Virus record (IMG/VR): IMGVR_UViG_3300034006_000006
Location: 1-36,727 of that record
Length of the DNA stretch: 36,727 bases
Direction: 5' to 3' (one strand)
Origin: a virus
Lineage: Duplodnaviria > Caudoviricetes
Part shown: positions 1-36,727 of the stretch, one piece after another
Numbering within the stretch: the first letter of the stretch is position 1
Layout of the letters: each line of letters starts with the position of its first letter
Notes under the pieces: generated by a model
What the model was told of the DNA's origin: nothing
The model's database searches: none
What the model saw: the letters and a program-made list of their open reading frames with translations, nothing else
Position numbers and translations under genes: made by a program

Positions 1-59
1 GTGGATTCTGGAAACGGATAAGAAGACGGCTTCCAAGCCGAAGACAAAGGAGTCTTACC

Positions 60-401
60 TTGAGCGCACTGCCTAACACCCTCGATGAATCCCAGCCGGG
101 CGCAACGGAGACGGGCGAACTTGAATCCGTCGAAGCCGCCTTGCTTGAACTCAACCGAGCCTATGCCGCCAACCGAATAGACCTGAGGCGGCTCACCCAA
201 CGCCGCGACGAGCTTCTGACGCGCAAAGCGGAGTTGCGGAGGGTGATTGCTAATAACTACCTTGACGCTTTCCTCCCGCCCATCAATCTCTACTCGATAG
301 AGCGAGAGGGGCAAACGGAGGCGCAACGGCGAAACGAGCGCCACCACCAAAAGAGACTTCTGGCCGCGATAGTCAGGCGCAACAACCCCGCATGGAAGTA
401 A
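60..401 (+). CDS. hypothetical coiled-coil protein
   Basis: 113 aa ORF with AAGGAG upstream, heptad-like Leu/Arg pattern, same strand as the downstream operon. Confidence 0.55.
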   Translation: MSALPNTLDESQPGATETGELESVEAALLELNRAYAANRIDLRRLTQRRDELLTRKAELRRVIANNYLDAFLPPINLYSIEREGQTEAQRRNERHHQKRLLAAIVRRNNPAWK

Positions 402-462
402 TTGGGTAAATCGCACCCGTAAATTAACAATCCATTTCACAACAACCACAAGGAGCCGTCAG

Positions 463-3252
463 ATGATTGATACGCGTTCACTTATGAAGAATCTTGGAGA
501 GGAAGACCTGAAGATCTTCGCATGGCTTGAGGAAAATGGCTGGGTTCTACTTCCCGAAAATCGCCAGTACGTCTGGAAAAATTATGAACTGGGCGGGGAA
601 GAGAATGGCCCTCATAACAATGAGGAGGAGATCATTGACGGCGCACGAGCGCTTTACAGGTTCTACGCCAAGACCGAACAGGCGACGAAGGGGGTGGTAG
701 AGTTACCGGCGGAGCTCAAAGACATTGGTTGGACACTCCACGGGGAGCACAACGTATGGTACTGCAAGCATGACGCCCTCAGGGTGAAGACGAACGTCTG
801 GACGGACGCCCAGCAGGCGATTGACGAGGCTGTAGAGATTCAGCAGAAGTACGAGCGTGACATCGAATTCAACCCGCAGGCTGTAGAAGAGGAAGCAGGC
901 AGCGGCTTTACGAGCGCAGCCGATGTCGCTTCCCGGATTCTTCCGGAGGAAACGGCCGCCCCCCCAGCAGAGCAAACACAGGATGAGGTCATAGAGCGGC
1001 TTGTCTCACAGCCCACAACAGAGCATTTCTCCGACCATGAGATTGACCTTCGGAAGCAGCTGGTTGAATGGCTTGAGAGCGAGGGCGTAGAGGTCAGATG
1101 CGACGTAGAATGTGCGTCCGGGACCGCGGACGTCGTAACGGAGGAAGCAGTCTTTGAAATCAAGCACGCGCTTACTCTGGCCGATTTCTATAAGACCTCG
1201 GACGATCTGCTCTCCTACTGGCGTTTGCTTGTCAATTCGGAGCAACTGGATGACAGCGCGGACGCCATAATCGTGGTCTGCTGCGCGGAAGATTTGAATG
1301 TGCTCAAGGCCGCGGCAGACACGGTAGCCGTCATGACGCTGGAAGAGATAATGGTTCCTTCTCCCCCTGAATTCTTCGAATCTCTCATGACACAGACCGC
1401 CCAGATCAATTCCATCGCCGCATTCAGGAAGCTCATTGAAGACAACGGGCTACAGGACGTTACGATTGACAGAAGATTTACTCCGTCACAACGCACCAAG
1501 CTCCACGGAGCTTTGGATGAATGTAATGTTCGTGTGTATTCGGGCCTATCGGATTCTGTAGAGACGAGCGCCTCAACTGAAAAGAGCCAGACTGAGGGGT
1601 GGATTGATGTAATCAGCAACGGAGGTTCGAGAGAAATACTCACACAGCAGATGGATCCGGCCATGATTAAGACCCACCCATCGCTTTTGATGCGCGCGCA
1701 GGGCCTTGATACAGAGCACGTGAAAGAACTGGAGGCGGGCTACAGCGCCGGGCGGACGTACCCTCCCGTTGACATTTTTTTCGACGGTGAAAATTATTGG
1801 CTCGCCGATGGGAACCACCGCCATGCAGGAGCCACCAAAGCCGGCAAGCTTCTCGACGTTAAAGTTCACCAAGGGACGTTACGCGATGCCATCAGATTTG
1901 CGCTCGAAGCCAACGTCGAACATGGCCTGAAGCTCACCAATGACGACAAGCGGCTGAAGGTCGTGACACTGCTTTCCGACCCCGAGTGGTTCAAAGAGAG
2001 CGACACCATTCTAGCCGGTATTGCCCATGTTACCCAGCAATTCATAAGCAGCGTACGGCGCGATCTCGTGCCCTTGCTTCCGGCGCTGGAGCTCAACGGA
2101 GGGCAGGAGACGGATGAGGCTTTGGCCTCAATGTTGGATGTTCCTGTTGGACTCGTACGCGTGGTGCGCAGAATACCTGCGGATGAGCGCGCTTCCCTGT
2201 CCCAAAACCTTTTGAGTGACGACGGGCGCAGGCGTGGCGCCGATGGGGTTGTCAGGTCAATTCCGTCGAAGCCTGCCCAGCCTCACGCTGAGGAGCCCGA
2301 ATTATTCTCAGAGCAAAGCAATGCGGTGAGTGAGTTGGTTGAGGAGACTTCAGCCCAGGTAGCTGAGGCCGCGCCGGCGGAAAGCAGCGATGAGATCGTC
2401 GAAGCCCGCAGGCCCGACGTAACCAGCTCCGAAGATGTTCCGGCACCGTCCTCGCCCGAGGTCACTGAAAGGGTGCCGGAGCCTGCCACCGCTTCCACCA
2501 GCGCAGCTCCTACACTTACCACAGATGATCTGCTTTCCGCACTACGCGAGCACGGCAAGCTGTCCCGCCTCGAGCTCGAGGATATGGGCTTCTCCTCAGG
2601 GCTTATCTACACCGCCTTTTCTTCCAGAGTAATTGCGCAGCCTGAGACGGGCATCTTCGCTCTGCCACCAAAGGAGCTGCCCGAGGAGGCAGCACAGGCT
2701 CAACCGAAGCAGCCGGATAAAACCCGGCAGCCTACCATTGAAGAGCTGCTAAAAGGCAGGAAGCTTGCAGTCAGCCTCGTTTGGTCAGCGAAATTGAAGG
2801 GGCTGGTTTCCGTCTCCGTCACCATTGATGGCAACGTGGAGAGCGCGCGCAGGGACTCGCTGGACACTAATCAGGTAAGCCCTCTGCCCGAGCCTCTTCT
2901 CCAGCTCATACACGACCAGCTAAAGCCCGGCAAGAAAGCCCCGGCGCAGCAGGAAAGCGCAGCCGCAGCCAAGAAGAAAGAGGCCGCTCCTGCCCCTAAG
3001 GCTGACCGTATAATAGAAGGAATTAAGGCAGCTAAAACACTGGCTGCTCTGGAGAAACTTGTGAAGCATTACAAAATCGGCGGCTCAGGGTTTCACTCTC
3101 GCTTTACCTCCCAGGAAGCCAAACGTATTACCGATACGCTCGCGTCTCAGAAGAAGAAGCTGAAGCCTGCCAATCGCGCCTCTAAAGCATCCGCCAAAAA
3201 GGGTGCCGCTAAATCATCTTCCAAACGACCTGGAGCCGAGGCCAAAGCTTAA
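463..3252 (+). CDS. large ParB/Srx-domain fusion protein (PD-(D/E)xK-like domain + ParB N-terminal domain + HTH + low-complexity K/A-rich tail)
   Basis: AAGGAG RBS. ParB-like motif YPPVDIFFDGENYWLADGNHRH followed by ANVEHGLKLT and HTH-like SDTILAGIAHVTQQFISSVRR. Nuclease-like GTADVVTEEAVFEIK at about 1120-1164. First large gene of a PRTRC-like operon. Confidence 0.7.
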   Translation: MIDTRSLMKNLGEEDLKIFAWLEENGWVLLPENRQYVWKNYELGGEENGPHNNEEEIIDGARALYRFYAKTEQATKGVVELPAELKDIGWTLHGEHNVWYCKHDALRVKTNVWTDAQQAIDEAVEIQQKYERDIEFNPQAVEEEAGSGFTSAADVASRILPEETAAPPAEQTQDEVIERLVSQPTTEHFSDHEIDLRKQLVEWLESEGVEVRCDVECASGTADVVTEEAVFEIKHALTLADFYKTSDDLLSYWRLLVNSEQLDDSADAIIVVCCAEDLNVLKAAADTVAVMTLEEIMVPSPPEFFESLMTQTAQINSIAAFRKLIEDNGLQDVTIDRRFTPSQRTKLHGALDECNVRVYSGLSDSVETSASTEKSQTEGWIDVISNGGSREILTQQMDPAMIKTHPSLLMRAQGLDTEHVKELEAGYSAGRTYPPVDIFFDGENYWLADGNHRHAGATKAGKLLDVKVHQGTLRDAIRFALEANVEHGLKLTNDDKRLKVVTLLSDPEWFKESDTILAGIAHVTQQFISSVRRDLVPLLPALELNGGQETDEALASMLDVPVGLVRVVRRIPADERASLSQNLLSDDGRRRGADGVVRSIPSKPAQPHAEEPELFSEQSNAVSELVEETSAQVAEAAPAESSDEIVEARRPDVTSSEDVPAPSSPEVTERVPEPATASTSAAPTLTTDDLLSALREHGKLSRLELEDMGFSSGLIYTAFSSRVIAQPETGIFALPPKELPEEAAQAQPKQPDKTRQPTIEELLKGRKLAVSLVWSAKLKGLVSVSVTIDGNVESARRDSLDTNQVSPLPEPLLQLIHDQLKPGKKAPAQQESAAAAKKKEAAPAPKADRIIEGIKAAKTLAALEKLVKHYKIGGSGFHSRFTSQEAKRITDTLASQKKKLKPANRASKASAKKGAAKSSSKRPGAEAKA

Positions 3253-3271
3253 AAGAGAGGACTGAATAATT

Positions 3272-3739
3272 ATGGGCGTAGTGAAAATAGAGGGCAAAGA
3301 GCTGACTCTTCCCGACAACATTATCGATCTCGGCATTGATGCCGTGAAGGATGCTCTTTCTGAGGACTTCCCCGATATTGAGAACGCGGACGTTGAGATA
3401 GTCAGGCCGAGGGCTGCGGGGCAGCCTGTAACTGCCACAGTCGTCAAGCGCGGTACTCATAAAGGACAGTGGGAATCATTTCCCCGGGCGCAGCGTGAAG
3501 TTTTGAATGTTCTGGATCGGGCGCGCCCGCACGTAAATCCCGCCATCGCTCTGGCCGTCGAGGTGCTCCAGCATGAGGCTGCCGGCGACACTCAGTTCTT
3601 TGACGAGCTGGTGCGTTCCGGCAGGCTCGAGCGCGCCGAGGCCGCGGGCGAGCGTGAGGGCCGGGCGGTGCAGCGCGCTCTGGAGACTTGCAGCACTTGC
3701 CAGCCAATTCCTGCCGATGATATTCCGGTCGGATTCTGA
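3272..3739 (+). CDS. ubiquitin-like PRTRC protein C (Prok_Ub) with ~90 aa C-terminal extension
   Basis: N-terminal 65 aa (…DAVKDALSEDFPDIENADVE…VVKRGTHKG) resemble PRTRC protein C, which ends in a GTKG-like motif; lies in an operon with E1, E2 and JAB. Confidence 0.65.
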   Translation: MGVVKIEGKELTLPDNIIDLGIDAVKDALSEDFPDIENADVEIVRPRAAGQPVTATVVKRGTHKGQWESFPRAQREVLNVLDRARPHVNPAIALAVEVLQHEAAGDTQFFDELVRSGRLERAEAAGEREGRAVQRALETCSTCQPIPADDIPVGF

Positions 3740-3771
3740 ATATCCAATGAAATACTGAATGCAGAGAAAAG

Positions 3772-4542
3772 ATGGGCGAAGGATTTCTACCAGGAGTAAC
3801 GATTAGAGCGGTATATGAGCCGGCCATGCGCATCACCAACCAGCGTGCGGCCGACGCGTACCTCCTTCGACTCGTGCGGCACCACATGTCTTTCGGCTTC
3901 AGCCGTCAGGAGGCTGAGGCCGTCGAGAAATATAACCTCAACTATTTCGCTGGCTTCTACGACGATGCGACGCGCGAGCGCGTACGGTTGCTCTTCGGCT
4001 GTGCGACGGACGTGCTGCTCGCCAATTGCGTAGGCTGTCGCAGAAGGATGTGTCTCTACGGACCGCGAAAGCAATACTGGCAGTGCCGCTATTGCAAATA
4101 TGTGATCTTACGAGAGGGTGAGAAAAAGAAGCACCATCCACCGTGCCACCTGGCTTCCTGCCGGCAGTGCCGCAACGCCATGCGGAATCTCAGACGCGGC
4201 GGGATTGTCACCTCATTTTACTGCACGCGCTGTAAATGGGCTACGCGGACTGAACTCCACCGCCCGCCACCGGTCATGAACAAACAGCTCCACGCGTTCA
4301 TAGCATCCTTACTGCCAGGGGGCTTGTCCGATGAGTTGCGAGAGGAGGTCGTGTCCGACATTGCCCTCGCCATCCTCAGGACGAGACACACCCAGAACGG
4401 CTACAGGCTGACGCCCCGGCAAATTGATACCAAAAGGGTGCGTAGATTTATCCAGGACGCGCGCAGACGCATCTACCGGCGATTTTACGAGGTATCCATA
4501 CACGACGGTGAATTTCCGTTATCGGAGAGGTTGGCGGGATGA
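3772..4542 (+). CDS. hypothetical basic protein with multiple CxxC zinc ribbons
   Basis: CVGC, CRYC, CRQC and CTRC pairs; stop overlaps the next start (ATGA). Confidence 0.55.
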   Translation: MGEGFLPGVTIRAVYEPAMRITNQRAADAYLLRLVRHHMSFGFSRQEAEAVEKYNLNYFAGFYDDATRERVRLLFGCATDVLLANCVGCRRRMCLYGPRKQYWQCRYCKYVILREGEKKKHHPPCHLASCRQCRNAMRNLRRGGIVTSFYCTRCKWATRTELHRPPPVMNKQLHAFIASLLPGGLSDELREEVVSDIALAILRTRHTQNGYRLTPRQIDTKRVRRFIQDARRRIYRRFYEVSIHDGEFPLSERLAG

Positions 4543-5591
4543 ACGCTCAGTCAATTCAACAGGCGGCAGACTTTCTGCTGATAAACCGCGAGTGGATAAG
4601 CGCCACCCGCGCCTCCGTCTATCTCGCGACGCGCGCACGCGTACGCACGCCCCTTGGAGCGGCCGAGTTCCTGGGCAGGGCCCTTGACCATGACCGCGAA
4701 ACCTACAACAGGCGCGTGCGCGTCGCGCTCGAAGTTATCAGCATGTACAGGGAGTTCTTCCCGGATGAATATGCGCGCTCAGGGGCTCCCTACTTTTCAA
4801 CAGAGCGGGAGCATGAATTCTACAGGCTGGTTAACTTAAAGCTCTTCCCTCTCCTTCTCAGCGAAGAGGCGGATCTGGAGACGCACATAAGGAACGAGCC
4901 CAACTTCTTCCTGCCGTTCATTCCGATGAAGTGCGCGCAGAAACATAACTGGGCGCTGGGACCGCTCGAATTCGAGGACGTGGAGATAGAGTACAGGCTC
5001 GCCCTAGCTTTCTCTGCGTGCGCGTTCTCCGGCACGTCCATGTGGGAACTGATGAAGCAGGCGTACGACCTGAACGGGATGCCGGAGCCAGCGCCTCCGC
5101 TAGGGGTCGTCGGCTGGCAACTGTTCGACTACTCCTGCTCGATTGAGGATTCCCCCATCAGGTTCCTGCCTGCCGCCTTCAACATGGTTTCGTATAAGAC
5201 CGGCAACCATTGGCTGGATCTCCCTCCGCTCGGCTATATCGGCTTCGAATGGTCGAGAGAGCAACTCGGAAGGCTCACCATCGCATGGCACCAGGCGCAG
5301 GGCATTTTAATGAGAATGAAGGAGCTGGGGTCATGGCTCGAAGAAGCGCCTGCGGAAAGAATCATCTACGCGGTAAAGCTTTGGAACAAAGCCGCCCAGG
5401 TTGAAAAAGAGTACGGCTACGAAGGCACGAATTCGACTCGCGACATGCTCTATGCGCGCATGGCCGCGCCTACGGGTCTCTACCGGCATGGTGAGCCCCT
5501 AGTTCACATGACTATACCCGGCGAGATGTTCAGAGACCTGCTCGCGGACAGGCAAATGTTGCCGCCAGCGGCAGAAGGAGAGAACGAATAA
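4539..5591 (+). CDS. PRTRC-associated protein (occupies the protein F position)
   Basis: 350 aa, coupled upstream of the E2 gene; TGNHWLD motif recalls the TGNxWLD motif of proteins in these loci; call rests mainly on context. Confidence 0.5.
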   Translation: MNAQSIQQAADFLLINREWISATRASVYLATRARVRTPLGAAEFLGRALDHDRETYNRRVRVALEVISMYREFFPDEYARSGAPYFSTEREHEFYRLVNLKLFPLLLSEEADLETHIRNEPNFFLPFIPMKCAQKHNWALGPLEFEDVEIEYRLALAFSACAFSGTSMWELMKQAYDLNGMPEPAPPLGVVGWQLFDYSCSIEDSPIRFLPAAFNMVSYKTGNHWLDLPPLGYIGFEWSREQLGRLTIAWHQAQGILMRMKELGSWLEEAPAERIIYAVKLWNKAAQVEKEYGYEGTNSTRDMLYARMAAPTGLYRHGEPLVHMTIPGEMFRDLLADRQMLPPAAEGENE

Positions 5592-5592
5592 G

Positions 5593-6369
5593 ATGAGCGC
5601 AAACGAAGCAATTCTTGTAGGGGAGCGGCAGGATAAAGAAGAACGGTTGACCACCGCCCGGCAGACCGTCAACAACAACCCGGTTTTAGAGTTCCGCGAC
5701 GGCCAGTTCCTTTTCAGGAAAACAAATCTGGAAGGGGGCATCGTCGAAAGATTCATTTCGGCGGCGGCGGTGCGCGAAGCCTTCTCGGGCGTCCCCATAG
5801 ATACGGGCTGGTTCAATCTCGACATCACCTGCCCAGGCATCACGCGCTGGGGCACAGGCCGCCTCGGCGAGTGGGCCATCGCCTATATCCCGCCTGCGGA
5901 TTGGCTCCTAGAGATCACCAACGAAGGCACAAATGAGCCCTACAGGCTAGACAGGATTACTACTCCCCTACCCGGAATAATCTTCTTCGGGATCGGCACG
6001 AATTACTACGCATTCGCGACTAAGACTGCCACCCTCAAGCCATATCACACCATCTTCCGCTGCCCGCTCCCGAACGTCATGCAGGACGGCTCAGTCTGCT
6101 GGGGCCTCTTAAAGCCTCCGGGCGCGAGCCTGACCTCCATCTTCGACGCCTGGAAGCTATTTATAACGAGCACCTTCAACAATCACATGGCTAACGGCAA
6201 GTCCAAGCGCGTGCGCGACGACGTGCGAATTGTGCTGCGGGACATGTCCCATGCCGCGCGACCGCGCCACTATCCGGTGCATGACCTAGTCCGGCAGGAA
6301 GAAGACACCGCTATCAATTTAGACCAGGCTGTCAGAGAGTTTTTTGAAACGGGAAAGATGCCGGGATGA
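5593..6369 (+). CDS. prokaryotic E2 family D / PRTRC protein B
   Basis: PLPGIIFFG…YAFA…FRCPLPNVMQDGSVCWG…FITSTFNNH; the PxxNV…GxVCWG motif carries the putative catalytic Cys. Confidence 0.85.
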   Translation: MSANEAILVGERQDKEERLTTARQTVNNNPVLEFRDGQFLFRKTNLEGGIVERFISAAAVREAFSGVPIDTGWFNLDITCPGITRWGTGRLGEWAIAYIPPADWLLEITNEGTNEPYRLDRITTPLPGIIFFGIGTNYYAFATKTATLKPYHTIFRCPLPNVMQDGSVCWGLLKPPGASLTSIFDAWKLFITSTFNNHMANGKSKRVRDDVRIVLRDMSHAARPRHYPVHDLVRQEEDTAINLDQAVREFFETGKMPG

Positions 6370-6674
6370 AAAGGAAAGGTAGCAACAATTACAGTAAAAC
6401 ATTTGACGAGATCGCGGAGGCAATTAAAGGGGCGGTGGCTTGTGCGGAACGGATGTATGAACTGGACGAGCAAAAACGCGACAACATCAACGACTTTGAA
6501 GACCACCTGAGAAAGATTCTGGAGTTGCAGCGAATTGTAGACGGCGCACCCGAGGCGCAGAAGCTCTTCGACCGTATCGCGCGTCTTCGAGAGTTGCGCA
6601 ACATGATGGAGCTAGGCTCATTGATGTTAGAGACGAAGCGTGCCATGGACGCTGTCTGGAAGAGGCTGCCTTAA
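6366..6674 (+). CDS. hypothetical helical protein
   Basis: 102 aa, overlaps both neighbours (ATGA and TAATG coupling). Confidence 0.6.
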   Translation: MKRKGSNNYSKTFDEIAEAIKGAVACAERMYELDEQKRDNINDFEDHLRKILELQRIVDGAPEAQKLFDRIARLRELRNMMELGSLMLETKRAMDAVWKRLP

Positions 6675-7387
6675 TGAGCTTTCGATTTACAGAGCACATA
6701 ATCGCGCGCCCCGGGCGTCCACTACCTCCTGTCAATGAGGGGCTGCTCTACGACATCGTGCTCGGCTCTAACGGCACATTCATACGCGGTCGTCGTCCAG
6801 GCCTCGAAGCCTGCATGCCATTTGCAGCAACGCGCTGGCCACATAAAAAACTTGCGCACGTCATCCAGTATGTCCAGTGGGGATTTCCAAAGGTGCCAGC
6901 GCGCCTCGTAGAGAAGATGTTGATTACGTCGCGCTTCTTCGGTGCCGGTGGAATATCGCCAGTCAAAGAGGTCCTCTTCCACCTTTCGTTCAAGCCGGAC
7001 ATAGAGCCTTCCGATAACAGCGCCAGAGTTCTTGATGCCTGTCAGGGCTGGGTACTGGAGTACCCGCAACAGAACGCCACTGGGGACAAGGTAGAACTTG
7101 TTCACAAGGGACGCGGCACCTCTGAAGAGCGCGCGGTGATTGAGGTCCATAGTCATCACTCTGGACGAGCCGAATTCTCTGACGAGGATGATGAAGATGA
7201 AGGCGGAGCATCTTTTCGCATCTACGGTGTCCTGGGTGAGATCTTCGATCGGCCGAAGCTGCGCACGCGTGTAGGCCTCTTCGGTTTCTTCTACGAGTAC
7301 CCAGCGGCAGAATTCTTCGAGATGCCGCAAGGGGTGCGCCACTCTCAAATATATGATTTTGGAGTATATGACTTCAGAGGTAAATAA
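6674..7387 (+). CDS. JAB/MPN metallo-isopeptidase (PRTRC protein A)
   Basis: EVLFHL…YPQQNAT…EVHSHHSGRAEFSDEDDEDE: JAMM motif HSH-x7-S-x2-D. Confidence 0.88.
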   Translation: MSFRFTEHIIARPGRPLPPVNEGLLYDIVLGSNGTFIRGRRPGLEACMPFAATRWPHKKLAHVIQYVQWGFPKVPARLVEKMLITSRFFGAGGISPVKEVLFHLSFKPDIEPSDNSARVLDACQGWVLEYPQQNATGDKVELVHKGRGTSEERAVIEVHSHHSGRAEFSDEDDEDEGGASFRIYGVLGEIFDRPKLRTRVGLFGFFYEYPAAEFFEMPQGVRHSQIYDFGVYDFRGK

Positions 7388-8394
7388 TGGCTAAAAAGGG
7401 TAAGAAGCAGTTCGCGCGGTCAGTGGCCTTTCGCAAGCCCATGCCTCAGCTCGAACCTCAACCAGCTACAACAACTACGCAGGTTAACCTCAGCTTTTAC
7501 GAAGCCTACACGTTGGCGCTCAAAGAGTGGAAGCTTGCCCAGATCATCCTTGCGGGCTGCGGGGGCATCGGCGCACACCTCGCTGACCACATAGGCCGCA
7601 TTATCTGGGTGCTTTCAGGCTTGGGAGTAGGGGTCAACCTGTCTCTCGTAGACCCGGACGTCGTCGAAGAGAAGAACATCGGGCGGCAAAGATTCTGCCC
7701 GGCCGAGATAGGCATACCCAAGGCAGTAGCACTAGCCCGCCGTCTGAGTCAGGCTTACGGCGTCAATACGATGGCCTATCAAGCCGAGTATAGCGAGAAT
7801 CTGATTCTCCCAACGGCCCAGCTCGTCCTGCTCGTAGGCTGCGTGGATAACTACAAGGCGCGGCGCGCCCTTTCCGACACGCTCGCACAGAACCCCGAAG
7901 AGCCGACCCCGCACGCGCTGCCCAGGATATGGTGGGTTGATTGCGGGAATCTGAAGGATACAGGACGCGTGCTCGTAGGCTCTGCCCATCAGGCGGAGCA
8001 GGTTCGTGGTGCATTCAGAGAGAAGAAAAGGTGCATCAGCCTGCCAAGTCCCTCTCTACAGTATCCGTCGCTTTTAATGCCACAGCGCGAAGACGTCGAG
8101 ACGCGCGAGATGAGTTGCGCAGAACTGGCCGCCGCAAATATGCAATCGCTAAACATCAACGCGGCCATCGCGGTACAGGCTGCCGACATTCTTACGCGTC
8201 TACTGATTACGCACGATCTGAAGCGCTACCAGTGCGCGGTAAACGTGGCTTCAGGCTCCGTCAAATCTTTCTATATCACTCCTGAGGAAATTGCGCGCGA
8301 GATAGAAAAACCTGCGAACTATGTCATCTGTGAAGACCAGCCGGGAGGGATCCAAGCGACCGGCGACCACCAACTACAGGCAGTGGTGGCCTGA
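7387..8394 (+). CDS. ThiF-family E1-like adenylyltransferase (PRTRC ThiF)
   Basis: ILAGCGGIG nucleotide-binding loop, DPDVVEEKNIGRQ, GCVDNYKAR, WVDCGN, SCAE putative catalytic Cys, LNIN. Confidence 0.92.
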   Translation: MAKKGKKQFARSVAFRKPMPQLEPQPATTTTQVNLSFYEAYTLALKEWKLAQIILAGCGGIGAHLADHIGRIIWVLSGLGVGVNLSLVDPDVVEEKNIGRQRFCPAEIGIPKAVALARRLSQAYGVNTMAYQAEYSENLILPTAQLVLLVGCVDNYKARRALSDTLAQNPEEPTPHALPRIWWVDCGNLKDTGRVLVGSAHQAEQVRGAFREKKRCISLPSPSLQYPSLLMPQREDVETREMSCAELAAANMQSLNINAAIAVQAADILTRLLITHDLKRYQCAVNVASGSVKSFYITPEEIAREIEKPANYVICEDQPGGIQATGDHQLQAVVA

Positions 8395-8687
8395 TGGCAA
8401 CCAGTCCAAAAGTCGAAGAGATGATCGGCCACACCTTTGGCTATCTCAAAGTTCTGCGCTTGGTCGGTACGAACAAGTGGCGGGCTCGCGTATACGAGTG
8501 CATTTGCCTGGAAATTATTGGCGGGCGAAAGTGCAGCAACCTTCACCGAGTTGTAGGCCACGATTTGAAGAGCGGCAACACTTCGCGCTGCCTTGAGTGT
8601 TTCAAGAGAAAGAGGCGGGCCAGGTCAAGGGCCTATTACGGCTGGCTGTACTCAAATAAGAATGACAGTCGGTTTGTTAACAAATGA
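8394..8687 (+). CDS. small phage-type Cys protein (stand-alone HNH/AP2-associated N-terminal-like module)
   Basis: IGHTFGYLKV…YECIC…DLKSGNTSRC matches the GxxFGxLxV…CxC…LxSGxTxSC module seen N-terminal to phage HNH endonucleases. Confidence 0.6.
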   Translation: MATSPKVEEMIGHTFGYLKVLRLVGTNKWRARVYECICLEIIGGRKCSNLHRVVGHDLKSGNTSRCLECFKRKRRARSRAYYGWLYSNKNDSRFVNK

Positions 8688-8923
8688 TGTCTTCTCTTTA
8701 CCTACTTCTATTCGACCACTACGAGGTGACTATGACAAAGGAATCAATGGTTAGACTCACGACTCTATTCTTAGCTCACTGCCACTGCGCCGGCGCAAGG
8801 CAACCTGACCTGAATGACGCTTATCTGGATTCCCACATGGACGGGTGCGGCTACGTGAAACGTGCCGAGGCGCTGCTCAAAACTGAGGCAGAGCCCATAA
8901 CCATGCGAGCTGCGGAAGGCTGA
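8684..8923 (+). CDS. hypothetical protein
   Basis: Overlaps the previous stop; contains CHC and HMDGC. A later ATG (about 8732) preceded by GAGGTG may be the true start. Confidence 0.45.
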   Translation: MMSSLYLLLFDHYEVTMTKESMVRLTTLFLAHCHCAGARQPDLNDAYLDSHMDGCGYVKRAEALLKTEAEPITMRAAEG

Positions 8924-9008
8924 TTGAACTCAAAATCATTTTGAGTCGAACTACTTCCCTAATCATATACCGGTAATTATATGAACAGCCCAGTGAACAG
9001 GGGAAAGA

Positions 9009-9782
9009 ATGAGCAATAGATGTTGCGAGAACAGCCGCCGCCTTCTGATAAGTAGTGGGCGCGGGTCTGGTGGATATGAGAATGTGGACGTTTGCGCAGA
9101 GTGCGGGGCCATCAATGTCTTTTCCCTGCAAGACGACCACCAGTTTTCTACAACATTTCGTCTTTACTCCAGCGCCACACTTATCGCGGCCAGTCAGGCC
9201 TACAGGTTTATTCAGGAGGGTACCGGGGATGAGATATTATCGAAGAGGGTGTGGAAGCCATTAGACTTCGGCCACCTGAGGCTCTACCAGGTAACCCTTT
9301 ACTACAAAATCAAGGGGGAGATTCGGGATCGGCGCAAGTATTTCATTGTCGCCTCCACAGCGCCGCGTTACGCCGCTGAGATTATTGAGAAGCTGTACAA
9401 AGAAGATTATGAGAACAACCCCCAGATAGCTCACTGGTCTGTAAAAGGATATGCCCTCGACATTCTTCAGCCGCTGGAATGGACGAAGAACGGCTGCACG
9501 CTCCTGAATCTTGAATTGCTGAACACGCTAAAGGGCATGGTAGAGATGTACGACCGGATGGCCTACGGCTACCCTGAGAAGCATGGTGACATCGTTGTTA
9601 AAATCCCGGACTACCAGCTCGAGGCAATTCAAAAGGCAAAAGAGTTGATCGGGCTCTTGACCCCAGTGGAGACCCGCTGCCCTGATTGCGGAAGTGAGAA
9701 TGTGATGAGCGATACTCCGCCGCGGGGCGTGTGCAACAACTGCGGATTCGCCTGGGACAATAGAGCAGAGCCTGCTGATTAA
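9009..9782 (+). CDS. hypothetical protein with zinc ribbons
   Basis: CAEC near the N-terminus; C-terminal CPDCGS…CNNCG ribbon. Confidence 0.6.
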   Translation: MSNRCCENSRRLLISSGRGSGGYENVDVCAECGAINVFSLQDDHQFSTTFRLYSSATLIAASQAYRFIQEGTGDEILSKRVWKPLDFGHLRLYQVTLYYKIKGEIRDRRKYFIVASTAPRYAAEIIEKLYKEDYENNPQIAHWSVKGYALDILQPLEWTKNGCTLLNLELLNTLKGMVEMYDRMAYGYPEKHGDIVVKIPDYQLEAIQKAKELIGLLTPVETRCPDCGSENVMSDTPPRGVCNNCGFAWDNRAEPAD

Positions 9783-10048
9783 TCCAGTAGTGAGAGCTGT
9801 GACTCTCTCGTAACCGCCTTCGGTCGGCTCCCCCTTTTACCACGGGTTACTTTAGGCTTCGCAGATCTGGCCGGTTTCACTTTCTTCTTACGCGGTCCCT
9901 TCGGTGCTCCCCGTGGCCTAACATCGAATCCCAACATCTCTCTGATGAACATGGACTCGGTCAGGTCCCTAGCCTTCACCATCTGCTTGAATCTCCGCAT
10001 CTCATCATGATTCAGGTATGACGAAATCTTGCACAATTTCCCTGTCAC
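9779..10048 (-). CDS. CopG/RHH-like DNA-binding protein (possible relaxosome accessory)
   Basis: KISSYLNHDEMRRFKQMVKARDLTESMFIREML is a ribbon-helix-helix pattern; basic tail; divergent from the relaxase across oriT. Confidence 0.65.
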   Translation of the reverse strand: MTGKLCKISSYLNHDEMRRFKQMVKARDLTESMFIREMLGFDVRPRGAPKGPRKKKVKPARSAKPKVTRGKRGSRPKAVTRESQLSLLD

Positions 10049-10381
10049 AATTTGTCACTTCTCTTTCCGATCTGAATTTCTGACCTACTTATTCCTTAAT
10101 TTGTAGCCTACTTTTTCGTCCCCTGTTTTCATGCACCGCAGGCTTGAAACTGGACTACATTTTTCTATTCTGACCTCTCTATTTTTGCGCCGGTTTTATT
10201 TTGATATTCCCCACGTCTTCCGGCATCCGTTTACTTATTGCAACTTTGCTGCCCCAGATAATATTTATCACTCCAATCTCGAATCACCTGTCTTCCTCCC
10301 CTGGCCGGCGCTGGTTTAATCAACTCCCGTAAAAATCAATGGCGTAGTGATTGCGATAGCAATAACGGGTACGGAAGAAAT

Positions 10382-10404
10382 AAAAGTGTACACACTAGAC
10401 TTTT
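10382..10404 (-). promoter_or_regulatory. oriT / RSA site of a MOBV relaxase
   Basis: Minus strand reads AAAAGTCTAGTGTGTACACTTTT, a hairpin sharing AAGTCTAGTGTGT with the pT181/pMV158-family RSA core; 23 bp upstream of the relaxase ATG. Confidence 0.8.
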
Positions 10405-10427
10405 CCCCCAGGAGTTGAATTAAAAAG

Positions 10428-11780
10428 ATGGCATACGCAATCGCACGAATGGCGAAACAGAAGGGCGGGGGCATCGGGGCTTCCAGCCTCCACAACGTCA
10501 GGCAGAGAGAGACGCCGAACGCCGACCCCTCACGCGAGAAAGACAATCGTGTAATACTCGGCTCCGACAGGCCGACGCCTGAGATGGTCAGAGAGGTGAT
10601 AGCCGAGCATGGCGGGAAGCCCAGGAGCGATTCGGTAGAAGCTATCGAAGTGCTGCTATCGGCCTCGCCGGAATGGTGGCGCGACGATGACGATTCAATC
10701 GACCGGAAAAAAGTAGACCAGTTTTCTGCGGCAGCTCGCGAGTTCCTCAAAAAGAGAGAGAACGGTGGCATCTGCGTCAAGGCCATCCTCCACATGGACG
10801 AGCACAGCCCGCACGTGCACGCGCACATGGTACCCATCGACCCGAATGGCAAGCTCAATTGCAAACACTATTTCGGCACCCGCGGGAAATGTTCCCAATG
10901 GCAGGACAGGTTCCACCAGGAGGTGAAGCACCTCGGCCTCGAGCGCGGGGAGATAGGGAGTCGCGCTCGCCACACCACCGTTAAGGAATTCTACAGCGCG
11001 ATTGATAGAGACCACCGTATCAGAGTCAATTACGACAGGCTCCCGCAGCCTCCGAAGATGTGCCTGACGAAGGAGGCGGCGCAGGAGTTCAAGGAAGAAT
11101 TCACCAAAGCTCTGATTGCGCAGATACAGGAGCCGATCCGGACGCAGCTCCACCAGGCGATGCTGGCCAGAGACACCCGGAATAAACTGAAGGAGACGAA
11201 AGCGAGGCTGGCCAAAGCGCGCGAGGAAGTCTCCCGGCAGCAACTCATCGTGGCTGAGGAGAGGTATAAGAACGAGCTACTGAGAGAGCAGACAGGGAAC
11301 ATGGAGAAGCGGGCCGAGCGGGCCGAGTCTCGCGTGCAGGACGTAGACCACGCCACAGTGATGAAAATGATGGGCTACAAAGGATTGGCCGGAGCCAACC
11401 GCGGCACAATCGATTTCGTCAAGCCGGATAAGAATCTCATGGTCACCATCACGCCCGGCGGTGCCTTTAACCGTCAAGGGCATCTGATGGCTCGTACTGC
11501 CGTCAGTCTCGTCCAGCAGGTAATGAAGGCCGAGGGCAGGGATATGAGCAAGGAGGAGGTCGTAGGATGGCTTGCAGACCGCTGTGGACGTGACCACGCG
11601 TGCGCGGCTGCTCTGCTTGACCACGAGGACTCCATGACAGGGTATCTCAAACAACGCAGCTTGGAACGCGACAGGTCTTCCGTGGTGCAGGCTCGCGACG
11701 AAAGACTCTCTCGGCCTGAGCCGGAGCGAATACGCGAGCGTGACGTTGATCACGACCGTGATTTAGGGATCTCTCGCTAG
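10428..11780 (+). CDS. mobV: MOBV (Mob/Pre) relaxase
   Basis: MAYAIARMAK…HNVR…NADPSR…N, EVLLSASPEW, AILHMDEHSPHVHAHMVP (HxDExxPHxH), WQD, GLERG; coiled coil; typical RERDxDxGxSR tail. Confidence 0.93.
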   Translation: MAYAIARMAKQKGGGIGASSLHNVRQRETPNADPSREKDNRVILGSDRPTPEMVREVIAEHGGKPRSDSVEAIEVLLSASPEWWRDDDDSIDRKKVDQFSAAAREFLKKRENGGICVKAILHMDEHSPHVHAHMVPIDPNGKLNCKHYFGTRGKCSQWQDRFHQEVKHLGLERGEIGSRARHTTVKEFYSAIDRDHRIRVNYDRLPQPPKMCLTKEAAQEFKEEFTKALIAQIQEPIRTQLHQAMLARDTRNKLKETKARLAKAREEVSRQQLIVAEERYKNELLREQTGNMEKRAERAESRVQDVDHATVMKMMGYKGLAGANRGTIDFVKPDKNLMVTITPGGAFNRQGHLMARTAVSLVQQVMKAEGRDMSKEEVVGWLADRCGRDHACAAALLDHEDSMTGYLKQRSLERDRSSVVQARDERLSRPEPERIRERDVDHDRDLGISR

Positions 11781-11803
11781 TCATTCAATACAACCGAAAA
11801 GGG

Positions 11804-11843
11804 CGCGGCCCCCGACTGCCTGTGAAGACTTTCGGGGGCCGCG
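11804..11843. terminator. GC-rich hairpin between convergent genes
   Basis: CGCGGCCCCCGA…TCGGGGGCCGCG, a 12-bp perfect stem just after the relaxase stop. Confidence 0.65.
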
Positions 11844-11866
11844 GTCTATGCCTTTCGGCGTTTCGA

Positions 11867-12133
11867 TTAGCGACACAAGCGCTTGACTGAGCGTAGGACC
11901 TGAGGGCCTTGTACAAGAACCAGCCGGACTATCTCTGTTACGTTACTGTCGTCGGGATTTGAGTAAATGCCGTAGATTCCGATGGCGATGGAGACTGTCA
12001 GGGCTATGAGCCTCAGACACTCTGCCAGCTTGTCCAGAATACGGCGCGGTTGCGGTTTTGACGATGCGCGGTGAGTCCGCTTCGCCATTAAGGATTTACG
12101 CATGTGAAAGATCTCCGCCTCTTTGCGAGGCAC
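11867..12133 (-). CDS. small membrane protein (start uncertain)
   Basis: Basic N-terminus then a hydrophobic segment LIALTVSIAIGIYGIY. Confidence 0.4.
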   Translation of the reverse strand: MPRKEAEIFHMRKSLMAKRTHRASSKPQPRRILDKLAECLRLIALTVSIAIGIYGIYSNPDDSNVTEIVRLVLVQGPQVLRSVKRLCR

Positions 12134-12341
12134 AAGGAAAGTTGAGGGTTACAAACGGCACACGTGGACGCTATGAGGGATGTGGGGCAGCCTCAAAAGC
12201 TGTATGTCGTTCAATGAAACGACTAGGAAAGGACTCCCTAGCCTGGCTTCCAACTGCAAGAGCTGGCGCTCTTTCGGAAGCTGGTGGCAATCTATCAGTA
12301 ACTTAATTCTATGACAAGCGACCGAACGTCACTTCAACTAA

Positions 12342-13271
12342 TCATTCATCATAGCTGAAGGAATTGACTGGGTTTCTCTCCAGATTCTCTCTGCCCCTGT
12401 CATAGCGCTGCACGGTCTTCGGGTCCCGGTGCTTCGTCACCATCTGAATATCCCGGTAGCTGTAGCCCTTATTGAGAAGGTGTGTGACGACTGTGCGCCT
12501 CAGGTCGTGTGGAGAAACTTTCCCCACGCGTCCGTAGTCTGCCCACTTCCCCACTATGTAATGCACCATCCGGGTGGAGAGCCCCTTGTCGAATTCCAGG
12601 CTCCTGTAATTAACCATGGGCTGGAATAGAAAGGCCTCAGGGCCGCCGGACTTGACCGTCTCGCGCCGTTTACTATCGAGCCTGAGGTAATCATCAATGG
12701 CGGCCTTCACGTCCGGAGGAAGCGGCCACTGCTCGGTGCGCCCGCCTTTGACCTTGCAGGTGAGAGTCCACCTGCCGGACTCCCACTTAATACTTGAGGC
12801 TCTAAGCGAGCGGGCCTCGCCGACGCGAAGAGAGAGCCGCAACATGAGGAGCATCATCGCGTAGTCGCGCGCGCCTTCAGGCTTTGATCTGTCGGGGCCG
12901 GCTAAGAGGTGCTTGACCTCCGTGGCTGAAAGCGCGCGGCCTTTCACCACATCGGAGCTGCGCGGTGCCGAGACGAGCTTTGTAGTCGCCGGATTACGAG
13001 AGACTAAGCCTCCATCTCGGAGATAGTCGAAGAGCGAGCGAACGACGCAGAGCTTGAAGATGATGGTTGAATCTTTAAGATTGCGCGCGCGCAGGCGGTC
13101 GCGCCAAGCGGCCACGTGCGCGGGCGTCACGTCGTTGAAGCCGATGGGGCCGACGAAGCGCGCAAACTCCTCTACGGTCGCGCGGTACTTGCGGCGCGTC
13201 TCTGCTGAGAGAGACTTTTCGACGAAGGGAGCTATGGCCCTCTGGTCGAATCTTTGAAGAGAAGCGGACAT
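12342..13271 (-). CDS. XerC/D-like tyrosine recombinase (probable resolvase/integrase)
   Basis: N-terminal SAM-like domain; catalytic set LRVGE, KGG, HDLRRT, KH, and RY. Confidence 0.92.
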   Translation of the reverse strand: MSASLQRFDQRAIAPFVEKSLSAETRRKYRATVEEFARFVGPIGFNDVTPAHVAAWRDRLRARNLKDSTIIFKLCVVRSLFDYLRDGGLVSRNPATTKLVSAPRSSDVVKGRALSATEVKHLLAGPDRSKPEGARDYAMMLLMLRLSLRVGEARSLRASSIKWESGRWTLTCKVKGGRTEQWPLPPDVKAAIDDYLRLDSKRRETVKSGGPEAFLFQPMVNYRSLEFDKGLSTRMVHYIVGKWADYGRVGKVSPHDLRRTVVTHLLNKGYSYRDIQMVTKHRDPKTVQRYDRGRENLERNPVNSFSYDE

Positions 13272-13272
13272 A

Positions 13273-13578
13273 TTAGCCCTGCTCAGATGCCAGATTATCG
13301 TTGCCCCTTAGCTGAAGCACTATTGAAGAATGGCCATGCTCTTTCGCATATTTATCAATGGCCATAAAGAGAGCATCTACATTACCGTTACACCGGGCCG
13401 CCCAGTGGATAACAAGCTGCTTCGGGCTGGCGTTCTGTGCCTGCGCCTCTGTTCTGCCCGTTTCCCCTGTCTCGTACTCAACTGAGGCTACAAAAGGCAT
13501 TCCCAGCTCCTCGCAGCGCTTTGCAATGGCTAATAGCTGTGGAGCGATTTCATTGTCATAGATTGTTTCGTTGTGCAT
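13273..13578 (-). CDS. hypothetical protein
   Basis: 101 aa, abuts the recombinase start; GGAG upstream. Confidence 0.6.
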   Translation of the reverse strand: MHNETIYDNEIAPQLLAIAKRCEELGMPFVASVEYETGETGRTEAQAQNASPKQLVIHWAARCNGNVDALFMAIDKYAKEHGHSSIVLQLRGNDNLASEQG

Positions 13579-13810
13579 TTATTTCCGTCTCCGCATAAAC
13601 GACTTCATTCGTCTCGTTGTTATAAAGCCTGTATTCGCCGGGTGCTGTCTTATGCCAATATTCTAGCTTCGCGCGAGCCTCGGTTTCATCACTTCCAAGA
13701 TAAGTTGCATATCCCCAAGTACCTAAGGGGTAGTAGCCGTGCTGGGTTTCAAGTACCCAGACTTGGTTATCTGGATATTTCATTGGGTTCTCTCCTTCGG
13801 CCTTTCCCAT
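13556..13810 (-). CDS. hypothetical protein
   Basis: In operon; the second Met (MKYP) follows GAAGGAGA. Confidence 0.5.
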   Translation of the reverse strand: MGKAEGENPMKYPDNQVWVLETQHGYYPLGTWGYATYLGSDETEARAKLEYWHKTAPGEYRLYNNETNEVVYAETEINAQRNNL

Positions 13811-13822
13811 CTGTAATTCATC

Positions 13823-14218
13823 TTATTTACCAAATGCGGCTCTTAGAATACCTACAACTTTATCCATTTGCTCCTGAGCCCATTTTTCGACCATTGCCTT
13901 AACCTCTTCTTCGGTTTCAGCTTCAAACTCAGCCTCTGTCAGTGTGAAGAAGTCGGCGTCGGCGTCTAAATTTTCTTCGTCAGGGTCTGCCGCGCCGTGT
14001 CGTATGCCGAGGGAAGATTTTGCGCTGGGCTTAACATCAGGCCTGGCTTCGTTGCCTTCCCAGCTTACGACCCGACCGTTCTCAACATTCAAAAGGTCAA
14101 AGCCTCCTCCGCGCGGCCAGTAGCGGGTGGAGATTACAACTATAGGTGCGTCATAATCCTTCTTCCCTTGGCAATCATCAGTCCAGCGAGCTCTTAGAAT
14201 CAGTTCTTCAGTGACCAC
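13823..14218 (-). CDS. hypothetical acidic protein
   Basis: 131 aa, GTG start with strong AAGGAGGAG RBS. Confidence 0.65.
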   Translation of the reverse strand: MVTEELILRARWTDDCQGKKDYDAPIVVISTRYWPRGGGFDLLNVENGRVVSWEGNEARPDVKPSAKSSLGIRHGAADPDEENLDADADFFTLTEAEFEAETEEEVKAMVEKWAQEQMDKVVGILRAAFGK

Positions 14219-14526
14219 GTATCTCCTCCTTTTCAGGAAACTCCCATTTCCAGAAATGCCATGCTAAAAGAAAAGCTGCGCTATATAGCGGCCTCACTTT
14301 TCCTCAATATTTCGCTATTCCCGAGTGTTTTCATGTTTCACAGGGTTTCACGCGGAACGGCTAACAGTTCAATGCGCCCGCTGATTGGTTACCAAGTCAA
14401 GTAAACGGTCATTTTCGACCTGTTTTGTCAAGCATTCCGGTCAGTTTGCTAAATTGTTCAAGTTATCGTTTTGGTAATAAAACGGGATAATATCCCGAAG
14501 GTTTACCAGAGGCTGCTCAAGTTGCG

Positions 14527-15513
14527 TTATTCGCCGTTTTCGGCCTGTTTTGTCAACTTTTCATGCCTGCACCGCTTAATCCCCTTCTCAGGCCCTTCAG
14601 GGTAGTACCAGGTAGACCCGCCGCAGTCGGGACAAGCCTTGATCTGTTCTTCAGTCAGGGCCTGTGCGGCGGGCATCTGGGGAGCTTCAGTTTGTTCGCT
14701 GGCGAGCTGCGCCTTGTCCTTCTTCCAGAGACGGCGCCTGAGGTGCTCTGCCAGGAAAGCAGGCAGGCTTGAGACGGTCGTACGCGCCGCAGCAATCTTC
14801 GCTTCCATCACCAACACTTCTGCCAGTTCTTTCCAACGCTCACTCTCAGTAGGTGATGGCTCCCTGCCCGTGATCTCCTTTGCGGCCTGTTTCAATGTTT
14901 TGTTCAGACCGGCCAGCGCAGCGTCATCATCATCAATTCTTTTGTCTTTAATACTTGTATTTAATTGTCTGGTAGAATTTGACTCAAGTACTCCACTACT
15001 TTCGACCCGAGTACTAGAGTGGTCTGGTACTCTAGTACTAGACCTGTCGAGAATAATATATTCATCCCCAAGAGGGTCGTTGTTCCTGCTTATCTTCTTA
15101 ATAATACCTTTTGATATAAGACCGAAAAGGGCAATGCGAACAGTCTTCGCCGAACTATAGCCCGTTCGCTCTTTTAATTTGGAGACTCGGATCTGCCTGC
15201 GATCTGTGTTGAAGCCAATCGTGAGGCGCAGGAGATGATCCAGCACTTTGCTTTCCGCAGGCGTTAAGGTTCTATCCAGACTGTCTACAGTCTCGTTGGA
15301 CTTCCTGTAAAAGTTCGACTGTGGTACTAGACCGCCCTGGTACTCTGGTACTAGAGTAGTAGGTGAAGGCTTTTCCTCAATAATTGGCGGTGTTTCAAGG
15401 TTAGCACTCTGGGACTCTAGTACTCTAGTACTAGAGTCTTTTTTCTGCTCCTGCTTCTTACGCTCGCTTATATCGTAGAGGGCGGCGTATCCCCGCTTAT
15501 TGGATTGACTCAT
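14527..15513 (-). CDS. replication initiator, phage O-like winged helix, with C-terminal Zn motif
   Basis: LTPAESKVLDHLLRLTIGFN…SKLKERTGYSS…LISKGII resembles the O-family wHTH. A repeat-encoded linker (SSTRV) follows, then a helical domain and CPDCGG…CRH. Confidence 0.72.
   Translation of the reverse strand: MSQSNKRGYAALYDISERKKQEQKKDSSTRVLESQSANLETPPIIEEKPSPTTLVPEYQGGLVPQSNFYRKSNETVDSLDRTLTPAESKVLDHLLRLTIGFNTDRRQIRVSKLKERTGYSSAKTVRIALFGLISKGIIKKISRNNDPLGDEYIILDRSSTRVPDHSSTRVESSGVLESNSTRQLNTSIKDKRIDDDDAALAGLNKTLKQAAKEITGREPSPTESERWKELAEVLVMEAKIAAARTTVSSLPAFLAEHLRRRLWKKDKAQLASEQTEAPQMPAAQALTEEQIKACPDCGGSTWYYPEGPEKGIKRCRHEKLTKQAENGE
14987..15437. repeat. iteron-like GTACTAGA / TACTCTAG repeats within the initiator gene (candidate origin)
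   Basis: GTACTAGAG at 15011, GGTACTCTAGTACTAGAC at 15026, GGTACTAGAC at 15323, GGTACTCTGGTACTAGAG at 15339, ACTCTAGTACTCTAGTACTAGAGT at 15414; AT-rich tract at about 14935-14965. Confidence 0.7.
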
Positions 15514-16312
15514 TCACCACCTCTGCTGTGATTAAATCTTCCTCCATCATCCCGCCGATAGTAATAGCGTTCATGCAGACTTTAACCACCTCGCGGGGGA
15601 CGCCTTTTGAAAGCTCATAAATTAAATTCAGCGCATCTGGGGCGAAAAGAGGGGCATGGCGTCCTACGACGGAAAGTCGAAAGGCAATCATATCGGCAGT
15701 CTCTTCAGGAGTCAGAGGATCAAGAGTAGCCACGGCTGCGGCGCGTGAAACCAGGGCCCGCTTGAGTTTCAGCTTGTTTCGCAGGTTATTCTGTCCGGCG
15801 AGTATAATTTGAACCAACTTCCGGTCGTCACTTTCAAAGTTGGTAATCTGCCGTATCAACTCAAACTGCTCGCCCCGCATCATTTGCGCCTCATCAATAA
15901 GAATGAGCACGTTCCGATCGGCGGCAAACCTATCCACAAGATGGCCCTCTAGCTCCTGCATCTGGTCAAGTTTCGACGGACGACGAGGAAGCCCGAATTC
16001 ATCCGTTAGCCGCTTTAATAGTTGGAGGGCAGTGGGGTAGTCGGGGTTGGTGACAAGCAGCGTCTCGTACGCTTCCTGGTCTTTATAAAGGCCGTAGAGG
16101 CGGCGAATAAGAGAGCTTTTCCCATGACCGACGTCGCCATACAGGACAGCAAATCCCTGCCGGCGCTCCATGACATAGCGAAGTTTTGCCAGAGCAGCTT
16201 TATGCTGATTGGTGAGATATAAAAATCTGGGGTCTGGTGAAAGGGAAAAGGGGTCTTCTGCTAAACCATAACGACCTAACACCTCGTCGGCAATGGTCAT
16301 TGCTTTGGCCAT
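15497..16312 (-). CDS. ExeA/GspA-like AAA+ ATPase (AAA_22 type)
   Basis: YGLAEDPFSLSPDPRFLY…H, Walker A GDVGHGKS, Walker B LILIDEAQ, LVQIILAGQ, SKGVPREV; AGGAG RBS. Confidence 0.88.
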   Translation of the reverse strand: MAKAMTIADEVLGRYGLAEDPFSLSPDPRFLYLTNQHKAALAKLRYVMERRQGFAVLYGDVGHGKSSLIRRLYGLYKDQEAYETLLVTNPDYPTALQLLKRLTDEFGLPRRPSKLDQMQELEGHLVDRFAADRNVLILIDEAQMMRGEQFELIRQITNFESDDRKLVQIILAGQNNLRNKLKLKRALVSRAAAVATLDPLTPEETADMIAFRLSVVGRHAPLFAPDALNLIYELSKGVPREVVKVCMNAITIGGMMEEDLITAEVVNESIQ

Positions 16313-16517
16313 TCAGCTCCTCCTATCAAGCCTATATACCACAAGCAAGTGGAATAGCAAAACAAAATAAGGACTATAGTACTGAAATGAGTGTAATCCG
16401 GGCTTAGCTAGGAGGGTATGAAGGGAAGAGAAGTGGGTACTCAAAATGTTTTTGAGTTGAGACTAGCACGTCAATGAAATCTGGAAAGTAAAATGTTGGT
16501 GTGCTATTTTCTCGCGC

Positions 16518-16679
16518 ATGGCTCTAGTTTCATGCCCTGACTGTCAGCGCAAGATTTCGAGTACAGCGTGGTTTTGTCCTCGTTGCGGCTGGATTAACCT
16601 TCTCTCTCTGATTGTTTTCTTTATCGCCGCGTTAGCGTTATTTTTTATCGGATTGAAAATCTACAACACCTATTTATAA
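16518..16679 (+). CDS. zinc-ribbon + transmembrane microprotein (53 aa, not in the ORF track)
   Basis: Manual translation: MALVSCPDCQRKISSTAWFCPRCGWINLLSLIVFFIAALALFFIGLKIYNTYL. Confidence 0.75.
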   Translation: MALVSCPDCQRKISSTAWFCPRCGWINLLSLIVFFIAALALFFIGLKIYNTYL

Positions 16680-16700
16680 CATTCTTGCCATTACATGCTT

Positions 16701-16883
16701 TTATTGCTGGCTACTTAATTCCGCAAACAGCCATACAATTAAGACCAGGGCCATCAGAGCCAGAATCAAGCGCCACATTGTCATACGGCTGATTAGTATA
16801 CCTGTTGCCCGGCCACAATTAGGGCAGGCTTTCGCTTGGTCGGATATTTCCTTTTGGCAGTCTGGGCATGGATAAAGAGCCAT
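16701..16883 (-). CDS. zinc-ribbon + transmembrane microprotein
   Basis: MALYPCPDCQKEISDQAKACPNCG followed by a hydrophobic helix; GAGGGG before the ATG at 16883. Confidence 0.75.
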   Translation of the reverse strand: MALYPCPDCQKEISDQAKACPNCGRATGILISRMTMWRLILALMALVLIVWLFAELSSQQ

Positions 16884-16941
16884 CAGCCCCCCTCTACATA
16901 TACGCATTTTAATTGGCCTTCAAAGCCAAATTCCTTCGACT

Positions 16942-17556
16942 CTAATTTTGTCGCATCTCTTTCTTCAATTCTCGCTCAGCTTCATTTATATCTTTACGAG
17001 CGTCACTGCAATCATCCTCTTCCATTTTGCTACAATCCAGACACCAAATAAGACTTAACGAGGCATTAACAATTGCCATGCCTGCCGGACTCAACATCCG
17101 TTTGTACTCATCTCTTACTGCTTTAGCCCGAGGCTTAAGCAGGTTCATCATTTTAATGCATTCCGCGAAACTCTTCTCCCAACCTCTATACTCCAAATCT
17201 TTATTCTCTCGATCTTTCTTCACCCAATCTTTACGCAAGGCTACAAGCTTACGCGCTTCTAGCTCAATGGCCTTAACTTCATCCAGCCGCTGGCGAAGTT
17301 CTGCAACGCTCATTTGATTGTTAATCTCGGAATAAAGAGAATCTGTATTTGTTGGACTATTCGAAGAACTGGTAGCTTCAGATTTGGGGGTTGACTGAGA
17401 CTGAGATGGTGATGCGGATAGCGATGTATCAGGCGAGTCTTTGTTGCTGTTCTGCCTAGAGGCACAATTAGTACCAAAAACCAGAACTGAACATGTTACC
17501 GAAAAGAAAAACAGCAGTTGAACTTTTTTATGGAGCCGCCCAAAGTGAAGAAGCAT
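16942..17556 (-). CDS. putative lipoprotein / exported protein
   Basis: Hydrophobic leader ending FGTNC, Ser/Thr/Pro linker, helical domain with several Cys. Confidence 0.6.
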   Translation of the reverse strand: MLLHFGRLHKKVQLLFFFSVTCSVLVFGTNCASRQNSNKDSPDTSLSASPSQSQSTPKSEATSSSNSPTNTDSLYSEINNQMSVAELRQRLDEVKAIELEARKLVALRKDWVKKDRENKDLEYRGWEKSFAECIKMMNLLKPRAKAVRDEYKRMLSPAGMAIVNASLSLIWCLDCSKMEEDDCSDARKDINEAERELKKEMRQN

Positions 17557-17653
17557 CGTTATACGCTCATCCTTTCGGGAGATTAAGGTAAAGCGGAACC
17601 GGACGATGCTAACACAACACTACTTCCAAGTGTAACACAATACGGCCGCACGA

Positions 17654-17696
17654 AAGCCCGGCTACCTACTGCATGACAAAGCAGGAAACCGGGCTT
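17654..17696 (-). terminator. hairpin at the end of the tail operon
   Basis: AAGCCCGG…CCGGGCTT stem about 50 bp after the last tail-operon stop. Confidence 0.5.
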
Positions 17697-17744
17697 GTAT
17701 TATTTGCAGGCGAGTCGTTTAATCAATCACGGGGTTCTGGCCGA

Positions 17745-18161
17745 TTAGGCCCCTGCACCTGTCTGAGCAACTTCTTCTACAGACTCTGGATTAATTACAA
17801 AGCCGGCGAAGGCTTCGCGCTCGAAGGGGCTTAAATTATCGGGTACTTCGGTCACATAATACGGCTCTATCTCCACCTCTGAGCGGAAGAGCTTGCGCCG
17901 CTCCTTATTCCGCTCGTTGAGCCCTTCCTTTGTGAATTGATAACCCCCTCGCTCGTCACGCAGGATGACACCCCTCTCATCCGTCGCACAGTGTTTGATG
18001 TCGATGTCTTCGACCAACTCTTTGTACTGGCTGTTAAGCTTCAGGGCCGGAGTCATCTCGCGCATTAGCCCGTAATGGAACTTGGTTTCCTTCGGATTGT
18101 TCTTGAGCCAGGTTGCGGCGACTTCTATGAATCTAAAGATGTGCTCATAGCTATGTTTCAT
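17745..18161 (-). CDS. phage tail-associated hypothetical protein
   Basis: Coupled (TAATG) to the upstream gene; distal to the fibre gene. Confidence 0.6.
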   Translation of the reverse strand: MKHSYEHIFRFIEVAATWLKNNPKETKFHYGLMREMTPALKLNSQYKELVEDIDIKHCATDERGVILRDERGGYQFTKEGLNERNKERRKLFRSEVEIEPYYVTEVPDNLSPFEREAFAGFVINPESVEEVAQTGAGA

Positions 18162-18541
18162 TACGCGTTCACAGCCTCCTCAAAGAATGACGTGCGGGTG
18201 TCTTCCTCCCCCTCGGTCGGCGCTGGCCCTTCTTTTGTCGCCACCGCAACGGCCCATGTCTCCTGAAGCAGCATGCCCACGAACGCAGGGTTAGCGGCCA
18301 CCAGCGCATCGAACTCGTCCCCCTCATACAGGTAGACACGCTCTACTCCCAGAATCGGCGTTCGCCCTGCGTCGTAATTCTCTACGGAGCTATAGACGAT
18401 ATAGGTGTAGCGCAAAAACCTTCTGTTTATATCCAAATTGAAATTGTTCAGACACCAAAATGCCTGCGGGTAATGTGTCCCGTCTTCTGAAGTGTAGGGC
18501 TGAAGTTTGCCCATCCGGGCTGAGTGATTATTTTGAGCCAT
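18161..18541 (-). CDS. putative tail-fibre chaperone/accessory protein
   Basis: Directly after the fibre gene, GAGGAG RBS; call based on position. Confidence 0.5.
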   Translation of the reverse strand: MAQNNHSARMGKLQPYTSEDGTHYPQAFWCLNNFNLDINRRFLRYTYIVYSSVENYDAGRTPILGVERVYLYEGDEFDALVAANPAFVGMLLQETWAVAVATKEGPAPTEGEEDTRTSFFEEAVNA

Positions 18542-18555
18542 GTGACGTACTCCTC

Positions 18556-20598
18556 CTATGTGTTGATGACTAGAAATGCAGCTTTGGTTTCTGCCGTCGC
18601 GTTGGCCGTCAGATTGATTGTAAAACTGCCACCAGCAGGAACCACGTTCTTTATCTGCGCGGTAGCGTCGTTGCTATGCAGCACGCAGATGATTATTGAA
18701 TTAGTAGTCACAAGGCTGTTGGTGACGACTAGCTGAGATGTACCGGCAGCGAAGTTCACCCTGCCGGACGCTTTATTGATAGTCTGCGCGCCAGTAGTGC
18801 CAGCAGCTACGACTGTAGCGTCAAGCTTAATTAAGCCGTTCGTGGTGACACGAAATTTCTCAACGTTATTAGAGAAATATGCGAAGTCCTTACTCGTGGC
18901 CGCATCATCAATCCTTATCACAGAATTGCTGCCGTCATAGCCGAACCTTGCGCGATCCTGAACTTGCAGATAAGAGCTCGCCGCGCCAGAGCCTCCCGGA
19001 TTGATCTGCACCATTCCACCGCTTCCAACATTGAAAGAGCCGCCATTAGCTGTCAGCAGGCCGTCCTTCCTCACTGAGAATTGCGATACACCCGCGAGCT
19101 GGAAATCCAGAAAGAGGCTCGCCGCCGCCGAGGCAGTATCCGTCACATTCGCCTTCCAGTGGCTGAAGGTGACGCCCGCGTTATTCCATGTGACGGTCGA
19201 AGAGAGCGCGCCCGTGGCGGCATTGATGACGCCGAGCGCGATATTCAGAGTGCTGGTCAAGTTGCCGTTGATGTAAACGTTTCCGTCGAAGTATCCGGCA
19301 TATTTAGTGCCGGGGCCTGCGCCCTGTGCCTTCGCGTAGATGCCGTAGACCGTGTTGATCTGAGTGCTGCTGTTGTCGGCGACGAAATAGCCGCCGTAGA
19401 CGATGCCGTTGAGATTGTCGCCCTGCGTCAGTCCCTTGGCGTAGAGGCCGTAGATGACTTTCGCGCCAGAAGTGAGATTGCTTCCTGAGGCATCGAAATA
19501 GCCGCCGTAGGCGCTCGCGTCGTAGTGGCTAACGAAAGCCTTTCCCTTTACGCCGATAGCCACTGCGGGCGCGCCCCCTCCCTGATTCTCAGAGTAGCCA
19601 TAGACGCCCGCCGAGGTAGTGCCGAAGCCTCCGCCAACTGCTCCGAGGACGCCGTAGTTGGTCTGTCCGTCAGCAGTGTTGTTGTTCTGAGCGACGAAGG
19701 CGGCATCTCCGACCGGTAGAACGCCTGCACCAACCGCACGCTTTGTCACATTAAGCTGGCCCGTCATCGTGTCGCCAGTCACATTCACGTAGCGAGCATC
19801 GAAGGCCGCTAGGTCAGCGTCCAGCGTCAGCAGGTTGCCTGCATCATCGTAGACCTTCGTGAAATAGGTGCTGTCAACCAGAAGGCCGTTGACCCTGTCA
19901 TCAATCGCTTCGTTGAGGTTTGCGATGGCCGGGCTGGCGTTGATGGCATCTACCTGCGCCCACGCGTTGTAGAGAGAGCGCGCAAGGGGCCGCACGTCCG
20001 TTACCTTCGGAGCTGTCAGAACTACTGCGCCCGCTTCCACCCTGACCTGATAGAGGGGGACTTCATTCACCCCGGCCGCAGGAGCGACAGGAGCGACGCC
20101 GGCGACGCCCGGCCTCACGGCTATGGTGGCCGTGTTCCTACGCTCGGTCGGCACGTTGAAGTCTTGAGGGTCGCCCGGATCGACGCCCGCCTGAATTTCC
20201 AACTCAGATAGCAGCCTGCGATGCGGCAGCAGCAGAATATCCGCCCCTTGGTCTGCGGCCAGCACGGCCACAATCAGGTCGATGCGAGGGTTAGCCACGT
20301 CAGCAGCAGGCGTCGCCACCACAACATCAGCACCCGCAGGAAATGTCTCGTAATGAAGGCCGTTCGGGTCTACCGCTTCGCCCTTATGAATGGTAAGAGA
20401 AAGCCCGCCAGCCAGCGCGTAGCCGAAGCCGGCCACCCGCGCCGAGGGGGCTCCTGCAAGCAGGTAATCGCGCGCTAGGCTGTTGATGTGAGCATGGGCG
20501 TAGTCCTGACCCTTCATAAAGTCCGAAGACTTGAAGACTCTGCCATACTCGAATCCGTCTTCCGGGTTGTCATAAATCTGCACCAGAGATTCTCTCAT
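18556..20598 (-). CDS. tail fibre / receptor-binding protein
   Basis: N-terminal anchor (ADVANPRIDLIV…VPLYQVRV), GDTMTG fibre motif, repeated YG[GVIL]Y beta-repeats, Gly/Thr-rich C-terminus; follows the gpI-like gene. Confidence 0.8.
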   Translation of the reverse strand: MRESLVQIYDNPEDGFEYGRVFKSSDFMKGQDYAHAHINSLARDYLLAGAPSARVAGFGYALAGGLSLTIHKGEAVDPNGLHYETFPAGADVVVATPAADVANPRIDLIVAVLAADQGADILLLPHRRLLSELEIQAGVDPGDPQDFNVPTERRNTATIAVRPGVAGVAPVAPAAGVNEVPLYQVRVEAGAVVLTAPKVTDVRPLARSLYNAWAQVDAINASPAIANLNEAIDDRVNGLLVDSTYFTKVYDDAGNLLTLDADLAAFDARYVNVTGDTMTGQLNVTKRAVGAGVLPVGDAAFVAQNNNTADGQTNYGVLGAVGGGFGTTSAGVYGYSENQGGGAPAVAIGVKGKAFVSHYDASAYGGYFDASGSNLTSGAKVIYGLYAKGLTQGDNLNGIVYGGYFVADNSSTQINTVYGIYAKAQGAGPGTKYAGYFDGNVYINGNLTSTLNIALGVINAATGALSSTVTWNNAGVTFSHWKANVTDTASAAASLFLDFQLAGVSQFSVRKDGLLTANGGSFNVGSGGMVQINPGGSGAASSYLQVQDRARFGYDGSNSVIRIDDAATSKDFAYFSNNVEKFRVTTNGLIKLDATVVAAGTTGAQTINKASGRVNFAAGTSQLVVTNSLVTTNSIIICVLHSNDATAQIKNVVPAGGSFTINLTANATAETKAAFLVINT

Positions 20599-20610
20599 CG
20601 TTTCACCTCG

Positions 20611-21228
20611 CTATGCTGCGACCTTCTCTTCAATGATGAAGTGCTGTCCTAAAGGTTGTTGGAACCGTAAAAGCTCGTCTATGTCGAGCTTTGTGATTTG
20701 AAGCTGCGGATCAATGGCTATGTCCTGGTCAAAAAGAAACTCATCGTAATAATTCAGATTCTCAGGGACGCCTGCGACCATAGGGAATATCTGTATTACG
20801 ACGTATAGCGGTCCTGAGATCGCCCAACTGCTATTCTCTAAAATCATGTTGTCATAGTAGAGAGCGCGATTTATGACGCGAGCCGTGACGCCGAACTCCG
20901 CCAGAAATTCAACGATGCCGCGCGCCGTCCCGCGTCTCGCGTAGTGTGTCGCCACGTTGCGGTAAAAGCTCCTCTTCCTCTCCAGCGTGAACCAGCCGGG
21001 GAACCAGCCCCAGCCGAAGAAGGAGTAAAGGAAATAATTCAGGAACTCTTCAGTGGCCGTGTCAGGATTAATGCTCTTATGAAACTCAGCGAAGATGAAG
21101 TCATAATTATCGAGCTCCTGACAGAAGGGGCTCATGAAGCGCTTCAGGAACAGGAATTCATCCGCCGCGATATAACGCTCTGGCAGATTCGAGTAAAAGA
21201 ATTCCAGGTTGTTGATAAAGACGCTCAT
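20611..21228 (-). CDS. baseplate wedge protein, P2 gpI-like
   Basis: LPERY…FLKRF…INPDTATEEFLNYF…GW…YARRGTARGI. Confidence 0.85.
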   Translation of the reverse strand: MSVFINNLEFFYSNLPERYIAADEFLFLKRFMSPFCQELDNYDFIFAEFHKSINPDTATEEFLNYFLYSFFGWGWFPGWFTLERKRSFYRNVATHYARRGTARGIVEFLAEFGVTARVINRALYYDNMILENSSWAISGPLYVVIQIFPMVAGVPENLNYYDEFLFDQDIAIDPQLQITKLDIDELLRFQQPLGQHFIIEEKVAA

Positions 21229-21232
21229 TTAC

Positions 21233-22456
21233 TTAAACGACATTCACTGTCACGGTCACAAGCTTCGGCAGCTCATACGGCGCAACCTCTATATCAGCCA
21301 CAGGCTCGGCCAGAATCTCCCCGCCGGGCTGTGCCTCTATACGCCTGACTCCCTTTGTGCCTTCGATCACGGCGATGATCTCGCTTCTGGAGATGGTGCG
21401 ACCGAAGTTTTCCTCACGTGCGGAATAGAAATCCCTTAGATTTAATTCTATGGCCGCCAGCGTCGCGCTCTGAGTTATCAGGCCGTCGAGCTTTACATCG
21501 ACCTCGATATTGAACTCAACGAATTCCGGATCGCTGACGCTGATAAAGATGCCGCCGACCCATTCATTAGCCTTCTCTCTGGCCAGCGCTTTTACTTCGT
21601 CTGAGAAGGCGTGGCCGGTGCTCGTCATCATTACCACCGTGACGTAACCGGCCGTGGTCTTAATTGAGCCGTCAAGATTCAGCCAGTCGCCCTCTTTAAT
21701 TTTGTCGAAGACTTTGACTATACCGTTGCCGAGCAGCACCTCTTCCAGTATCGCTTCCTGTAAATCCTTCGCATTGACTATCCGCTCACCCCTGCGCTGA
21801 TAATGACGTACCCTCTCCAGAACAGCTTCTAAAGTCTCAGCGTCAGAGCCGGATTCAACTGCGTCAGGATTAGTTACGGCAGTGACGTAAAGCAGGGCAT
21901 CCACAATCCCCGTCACCGTGCCGGGAGCCAGCCTCACGCTGCCTGATGCCGTAGAGGTGGCCGAGACAGCCCCTTCCATTTCGCCTGCGGGAATCACCAG
22001 CTCTTCGTCGGTCGCAAAGACAGAGCCGTTTGTGGCGCGCGCTTCAGTCCCTGCCGGGATGATGACGTCAACTCCAGGAGGAGCAGCAGATGTAAAGAGC
22101 AGAGTAGTAGTAGCAGGTGTGGCTTCTCTCAGCTCTGCCCTGAAGAGGCGCGCAAACTCTATAACGTTCTGCTCCGGTACCTGATTGATGGCGCGCGTTA
22201 CGAAGCTGACGAGCCATGCAAAGGTCTCGATTAAGACTGTCTGCGGGCTGCCAGGCTCGGCATTTGTCAACTCCGCGCAGACTGGCGACGTAGGAAAGGT
22301 GCCAGCCAGCAGCATCTGCTTTGCCTCGAAGAGAACGGCAATATAGCGGTCGCAAAGTTCAGGCGTGAGTGCGCCGGAAACGCGCGCAATCGCCTGCGCC
22401 GCGAGAAGGTCTTCGTTTCGCACGTCCAGCATCGGTGCCTGAATAAGTTGTGCCAT
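21233..22456 (-). CDS. baseplate J-like wedge protein
   Basis: ATPATTTLLF…IPAGT…FATD…VTNPDAVESGSDAET…RIVNAKD; typical J-family pattern and position. Confidence 0.9.
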   Translation of the reverse strand: MAQLIQAPMLDVRNEDLLAAQAIARVSGALTPELCDRYIAVLFEAKQMLLAGTFPTSPVCAELTNAEPGSPQTVLIETFAWLVSFVTRAINQVPEQNVIEFARLFRAELREATPATTTLLFTSAAPPGVDVIIPAGTEARATNGSVFATDEELVIPAGEMEGAVSATSTASGSVRLAPGTVTGIVDALLYVTAVTNPDAVESGSDAETLEAVLERVRHYQRRGERIVNAKDLQEAILEEVLLGNGIVKVFDKIKEGDWLNLDGSIKTTAGYVTVVMMTSTGHAFSDEVKALAREKANEWVGGIFISVSDPEFVEFNIEVDVKLDGLITQSATLAAIELNLRDFYSAREENFGRTISRSEIIAVIEGTKGVRRIEAQPGGEILAEPVADIEVAPYELPKLVTVTVNVV

Positions 22457-22459
22457 CGA

Positions 22460-22897
22460 TTAGCTCCCAGTGAATTCAGGGCGAAGCTTCCACGCCGGGT
22501 AAACCATGCTGTGAGGCGTATTCGAGCCTCTTATCGTGTAAATAACCAGCAGCGCCGCTTGCTGCTGATCCAGAGAAAATTCTTGTATGAAGTTGCCATT
22601 TTCCAGAAAGCCCGGCCGGACGCTTATTGAAGAGATAATGGGCAGGTAATCCTTAACCTGCTCCTCCAGCTCGTAAGCCAGACGGGCCAGCCAGCCTGCG
22701 TCTGCTACCTGAAAGGTCGGGTCAGTTATGCCGTAGTCGGGAACCAGCACTCTTTCATAGCGCCGCGTCTCAATCAGGTCGGTTATGAACTGTCGAGCCA
22801 TCTCTTCCGGATCCGAGACAGTGGCCAAGCTGCCACGCGCATCCACGCGGAAAGGGAAAGAGAGGCATGAGCCGTGAATGCTCTTTACGGTCGCCAT
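22460..22897 (-). CDS. gp25/gpW-like baseplate (sheath initiator) protein
   Basis: LSFPFRVDARG…LIETRRYERVLVPDYG; start moved to the ATG at 22897 (TAATG overlap). Confidence 0.88.
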   Translation of the reverse strand: MATVKSIHGSCLSFPFRVDARGSLATVSDPEEMARQFITDLIETRRYERVLVPDYGITDPTFQVADAGWLARLAYELEEQVKDYLPIISSISVRPGFLENGNFIQEFSLDQQQAALLVIYTIRGSNTPHSMVYPAWKLRPEFTGS

Positions 22898-23439
22898 TAG
22901 ACAGCCCCCAGACAATTCATAGCGGTTTCGAGCCGCGAAGCCTGCGATTCCAACTCGCCGAAATACTGGTTGTAGCGCTCAATGAGCTTCGATTCAGTCC
23001 GGGTGCGAAGCTCTTCCGGGATGCTTTGCAAACCTGTTCTGAGTTGTTCCAGCTCTCCCATTCTGGCGTTAACGAAATTGATTCCCGCCTGTAACTCTTC
23101 AGTGACCTCCGCCACCGTCGCAGTTATTGCATTAACCATCGTCGCTATGTCGGCGGTGATTCGTACAATCTCTTCTGCGAAGCCAGCCGCGCGCGGTGGA
23201 TTGTCGAGCTGTCCGATGGTCATAGTGATGATTCGCTGCTCGTACTCTTTTTTCTTCTGCCGCAGATGATTGAGCCTCAGTATGTCCGGGCGGTTCCCGA
23301 AATTCCTGCCGATATAAGTCTGCCCGTCGCCGGAGAAGCAGCCGACAAAAGGCACGTTGATTGATGGAGCGTTAAACTCGCTCTGGATCGTTGGCACCTT
23401 CGCCGGGAGCCTTTGAATCTGCCCTGCTGCTATGCTCAC
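22897..23439 (-). CDS. hypothetical coiled-coil protein between spike and gp25
   Basis: 180 aa, coupled on both sides, helical C-terminal two-thirds, no PAAR motif. Confidence 0.65.
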   Translation of the reverse strand: MSIAAGQIQRLPAKVPTIQSEFNAPSINVPFVGCFSGDGQTYIGRNFGNRPDILRLNHLRQKKKEYEQRIITMTIGQLDNPPRAAGFAEEIVRITADIATMVNAITATVAEVTEELQAGINFVNARMGELEQLRTGLQSIPEELRTRTESKLIERYNQYFGELESQASRLETAMNCLGAV

Positions 23440-23924
23440 GCGCCACCCCCATCATCCACAGGACTGAAGATCAATCCGGCCGCTCCGCTAATCTGAACAG
23501 TCCCAAACTCGCTTTTTATGAGAACCCTGCCAGCCTGAAGCATTAGGTCACCTTCGCAGATAATCTTCAGGTCGCACGGGTATCTCAAGCAGGCGACACT
23601 TTCATCCGGAACGTCTTCAGGTAACGCCCCGGCCTCGTTGAATTGAGTCGTGTAGAACAGCTCATGCTTTCCGCCGGCGCGGCTCCACAGCGCCACCTCT
23701 ACGCCCCTCTGGGGAATGCTCGCAAAGCCATGCCCCTGCCTGCTGATGCTTCCGGGGAATGGTTTTATCCACTTTTCGCAGACCTCCGTTTCGCTGACGG
23801 CCGGGATGAGGACTTTAACCCTCCCGAGGTGTAGCGGGTCTTCATTGTCGGCGACGATGCCGTTCAGGCCATTAGGTAGACCAGACCGTCCGTCATCGTC
23901 TAGTTGTTCTGCCCTGCGGTTCAT
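23436..23924 (-). CDS. baseplate spike, gpV/gp5 OB-fold
   Basis: GIVADNEDPLHLGRVKVLIP…W…G…IPQRGVEV, followed by short beta-repeats. Confidence 0.88.
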   Translation of the reverse strand: MNRRAEQLDDDGRSGLPNGLNGIVADNEDPLHLGRVKVLIPAVSETEVCEKWIKPFPGSISRQGHGFASIPQRGVEVALWSRAGGKHELFYTTQFNEAGALPEDVPDESVACLRYPCDLKIICEGDLMLQAGRVLIKSEFGTVQISGAAGLIFSPVDDGGGA

Positions 23925-25053
23925 TTCTATTTCTTCTCCTTCTTCTCACTCCCGCAATATCACGCTTCAGTGTAAGTTCACAGCTAAACTCAGAAGGGCC
24001 AAGCGTATAAACGGCTTCTCTTACAATGTACTTTCCGCTATATAACGCACCTATGTTATTTAGTAGAACCGTATCGCCTTGAAACAACGGTATGCTGTTT
24101 TCAAGAAACTGAGGAAGTAGTTTGATGCGGTGTTCAAATGCGGATTCGCGTTGATTATAGCGGCGTGACCGTGCGCGGCGTCTCGCCTCTCTTTGTGTTC
24201 TAGTCGGTAAGTCTTCGGTCACATAGGATTGAGTTCCGCGCTCCGCTTCGCTTCCGTCTACGCCAGAAATACGACTGCCCGCCCGTCCCCTTGCTCTTAC
24301 TTCAACTCGCCCCTGACGACCTCTTTTATTTTCAGGTAGCTTATAAGTAAGGCTGAAACCGCGAAGCATTACAAAATCCCCGTTGTCACCTTTATATGTA
24401 AGGCTAGCTACAACTGCTCCCGTTCGTCCAGCTTCTTGCGCGTAAAGCTTATTACCGTTTGTGTACAATCGAAGCCCAGAGCGACGGGCGGCTTCTCTAG
24501 CAAGCTGCCAATCTGTTTGCTGAAATTGAAGGATTACGTCATGCTCTGCCGAGTCCGGCACGTTTCCGTTAATAACAAAGTCAAGGTCATGCTCTTTAGC
24601 GAGCTTTCTTAGCAGGTTAAGGTCTGTCGTTTTGTTGTGATACCTTGAATGCTTGCGCTGCTTCATCTTGTTAGATAAATCGTAGAAAGTGAACGTAGCT
24701 ATGTTGTTACTCCAAGAGTGGCGCGTAAGCATTCCCTGAAAAAGCGGGGGGAGTGTCGTCGGTTCATCAGAAGGCGAGCGATTAGATGCTAAAGTTCTGC
24801 GCGTTTGGTCGTGTGCTGTAGTTATAAATTCGCCTGCACCTATCCAGATTTTCACGCTTGACTTTTTCACGCCTGTAGAATCTAGGTGCGAATCAGTAAA
24901 TCGAAACTCAGGGTCATAGACGCTTATATTCGCCTCGCTTGAATGGTCTGTGCTTAGCTCTACCGACACTTGAGTAATAAGGCCGGGGTGCTTCCAAGAG
25001 TCCAGCAGTACATCATTCAATAAAACGAGTGTGTGTTTTTCTATTAGCGCCAA
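23893..25053 (-). CDS. baseplate hub, gpD/gp27-like (cassette-borne copy)
   Basis: LFQG…DLSNKMK…LAKEHDL…QFQQTDWQLAREAARRSG…GDTVLLNNIGALYSGKYIV; directly upstream of the spike. Confidence 0.87.
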   Translation of the reverse strand: MALIEKHTLVLLNDVLLDSWKHPGLITQVSVELSTDHSSEANISVYDPEFRFTDSHLDSTGVKKSSVKIWIGAGEFITTAHDQTRRTLASNRSPSDEPTTLPPLFQGMLTRHSWSNNIATFTFYDLSNKMKQRKHSRYHNKTTDLNLLRKLAKEHDLDFVINGNVPDSAEHDVILQFQQTDWQLAREAARRSGLRLYTNGNKLYAQEAGRTGAVVASLTYKGDNGDFVMLRGFSLTYKLPENKRGRQGRVEVRARGRAGSRISGVDGSEAERGTQSYVTEDLPTRTQREARRRARSRRYNQRESAFEHRIKLLPQFLENSIPLFQGDTVLLNNIGALYSGKYIVREAVYTLGPSEFSCELTLKRDIAGVRRRRRNRNEPQGRTTRR

Positions 25054-25080
25054 GAGGTTTATCTTTCCTTTACTTATAAC

Positions 25081-28000
25081 TCAGCTTCGCTCGTCATATT
25101 TCGCCTCTATATATCGCATCCGGCTTTCAAACTCAGCGAACAGTTCATCTTTGCTTTGGTCTAGTAGTTGTCGAAGCTTCGCTACCGATTCAGCATTTTC
25201 TTTAGAGCTTCCCGTAAACGTCGCGTTAATGTTCGGAGAGTAGTTCAAGTTAACTTGCGGTGCTGTAAAGCTGCCAGAAGGAACCGAAGACTGATTGACG
25301 TAAGCTGCCTCTGAGTATGCAACCTCTCTTAAAAGCTCCCTACCTCTTAACGAGCTTGTGCTGGGTAGATTTAACTCAGGTCGGTTTCGGGGAATCGTTA
25401 ATGCTTGATTGCTTCTCTTTCTGTCGGCATTAAGAGCGCGAGTCGATACCACAAACTTCTGTAGTTCATCGTTTGGAGTAACGAAGCCGTTAGCGTTTGG
25501 AGTGAATAGCTCAACGCCGCGCTCGCCTCCGATGTAGTCAACGCCTTTAAGAACTCTCCCGCCTTTAGCAAAGTAGCCGCCGAAAGGTCTAACGTTCGGA
25601 GTGCTGCTTGTCTGATTTGAAGGCGTTGGAAAAGCGGGGAACGTTGGTCGCTCTATGACAATAGAATTTACTCTGTCGGCTAAACTCTGAGCAGCCGAAG
25701 AGACGTTCCTGAATGCGGGGGGAATCTTATTAGCAGGGTCAACGCACTGGCCGAAAGCGTCTGCGGTCTGCTTGGCAGGCTCGGTAATACGGAGCAGGCT
25801 TTGTGCAAATTCCGGCATCCCCTGTAATCTTTTCTCGTCAAGCTGTTTGAGGTTGCCTATGCCAGTATTAGGAAGCGAGTTGATGAATACTGCTTCTATG
25901 GCTCGCTTTATGTTCTGCTGTCCCTCAGAAGATAATCCGAGTTGTGGTAGCTCGGTCTGAATAAAGCTTTGTCTTACATCTGGAATAGCTAGTTGAGGCG
26001 CGAATCGTTGAAGCATCTCTCTGTCTGTAGGTAGCGGCCCGTTACCATAAAAGGGTCTTGCTAATTTTCGATAAAGATTATTCTCAAACTCTTTAACAGT
26101 GAATATGCCTTCTGCTCTGCTGAGTTCGCCGCCGCGTGTTAGAGCCTCACGAACAGAACGCGCCGACGCTGCATAGTCAACGCTCTCCCCTCTCTCTCTC
26201 CTTTGTGTAATGTCTGCTAGCTGCGCGCTTGCGCCCCGCTCTACTCCTAATTGCTGCCTGTAGGCTTGCACGTTCTTGTAGCTTGCGAATGCACCGCCAG
26301 CAATAGCCATGATGCTAAAGGTCACAGGATTAGTAGCAAGGCCAGCAGCGCCGACAGCGCCCCGACCTATCAGACTTGCTCCGCCCGCAGCTACTTCCGA
26401 GTTGATGCCTCCGCCGCCACTTCCACCGCGTAACATACCGTTGAAAATGCCAACTCCGTCTGCGGCCTCCGCGCTCGCTTTACCTAAGCTTAGTATGCCA
26501 ATCAGGGCTGCGGCTGTTGTGGGGTTATCCGCAGACATAGCTTGAAGGCTCTTGATTTGATTTGATAGCTGCTCTGCTACGTTTCCGCCTAATGACATAA
26601 CGGGAGCGCCAGCCGCAGCCCTCGCATTCGTTTGTGAGGCTGTAAATTCTAAGAACTGTCCGAGCGGGTTTCCCCTCTCGAACATTGAACTATAAAAGCC
26701 CTCAATATCAGGAACTCTCATATAGTTCTGCGTCTCTTTGTCTAACTGCCTCCGCATGAGCATCATCTGTGCTACTTCACGCTTTGCCGTGCGGTTGCCG
26801 AACATCACTTCTAATTGTTTGGCTACAGCTTCTACGTTCGTAGTGTCAACGCCCTTCCTATCGAAAGCAGCCATTAACTTATCTGTGAAGATAAACGGGT
26901 CACGGCCCATTCCTTCGGCTATAGGGATAGCGCCGGGAAGCAGACGCGCAATCTTGCCCTGTTGATTGAACTCAACTTTTGAGCGGTCAAGCAGGCCCAT
27001 CTCACCCCAGTATTTAAGTTTATGTGCGGGGATTTGCCCGCCGACAACTGAGCTATAAAGAGAGGTGAGAGCAGTTCCGGCATTCTTGCCGCCCATTTGC
27101 TGGATAAGCGGCATAAACTTCATTATACCTTCCGGCGAGAACTGCATACCTACAATCTGACCCTGTTTGACGAAGTTGCGAAGCTCCGAAGGATTGACCT
27201 CTCCACCCGTAGCCAGATTTGATTGAGCTATGAGATTCAAATACTGCTTAGCGGTAGCGGTATCAATATCCTTGCCCATGAGTTCGACGGTTTTAGCGGC
27301 ATTGCTGAACGCTCTAATAGCCTCTTGACGGCCTACCCTGTCGCCGTTTAGCGCCTCTGTGGCTGCTAGGAATTTAGAGGCTTGAGGTAGCAACGCTATA
27401 GCATCATTAACGCTGCCCATAGTGCCCGTAAGGTTCGTGAGTAGTTCCGTCACGTCTACCTGACGCACGCCCCTTATTTGAGATGTTACTTGCTGTACTG
27501 CCTGCAAACCTCTGGCCTGCTCAGCTTGTGGATAGTTGAGCATTTGAAAATTGGTCTGTGCGCGTTTGAGTTCAAGGGCAGGGTCAATGAAGCCGCCCCT
27601 TACCATGTCATAGGTGCGTTGTGCAACATAACCGATATTGCGAGCCGTCTGCACTCCCCTGTTAAATCTGTCTACGTTGTCGTAGTCGCCGGATGCGCGC
27701 CGACCTCTGCGGCCTGTGCGTCCAGTCGCTCTAGCTGCTTCACGCTCTAAGCGTGCGCGCTCTCTTAGCAGTTTAATATCTGCTATCTCTGCGGAGCGTT
27801 GCGCGCCAGTGGCCCGCGCTTTGGTTTGAGTAAGCCTAGCCTGCTCACGTTCTAAACGAACGCGGTCTTGCATCAGCTTGACTTGCTCACGCACGGCGCG
27901 AGTCTCGCGGTTTAATGCTGTAGTAGTAGCTCCGCTCTTTGGCAGAGCGCTCTTAGGCAGGCTGCTATTAGGCTTTAGTTTGTTGAGCGCTCTTTGAAGT

Positions 28001-28119
28001 GATGTTGCCTCTTTATTCGCGCCGCGCAGTTGCTTAGTGAGAGCAGAGATACGCTTCTCCGCTTGGCCTTGAACCAAGAATTGAAGGATAAGCTTGTGTG
28101 TTTCAGAGCCTCTAGCCAT
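25081..28119 (-). CDS. tail tape measure protein (cassette copy, 1012 aa)
   Basis: Long Ala/Gly-rich helical protein with hydrophobic segments, C-terminal FAKGG…GERGVELFTP motif and NLNYSPNI; follows a chaperone gene. Confidence 0.85.
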   Translation of the reverse strand: MARGSETHKLILQFLVQGQAEKRISALTKQLRGANKEATSLQRALNKLKPNSSLPKSALPKSGATTTALNRETRAVREQVKLMQDRVRLEREQARLTQTKARATGAQRSAEIADIKLLRERARLEREAARATGRTGRRGRRASGDYDNVDRFNRGVQTARNIGYVAQRTYDMVRGGFIDPALELKRAQTNFQMLNYPQAEQARGLQAVQQVTSQIRGVRQVDVTELLTNLTGTMGSVNDAIALLPQASKFLAATEALNGDRVGRQEAIRAFSNAAKTVELMGKDIDTATAKQYLNLIAQSNLATGGEVNPSELRNFVKQGQIVGMQFSPEGIMKFMPLIQQMGGKNAGTALTSLYSSVVGGQIPAHKLKYWGEMGLLDRSKVEFNQQGKIARLLPGAIPIAEGMGRDPFIFTDKLMAAFDRKGVDTTNVEAVAKQLEVMFGNRTAKREVAQMMLMRRQLDKETQNYMRVPDIEGFYSSMFERGNPLGQFLEFTASQTNARAAAGAPVMSLGGNVAEQLSNQIKSLQAMSADNPTTAAALIGILSLGKASAEAADGVGIFNGMLRGGSGGGGINSEVAAGGASLIGRGAVGAAGLATNPVTFSIMAIAGGAFASYKNVQAYRQQLGVERGASAQLADITQRRERGESVDYAASARSVREALTRGGELSRAEGIFTVKEFENNLYRKLARPFYGNGPLPTDREMLQRFAPQLAIPDVRQSFIQTELPQLGLSSEGQQNIKRAIEAVFINSLPNTGIGNLKQLDEKRLQGMPEFAQSLLRITEPAKQTADAFGQCVDPANKIPPAFRNVSSAAQSLADRVNSIVIERPTFPAFPTPSNQTSSTPNVRPFGGYFAKGGRVLKGVDYIGGERGVELFTPNANGFVTPNDELQKFVVSTRALNADRKRSNQALTIPRNRPELNLPSTSSLRGRELLREVAYSEAAYVNQSSVPSGSFTAPQVNLNYSPNINATFTGSSKENAESVAKLRQLLDQSKDELFAEFESRMRYIEAKYDERS

Positions 28120-28135
28120 TAGCTACACTACCTCT

Positions 28136-28783
28136 TTAATTAGCCGCCGCTTGCGCTACCTCTTCATTTTCGGCTGCTTCGTTGAAGCTGTCAGAGTAAC
28201 GGAGCGATGTTTCGCGCAGGGCTAAAATATCTACCATGTCCATCTCTTCCAGAACGGTCATAGGTAACGGGCAGGGAAGAGAGAGCGCTCCGTCTTGAGT
28301 GGTAAAACTGATAATCTCTTTTCGGAGTAAGTAGCAGACACGTTTCATTCCCGTATAGCGTTTGTCGTCTGCTTCAATCTCATCAAAGCCTGTAAGTAAG
28401 TAGCCAAACTTAGCGACGTTGTAAATAGAGCCGTCACGCTCAATTCCAAAAGCGAGTCTGACAGTATCATCAGAGATTATTTCAACCTCGCGCTCTTTTG
28501 ACGTTTCGCGTATGAAGTCCTCATACGCTTTAACAAGCCGTTCCCTGTCTATTGAAACTAAAGAAAGAAAAGCCTTCATAGGGAAAGGCTCTTTTAGCTC
28601 TCCAAAGCTCACAGTCGCCGCCCGATAAAACGGTAAGTCTGTCACCGAAGGGGTCAACCCTTTTAACTCTTCGTCAATCTCAAACAGGTCGCGCCCCTTT
28701 ATACGTCGCCCTATCGTGGCGCTTTTATGCTCTTTGCCGTTCTCGTCAGTGTACCCTCTGAGAAACTTGACCGATTGCTGCAT
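28136..28783 (-). CDS. tail assembly chaperone, tandem gpE/Mu gp41-like domains
   Basis: Two similar halves (VKFLRGYTDENG…IKGRDLFE…LSLVSIDRERL / VRLAFGIERDG…LTGFDEIE…LEEMDMVDILAL); directly upstream of the tape measure. Confidence 0.65.
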   Translation of the reverse strand: MQQSVKFLRGYTDENGKEHKSATIGRRIKGRDLFEIDEELKGLTPSVTDLPFYRAATVSFGELKEPFPMKAFLSLVSIDRERLVKAYEDFIRETSKEREVEIISDDTVRLAFGIERDGSIYNVAKFGYLLTGFDEIEADDKRYTGMKRVCYLLRKEIISFTTQDGALSLPCPLPMTVLEEMDMVDILALRETSLRYSDSFNEAAENEEVAQAAAN

Positions 28784-28834
28784 TGTTCAACTCTCCCTGC
28801 GTCAATTTTCTTTTTTCGACTCGTATAAAAGACA

Positions 28835-28872
28835 AGAAGCCCGCGATGCGTTTAGTGCATCAACGGGCTTCT
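28835..28872 (-). terminator. leader terminator/attenuator hairpin upstream of the chaperone gene
   Basis: AGAAGCCCG…CGGGCTTCT stem followed on the minus strand by TGTCTTTT. Confidence 0.6.
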
Positions 28873-28898
28873 ATTGAGCCTCTTAGGATTGCTATTTA

Positions 28899-28958
28899 GG
28901 CGCTCTACTTCGGCGCTCTATGTGAAGTGGATTATATCAGAGAAGCTTGCTTTGTGAA
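28899..28958 (-). promoter_or_regulatory. sigma70-type promoter plus tandem TAGAGCGCC repeats (candidate Com box)
   Basis: Minus strand: TTCACA (28958-28953), 16 nt, extended -10 TGaTATAAT (28939-28931), then TAGAGCGCC twice (28920-28912, 28907-28899). Confidence 0.55.
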
Positions 28959-28970
28959 GAAATATTTTTC

Positions 28971-29348
28971 CTATTGAAACGCTACTGTGATGTTCTCGAT
29001 TCTCCATATAGAGCTTTCTCTGGTTAGCGCGATAATGCTTTTCCCGCCGCATTTCCACTGAATCACAACCTCTGCGGATTCATGTATGACGGTTTCGTTT
29101 ATTATCTCAAACCCTTTGCCTTCACATTCCAGATAAGTCTTACGGGTAGCAGCCGAAAGCGCCCTTAAACCTGCTACCTCTTGACTCTTGGTAGCGCTTG
29201 AAGAGTAGTATTGAATAGAGCCTTCGATATTCCCTTGCTCAAGTTTGCCCGCCCAGCCCTTCACAGTGTCAGAAGGAGAAGACAGAGAACCGCAGGCAAT
29301 AATTAGAAGGCAAAGGGGAATTGATATAAAACTATGCGGGCGAGCCAT
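28971..29348 (-). CDS. lipoprotein, NTF2-like (DUF4878-like)
   Basis: Lipobox LIIAC, SPSDTVKGW, terminal LTRESSIWRI. Confidence 0.7.
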   Translation of the reverse strand: MARPHSFISIPLCLLIIACGSLSSPSDTVKGWAGKLEQGNIEGSIQYYSSSATKSQEVAGLRALSAATRKTYLECEGKGFEIINETVIHESAEVVIQWKCGGKSIIALTRESSIWRIENITVAFQ

Positions 29349-29366
29349 GCGCCGAAAGGTAGCACA

Positions 29367-29567
29367 TCAGCCCTTTTTCTTTCCAGCTTTCTTAGTTGAC
29401 GGTCTGCCTGCCTTGCGATTCTCTACTAGCTTCAAATCCTTCTCGTCTATCACATAATCGCGGCCTATCTTTTGGGCAGGCAAGCGCCCTTCACTTATTA
29501 ACTGATAAATTCTTGGTTGGCTAATACCTAGCCGCTCGGCAGCTTGTTGAGTGGTGAGTAAGTTCAT
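29367..29567 (-). CDS. excisionase-like HTH DNA-binding protein (probably leaderless)
   Basis: LLTTQQAAERLGISQPRIYQLISEGRLPAQKIGRDYVI; GRP tail. Confidence 0.9.
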   Translation of the reverse strand: MNLLTTQQAAERLGISQPRIYQLISEGRLPAQKIGRDYVIDEKDLKLVENRKAGRPSTKKAGKKKG

Positions 29568-29574
29568 GCGGCGG

Positions 29575-29658
29575 ATTATAAGCCAAAATTAACCCTATGA
29601 CAAGCCATATTATTTTGTTGACAAAACCCTATGATGTATCATAGAATAATCCCTAAGT
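29575..29658. promoter_or_regulatory. divergent promoters with repeated operator-like sites
   Basis: Minus: TTGTCA-17-TATAAT (29603-29575). Plus: TTGACA-18-TAGAAT (29618-29647). AACCCTATGA at 29591 and 29625; ATCCCTAAG at 29649. Confidence 0.7.
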
Positions 29659-29682
29659 TAGTCACACGAAAGGGCGAATCAA

Positions 29683-29889
29683 ATGAGCAAACTTGAGCAG
29701 GCAAAAAGCAAGCTGCGGTTCATAGGCAGAACGCTTAACAGGGGATTCATAGACGCGGAAACCTTAGAAGAGTTGAGCCGCGCATCATTCAACGCGCTTG
29801 AGCTATTAAATGAGCATGAAGAGGAAACCCTACAGCTTCCCCGCATAGCTGAGGCTTCCACTGTTGTCATTTATCAGCCGAACGCATAA
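29683..29889 (+). CDS. hypothetical protein
   Basis: First ORF after the plus-strand promoter; AAGGG RBS. Confidence 0.6.
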   Translation: MSKLEQAKSKLRFIGRTLNRGFIDAETLEELSRASFNALELLNEHEEETLQLPRIAEASTVVIYQPNA

Positions 29890-29894
29890 GAAGC

Positions 29895-29930
29895 GAGAGC
29901 TTAGGAAAGCAGCCACTTCCCTAAGCTCTC
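29895..29930 (+). promoter_or_regulatory. intergenic hairpin (attenuator/RNA structure)
   Basis: GAGAGCTTAGG…CCTAAGCTCTC, 11-bp perfect stem. Confidence 0.55.
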
Positions 29931-29961
29931 ATTCACCATTTACCACTTGAGAGGGGTAACG

Positions 29962-30582
29962 ATGAGTAGAAAAGATAACACAAGCAACAAGGCGCTTCAA
30001 AGCGATGCGCTTTTAATCTTTAACACAATCCACGACAAGGCCACCCCAAAGGCCATACGGGAAGAGATAGGATACTACGCTGACGACGTACTTAACATCT
30101 CTCCGCTTGTCCCTGACCTATGGTCAGACAGGGAACTTTTTGTCGCGTGCTTTGTTGACGGCATGAAGAGGGCCACGGAGGAACCTTACACTTATAGCCG
30201 CGATACGGTTAGAGAGATTGTAGAGAGCCTTAAAAAAGGCGAGACGCCCGAAGAGATAATAGCCAGATTTAATGAGGCTCGAAAGCGTGTCGCATCGGAG
30301 CGACTTAACGCGCCAGAGCCTAAAGATAAGTCTTCAAACGACTGGCGCGTCTGGAAAGTCCGACAACTTGAACGCGCCTTCAATGGCACAGACGCCAAAG
30401 CCTACGATGCTGCTTGGACTGAATACCAAGCCTTGCTGCGCGGTTTGGTTAGTGACCGTCAGTTCTATCACGTCTCATACGCTCTAGCCTTACTGCCTCA
30501 TCTGCTCGCGGCCCGTCAAGAGATAGACGCGACGATTGCCCGCGAAAAGCGGTCTAGCCAGAAGAGAGGGGGTAAGAAGTAA
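29962..30582 (+). CDS. hypothetical helical protein
   Basis: ATG after GAGGGG; coupled to the next gene. Confidence 0.65.
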   Translation: MSRKDNTSNKALQSDALLIFNTIHDKATPKAIREEIGYYADDVLNISPLVPDLWSDRELFVACFVDGMKRATEEPYTYSRDTVREIVESLKKGETPEEIIARFNEARKRVASERLNAPEPKDKSSNDWRVWKVRQLERAFNGTDAKAYDAAWTEYQALLRGLVSDRQFYHVSYALALLPHLLAARQEIDATIAREKRSSQKRGGKK

Positions 30583-30911
30583 TGGCTCCGAGAAAAGAGG
30601 CGGCAAAGCCTAGAACTCGCGCTAAAGCTGCGGAAGACAAAAGAGAAGGCTTGCATTTAACCTACGATGAAGCGAAGCGCCTTATCTCAACTCTTCCCTA
30701 TATGAGCATCGAAGGCGACGGGGCAGTAGCGACACTTCTGCTGCTCATGTATTCAATGGTCTATCCGGCTGACGGTGCTAGCTATGCGAAGCCCGAAGAC
30801 CTTTACCATCTAGTCTCTACAGAGCTTTTGTCATTGACGAGCGCCTTAGACGCTTTACATAAAATAATGAGGCGTCGGCTGTCTGCTATTGAGAAAGGAG
30901 CGGCACAGTAA
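30582..30911 (+). CDS. hypothetical protein
   Basis: TAATG coupling, basic N-terminus. Confidence 0.6.
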   Translation: MAPRKEAAKPRTRAKAAEDKREGLHLTYDEAKRLISTLPYMSIEGDGAVATLLLLMYSMVYPADGASYAKPEDLYHLVSTELLSLTSALDALHKIMRRRLSAIEKGAAQ

Positions 30912-31054
30912 TGCACAAACACCTCTGCTCTCGCTGCCCTCGCCAGTTTGAATGCTCAGAGTCGGCCTGTGCTGAGTTTGAATTTTCAATCTGTTCTGAG
31001 TGTAAGGATAAAGCTCAGAAGAAGAAGCAGAAGAGACGTAAGAGAGCATAACCT

Positions 31055-31082
31055 AGAAGGCGGCTACCCGACAGCCGCTTCT
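31055..31082. terminator. hairpin upstream of the HNH gene
   Basis: AGAAGGCGGCT…AGCCGCTTCT imperfect stem. Confidence 0.4.
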
Positions 31083-31101
31083 CTCAAAACTATTTTGAGT
31101 C

Positions 31102-31413
31102 ATGCGCGACCCCTTACTACATGAGACACGCAAGAAGTGGAGAGCGTTTCGCCGCTACATAGCCATGCTGCACTACGGAGCGCGGTGTGTATGCTGCGGT
31201 GAAACGCTCTCTATAGCTCTCACTTTTGACCATGTAGAAGGCGGGGGATGCAAGGAGAGAAAGCTTGCAACAAGAGCTATCACGGAGGGCTACCCCGCTC
31301 GCTTTCAAGTCCTCTGCATGAACTGTAATCACGCTAAGGCAGACAACGGGAAATGCCCGCATCAGGTAATACGAGAATTGGAACATAAAATATTTTTGAG
31401 TCACCTGAATTAA
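31102..31413 (+). CDS. HNH endonuclease
   Basis: CVCCGE…LTFDHV…QVLCMNCNHAK. Confidence 0.8.
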   Translation: MRDPLLHETRKKWRAFRRYIAMLHYGARCVCCGETLSIALTFDHVEGGGCKERKLATRAITEGYPARFQVLCMNCNHAKADNGKCPHQVIRELEHKIFLSHLN

Positions 31414-31425
31414 GGAAGAGACAAG

Positions 31426-32469
31426 ATGAGACATTTAGTTTCAGAAGCAGAAAGACTTGAAATCGCCAGTAGGTTTGAATCGAAAGAAAGCGTTTCAAAT
31501 ATAAGCGGCGTTATGAAGCTATCTTGTGCGACTATATATAATCAATTAGCTAAAATGGGAATTGCGCGCCGTCGCTGTGGGTTCAATGAAACCGAGCTAC
31601 AGAAGATATGCGATGAGTATGCCAGTGGAAAGTCAGCAGAGGTAATTGCCAACAACATAGGCGCGTCAAGCTCTTCTATTCTTGGCGCTCTCAAAAGATG
31701 CGGTATTTCACCACGCACAGCATCAGAGCAAGAACAATATCGCAACCGCAGAAAACATAATCTTAACGAAAACGCTTTCGACAAACCATCAGAAGAGCGG
31801 AACTATTTCATAGGGTTAATGATGGCCGATGGATGCGTAGTAGAGAGCAAACAGGGTCTAGGCCAGCGTAGAATACAACTTGCCCTTAACGAAGAAGATA
31901 AAGAAATAGTTGAGCGTTTCAAGTCTTTTCTTTCCTCCACGCATACTATTTGTTATCAAAAAGCGAGACTATCAAGACACGCTCGCCGCCCGAACGAATT
32001 TATAAACTGCCGCCCGCATGTTGTATTTTCGGTTAGCTCTGATAAGCTCGCACAAGCCCTTATCTCATTCGGCGTAGTACCGCGCAAGAGCAAGACCGCA
32101 AGCGTTGTGGGGCTGGAAAATGACAGACACTTTTGGCGCGGTGTCATAGATGGTGACGGTTCGTTAGGGGTTCGCAAGCAGAAAGGCAGGCGAACATCTA
32201 GCCCTAGACTAACTCTCGTTGGCAGCCACGACCTAATGCAGCAATTTATTGAATTTGCTAAACGGAATGCGCCCGGAAATCAAGTCAAAGTTTGCTGCTA
32301 CGATGGATTGTACAGAGTTGATTTAACGGGGATTTATGCTATTCAAATTTGCAAGGTAGTTTATCAAGGGTCTAAGGTTTCAATTTCCAGAAAGCTAGAG
32401 ACTGCTAATTCGATAATAAAACTTGAGCATGAATGGAAACCGAGGTATAGAAAGCGGATTACACAATAA
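31426..32469 (+). CDS. LAGLIDADG homing endonuclease with N-terminal HTH repeats
   Basis: Two motifs, YFIGLMMADG and FWRGVIDGDG; GVVPRKS; terminal SRK; two HTH-like repeats N-terminally. Confidence 0.9.
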   Translation: MRHLVSEAERLEIASRFESKESVSNISGVMKLSCATIYNQLAKMGIARRRCGFNETELQKICDEYASGKSAEVIANNIGASSSSILGALKRCGISPRTASEQEQYRNRRKHNLNENAFDKPSEERNYFIGLMMADGCVVESKQGLGQRRIQLALNEEDKEIVERFKSFLSSTHTICYQKARLSRHARRPNEFINCRPHVVFSVSSDKLAQALISFGVVPRKSKTASVVGLENDRHFWRGVIDGDGSLGVRKQKGRRTSSPRLTLVGSHDLMQQFIEFAKRNAPGNQVKVCCYDGLYRVDLTGIYAIQICKVVYQGSKVSISRKLETANSIIKLEHEWKPRYRKRITQ

Positions 32470-32486
32470 CTTACGAAGTGACATTC

Positions 32487-32663
32487 TCACTGTCGCCTCA
32501 CTTCAACGGTAGACGAACGATTAAAGCCGCTTGACTTAGTAATGGTATTCAGCTTTTTACATCCTTGCTTTCGACACTTGAGGCGCAACGTGCCTGTAAA
32601 ATCAAAATCTTCGCTTGTTTCAGCAAGGATTTTACCGCAGGCTTTACACTTGATTTCTTTCAT
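32487..32663 (-). CDS. Mu Com-like zinc-finger regulator (58 aa, not in the ORF track)
   Basis: Manual translation: MKEIKCKACGKILAETSEDFDFTGTLRLKCRKQGCKKLNTITKSSGFNRSSTVEVRRQ, matching the Com pattern IxCxxCGKxLA…KCxxxCKxxN. Confidence 0.75.
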   Translation of the reverse strand: MKEIKCKACGKILAETSEDFDFTGTLRLKCRKQGCKKLNTITKSSGFNRSSTVEVRRQ

Positions 32664-32711
32664 TGGATGTTGTTGCTATTAAATTACCCTTACCGAACTT
32701 CGGCCTAATAG

Positions 32712-32777
32712 CTAGTCGAACGTGACGCCGTTTATCTCCACCACGTAATGATGGTCGTCAAGAAAGCCTTCGCTCAT
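32712..32777 (-). pseudogene. 5' stub of the resident baseplate hub (gpD-like) gene
   Basis: ATG overlaps the LysM stop (ATGA); MSEGFLDDHHYVVEINGVTFD* aligns without gaps to the cassette hub N-terminus LIEKHTLVLLNDVLLD; sits where the hub is expected. Confidence 0.65.
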
Positions 32778-33025
32778 AATGAATCGTAAAGCCCGCTCTC
32801 GACGGGAGCCTCCGGAATAAGCAGAATCGTGCCGGGCTCGAGCCTGCGCGGGTCACTGATGTTGTTCCTGTCGGCTATCTCGCGCCAGAACCTGCGGTCG
32901 CCCCAATACCTGTGACAGATGCCGTCTATATTCTCGCCGAAAGCCACGACGTGTATTTGAAGGCGCTCCTCGGCCTGAGGATTAAATTGGCCGTATCGCC
33001 TGAATGGACTGATGCTCTTTCCCAT
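32774..33025 (-). CDS. LysM / gpX-like baseplate protein
   Basis: HVVAFGENIDGICHRYWGDRRFWREIADRNNISDPRRLEPGTILLIP. Confidence 0.9.
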   Translation of the reverse strand: MGKSISPFRRYGQFNPQAEERLQIHVVAFGENIDGICHRYWGDRRFWREIADRNNISDPRRLEPGTILLIPEAPVESGLYDSL

Positions 33026-33546
33026 TAGAAATTCCCAAGCGGCGAGAAGTCCGCCGCTTCTTCCGGGTCTATCTCTACAACTCTGGACGTGACCTGTTCC
33101 CTCAGGTCAGGCATTTCAAGCAACGTCATCGAGACGCGCGCACGCTGCTGGTTGTTCTCCGCAGTAAAGCTCGTGCGCTCGATCTCCAGTTCTTCAAGCG
33201 TGCAGCGCACCTTCCAGTCGCCGCATATCATCAACAGAAGCGGCGGCCTTCCTTTTTCCTTCTGCCTCATCAACGCGCGTATCTGCTCAATGGCTTCTGT
33301 CAAAGAAAGATTTGTACCGACCGTGTCCAGCCAGCACTCGTCGAAAGAAATTTTCTGAGGCTCGGAGTTTGAGAACTGTGGGGGCTTTACTCCGCCGACG
33401 GTGTCGGCCAACTCCCAGTTATTCCTGTCCGAAGTCTTAATGCTGGAAGGGAAGGGGAGTCCCACGTCGCCCTCCTCGACGTCAAAGACGAAAGTGCCTG
33501 ACTGGCGCAGGTTGATGAGAATCAGTTTTTTGCCCTTGCGTGTCAT
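33025..33546 (-). CDS. gpU-like tube initiator / tail protein
   Basis: FPSSI…KPPQFSNSEPQKISF…PPLLLMICG…LEIERTSF…RARVSMTLLE; between tape measure and LysM. Confidence 0.78.
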   Translation of the reverse strand: MTRKGKKLILINLRQSGTFVFDVEEGDVGLPFPSSIKTSDRNNWELADTVGGVKPPQFSNSEPQKISFDECWLDTVGTNLSLTEAIEQIRALMRQKEKGRPPLLLMICGDWKVRCTLEELEIERTSFTAENNQQRARVSMTLLEMPDLREQVTSRVVEIDPEEAADFSPLGNF

Positions 33547-36500
33547 CAGCTTCTCTCGTCGTCTCTCTCTTCCCTGTAATACAGCCTTGTCTCCAGTTCC
33601 TCGAAGAAATCATCCTTGCTGCTGGCCAGCGCCCGCTCGGCGGCCGCTTGTGCCAGGGCCTGTAGCTGTGCAGGGCTGTGATTGCTGCCCGTAATTTGCA
33701 GGCTGATGTGGGGGGCAAAGGTTATAGGGCCAATCGACTTAGAAGAAGGAGTAGAAGCGTTTACATATAACGACTCTCTACTTGAAACACCATCAGCGCT
33801 TCTAGCTGATAAAACGGGGATTTGATTGCTTCTCCCGTCGGCGTCAAGAGCGCGAGTCATTACCAGGTACTTCTTTAGCTCATTGTTCGGAGTGATGAAT
33901 CCGTCAGCGAAAGGCGTATAGAGTTCGATACCGCGCTCGCCTACAGGGTAAGAGATGCCTTTGAGCACGTGCCCGCCCCTTGCTTTTCCCGGCCCCGTCG
34001 TTGGATGTGTAGCCCCGCCAACTATTGAACTTACATTCGGGATAGTCCACGCAGGCGGAGTAAGGTCTATAGCATTCATCCTGTCGGCAAAGCTCTGCGC
34101 TGCTGTAGCGCCGTTGCCAAGTGCAGGCGCGAGTTTCAATGCGGATTCTGTATTTTGATTGAGAGCTTCGCTTGCCTTTTGGGACTGTTCGGCTAGTAAG
34201 TTGGTAGCCTCTCCATATTTCTGAGGGAAAGCCTGCTTGACTAAATTTTCGAGATATTGTTTGCCTTCGGGTTGAACGTCCTGACGCGCCCTTGTTTGAC
34301 GTATGAACTCAGCCATAACACCAGCGTCTGCACCTAAAATCGGTGCACGCTGGCGAATCAGCGAAACCTTATTTGCATCATCAGCGCCGTAGAAAGGATG
34401 GTAGTCAGGAAGTATTCCCGCCATGCGCAAGGGATATAGGATCGGTTGAGCGCCTAAGTATCCCTGTGTAATTTGCGTCAATAGGTCTTCCCCGCGTGGG
34501 ATATTGAGAGCGTTCATTAAGAACTCACTCAATCCACCACGCATTGAGCCTGCTAGCGAGCCTTCAATATCAATCTTTGAAACAGCAGATGCAGCTTCAG
34601 AGGTTATGAACTGGCTTGGCATGGGCATGCCCGCTTCAGCATATTTCTGCTTTAACCTAAGAAATCTATCAGCGTCCTTTGCATTAGAGCTCATCAAATC
34701 TTTGTAGATTTTATGGTATTCCCTGTAGGCGTCTACGAACTCTTTCAACTCATACAGCGTGTAGCCCACAGAAGCGATAAGCAACGTAAACTGCATTGTC
34801 TTGGGTAAAGCATTAAGCTTGCCCATGACTCCGTTGACTCCGATAGCGCTACGTTCGGCTGCCGTCATCCCTTCCGCTGCGGCTTTAGCACCGCGACCCC
34901 AGCCCGAAAACATTCCAGCGAGGCCTCCGAGATGGTAAGAAGTCTCAAGGATTCCCGTCAGAGCTTTGCCGCCAATAAGGAGATAGAATCCCCACTTTGC
35001 CAGCGTCGGGTGCTGCTCGAAGACGGCCATCAGTGCGCTGCCCTTATCAACCAGCTTCGTTACAACCTCCAGCAGCTTCACCCCCTGCTCAGCCTGAAAA
35101 TTAAAGAGCGCGGCCTGAAATTTCTGATACTTGCCCATGGGGGACTGGTCTGCGCGCTGGTACATCTGCTCCAGTCCTTCAGACCTTTGCATCTGCTCCA
35201 CGTCTTTAGAGATGTTCTGTCTGAGCAGAATCATCTTTGCGAGCAGGTCGGCCGTGCCTCGATTGCCGGTTATCTGAGAGAGCACGCGTCCTACATCTCC
35301 GGCGTTAGTCATATCCACCGGCCGACCCAAGACGTTTTGTCCCTTCTCTTTAATTGCCTTAGCCAAAGCATCCGCAAACTTGATTGGATTTTCGCCCAGC
35401 AAATCAGCAATCGGGAGTGCGCCGGGGCTAAGCTTCTTGATTCTGCCTTCACGCGAGAACTCTGCAAGACCCTTAGTGCGCAGCACATCATTGGAAGGTA
35501 GAAGCCCGAGGCGCTGCAAAGCGTCGGCAGCGCGTGCGCCGCCTGCGCCCTGCCGGAAAGCCACGAATGACTGAAACGCGCTCATCAAGCGGGTGCCGAC
35601 GGCGGAGCCTCCCATGGCCTCCATCATCGATGCCATGTGCATCAGGCCCTCGGGAGAGACGCCCATAGCGGAGACGCCGCCGCGCCCTACGAACTGGAAC
35701 ATCTCTTCGCCGCCGATTCGGCCGCCTGTGTAAGCTTTAATTCGTGTGATAGCGTCTAGGTAAGCCTCAAACCGTTTTGTGTCCACGCCGCCGCCCGGAA
35801 GCTGGCGTATAGCGCCCATCTGCTCGAGCGCTTTCATAGTCTTCAGGATGTCGGCTTCGAGTTGTTCCGGATCGGCTTCAAAGAGCGTCTGGAAGGTGAA
35901 TCGCATCTTCCCGGCTGTAGGCAGCATAGCTGTAGCCTGCCTCATATCACCGAAGACGCTCTTTAATCCGACGAGGTCTTCCGTCAGCTCGTCTATGCGG
36001 GTGCCGCGCACTTGGCGGACAGTATCAGCGACGGCTCGAAGGCCAGCCGTCGTATCTTCAGGGGATAAGCGAAGTGTGTATAATTTCTGTTGTGCCCGGA
36101 TAACAGAAAAGGCCGCGTCAGTATATTTCTCCAGAGAATCGATGCGGTCGCGCCACGTCGAGGCCACCATCCGGCCGGACATGTATGCGTCGCCCGCGCG
36201 TCCTGCCCGGTCAAGGAATCTAGATGCTCTGCCGGGAGTTCGTCTGGTTTGTTCTTCTCTGTCTCTTTCTGCGCGCTGGGATCTGAGGAAGTCGTTAGCG
36301 GCGCGGCGTGACTCCTGATTTCTTACTCGAGCCAGACGACGAGCTGCAACATCCCTAACGCTCTGCTGCGCGGCAGCCTGCCGAGCCGTCTGCTCGCGTA
36401 TACGCTGTGCTTCACGCGCCGCCCGCGCCTCTTCACGCGCCGCACGTGCGCTATCGCGTGCGGCGCGTGAGGTAGACGGAGAAGCGCCCGGCGGCGTGAC

Positions 36501-36662
36501 TCTTGTGGAGTTTAATTTGTTGAGATTTTTAAGAAGGGATTGAGCCGCTTTGTCGGCTGCACGCAGATGCTTTGTGATGGCTGCGAGACGTTTTTCAGGC
36601 TGTCCCTTGAGTAGGAACTCCAGAATTAACTTATGCGTCTCTGAACCAGCTCTTTTTGCCAT
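33546..36662 (-). CDS. tail tape measure protein (resident copy, 1038 aa)
   Basis: Helical, Ala/Arg-rich, hydrophobic segments, C-terminal ARGG…VGERGIELYTP; coupled to the gpU-like gene. Confidence 0.87.
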   Translation of the reverse strand: MAKRAGSETHKLILEFLLKGQPEKRLAAITKHLRAADKAAQSLLKNLNKLNSTRVTPPGASPSTSRAARDSARAAREEARAAREAQRIREQTARQAAAQQSVRDVAARRLARVRNQESRRAANDFLRSQRAERDREEQTRRTPGRASRFLDRAGRAGDAYMSGRMVASTWRDRIDSLEKYTDAAFSVIRAQQKLYTLRLSPEDTTAGLRAVADTVRQVRGTRIDELTEDLVGLKSVFGDMRQATAMLPTAGKMRFTFQTLFEADPEQLEADILKTMKALEQMGAIRQLPGGGVDTKRFEAYLDAITRIKAYTGGRIGGEEMFQFVGRGGVSAMGVSPEGLMHMASMMEAMGGSAVGTRLMSAFQSFVAFRQGAGGARAADALQRLGLLPSNDVLRTKGLAEFSREGRIKKLSPGALPIADLLGENPIKFADALAKAIKEKGQNVLGRPVDMTNAGDVGRVLSQITGNRGTADLLAKMILLRQNISKDVEQMQRSEGLEQMYQRADQSPMGKYQKFQAALFNFQAEQGVKLLEVVTKLVDKGSALMAVFEQHPTLAKWGFYLLIGGKALTGILETSYHLGGLAGMFSGWGRGAKAAAEGMTAAERSAIGVNGVMGKLNALPKTMQFTLLIASVGYTLYELKEFVDAYREYHKIYKDLMSSNAKDADRFLRLKQKYAEAGMPMPSQFITSEAASAVSKIDIEGSLAGSMRGGLSEFLMNALNIPRGEDLLTQITQGYLGAQPILYPLRMAGILPDYHPFYGADDANKVSLIRQRAPILGADAGVMAEFIRQTRARQDVQPEGKQYLENLVKQAFPQKYGEATNLLAEQSQKASEALNQNTESALKLAPALGNGATAAQSFADRMNAIDLTPPAWTIPNVSSIVGGATHPTTGPGKARGGHVLKGISYPVGERGIELYTPFADGFITPNNELKKYLVMTRALDADGRSNQIPVLSARSADGVSSRESLYVNASTPSSKSIGPITFAPHISLQITGSNHSPAQLQALAQAAAERALASSKDDFFEELETRLYYREERDDERS

Positions 36663-36727
36663 CGCTATCTTGCATCTGGATCATTAAATGAAAGAGAAGA
36701 AGTAGAAGAAGCCCTGAAGCAATCCTA

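Follow-up and report, generated by a model that had tools for sequence, protein, structure and literature searches.

A nested, integrase-less cassette with a second tail core, of likely satellite origin, in the tail operon of a soil-bacterium phage

The window analysed here (36,727 nucleotides, the whole stretch of DNA) belongs to a phage of a soil bacterium that carries an 8.8-kb insert inside its tail genes. From sequence comparisons we see an even chance that this insert is a mobile, integrase-less cassette bearing a second tail core of likely satellite origin, which probably enables tails that escape interference directed at the gene or protein of the tape measure (TMP). The knock-out of the resident baseplate hub looks like a by-product of the insertion. 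Cassettes of this anatomy recur at different sites in related phages, their extra tail modules lack gpU and LysM, their TMPs largely form one clade, and their TMP C-termini and hubs match those of the host.

On the minus strand, the resident operon runs from TMP1 (1038 aa; 33546..36662) through a gpU-like tube initiator (CIS_tube; 33025..33546) and a LysM (gpX-like) baseplate protein (32774..33025) to a hub stub of 21 codons followed by TAG (32712..32777). The insert follows, with a chaperone (TAC2), a second TMP (TMP2) and a hub at its far end, and then the gpV spike (23436..23924). A first-pass annotation had proposed this arrangement of an insert of about 8.8 kb between stub and gpV, and it was confirmed by gene order and by comparison with the sister phage G003, to which gpU and LysM are 76% and 84% identical. 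The stub is a true hub start as proposed, with 16/21 residues (76%) identical to the hub N-terminus of G003:C256, and the empty allele sought in relatives is present there as an intact LysM-hub-gpV junction. The layout of the window is not common to all relatives, in which gpU and LysM adjoin 22/22 resident hubs. The resident chaperone, tube, sheath and head genes, missed by the first-pass annotation, lie on contig C45.

DNA identity to G003 stops sharply past codon 21, placing the left junction at ~32,713. At the other end, identity per 100 nt is 33-69% over the hub and 72-92% from within 5' gpV onward, placing the right junction at ~23,870-23,924, within the 5' part of that gene. GC drops from about 0.55 to 0.45-0.52 in the insert, and GC3 ranges over 0.40-0.55 for the genes of the cassette, compared with 0.61-0.70 for the flanking tail genes and 0.56 for TMP1. 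No direct repeat flanks the insert at either junction, gene and family annotation of the insert returned no integrase, and the insert contains no replication gene or TerS.

The source is a metagenome-type assembly without long reads, which might favour an assembly chimera, or else an intron whose splicing would restore the hub. Both are extremely unlikely. Positions 17,000-36,727 lie on a single contig at an even depth of 23-26, with no other joint, in 2/3 assembly runs; both spanning runs may be the source of this DNA, so their agreement is that of a second assembler and not of an independent sample. The junctions that the first-pass annotation wanted supported thus lie on one contig in two runs, and the same design was found again in other genomes. 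There is no Rfam match to a group I or II intron, and the cassette hub repeats the stub region: it has its own N-terminus aligning with the stub, which makes splicing unnecessary. We therefore rejected both the chimera and the intron.

At the left end of the insert lies a Com-like zinc finger (58 aa; 32487..32663, minus strand). Cassettes of G003, G430 and, in two instances, G492 have one in the corresponding left-end position, and in Mu-like residents it follows MuF. On the plus strand are an HTH and two-motif LAGLIDADG endonuclease that points towards the stub and has both motifs intact (31426..32469) and an HNH endonuclease (103 aa; 31102..31413), with 19-bp palindromes upstream of each gene as candidate operators (31383..31401 and 31082..31100). 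Two proteins of no family (109 aa, 30582..30911; 211 aa, 29947..30582) and a 68-aa protein with 58% identity to its G003 cassette counterpart (29683..29889) share this strand, the last gene being followed by a 17-bp stem at 29894-29931. Predicted divergent sigma70 promoters (29575..29647; two 11-of-12 matches) separate these from the minus-strand genes for an HTH_17 (excisionase-like) regulator (29367..29567) and, in the cargo slot, a predicted DUF4878-like lipoprotein (28971..29348; 77% to its G003 counterpart, dN/dS 0.17). The first-pass annotation had missed the zinc finger and the lipoprotein; its regulators and two endonucleases were borne out by the HTH_17, LAGLIDADG and HNH matches, as was its lack of an integrase by the annotation. 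Ahead of TAC2, also on the minus strand, a predicted extended -10 promoter (28958-28931) is followed by a terminator-like hairpin (28872-28834), the unit spanning 28834..28958, and G003 has the same layout. As for promoters belonging to the insert, three 11-of-12 sigma70 matches fall in intergenic gaps where promoters would be expected, yet the 8 matches in all are no more than the shuffle mean of 8.0.

The tail-core genes follow on the minus strand. TAC2 (28136..28783) is a short, G-only chaperone, without the slip site and -1 frame T extension of frameshifting G / G-T chaperones; its fold resembles that of Mu gp41 and that of a named tail chaperone (prob 1.00, E about 1e-3), and its model gave no match against the PDB. 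TMP2 (1012 aa; 25081..28119) is 30% identical to TMP1 overall, with termini matched to TMP1 and dN/dS of 0.13-0.17. The cassette hub (386 aa; 23893..25053), whose fold resembles the Mu gp44 / T4 gp27 / VgrG hub domains (E 2e-21 to 1e-14), is the only intact hub of the window phage and is 51-54% identical to the sister phage's hub. Cassette DNA is 71-84% identical between the window and G003. Library scans recognised no defence gene in the window cassette, and neither the window nor G000 has a Vipr protein or GGY-NN guide tracts.

Twelve nested, integrase-less cassettes were found in 10 genomes at five kinds of site, along with stand-alone satellite-like elements; a cassette is present in 9/25 family genomes taken for a TAC match, a set that leaves out two weak TAC matches, G220 and G491. 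As cassettes were found via TAC and TMP searches, the constancy of TMP is partly ascertainment, and as related genomes are not independent, the counts overstate significance. The usual plan is a nuclease, a divergent promoter, an HTH regulator, defence-like cargo and then the tail-core genes, and the cargo slots hold TIR, TIR-TM, Shedu, PD-T7-4-like and type IIG restriction genes. The sister phages G000 and G003 carry the same cassette lineage at two different sites (TMP 78%, lipoprotein 77%). Matches within the class sample are confined to two families (7/401). Scans of viral contigs gave no relatives of the window hub, P0004 or the G492 TMP, and for P0003 and the TMP alignment they yielded nothing beyond a copy identical to G003; a metagenome scan (60/64 parts) gave 1 locus, and no hub match turned up among GenBank phages.

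Of the extra modules, 8/8 have TMP, 6/8 the hub and 6/8 TAC, and 0/8 have gpU, LysM, tube, sheath or gpJ, while gpU and LysM stand beside 22/22 resident hubs. As the first-pass annotation had argued, this is not a simple operon duplication, which we rejected because the insert, too, lacks gpU and LysM. The mobile conserved part is the TMP. Neutral mosaicism, in which recombination brought in part of the tail region of another phage and the redundant genes decayed randomly, fits the several origins of extra modules seen in the TAC comparison, the cassette TMP of G430:C179, which is split into two frames, and the extra hubs that group with host-lineage hubs. We disfavour it as distinctly improbable, because the loss is non-random: gpU and LysM are gone without remnant and TMP is intact (8/8 each), TMP-hub gaps are -4 to 27 nt in 6/6 extra modules, and dN/dS is low.

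One TMP clade (SH-aLRT 100) holds 12/14 cassette or stand-alone TMPs and only 2/21 residents; TMP1 lies in this cassette-rich clade, and 2 cassette TMPs fall in the resident clade. The cassette TMP has a foreign core and a host-matched C-terminus: in 5/5 cases, the TMP that best matches its last 40 aa, out of 20 ranked, is the one of its own host, which identifies the C-terminus as the region that has to suit the host. TAC2 groups with two stand-alone TACs (support 89/88, below the starred threshold), both likewise without slip site and T frame; the T frame is present in 25/25 resident TACs and kept by 3/7 extra TACs. Stand-alone relatives G378:C17 and L062 have TerS-like genes, and G378 also has rep, ParA and TrwC. 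In 5/12 cassettes the cassette TMP is the only TMP seen, at the resident position, and in other lineages it appears to have replaced the resident TMP. The first-pass annotation had taken the purpose of the insert to be making tail assembly depend on its hub. This was not supported: what sister cassettes strike is gpW, MuF, the TAC|TMP junction or the Mu transposase, and cassette hubs cluster by host lineage and not with each other (4/6 extra hubs at 96-100 support).

Nucleases of four kinds occur in 10/12 cassettes, which makes the homing suggested by the first-pass annotation plausible. They also bring in a selfish drive with addiction, the reading given by the first-pass annotation, whereby a homing element destroys an essential gene and supplies the sole copy, its tail genes being retention devices or homology arms of no benefit. 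Consistent with such a drive, a truncated or duplicated target lies beside a diverged copy in G000 (hub), G597 and G567 (MuF), G492 (gpW, 33/45 aa) and G514 (Mu A, 185/271 aa); three TnpB genes are translationally coupled to the left operon of their cassettes; and distal tail genes now lie behind predicted cassette promoters. It would leave unexplained the retention of an intact extra TMP in cassettes whose struck gene is MuF, gpW or the transposase, the host-matched TMP C-termini and the guides predicted against TMP genes, and the putative TnpB guides match only their own flanks and no empty site in the loci examined. We regard it as unlikely.

The guides come from sister cassettes, which carry Vipr-like genes or solo guide tracts; a 208-aa protein labelled Vipr has what we take to be a RAMP-like G-rich motif. 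Their GGY-NN tracts were read by skipping 1 nt at each codon wobble position, and the level sought was a match of >80%. In G003 and G486, 2/5 cassette guides reach this level (24/28 and 25/30, frame 0 in TMP genes), and their predicted best targets are other elements' TMP genes, in codon register. For each, 0/150 shuffles reach the score, compared with 17/28 and 17/30 on the TMPs of their own elements; the 25/30 guide is a lengthened version of one that had initially been non-significant (17/22; 17/40 shuffles). The other 5/7 guides tested (G003_A, G003_C, G486_A, G528 and G025:C40) were not above shuffles, and G003_A scored a non-significant 17/26 against the chaperone motif of its own TAC. 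An exact scan of viral contigs for the target of the 24/28 guide gave 0 contigs, and neither of the two homologues of Vipr outside G003 was seen within a tail cassette, one of them being on a 3.3-kb contig.

The tail-core genes could also be the weapon, expressed in the lysogen or on superinfection so as to poison or divert tail assembly of related phages like a stowaway satellite. The TAC2-TMP2-hub genes lie behind a predicted promoter and attenuator of their own, both conserved in G003, a G-only TAC would compete for TMP, and the top three matches of the G486 guide are cassette TMPs, which would fit their being worth silencing; Tai and Tab are examples of prophages blocking tail assembly. 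However, a cassette TMP that is the only one seen in 5/12 cassettes must work as a normal ruler, and the TMP of Vibrio PLE satellites builds functional tails, which leaves the weapon a rather unlikely use.

Returning to the cassette as a mobile second tail core, TAC2 and TMP2 would derive from a lineage also found on stand-alone TerS-TAC-TMP-hub-spike elements. Entry may have involved a homologous crossover in hub / 5' gpV on the right and a non-homologous or nuclease-made join on the left, and the stub is explained if, as we infer, only joins downstream of LysM leave viable phage. The outward-facing nuclease would spread the cassette by cutting relatives that lack it, stub and gpV serving as homology arms. 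In use, TAC2 would coat TMP2 and rely on gpU, LysM, tube, sheath and the G-T chaperone of the resident set, and the TMP2 tail core would dock on the cassette hub. The benefit may be escape from TMP- or TAC-directed guides, blockers and sensors, including any weapon in its own cargo slot; on the other side, silencing of TMP1 at the DNA level could also cost downstream gpU and LysM. As a possible but tentative extension, such stowaway satellites would form a new class of mobile element inside the helper genome, moved by nucleases (LAGLIDADG, HNH, TnpB, PD-(D/E)XK) and pairing a weapon against TMP (a VIPR guide, a lipoprotein or other cargo) with an immune, hub-fitted TMP of their own, so that a satellite ruler eventually replaces the phage's. 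If true, phage-satellite conflict lets parasite-derived copies replace essential virion genes and provides a directed route to phage mosaicism. The cassettes also offer natural matched pairs: two TMPs in one phage, and guide, target and immune allele.

PLEs are integrating replicons separate from the helper phage, and they bring replication and packaging functions of their own. The window module, in contrast, lies inside the phage's tail operon without integrase, rep or terminase, and the resident hub is removed; of PLE- and F5-type satellite traits it has tail-core genes without capsid, tube and sheath, and lacks integrase/att and a separate replicon. Vibrio cholerae PLE satellites encode TAC, TMP and BhuB, and the benefit of these tail genes is given as unknown (PMC12987554). 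The first-pass comparison with PLE was apt, since PLE11 encodes the same TAC, TMP and hub set; in gene content, not sequence, both have these three genes without gpU, LysM, tube or sheath, and the divergence from the helper or resident set is similar, with values of 20/20/41% for PLE and, here, 37-39% for TAC, 30% for TMP and 51-54% for the hub against that of the sister phage. F5 satellites of coliphage SUSP1 carry only TMP and a baseplate protein, and VIPR guides mediate phage-satellite conflict, a phage guide silencing the satellite's excision recombinase (bioRxiv 10.64898/2026.04.26.720920, 2026.10.15.759431). The extra modules share the TMP and hub set, but here the guides are predicted to target TMP genes, and the phage itself harbours the tail module. 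This gene set here moves the opposite way, into phage genomes, repeatedly and always without gpU and LysM, which singles out TMP-hub(-TAC) as a unit open to exchange. Among the literature listings searched, no nested tail-core cassette appeared.

Free-standing homing endonucleases and HEG islands place interchangeable nucleases beside essential tail genes, co-convert flanks, may have a distant cleavage site, and replace a locus between two nucleases with near-identical DNA, often >90% in nucleotide identity (PMC2988022; PMC10448857). The window shares intact LAGLIDADG motifs beside an essential gene and an empty allele in G003. Here, however, the sites vary and what they gain is an extra TMP of 30% identity together with regulators and cargo; nucleases stand at one end only, and identity to the G003 cassette is 71-84%. 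The Tab/anti-Tab and Tai/Ati prophage tail-assembly defences and the Ltp superinfection-exclusion lipoprotein (PMC10884400; PMC11364771; PMC3952083) likewise represent prophage-borne conflict centred on tail assembly and TMP, with self-immunity needed, and a lipoprotein adjoins the cassette TMP; library scans found no homology of the window cargo to these systems, in which counter-defence relies on small proteins rather than a second TMP and hub. Rta targets TMP, Avs17 and Avs18 sense TAC and TMP, and a TMP swap rescued phage DMS3 from Tab.

The remnant at 32712..32777 on the minus strand derives from a hub gene, as the first-pass annotation proposed: 16 of its 21 residues are identical to the hub N-terminus of the sister phage G003:C256. 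The anticipated empty allele also exists, since the LysM-hub-gpV junction is intact in this sister phage. DNA similarity to it ends after stub codon 21 on the left and returns within the 5′ end of the spike gene gpV (23436..23924, minus strand) on the right. Both junctions were recovered in one contig in two of three runs, with no other joint, and both of these runs are possibly source data. We consider it highly improbable that the arrangement is an artefact or an intron. All the parts attributed to the insert were found in the window. Structure comparisons of predicted models showed that the hub (pLDDT 81) resembles Mu gp44, T4 gp27 and VgrG hubs, and that the cassette chaperone TAC2 (pLDDT 92) resembles Mu gp41 (E 1.6e-3, prob 1.00); tblastn detected no second hub homologue in the genome (G000). 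The cargo slot is occupied by a predicted DUF4878-like lipoprotein, and dN/dS values of 0.13-0.17 against G003 indicate that this gene and the cassette tape measure TMP2 are under purifying selection.

Ahead of TAC2 (28781-28958, minus strand) lie a predicted promoter, a short conserved leader and a strong hairpin (z -4.3), the last a possible attenuator; that the cassette's Com-like zinc finger might act on it is speculation. The phage carries four copies of a 19-bp palindrome (window 8928, 16439, 31082 and 31383), two of them inside the cassette, one ahead of each nuclease gene; the rest of the genome contains only two weakly similar sequences. The palindrome recurs at G003:C256 27747, within a hairpin ahead of the cassette TMP, and is a candidate repressor operator linking cassette to phage regulation.

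The window contig (C44) is part of a larger phage. All four ends of C44 and C45 share 128-nt overlaps, and a 154-bp exact repeat in two inverted copies joins them into a closed graph of ~66.8 kb at equal depth (24-28 for C45, 23-26 for C44). The head, sheath, tube and chaperone genes are located on C45, and the phage is contractile-tailed and temperate. The tyrosine recombinase, O-like replication protein and Mob_Pre relaxase mean that it is possibly plasmid-like; with the AAA ATPase (window 10428-16312) and the closed graph, a mobilisable phage-plasmid is possible. The repeat, just outside window positions 1 and 36727, contains the chaperone's T frame, and its second copy forms an in-frame fusion with an unrelated ORF (141+ aa) at C45's far end; depth at these ends is 36-44 versus 24-28. 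Recombination between the copies would invert the head-sheath-tube half relative to TMP1-gpU-LysM (TMP1 being the resident tape measure), and C45 may lie in either orientation. Two further observations concern the setting: an operon of prokaryotic E2, JAB and ThiF/E1 genes (window 5593-8394, plus strand) has counterparts in G003 at 45-47%, and a separate chromosomal contractile-injection-type baseplate locus at G000:C6 ~623-650 kb (L004, L005) is distantly related to the phage genes.

Of 401 family genomes, 27 had a match to a chaperone profile; 25 of these were examined, along with G093, G038 and G510 from other searches, and the genomes compared are uncultured assemblies. Nested cassettes were present in nine of the 25, giving 12 cassettes in 10 genomes with G093. 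Five lie directly ahead of the only TMP seen (G003, G492 first, G430:C198, G430:C179 and G486), two of these being cut by contig ends and one having a split TMP. The other seven add an extra module: in the hub gene (G000), in gpW (second cassette of G492, with the contig join inferred and an exact overlap absent), at MuF (G567 and G597), in a Mu transposase (G514), before the sheath gene (G473) and adjoining a protease (G093). In the usual plan, a divergent promoter separates two oppositely oriented groups: nuclease plus small genes, and HTH regulator, cargo plus tail genes; in G567, exceptionally, nuclease and tail genes share a strand. Ten of the 12 encode a nuclease of LAGLIDADG, HNH, TnpB or, by a weak match, PD-(D/E)XK type. 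TnpB fills this slot in G473, G514, G093 and G430:C179, is translationally coupled to small cassette genes in three, and is possibly domesticated. At G436:C237 58173-59138 (L077) a LAGLIDADG gene from this family stands by itself between sheath and tube, without a tail-core module, so the nuclease can travel alone.

The cassette nearest to that of the window is G003's (TMP 78%, lipoprotein 77%, 68-aa protein 58%), at a different insertion site; its TMP has a TMP2 body with TMP1-like last 60-70 residues. Among 39 cassette proteins scanned, seven were TIR, TIR-TM, Shedu, PD-T7-4-like or type IIG restriction genes, and an IrrE/CapP-like protein was also found; no defence-like cargo came from the window cassette. 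That the tail genes themselves are the weapon appears quite unlikely.

What the extra modules retain is selective. Six-frame profile searches of eight (seven nested plus the stand-alone G378) found gpU, LysM, tube, sheath and gpJ absent from all, whereas gpU and LysM lie no more than 4.2 kb from the resident hub in 22 of 22 cases. Hub is present in six, TAC in six and spike in two, frequencies biased upward for tail genes since cassettes were found via TAC and TMP, and drawn from kin that are not independent. TMP and hub are spaced by -4 to 27 nt in 6/6, an adjacency that in G514 is also the resident gene order. Stand-alone G378:C17 carries ParA, rep, HTH, TerS-like, TAC, TMP, hub, spike and TrwC relaxase genes, and stand-alone L062 carries TerS-like, TAC and TMP; by gene content the two are candidates for a new satellite family. 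The G378:C17 region (19250-29991; L051, L052, L066) is plasmid-like, also has TrwC/TraD, and is without capsid, tube and sheath genes.

The TMP tree splits into two clades (SH-aLRT 100). The first holds 12 of the 14 TMPs from cassettes or stand-alone elements, three without known context and two of 21 residents, one of them TMP1; the second holds 19 residents and two cassette TMPs, and 13 of 500 shuffles were as clustered. TMP2 shares a sub-clade (99) with both stand-alone elements, and TAC2 groups with the two stand-alone TACs at 89/88, below firm support. The -1 frame T extension is found in every one of the 25 resident TACs; four of seven extra TACs, including TAC2, have neither extension nor slip motif, and three keep the extension. 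Of the six extra hubs, four cluster with the lineage of their own host (support 96-100), and the G378 hub is sister to the G492 phage hub. Neutral mosaicism seems to us more doubtful still than the weapon reading. The TMP C-terminus docks on the hub in contractile tails. For the last 40 residues of cassette TMPs, the own host's TMP scored best among 20 residents in 5/5 cases, and for the first 40 in 3/5; the cores are mostly 10-45% identical to the host's in G000, G567, G514 and G473, and much more similar in G093. Host-matched C-termini with diverged cores thus indicate, from sequence comparison, that what moves is a foreign TMP core carrying a hub-facing end compatible with the host.

The cassette may have entered through a homologous crossover on its tail-gene side and non-homologous joining on its nuclease side. 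If the right arm is in hub/gpV, the left join would have to come after LysM for the phage to be viable, so that the hub gets cut. The proposal that the insert makes tail assembly depend on its own hub holds in that the dependence is real; it looks like a consequence of insertion and not its purpose, other targets being cut elsewhere (gpW, transposase, MuF). Target genes that are truncated or duplicated and lie next to a diverged copy are also seen in G492 (gpW), G514 (transposase), and G597 and G567 (MuF). Stub and gpV could serve as homology arms for intronless homing, a process described in PMC2988022; no target was found for the TnpB guides in the loci compared. Homing with addiction as the whole explanation is unlikely in our judgement, and it can overlap with the weapon and mosaicism accounts.

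A conflict over tape measures is suggested by VIPR repeats, which are present in the G003 cassette and absent from that of the window. The published 1-nt skip rule was applied over ~1 Mb of loci. The six best matches of guide G003_B all fell in TMP genes, at one motif and in codon register, the best at 24/28 (0/150 shuffles as high); scores were 17 for G003's own TMP, 15 for TMP2 and 17 for TMP1. The motif is present in the TMP relatives P0003 and P0004 and in G378, and absent from G003's own TMP, TMP2 and TMP1. Guide G486_B, non-significant at the 11 units first called and extended afterwards along the visible GG phase to 15, matched three cassette TMPs at 25, 24 and 22 of 30 (0/150 shuffles; own TMP 17). 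Three other cassette guides and two non-cassette VIPR guides had no match above shuffles in the loci scanned, and searching viral contigs for exact matches turned up no perfect target. At G486:C26 1531-1805 (L094), two GGY-NN tracts immediately preceding a zinc-ribbon gene and TMP are candidate solo vrRNAs; the Vipr gene is absent from this contig. The unpublished genome G473 contributes one each of cassette, hub pair, C-terminus rank and resident clade-A TMP, plus the second G486_B match, and the likewise unpublished G018 one intact junction and the second G003_B match; the conclusions hold without both.

Taken together, we consider it most likely, at roughly even odds, that the cassette is a spare satellite-derived tail core evading guides, blockers and sensors aimed at TMP or TAC, possibly later replacing the resident ruler. 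The attackers evaded would include Rta, Tab and Avs17/18.

The literature listings searched contained no nested tail-core cassette. Ltp and the window lipoprotein are alike by type only. According to PMC12987554, PLE11 encodes a TAC, TMP and hub set with which it builds chimeric tails, and bioRxiv 10.64898/2026.04.26.720920 and 2026.10.15.759431 describe F5 satellites encoding TMP and a baseplate protein. The window cassette has no integrase and is not a separate replicon, and therefore does not belong to the PLE or F5 families. As far as its genes tell, it would nevertheless work similarly, and the tail-core set is what PLE11 and F5 have in common with the extra modules.

Follow-up and report, generated by a model that had tools for sequence, protein, structure and literature searches.

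Two full-length tape measure genes in one phage tail locus: a candidate tail-core swap by a nuclease-bearing cassette

The DNA that we analysed, a 36,727-nucleotide stretch of the genome of a soil-bacterium phage (the window), encodes two full-length tape measure proteins (TMPs) in one tail locus. The textbook rule is one TMP per tail, and our literature search, which reached mostly outside subscription papers, gave no description of a phage with a second full-length TMP gene; its matches for 'two tape measure' concern chaperones, peptide matches or two different prophages. We attribute the two intact genes to an inserted cassette that brought a second TMP, a predicted chaperone and a replacement baseplate hub. 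Judging from sequence comparison, we give about an even chance to a tail-core swap in cis, in which a nuclease-bearing cassette in the hub gene supplied TMP2, a chaperone and a hub, and tails would now likely be built on TMP2. The phage is contractile-tailed and likely a 67-kb phage-plasmid. Its two TMP genes are:

33546..36662, minus strand: TMP1, resident tape measure protein, 1038 aa, downstream of the resident chaperone TAC1 and its frameshift extension (contig C45)
25081..28119, minus strand: TMP2, imported tape measure protein, 1012 aa

Both open reading frames are intact over these intervals, as the original prediction had it; all of the motifs that it quoted as shared (10/10) were found where expected, and DERS terminates both proteins. 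The two align at 30% identity over 1085 columns (BLASTP, E 2e-97); their genes are spaced 5.4 kb apart at an inserted cassette, an arrangement that, like the chaperone and hub accompanying TMP2, the original prediction left unmentioned. The full stretch 22500-36727 lies on one 36,787-bp contig with zero letter differences in two runs, a possible source of the DNA, and eight short pieces from a third, low-coverage run fall across TMP2, the chaperone, the cassette and TMP1, also with zero letter differences. Misassembly of the two-TMP locus is therefore unlikely, and an assembly chimera is rejected. A switch of tail length, already argued against in the original prediction, is rejected: TMP1 and TMP2 differ by just 26 aa, by our estimate about one tube ring (roughly 1-1.6 Å per residue is implied by PMC12987554; this source, PMC10448857, PMC10884400 and PMC3952083 are cited throughout from partial text).

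Both proteins belong to the TMP family, TMP1 by its gene slot and TMP2 through an 81%-identical orthologue that is the sole TMP of a close relative, genome G146; profile searches assigned neither to a non-TMP family. TMP1 stands in the order TAC1 (contig C45), TMP1, CIS_tube, LysM, with the hub next in the canonical order. TMP2 stands in the order TAC2, TMP2, hub, and its G146 orthologue occupies the canonical TMP slot alone. Pfam gave zero matches for either protein and PHROG weak ones for TMP1 only (phrog_3779, E 0.0025). TIGR01760 is matched by 16 of the 30 members of our TMP alignment, TMP1 and TMP2 not among them; a profile of the TMP2 clade reaches proteins with TIGR01760 (6 of 45 scanned) and a cluster named 'phage tail tape measure protein'. 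The TMP alignment returned coiled-coil noise only in a PDB sequence search, and alignment A3 compared weakly with a PF10145-positive TMP (probability 86%).

Identity between the two TMPs stands out in three parts only (TMP2 numbering): residues 1-45 (64%), the GERG box at 846-905 (60%) and the last 32 residues (47%). Identity elsewhere is 30% over residues 46-170, 34% over 171-555, 30% over 556-640, 26% over 641-845 and 33% over 906-980. Divergence had been expected to peak in and after the hydrophobic segments; identity is indeed lowest past the hydrophobic stretch (residues 641-845), but the remaining body is nearly as low, and the hydrophobic segments are weak in both proteins (best 19-residue Kyte-Doolittle means 1.24 and 1.41). 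By its core, TMP2 falls (SH-aLRT 99) with TMPs carried on cassettes or satellites (G146, G063:C198, L093 and G368), and the TMP1 core sits in another clade with P0006-P0017. Because the bodies, at 26-34% identity, come from different clades, the swap takes in the whole body and is not confined to the membrane-interacting part, as had been proposed; nor are TMP1 and TMP2 paralogues differing in a membrane segment, but TMPs of different clades with resident-like ends. Tandem duplication of TMP1 is rejected on the same separation of cores together with differing composition. One shared block is also visible in the DNA:

25423..25563, minus strand: 141-bp box encoding the GERG motif, 72% identical to 33837-33977

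Just past this box, the single TMP of G146 changes from TMP2-like to TMP1-like. It joins a TMP2 body to a TMP1-like C-terminus (63-69% identical to TMP1, 31-32% to TMP2) and stands with a native hub. A two-TMP state could resolve to one TMP, and G146 looks like such an outcome.

The cassette spans about 8.8 kb of low GC3, carries HNH and LAGLIDADG nucleases, an HTH protein, a lipoprotein, a chaperone, TMP2 and a hub, and cuts the resident hub gene at codon 21. Below TMP1, the locus reads:

33025..33546, minus strand: resident tube initiator (gpU-like, Pfam CIS_tube), 76% identical to G146
32774..33025, minus strand: resident LysM baseplate protein (gpX-like), 84% identical to G146
32712..32777, minus strand: stub of the resident hub gene, 21 codons then a stop; left cassette junction at about 32714
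32487..32663, minus strand: Com-like zinc-ribbon ORF, 58 aa, first cassette gene
31426..32469, plus strand: HTH-LAGLIDADG endonuclease, 347 aa, counter-oriented (phrog_4645, E 4.5e-41; LAGLIDADG_3)
31102..31413, plus strand: HNH endonuclease, 103 aa, counter-oriented (phrog_2255, E 6.6e-9)
29683..31051, plus strand: four counter-oriented ORFs without assigned function (68, 211, 109 and 46 aa)
29575..29647, no strand: predicted divergent sigma-70-like promoter pair, 11/12 consensus matches each
29367..29567, minus strand: HTH_17 (excisionase-type) regulator, 66 aa (E 5e-14)
28971..29348, minus strand: predicted lipoprotein, DUF4878-like, 125 aa
28781..28958, minus strand: leader ahead of TAC2, with a promoter-like site (28958-28931), a small hairpin and a long terminator-like hairpin
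28136..28783, minus strand: TAC2, second predicted tail assembly chaperone, 215 aa, 37% identical to TAC1
23893..25053, minus strand: replacement baseplate hub (Mu gp44 / T4 gp27 fold); right cassette junction at the start of the spike gene
18556..23924, minus strand: resident spike (gpV), 180-aa ORF, gp25, baseplate J, gpI and fibre genes

TMP1 stays upstream with the sheath, tube, tube initiator and LysM genes, and the resident genes from gpV to gpJ (85-96% identical to G146) follow directly 3' of TAC2, TMP2 and the hub. GC3 is 0.40-0.55 in cassette genes against 0.61-0.75 in resident structural genes, TMP1 excepted (0.56). In G146 the hub gene is intact, and the stub aligns with its 5' end at 16 identical residues out of 21; the alignment then breaks and picks up again at the spike gene. 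The replacement hub is the only complete hub of its family found in the genome, with a GC3 of 0.42 against 0.66 in G146 and 51-54% identity to the G146 hub, against 76-96% for the neighbouring genes. In its AlphaFold model (pLDDT 81.8), it has a gp27-like hub fold; Foldseek on the model returned contractile injection system (CIS) hubs, Mu gp44 (1wru, E 2e-17) and other myophage hubs. TAC2 is named from position and homology, with zero library matches; it clusters with satellite-like TACs of G253 and L093 (SH-aLRT 88), and our reading-frame search found in it none of the frameshift extension that follows TAC1. The 58-aa ORF is itself free of Pfam matches and has a 29% homologue in G063 that matches Zn_ribbon_Com weakly, and the 68-aa ORF is common to the G146 cassette (57%).

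A sequence of steps would account for this arrangement. Recombination with a related phage or a satellite may have brought the cassette in, and the LAGLIDADG and HNH nucleases that it carries may help it to spread by homing. If a TMP C-terminus must fit its hub, TMP2 would be the better partner for the new hub, with TMP1 partly or wholly displaced. TAC2, having no extension, would depend on the extended chaperone of the resident set and on the resident tube, sheath and tube initiator. The outcome would be a chimeric tail as in PLE satellites, but made from the phage's own genome. A new TMP body at unchanged tail length may allow escape from TMP-targeting defences or exclusion. Tail assembly through the TMP is a known defence target, of Tab (PMC10884400) and Rta (PMC12987554), and Tab/anti-Tab of phage JBD26 is one such TMP-targeting system (PMC10884400); TMP-targeting defences and exclusion give a change of TMP body a selective reason. 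JBD26, in contrast, protects itself with the anti-Tab protein and not with a second TMP (PMC10884400).

TMP2 is under purifying selection relative to G146 (dN/dS 0.135; 0.08-0.22 per 150 codons over the first 900 codons), at odds with the relaxed selection that the original prediction named as counting against two working copies. Counting against its displacement, TMP1 is intact, and its last 102 codons give 0.17 against G146; among extra TMPs and hubs, those with a pairing partner give 0.095-0.28. No excess decay was seen in the hub stub, and if the insertion is correspondingly recent, open frames would not prove that the genes are maintained. These values also bear on a reading that we consider improbable, that TAC2 and TMP2 act as a defensive decoy, expressed from the cassette's own promoter to poison tail assembly of incoming related phages. 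A promoter-like site and a terminator-like leader do precede TAC2 (leader hairpin z -4.3; a similar layout before the G146 TMP, z -2.5), sigma-70-like sites overall being no more frequent than chance (8 against 7.9 in shuffles); TAC2 lacks the tube-linking extension, and TMP-dependent tail assembly is an established target of defence (PMC10884400, PMC12987554). However, G146 has the TMP2 orthologue as its one TMP, the hub adjoining TMP2 is the phage's only one, and full length with purifying selection over the first 900 codons exceeds what a decoy needs. The searches for defence functions named no inhibitor of TMPs in the cassette: 8 of 9 accessory genes had no PADLOC match, the HTH matched generic PADLOC regulator models only, the unassigned ORFs had zero defence-family matches and the 211-aa ORF had no usable match in an Atlas search.

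Two-TMP elements occur in 7 of the 27 same-family genomes with this tail. This census started from 31 other genomes with a hub match, dropped six weak partial matches (G003, G061, G086, G087, G282 and G382) and added G312, giving 26 plus G000, the window's genome; G063 carries several TMP pieces on short contigs and was not resolved into a TMP pair. The extra TMP is a full-length open frame in all seven, is followed by a hub in five and by a tube initiator or LysM gene in none (0/7). Extra hubs do not form one clade, and those of G000, G143 and G341 adjoin hubs of their own lineage at 100/100 support; this tree rejects a single monophyletic mobile hub module. The extra TMP's C-terminus best matches that of its own phage's TMP in five of six two-TMP genomes (the C-terminus and length tests omit G446, whose resident TMP ends at a contig edge). 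G368 is not a body swap, its two TMP cores being sisters (82%). IMG/VR scans gave one contig only, with cassette proteins identical to those of G146 and counted as the same phage, and a metagenome scan gave L093 and one distant locus.

Matching of TMP ends to hubs appears across 26 TMP-hub pairs, in which hub similarity follows the last 30 TMP residues (Mantel rho 0.47, or 0.46 after controlling for the core) more closely than it follows the core (0.26), kinship among the pairs overstating significance. Hub similarity also follows the first 40 TMP residues (rho 0.58), so part of the end-matching may reflect shared lineage and not physical fit. In the window, the C-terminus of TMP1 is the nearest match to that of TMP2 (47%, rank 1/38), so TMP1 may well use the new hub. 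This opens a less probable alternative, at perhaps one chance in five, in which both TMPs are used, in two particle types or mixed trimers of near-equal tail length and with different ejected bodies, as a hedge against exclusion or TMP-sensing defence. Both TMP genes are unbroken, each linked to essential late genes; both hubs are intact in G143, G278, G341 and G368; and TMP lengths are close within elements (mean difference 52 aa against 123 aa for all pairs of 30 TMPs; permutation p 0.01, with kin not independent). Yet the window phage has one complete hub only, G146 lives with a single TMP, mixed coiled-coil trimers would be doubtful at 26-34% body identity, and PLE11 virions exclude the helper's TMP and hub when given the alternative set (PMC12987554).

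Insertion sites differ in all seven elements, some far from the tail operon, in head genes (G419, G446) or at the left end of a prophage (G341). A stub beside a fresh copy recurs at the hub (G000), gp25 (G368) and MuA (G341), and G419 has a split minor head gene. Six of the seven cassettes carry a clear nuclease and that of G446 a weak one, with TnpB, HNH or LAGLIDADG-type enzymes in five of the sister cassettes. Defence cargo in sister cassettes comprises a Shedu-like gene (G368), TIR-TM (G143, unpublished) and type ISP restriction-modification with TIR (G063). An HTH/zinc-finger/nuclease core marks four sister cassettes and occurs in 37 of 401 genomes. Outside known two-TMP loci, no TMP, chaperone or hub was found in 20 stretches around this core or the 68-aa gene (0/20), so the cassette is a general carrier with the TMP as a possible passenger, and an obligate link between core and TMP is rejected.

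These patterns also suit a second alternative, to which we give a similarly modest chance of about one in five: neutral hitch-hiking, in which a homing cassette co-converted the adjoining tail genes of a sister phage, TMP2 was carried in as the partner that the new hub needed, and the duplicate is transient, with no gain from the TMP body. The prevalence of nucleases, the recurring stubs and the many cores without a TMP fit such a history, and nuclease-mobilised 'HEG-islands' carrying tail cargo have been described (PMC10448857). Against it, all seven sites carry an intact 3-kb TMP as cargo, some of them where co-conversion does not require it, and the absence of tube initiator and LysM genes from all seven modules reproduces the PLE set and not a random flank. 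HEG-islands likewise place interchangeable LAGLIDADG, HNH and TnpB nucleases next to essential tail genes, and related phages exchange essential cargo through them; the islands differ in flanking essential loci with nucleases, which lie on one side only in the window (no nuclease ORF was found downstream of the hub, from spike to fibre), and the window, unlike them, keeps the resident TMP intact beside the imported one (PMC10448857).

The tail-core swap finds its closest parallel in the satellites PLE11, PLE1 and PLE4 of Vibrio cholerae, which carry the same TAC, TMP and hub (BhuB) set, likewise without tube, sheath or tube initiator; in PLE11, this set enters virions, with the helper's TMP and hub excluded (PMC12987554). 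Alternative and resident TMPs share 20% identity there and 30% here, with a small length change in both, and the hub is closer than the TMP in both (41% in PLE; here 54% to the native G146 hub) (PMC12987554). PLEs, however, have genomes of their own that are packaged apart and act in trans on a lytic phage, and only PLE11 has an Rta-like inhibitor, of which defence-family searches identified no counterpart in the window cassette (PMC12987554). The window module, unlike PLEs, sits within the late operon of the phage itself; it has destroyed the hub gene that was resident there and carries neither integrase nor replicon. Putative E. coli satellites also encode a TMP and hub without other tail genes, but as stand-alone integrative elements with capsid genes, not embedded in a phage (PMC10448857). 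By gene content, G253 and L093 look like Acidobacteriota counterparts of these. G253 has a small terminase-like gene, Rep and a TAC-TMP-hub-spike set; no close sheath or tube initiator was found in its 100%-complete genome. Grouping of TAC2 and the TMP2 core with G253 and L093 would suit a remnant of a satellite integrated in its helper, its integrase and replicon lost and its module now without a distinct role. We regard this as very unlikely: the hub is of the resident lineage and now essential, and PHROG and Pfam profile searches found no integrase or Rep gene among the cassette ORFs. Such a remnant would in any case account for origin and not present function, and is compatible with the tail-core swap.

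More broadly, but tentatively, nuclease-driven cassettes may invade Pyrinomonadaceae phages time and again and add a second tail core of chaperone, TMP and hub, its ends matched to the resident and its body foreign, with the phage switching or hedging between two ejected TMPs against TMP-targeting defence or exclusion, possibly cassette-encoded. If so, the chimeric-tail trick of satellites has been turned into an in-genome selfish element; tails with an imported TMP have so far been shown for cholera-phage satellites only. The seven natural pairs would then be a test set for how a tail chooses between two TMPs and for which residues match TMP to hub, a question raised by the PLE work. The G146 chimera with its native hub, and G419, in which the extra TMP comes without a hub and matches the resident TMP at 90% over the C-terminus but 25% over the core, together point to the last 30-100 residues. 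Two-TMP phages would also offer a plausible route for replacing an essential, defence-targeted gene through a two-copy intermediate.

Ltp of phage TP-J34, counted here with TMP-targeting defence and exclusion, is a lipoprotein (PMC3952083), and the window's lipoprotein gene lies directly 5' of TAC2 and TMP2. Its product is DUF4878-like and gave no Ltp or Tab family match. A DUF4878-like lipoprotein gene also adjoins the TMP2-type gene in G146 (77% identity, dN/dS 0.18).

As the original prediction held, the tail locus contains two full-length tape measure proteins (TMPs) of nearly equal length, and the placement of both open reading frames was borne out: TMP1 (33546-36662, minus strand, 1,038 amino acids) and TMP2 (25081-28119, minus strand, 1,012 amino acids) carry every motif that it quoted. 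The two proteins align end to end at 30% identity (E 2e-97), with 64% at the N-terminus, 60% in the GERG box and 47% over the last 32 residues, and 26-34% in the rest; neither directly matched curated TMP profiles. In two sequencing runs, possibly the source runs, one contig of 36,787 bp contains TMP1, TMP2 and the region between them; a third run yielded fragments spanning all three with unchanged sequence. The arrangement is real and recurrent, and we found no phage with two TMP genes in the papers that were searched.

The cassette, an ~8.8-kb insertion that includes TMP2, has an anatomy that can be read directly. After TMP1 come a tube initiator gene, a LysM gene and a 21-codon open reading frame, which matches the start of the intact baseplate-hub gene of the closest relative, G146; this alignment ends at ~32714. 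From this stub onwards the cassette reads:

First after the stub: Com-like gene
Next: six counter-oriented genes, including a LAGLIDADG nuclease and an HNH nuclease
After the counter-oriented genes: divergent promoter-like pair
After that pair: HTH_17 gene
After HTH_17: DUF4878-like lipoprotein gene
28781-28958: promoter-like site and terminator-like leader, ahead of the predicted tail assembly chaperone gene TAC2
Cassette end: TAC2, TMP2 and a complete hub gene, which reads into the spike gene

In the cassette genes GC3 is 0.40-0.55; it is 0.61-0.75 in resident structural genes, with TMP1 at 0.56. The hub gene stands at 0.42 versus 0.66 in G146, and its product is 51-54% identical to its G146 counterpart, compared with 76-96% for flanking genes. 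Its predicted structure gave a fold of the Mu gp44/CIS-hub type in a structure search, and it is the only hub of its family found in the genome. Given the stub, the GC3 contrast, the divergent hub and the presence of a single hub, TMP2 is cargo of an insertion that replaced the hub as well, with TMP2 placed immediately upstream of the genes for the baseplate. The stub shows no visible erosion, so the insertion could be a recent one.

Within 28781-28958, the promoter-like site is followed by a small hairpin that is conserved in G146 and, next, by a long terminator-like hairpin before TAC2. Control of TMP2 and the baseplate genes may run through these hairpins, as an attenuator or a site of antitermination; involvement of the Com-like gene in this control is our guess. 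TAC1, the resident chaperone, is followed by a frameshifted extension that stays open; TAC2 has no such extension. The names gpU, gpX, gpD and TAC follow general usage, as do the roles assigned to short and extended chaperone forms.

We read the cassette as an in cis swap of the tail core, at about an even chance of being right. TAC2 would coat TMP2, whose C-terminal end would, we infer, dock onto the cassette hub; the resident tube initiator, tube, sheath and extended chaperone would then finish a tail incorporating TMP2, with length about unchanged and a different ejected TMP body. Both TMPs might instead be in use, in a phage with two tail cores, which we consider unlikely. Weighing against the swap, TMP1 shows no decay, and its C-terminus is the nearest match of the TMP2 C-terminus; the possible youth of the insertion, the general-carrier nature of the HTH/nuclease core, the lack of an identified TMP inhibitor and the missing profile matches count on the same side. 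Relative to G146, dN/dS is 0.135 for TMP2 (893 codons), in line with the 0.05-0.26 of resident tail genes, 0.17 for the last 102 codons of TMP1 and 0.18 for the lipoprotein gene, values that date from the divergence of the two phages and not from the insertion.

G146 itself has a single TMP, its native hub and no TAC2, and its TMP lies behind a related Com/HTH/lipoprotein cassette, there placed between chaperone and TMP. Over its whole length this TMP shares 81% identity with TMP2; its last ~100 residues are 63-69% identical to TMP1 and 31-32% to TMP2, with the switch point directly after a 141-bp box common to the TMP1 and TMP2 genes.

To define recurrence, we considered 27 genomes of the family with this tail type, namely that of the window (G000) and 26 picked because they matched the hub or the chaperone, after six weakly matching genomes had been left out. 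Two TMPs in one element occurred in seven. Both were complete on one contig in G000, G143, G278, G341 and G419; the resident TMP was truncated by a contig end in G446; and the G368 element was inferred by joining two contigs, in a genome that gave a single close match to the sheath and a single strong match to the tube initiator. A hub followed the extra TMP in five of the seven (G000, G143, G278, G341 and G368) and a chaperone accompanied it in four (G000, G143, G341 and G419); tube initiator or LysM genes did so in none. The cassettes had inserted at different places: the hub gene, gp25, the minor head gene in two cases, the Mu transposase gene, and between neck genes at two further sites. 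Excluding the unpublished genomes G143 and G013 left 6 of 25 genomes with two TMPs, and a claim of TIR-TM cargo concerns G143 alone. The G419 cassette (G419:C17, L079:2910-12301) interrupts a minor head (gpF-like) gene and does not restore it, suggesting either a dispensable gene or an impaired prophage. Separately, the interval between chaperone and TMP is a hotspot for cargo in this group of phages (L028 in G063:C198, L086 in G368:C873, and L084/L071 in G333), holding type ISP restriction-modification, TIR proteins, toxin-antitoxin-like genes and nucleases.

The two TMP cores fall in different clades. TMP2's groups with those of G146, P0003, G063:C198, L093/P0004 and G368 (SH-aLRT 99), and TMP1's with P0006-P0017; the two cores of one element are sisters in G368 only. 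The extra hubs are not monophyletic, and those of G000, G143 and G341 fall with hubs of their own lineages at 100/100. Over the last 30 residues, the TMP of the same phage was, among 38 others, the closest to the extra TMP in 5 of 6 elements (4 of 5 without the unpublished genomes) and came fourth in G278, with core ranks in the same six of 14, 4, 3, 28, 34 and 1; across 26 TMP-hub pairs, hub similarity correlated more closely with that of the C-terminus (rho 0.47) and N-terminus (0.58) than with that of the core (0.26), ranks and correlations that are descriptive because kin are not independent. G419, where the extra TMP comes without a hub, is the extreme case: identity between its two TMPs is 90% over the C-terminal end and 25% over the core.

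Nucleases are clear in six two-TMP cassettes and weak in G446, and the G000 cassette presumably spreads by homing. The imported genes might be neutral passengers on a homing cassette, which seems doubtful to us. Four sister cassettes have in common a zinc-finger gene that 37 of 401 family genomes carry, and 20 stretches fetched around it and a 68-amino-acid gene, away from the known two-TMP loci, held no TMP, chaperone or hub; the HTH/nuclease core is therefore a general carrier. The small zinc-finger gene (loci L139-L158) often lies in chromosomal settings, and at a few loci it adjoins an HTH gene and TnpB.

As described in PMC12987554, the Vibrio cholerae satellite PLE makes chimeric tails by a module whose TAC, TMP and hub take the place of those of the helper; the TAC2-TMP2-hub set would act alike. 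The cassette has neither integrase nor replicon and is the source of the phage's only hub, and so is not a PLE or satellite. Further parallels are the HEG-islands mobilised by nucleases and the satellites that pair a TMP with a hub, both treated in PMC10448857. Two family elements look like true satellites: in G253 (G253:C17, L060:11250-19104), TAC-TMP-hub-spike adjoins a small-terminase-like gene and Rep, and no close sheath or tube initiator was found in the genome; L093 holds a small-terminase-like gene, TAC and TMP. TAC2 groups with these two chaperones (SH-aLRT 88). That the cassette is an inert satellite remnant strikes us as barely credible. Further neighbours on G253:C17 are relaxase and coupling-protein genes, and G038:C2 (L032:4560-13118) carries a PICI-like island with an integrase, AAA_25 primase/helicase, siphovirus-type TMP (TMP_3), small-terminase-like gene and NlpC/P60.

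TMP appears as a target of Tab in PMC10884400, and reportedly also of Ltp. The core swap may bring a benefit in escape from defence. TMP2 as a defensive decoy is very unlikely. A defence-family search of the cassette's accessory genes identified no TMP inhibitor.

The same repeat occurs at both ends of each of two contigs, C44, which includes nearly all of the window, and C45; joining them by their overlaps would give a circle of 66,843 bp that contains an inverted repeat of 161 bp. Its genes outside the cassette include:

C45: terminase, major capsid, scaffold, sheath and tube, by PHROG matches
C45: portal, named by position
C45: TAC1, reading via the repeat into TMP1
C44: remainder of the contractile tail, Rep-like gene, AAA ATPase, tyrosine recombinase, Mob_Pre relaxase and E1/E2/JAB cluster

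The element is best read as a phage-plasmid, and its host family is presumably Pyrinomonadaceae, the name carried by public records with TMP2 relatives. Plasmid functions lie at 463-8394 and 10428-16312 (ParB-like, E2, JAB and ThiF of the E1/E2/JAB cluster, Mob_Pre relaxase, tyrosine recombinase, Rep-like and AAA); identity to G146 is 100% for the AAA gene and 92% for Rep. The repeat copies, 98.8% identical and just beyond the window, interrupt the assembly; one encodes the TAC1 frameshift extension and the other, in the early region, is fused to a different open reading frame. Inversion between them would part TMP1 from sheath, tube and TAC1. No repeat of this type was seen in 56 kb of G146. 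The palindrome CTCAAAA-NNN-TTTTGAG, a candidate phage repressor operator, is found at just three places in the genome, each of them on C44 (8929-8945, 16440-16456 and 31083-31099, with a degenerate copy at 31384); one copy lies within the cassette, and the palindrome is also present just ahead of the G146 TMP.
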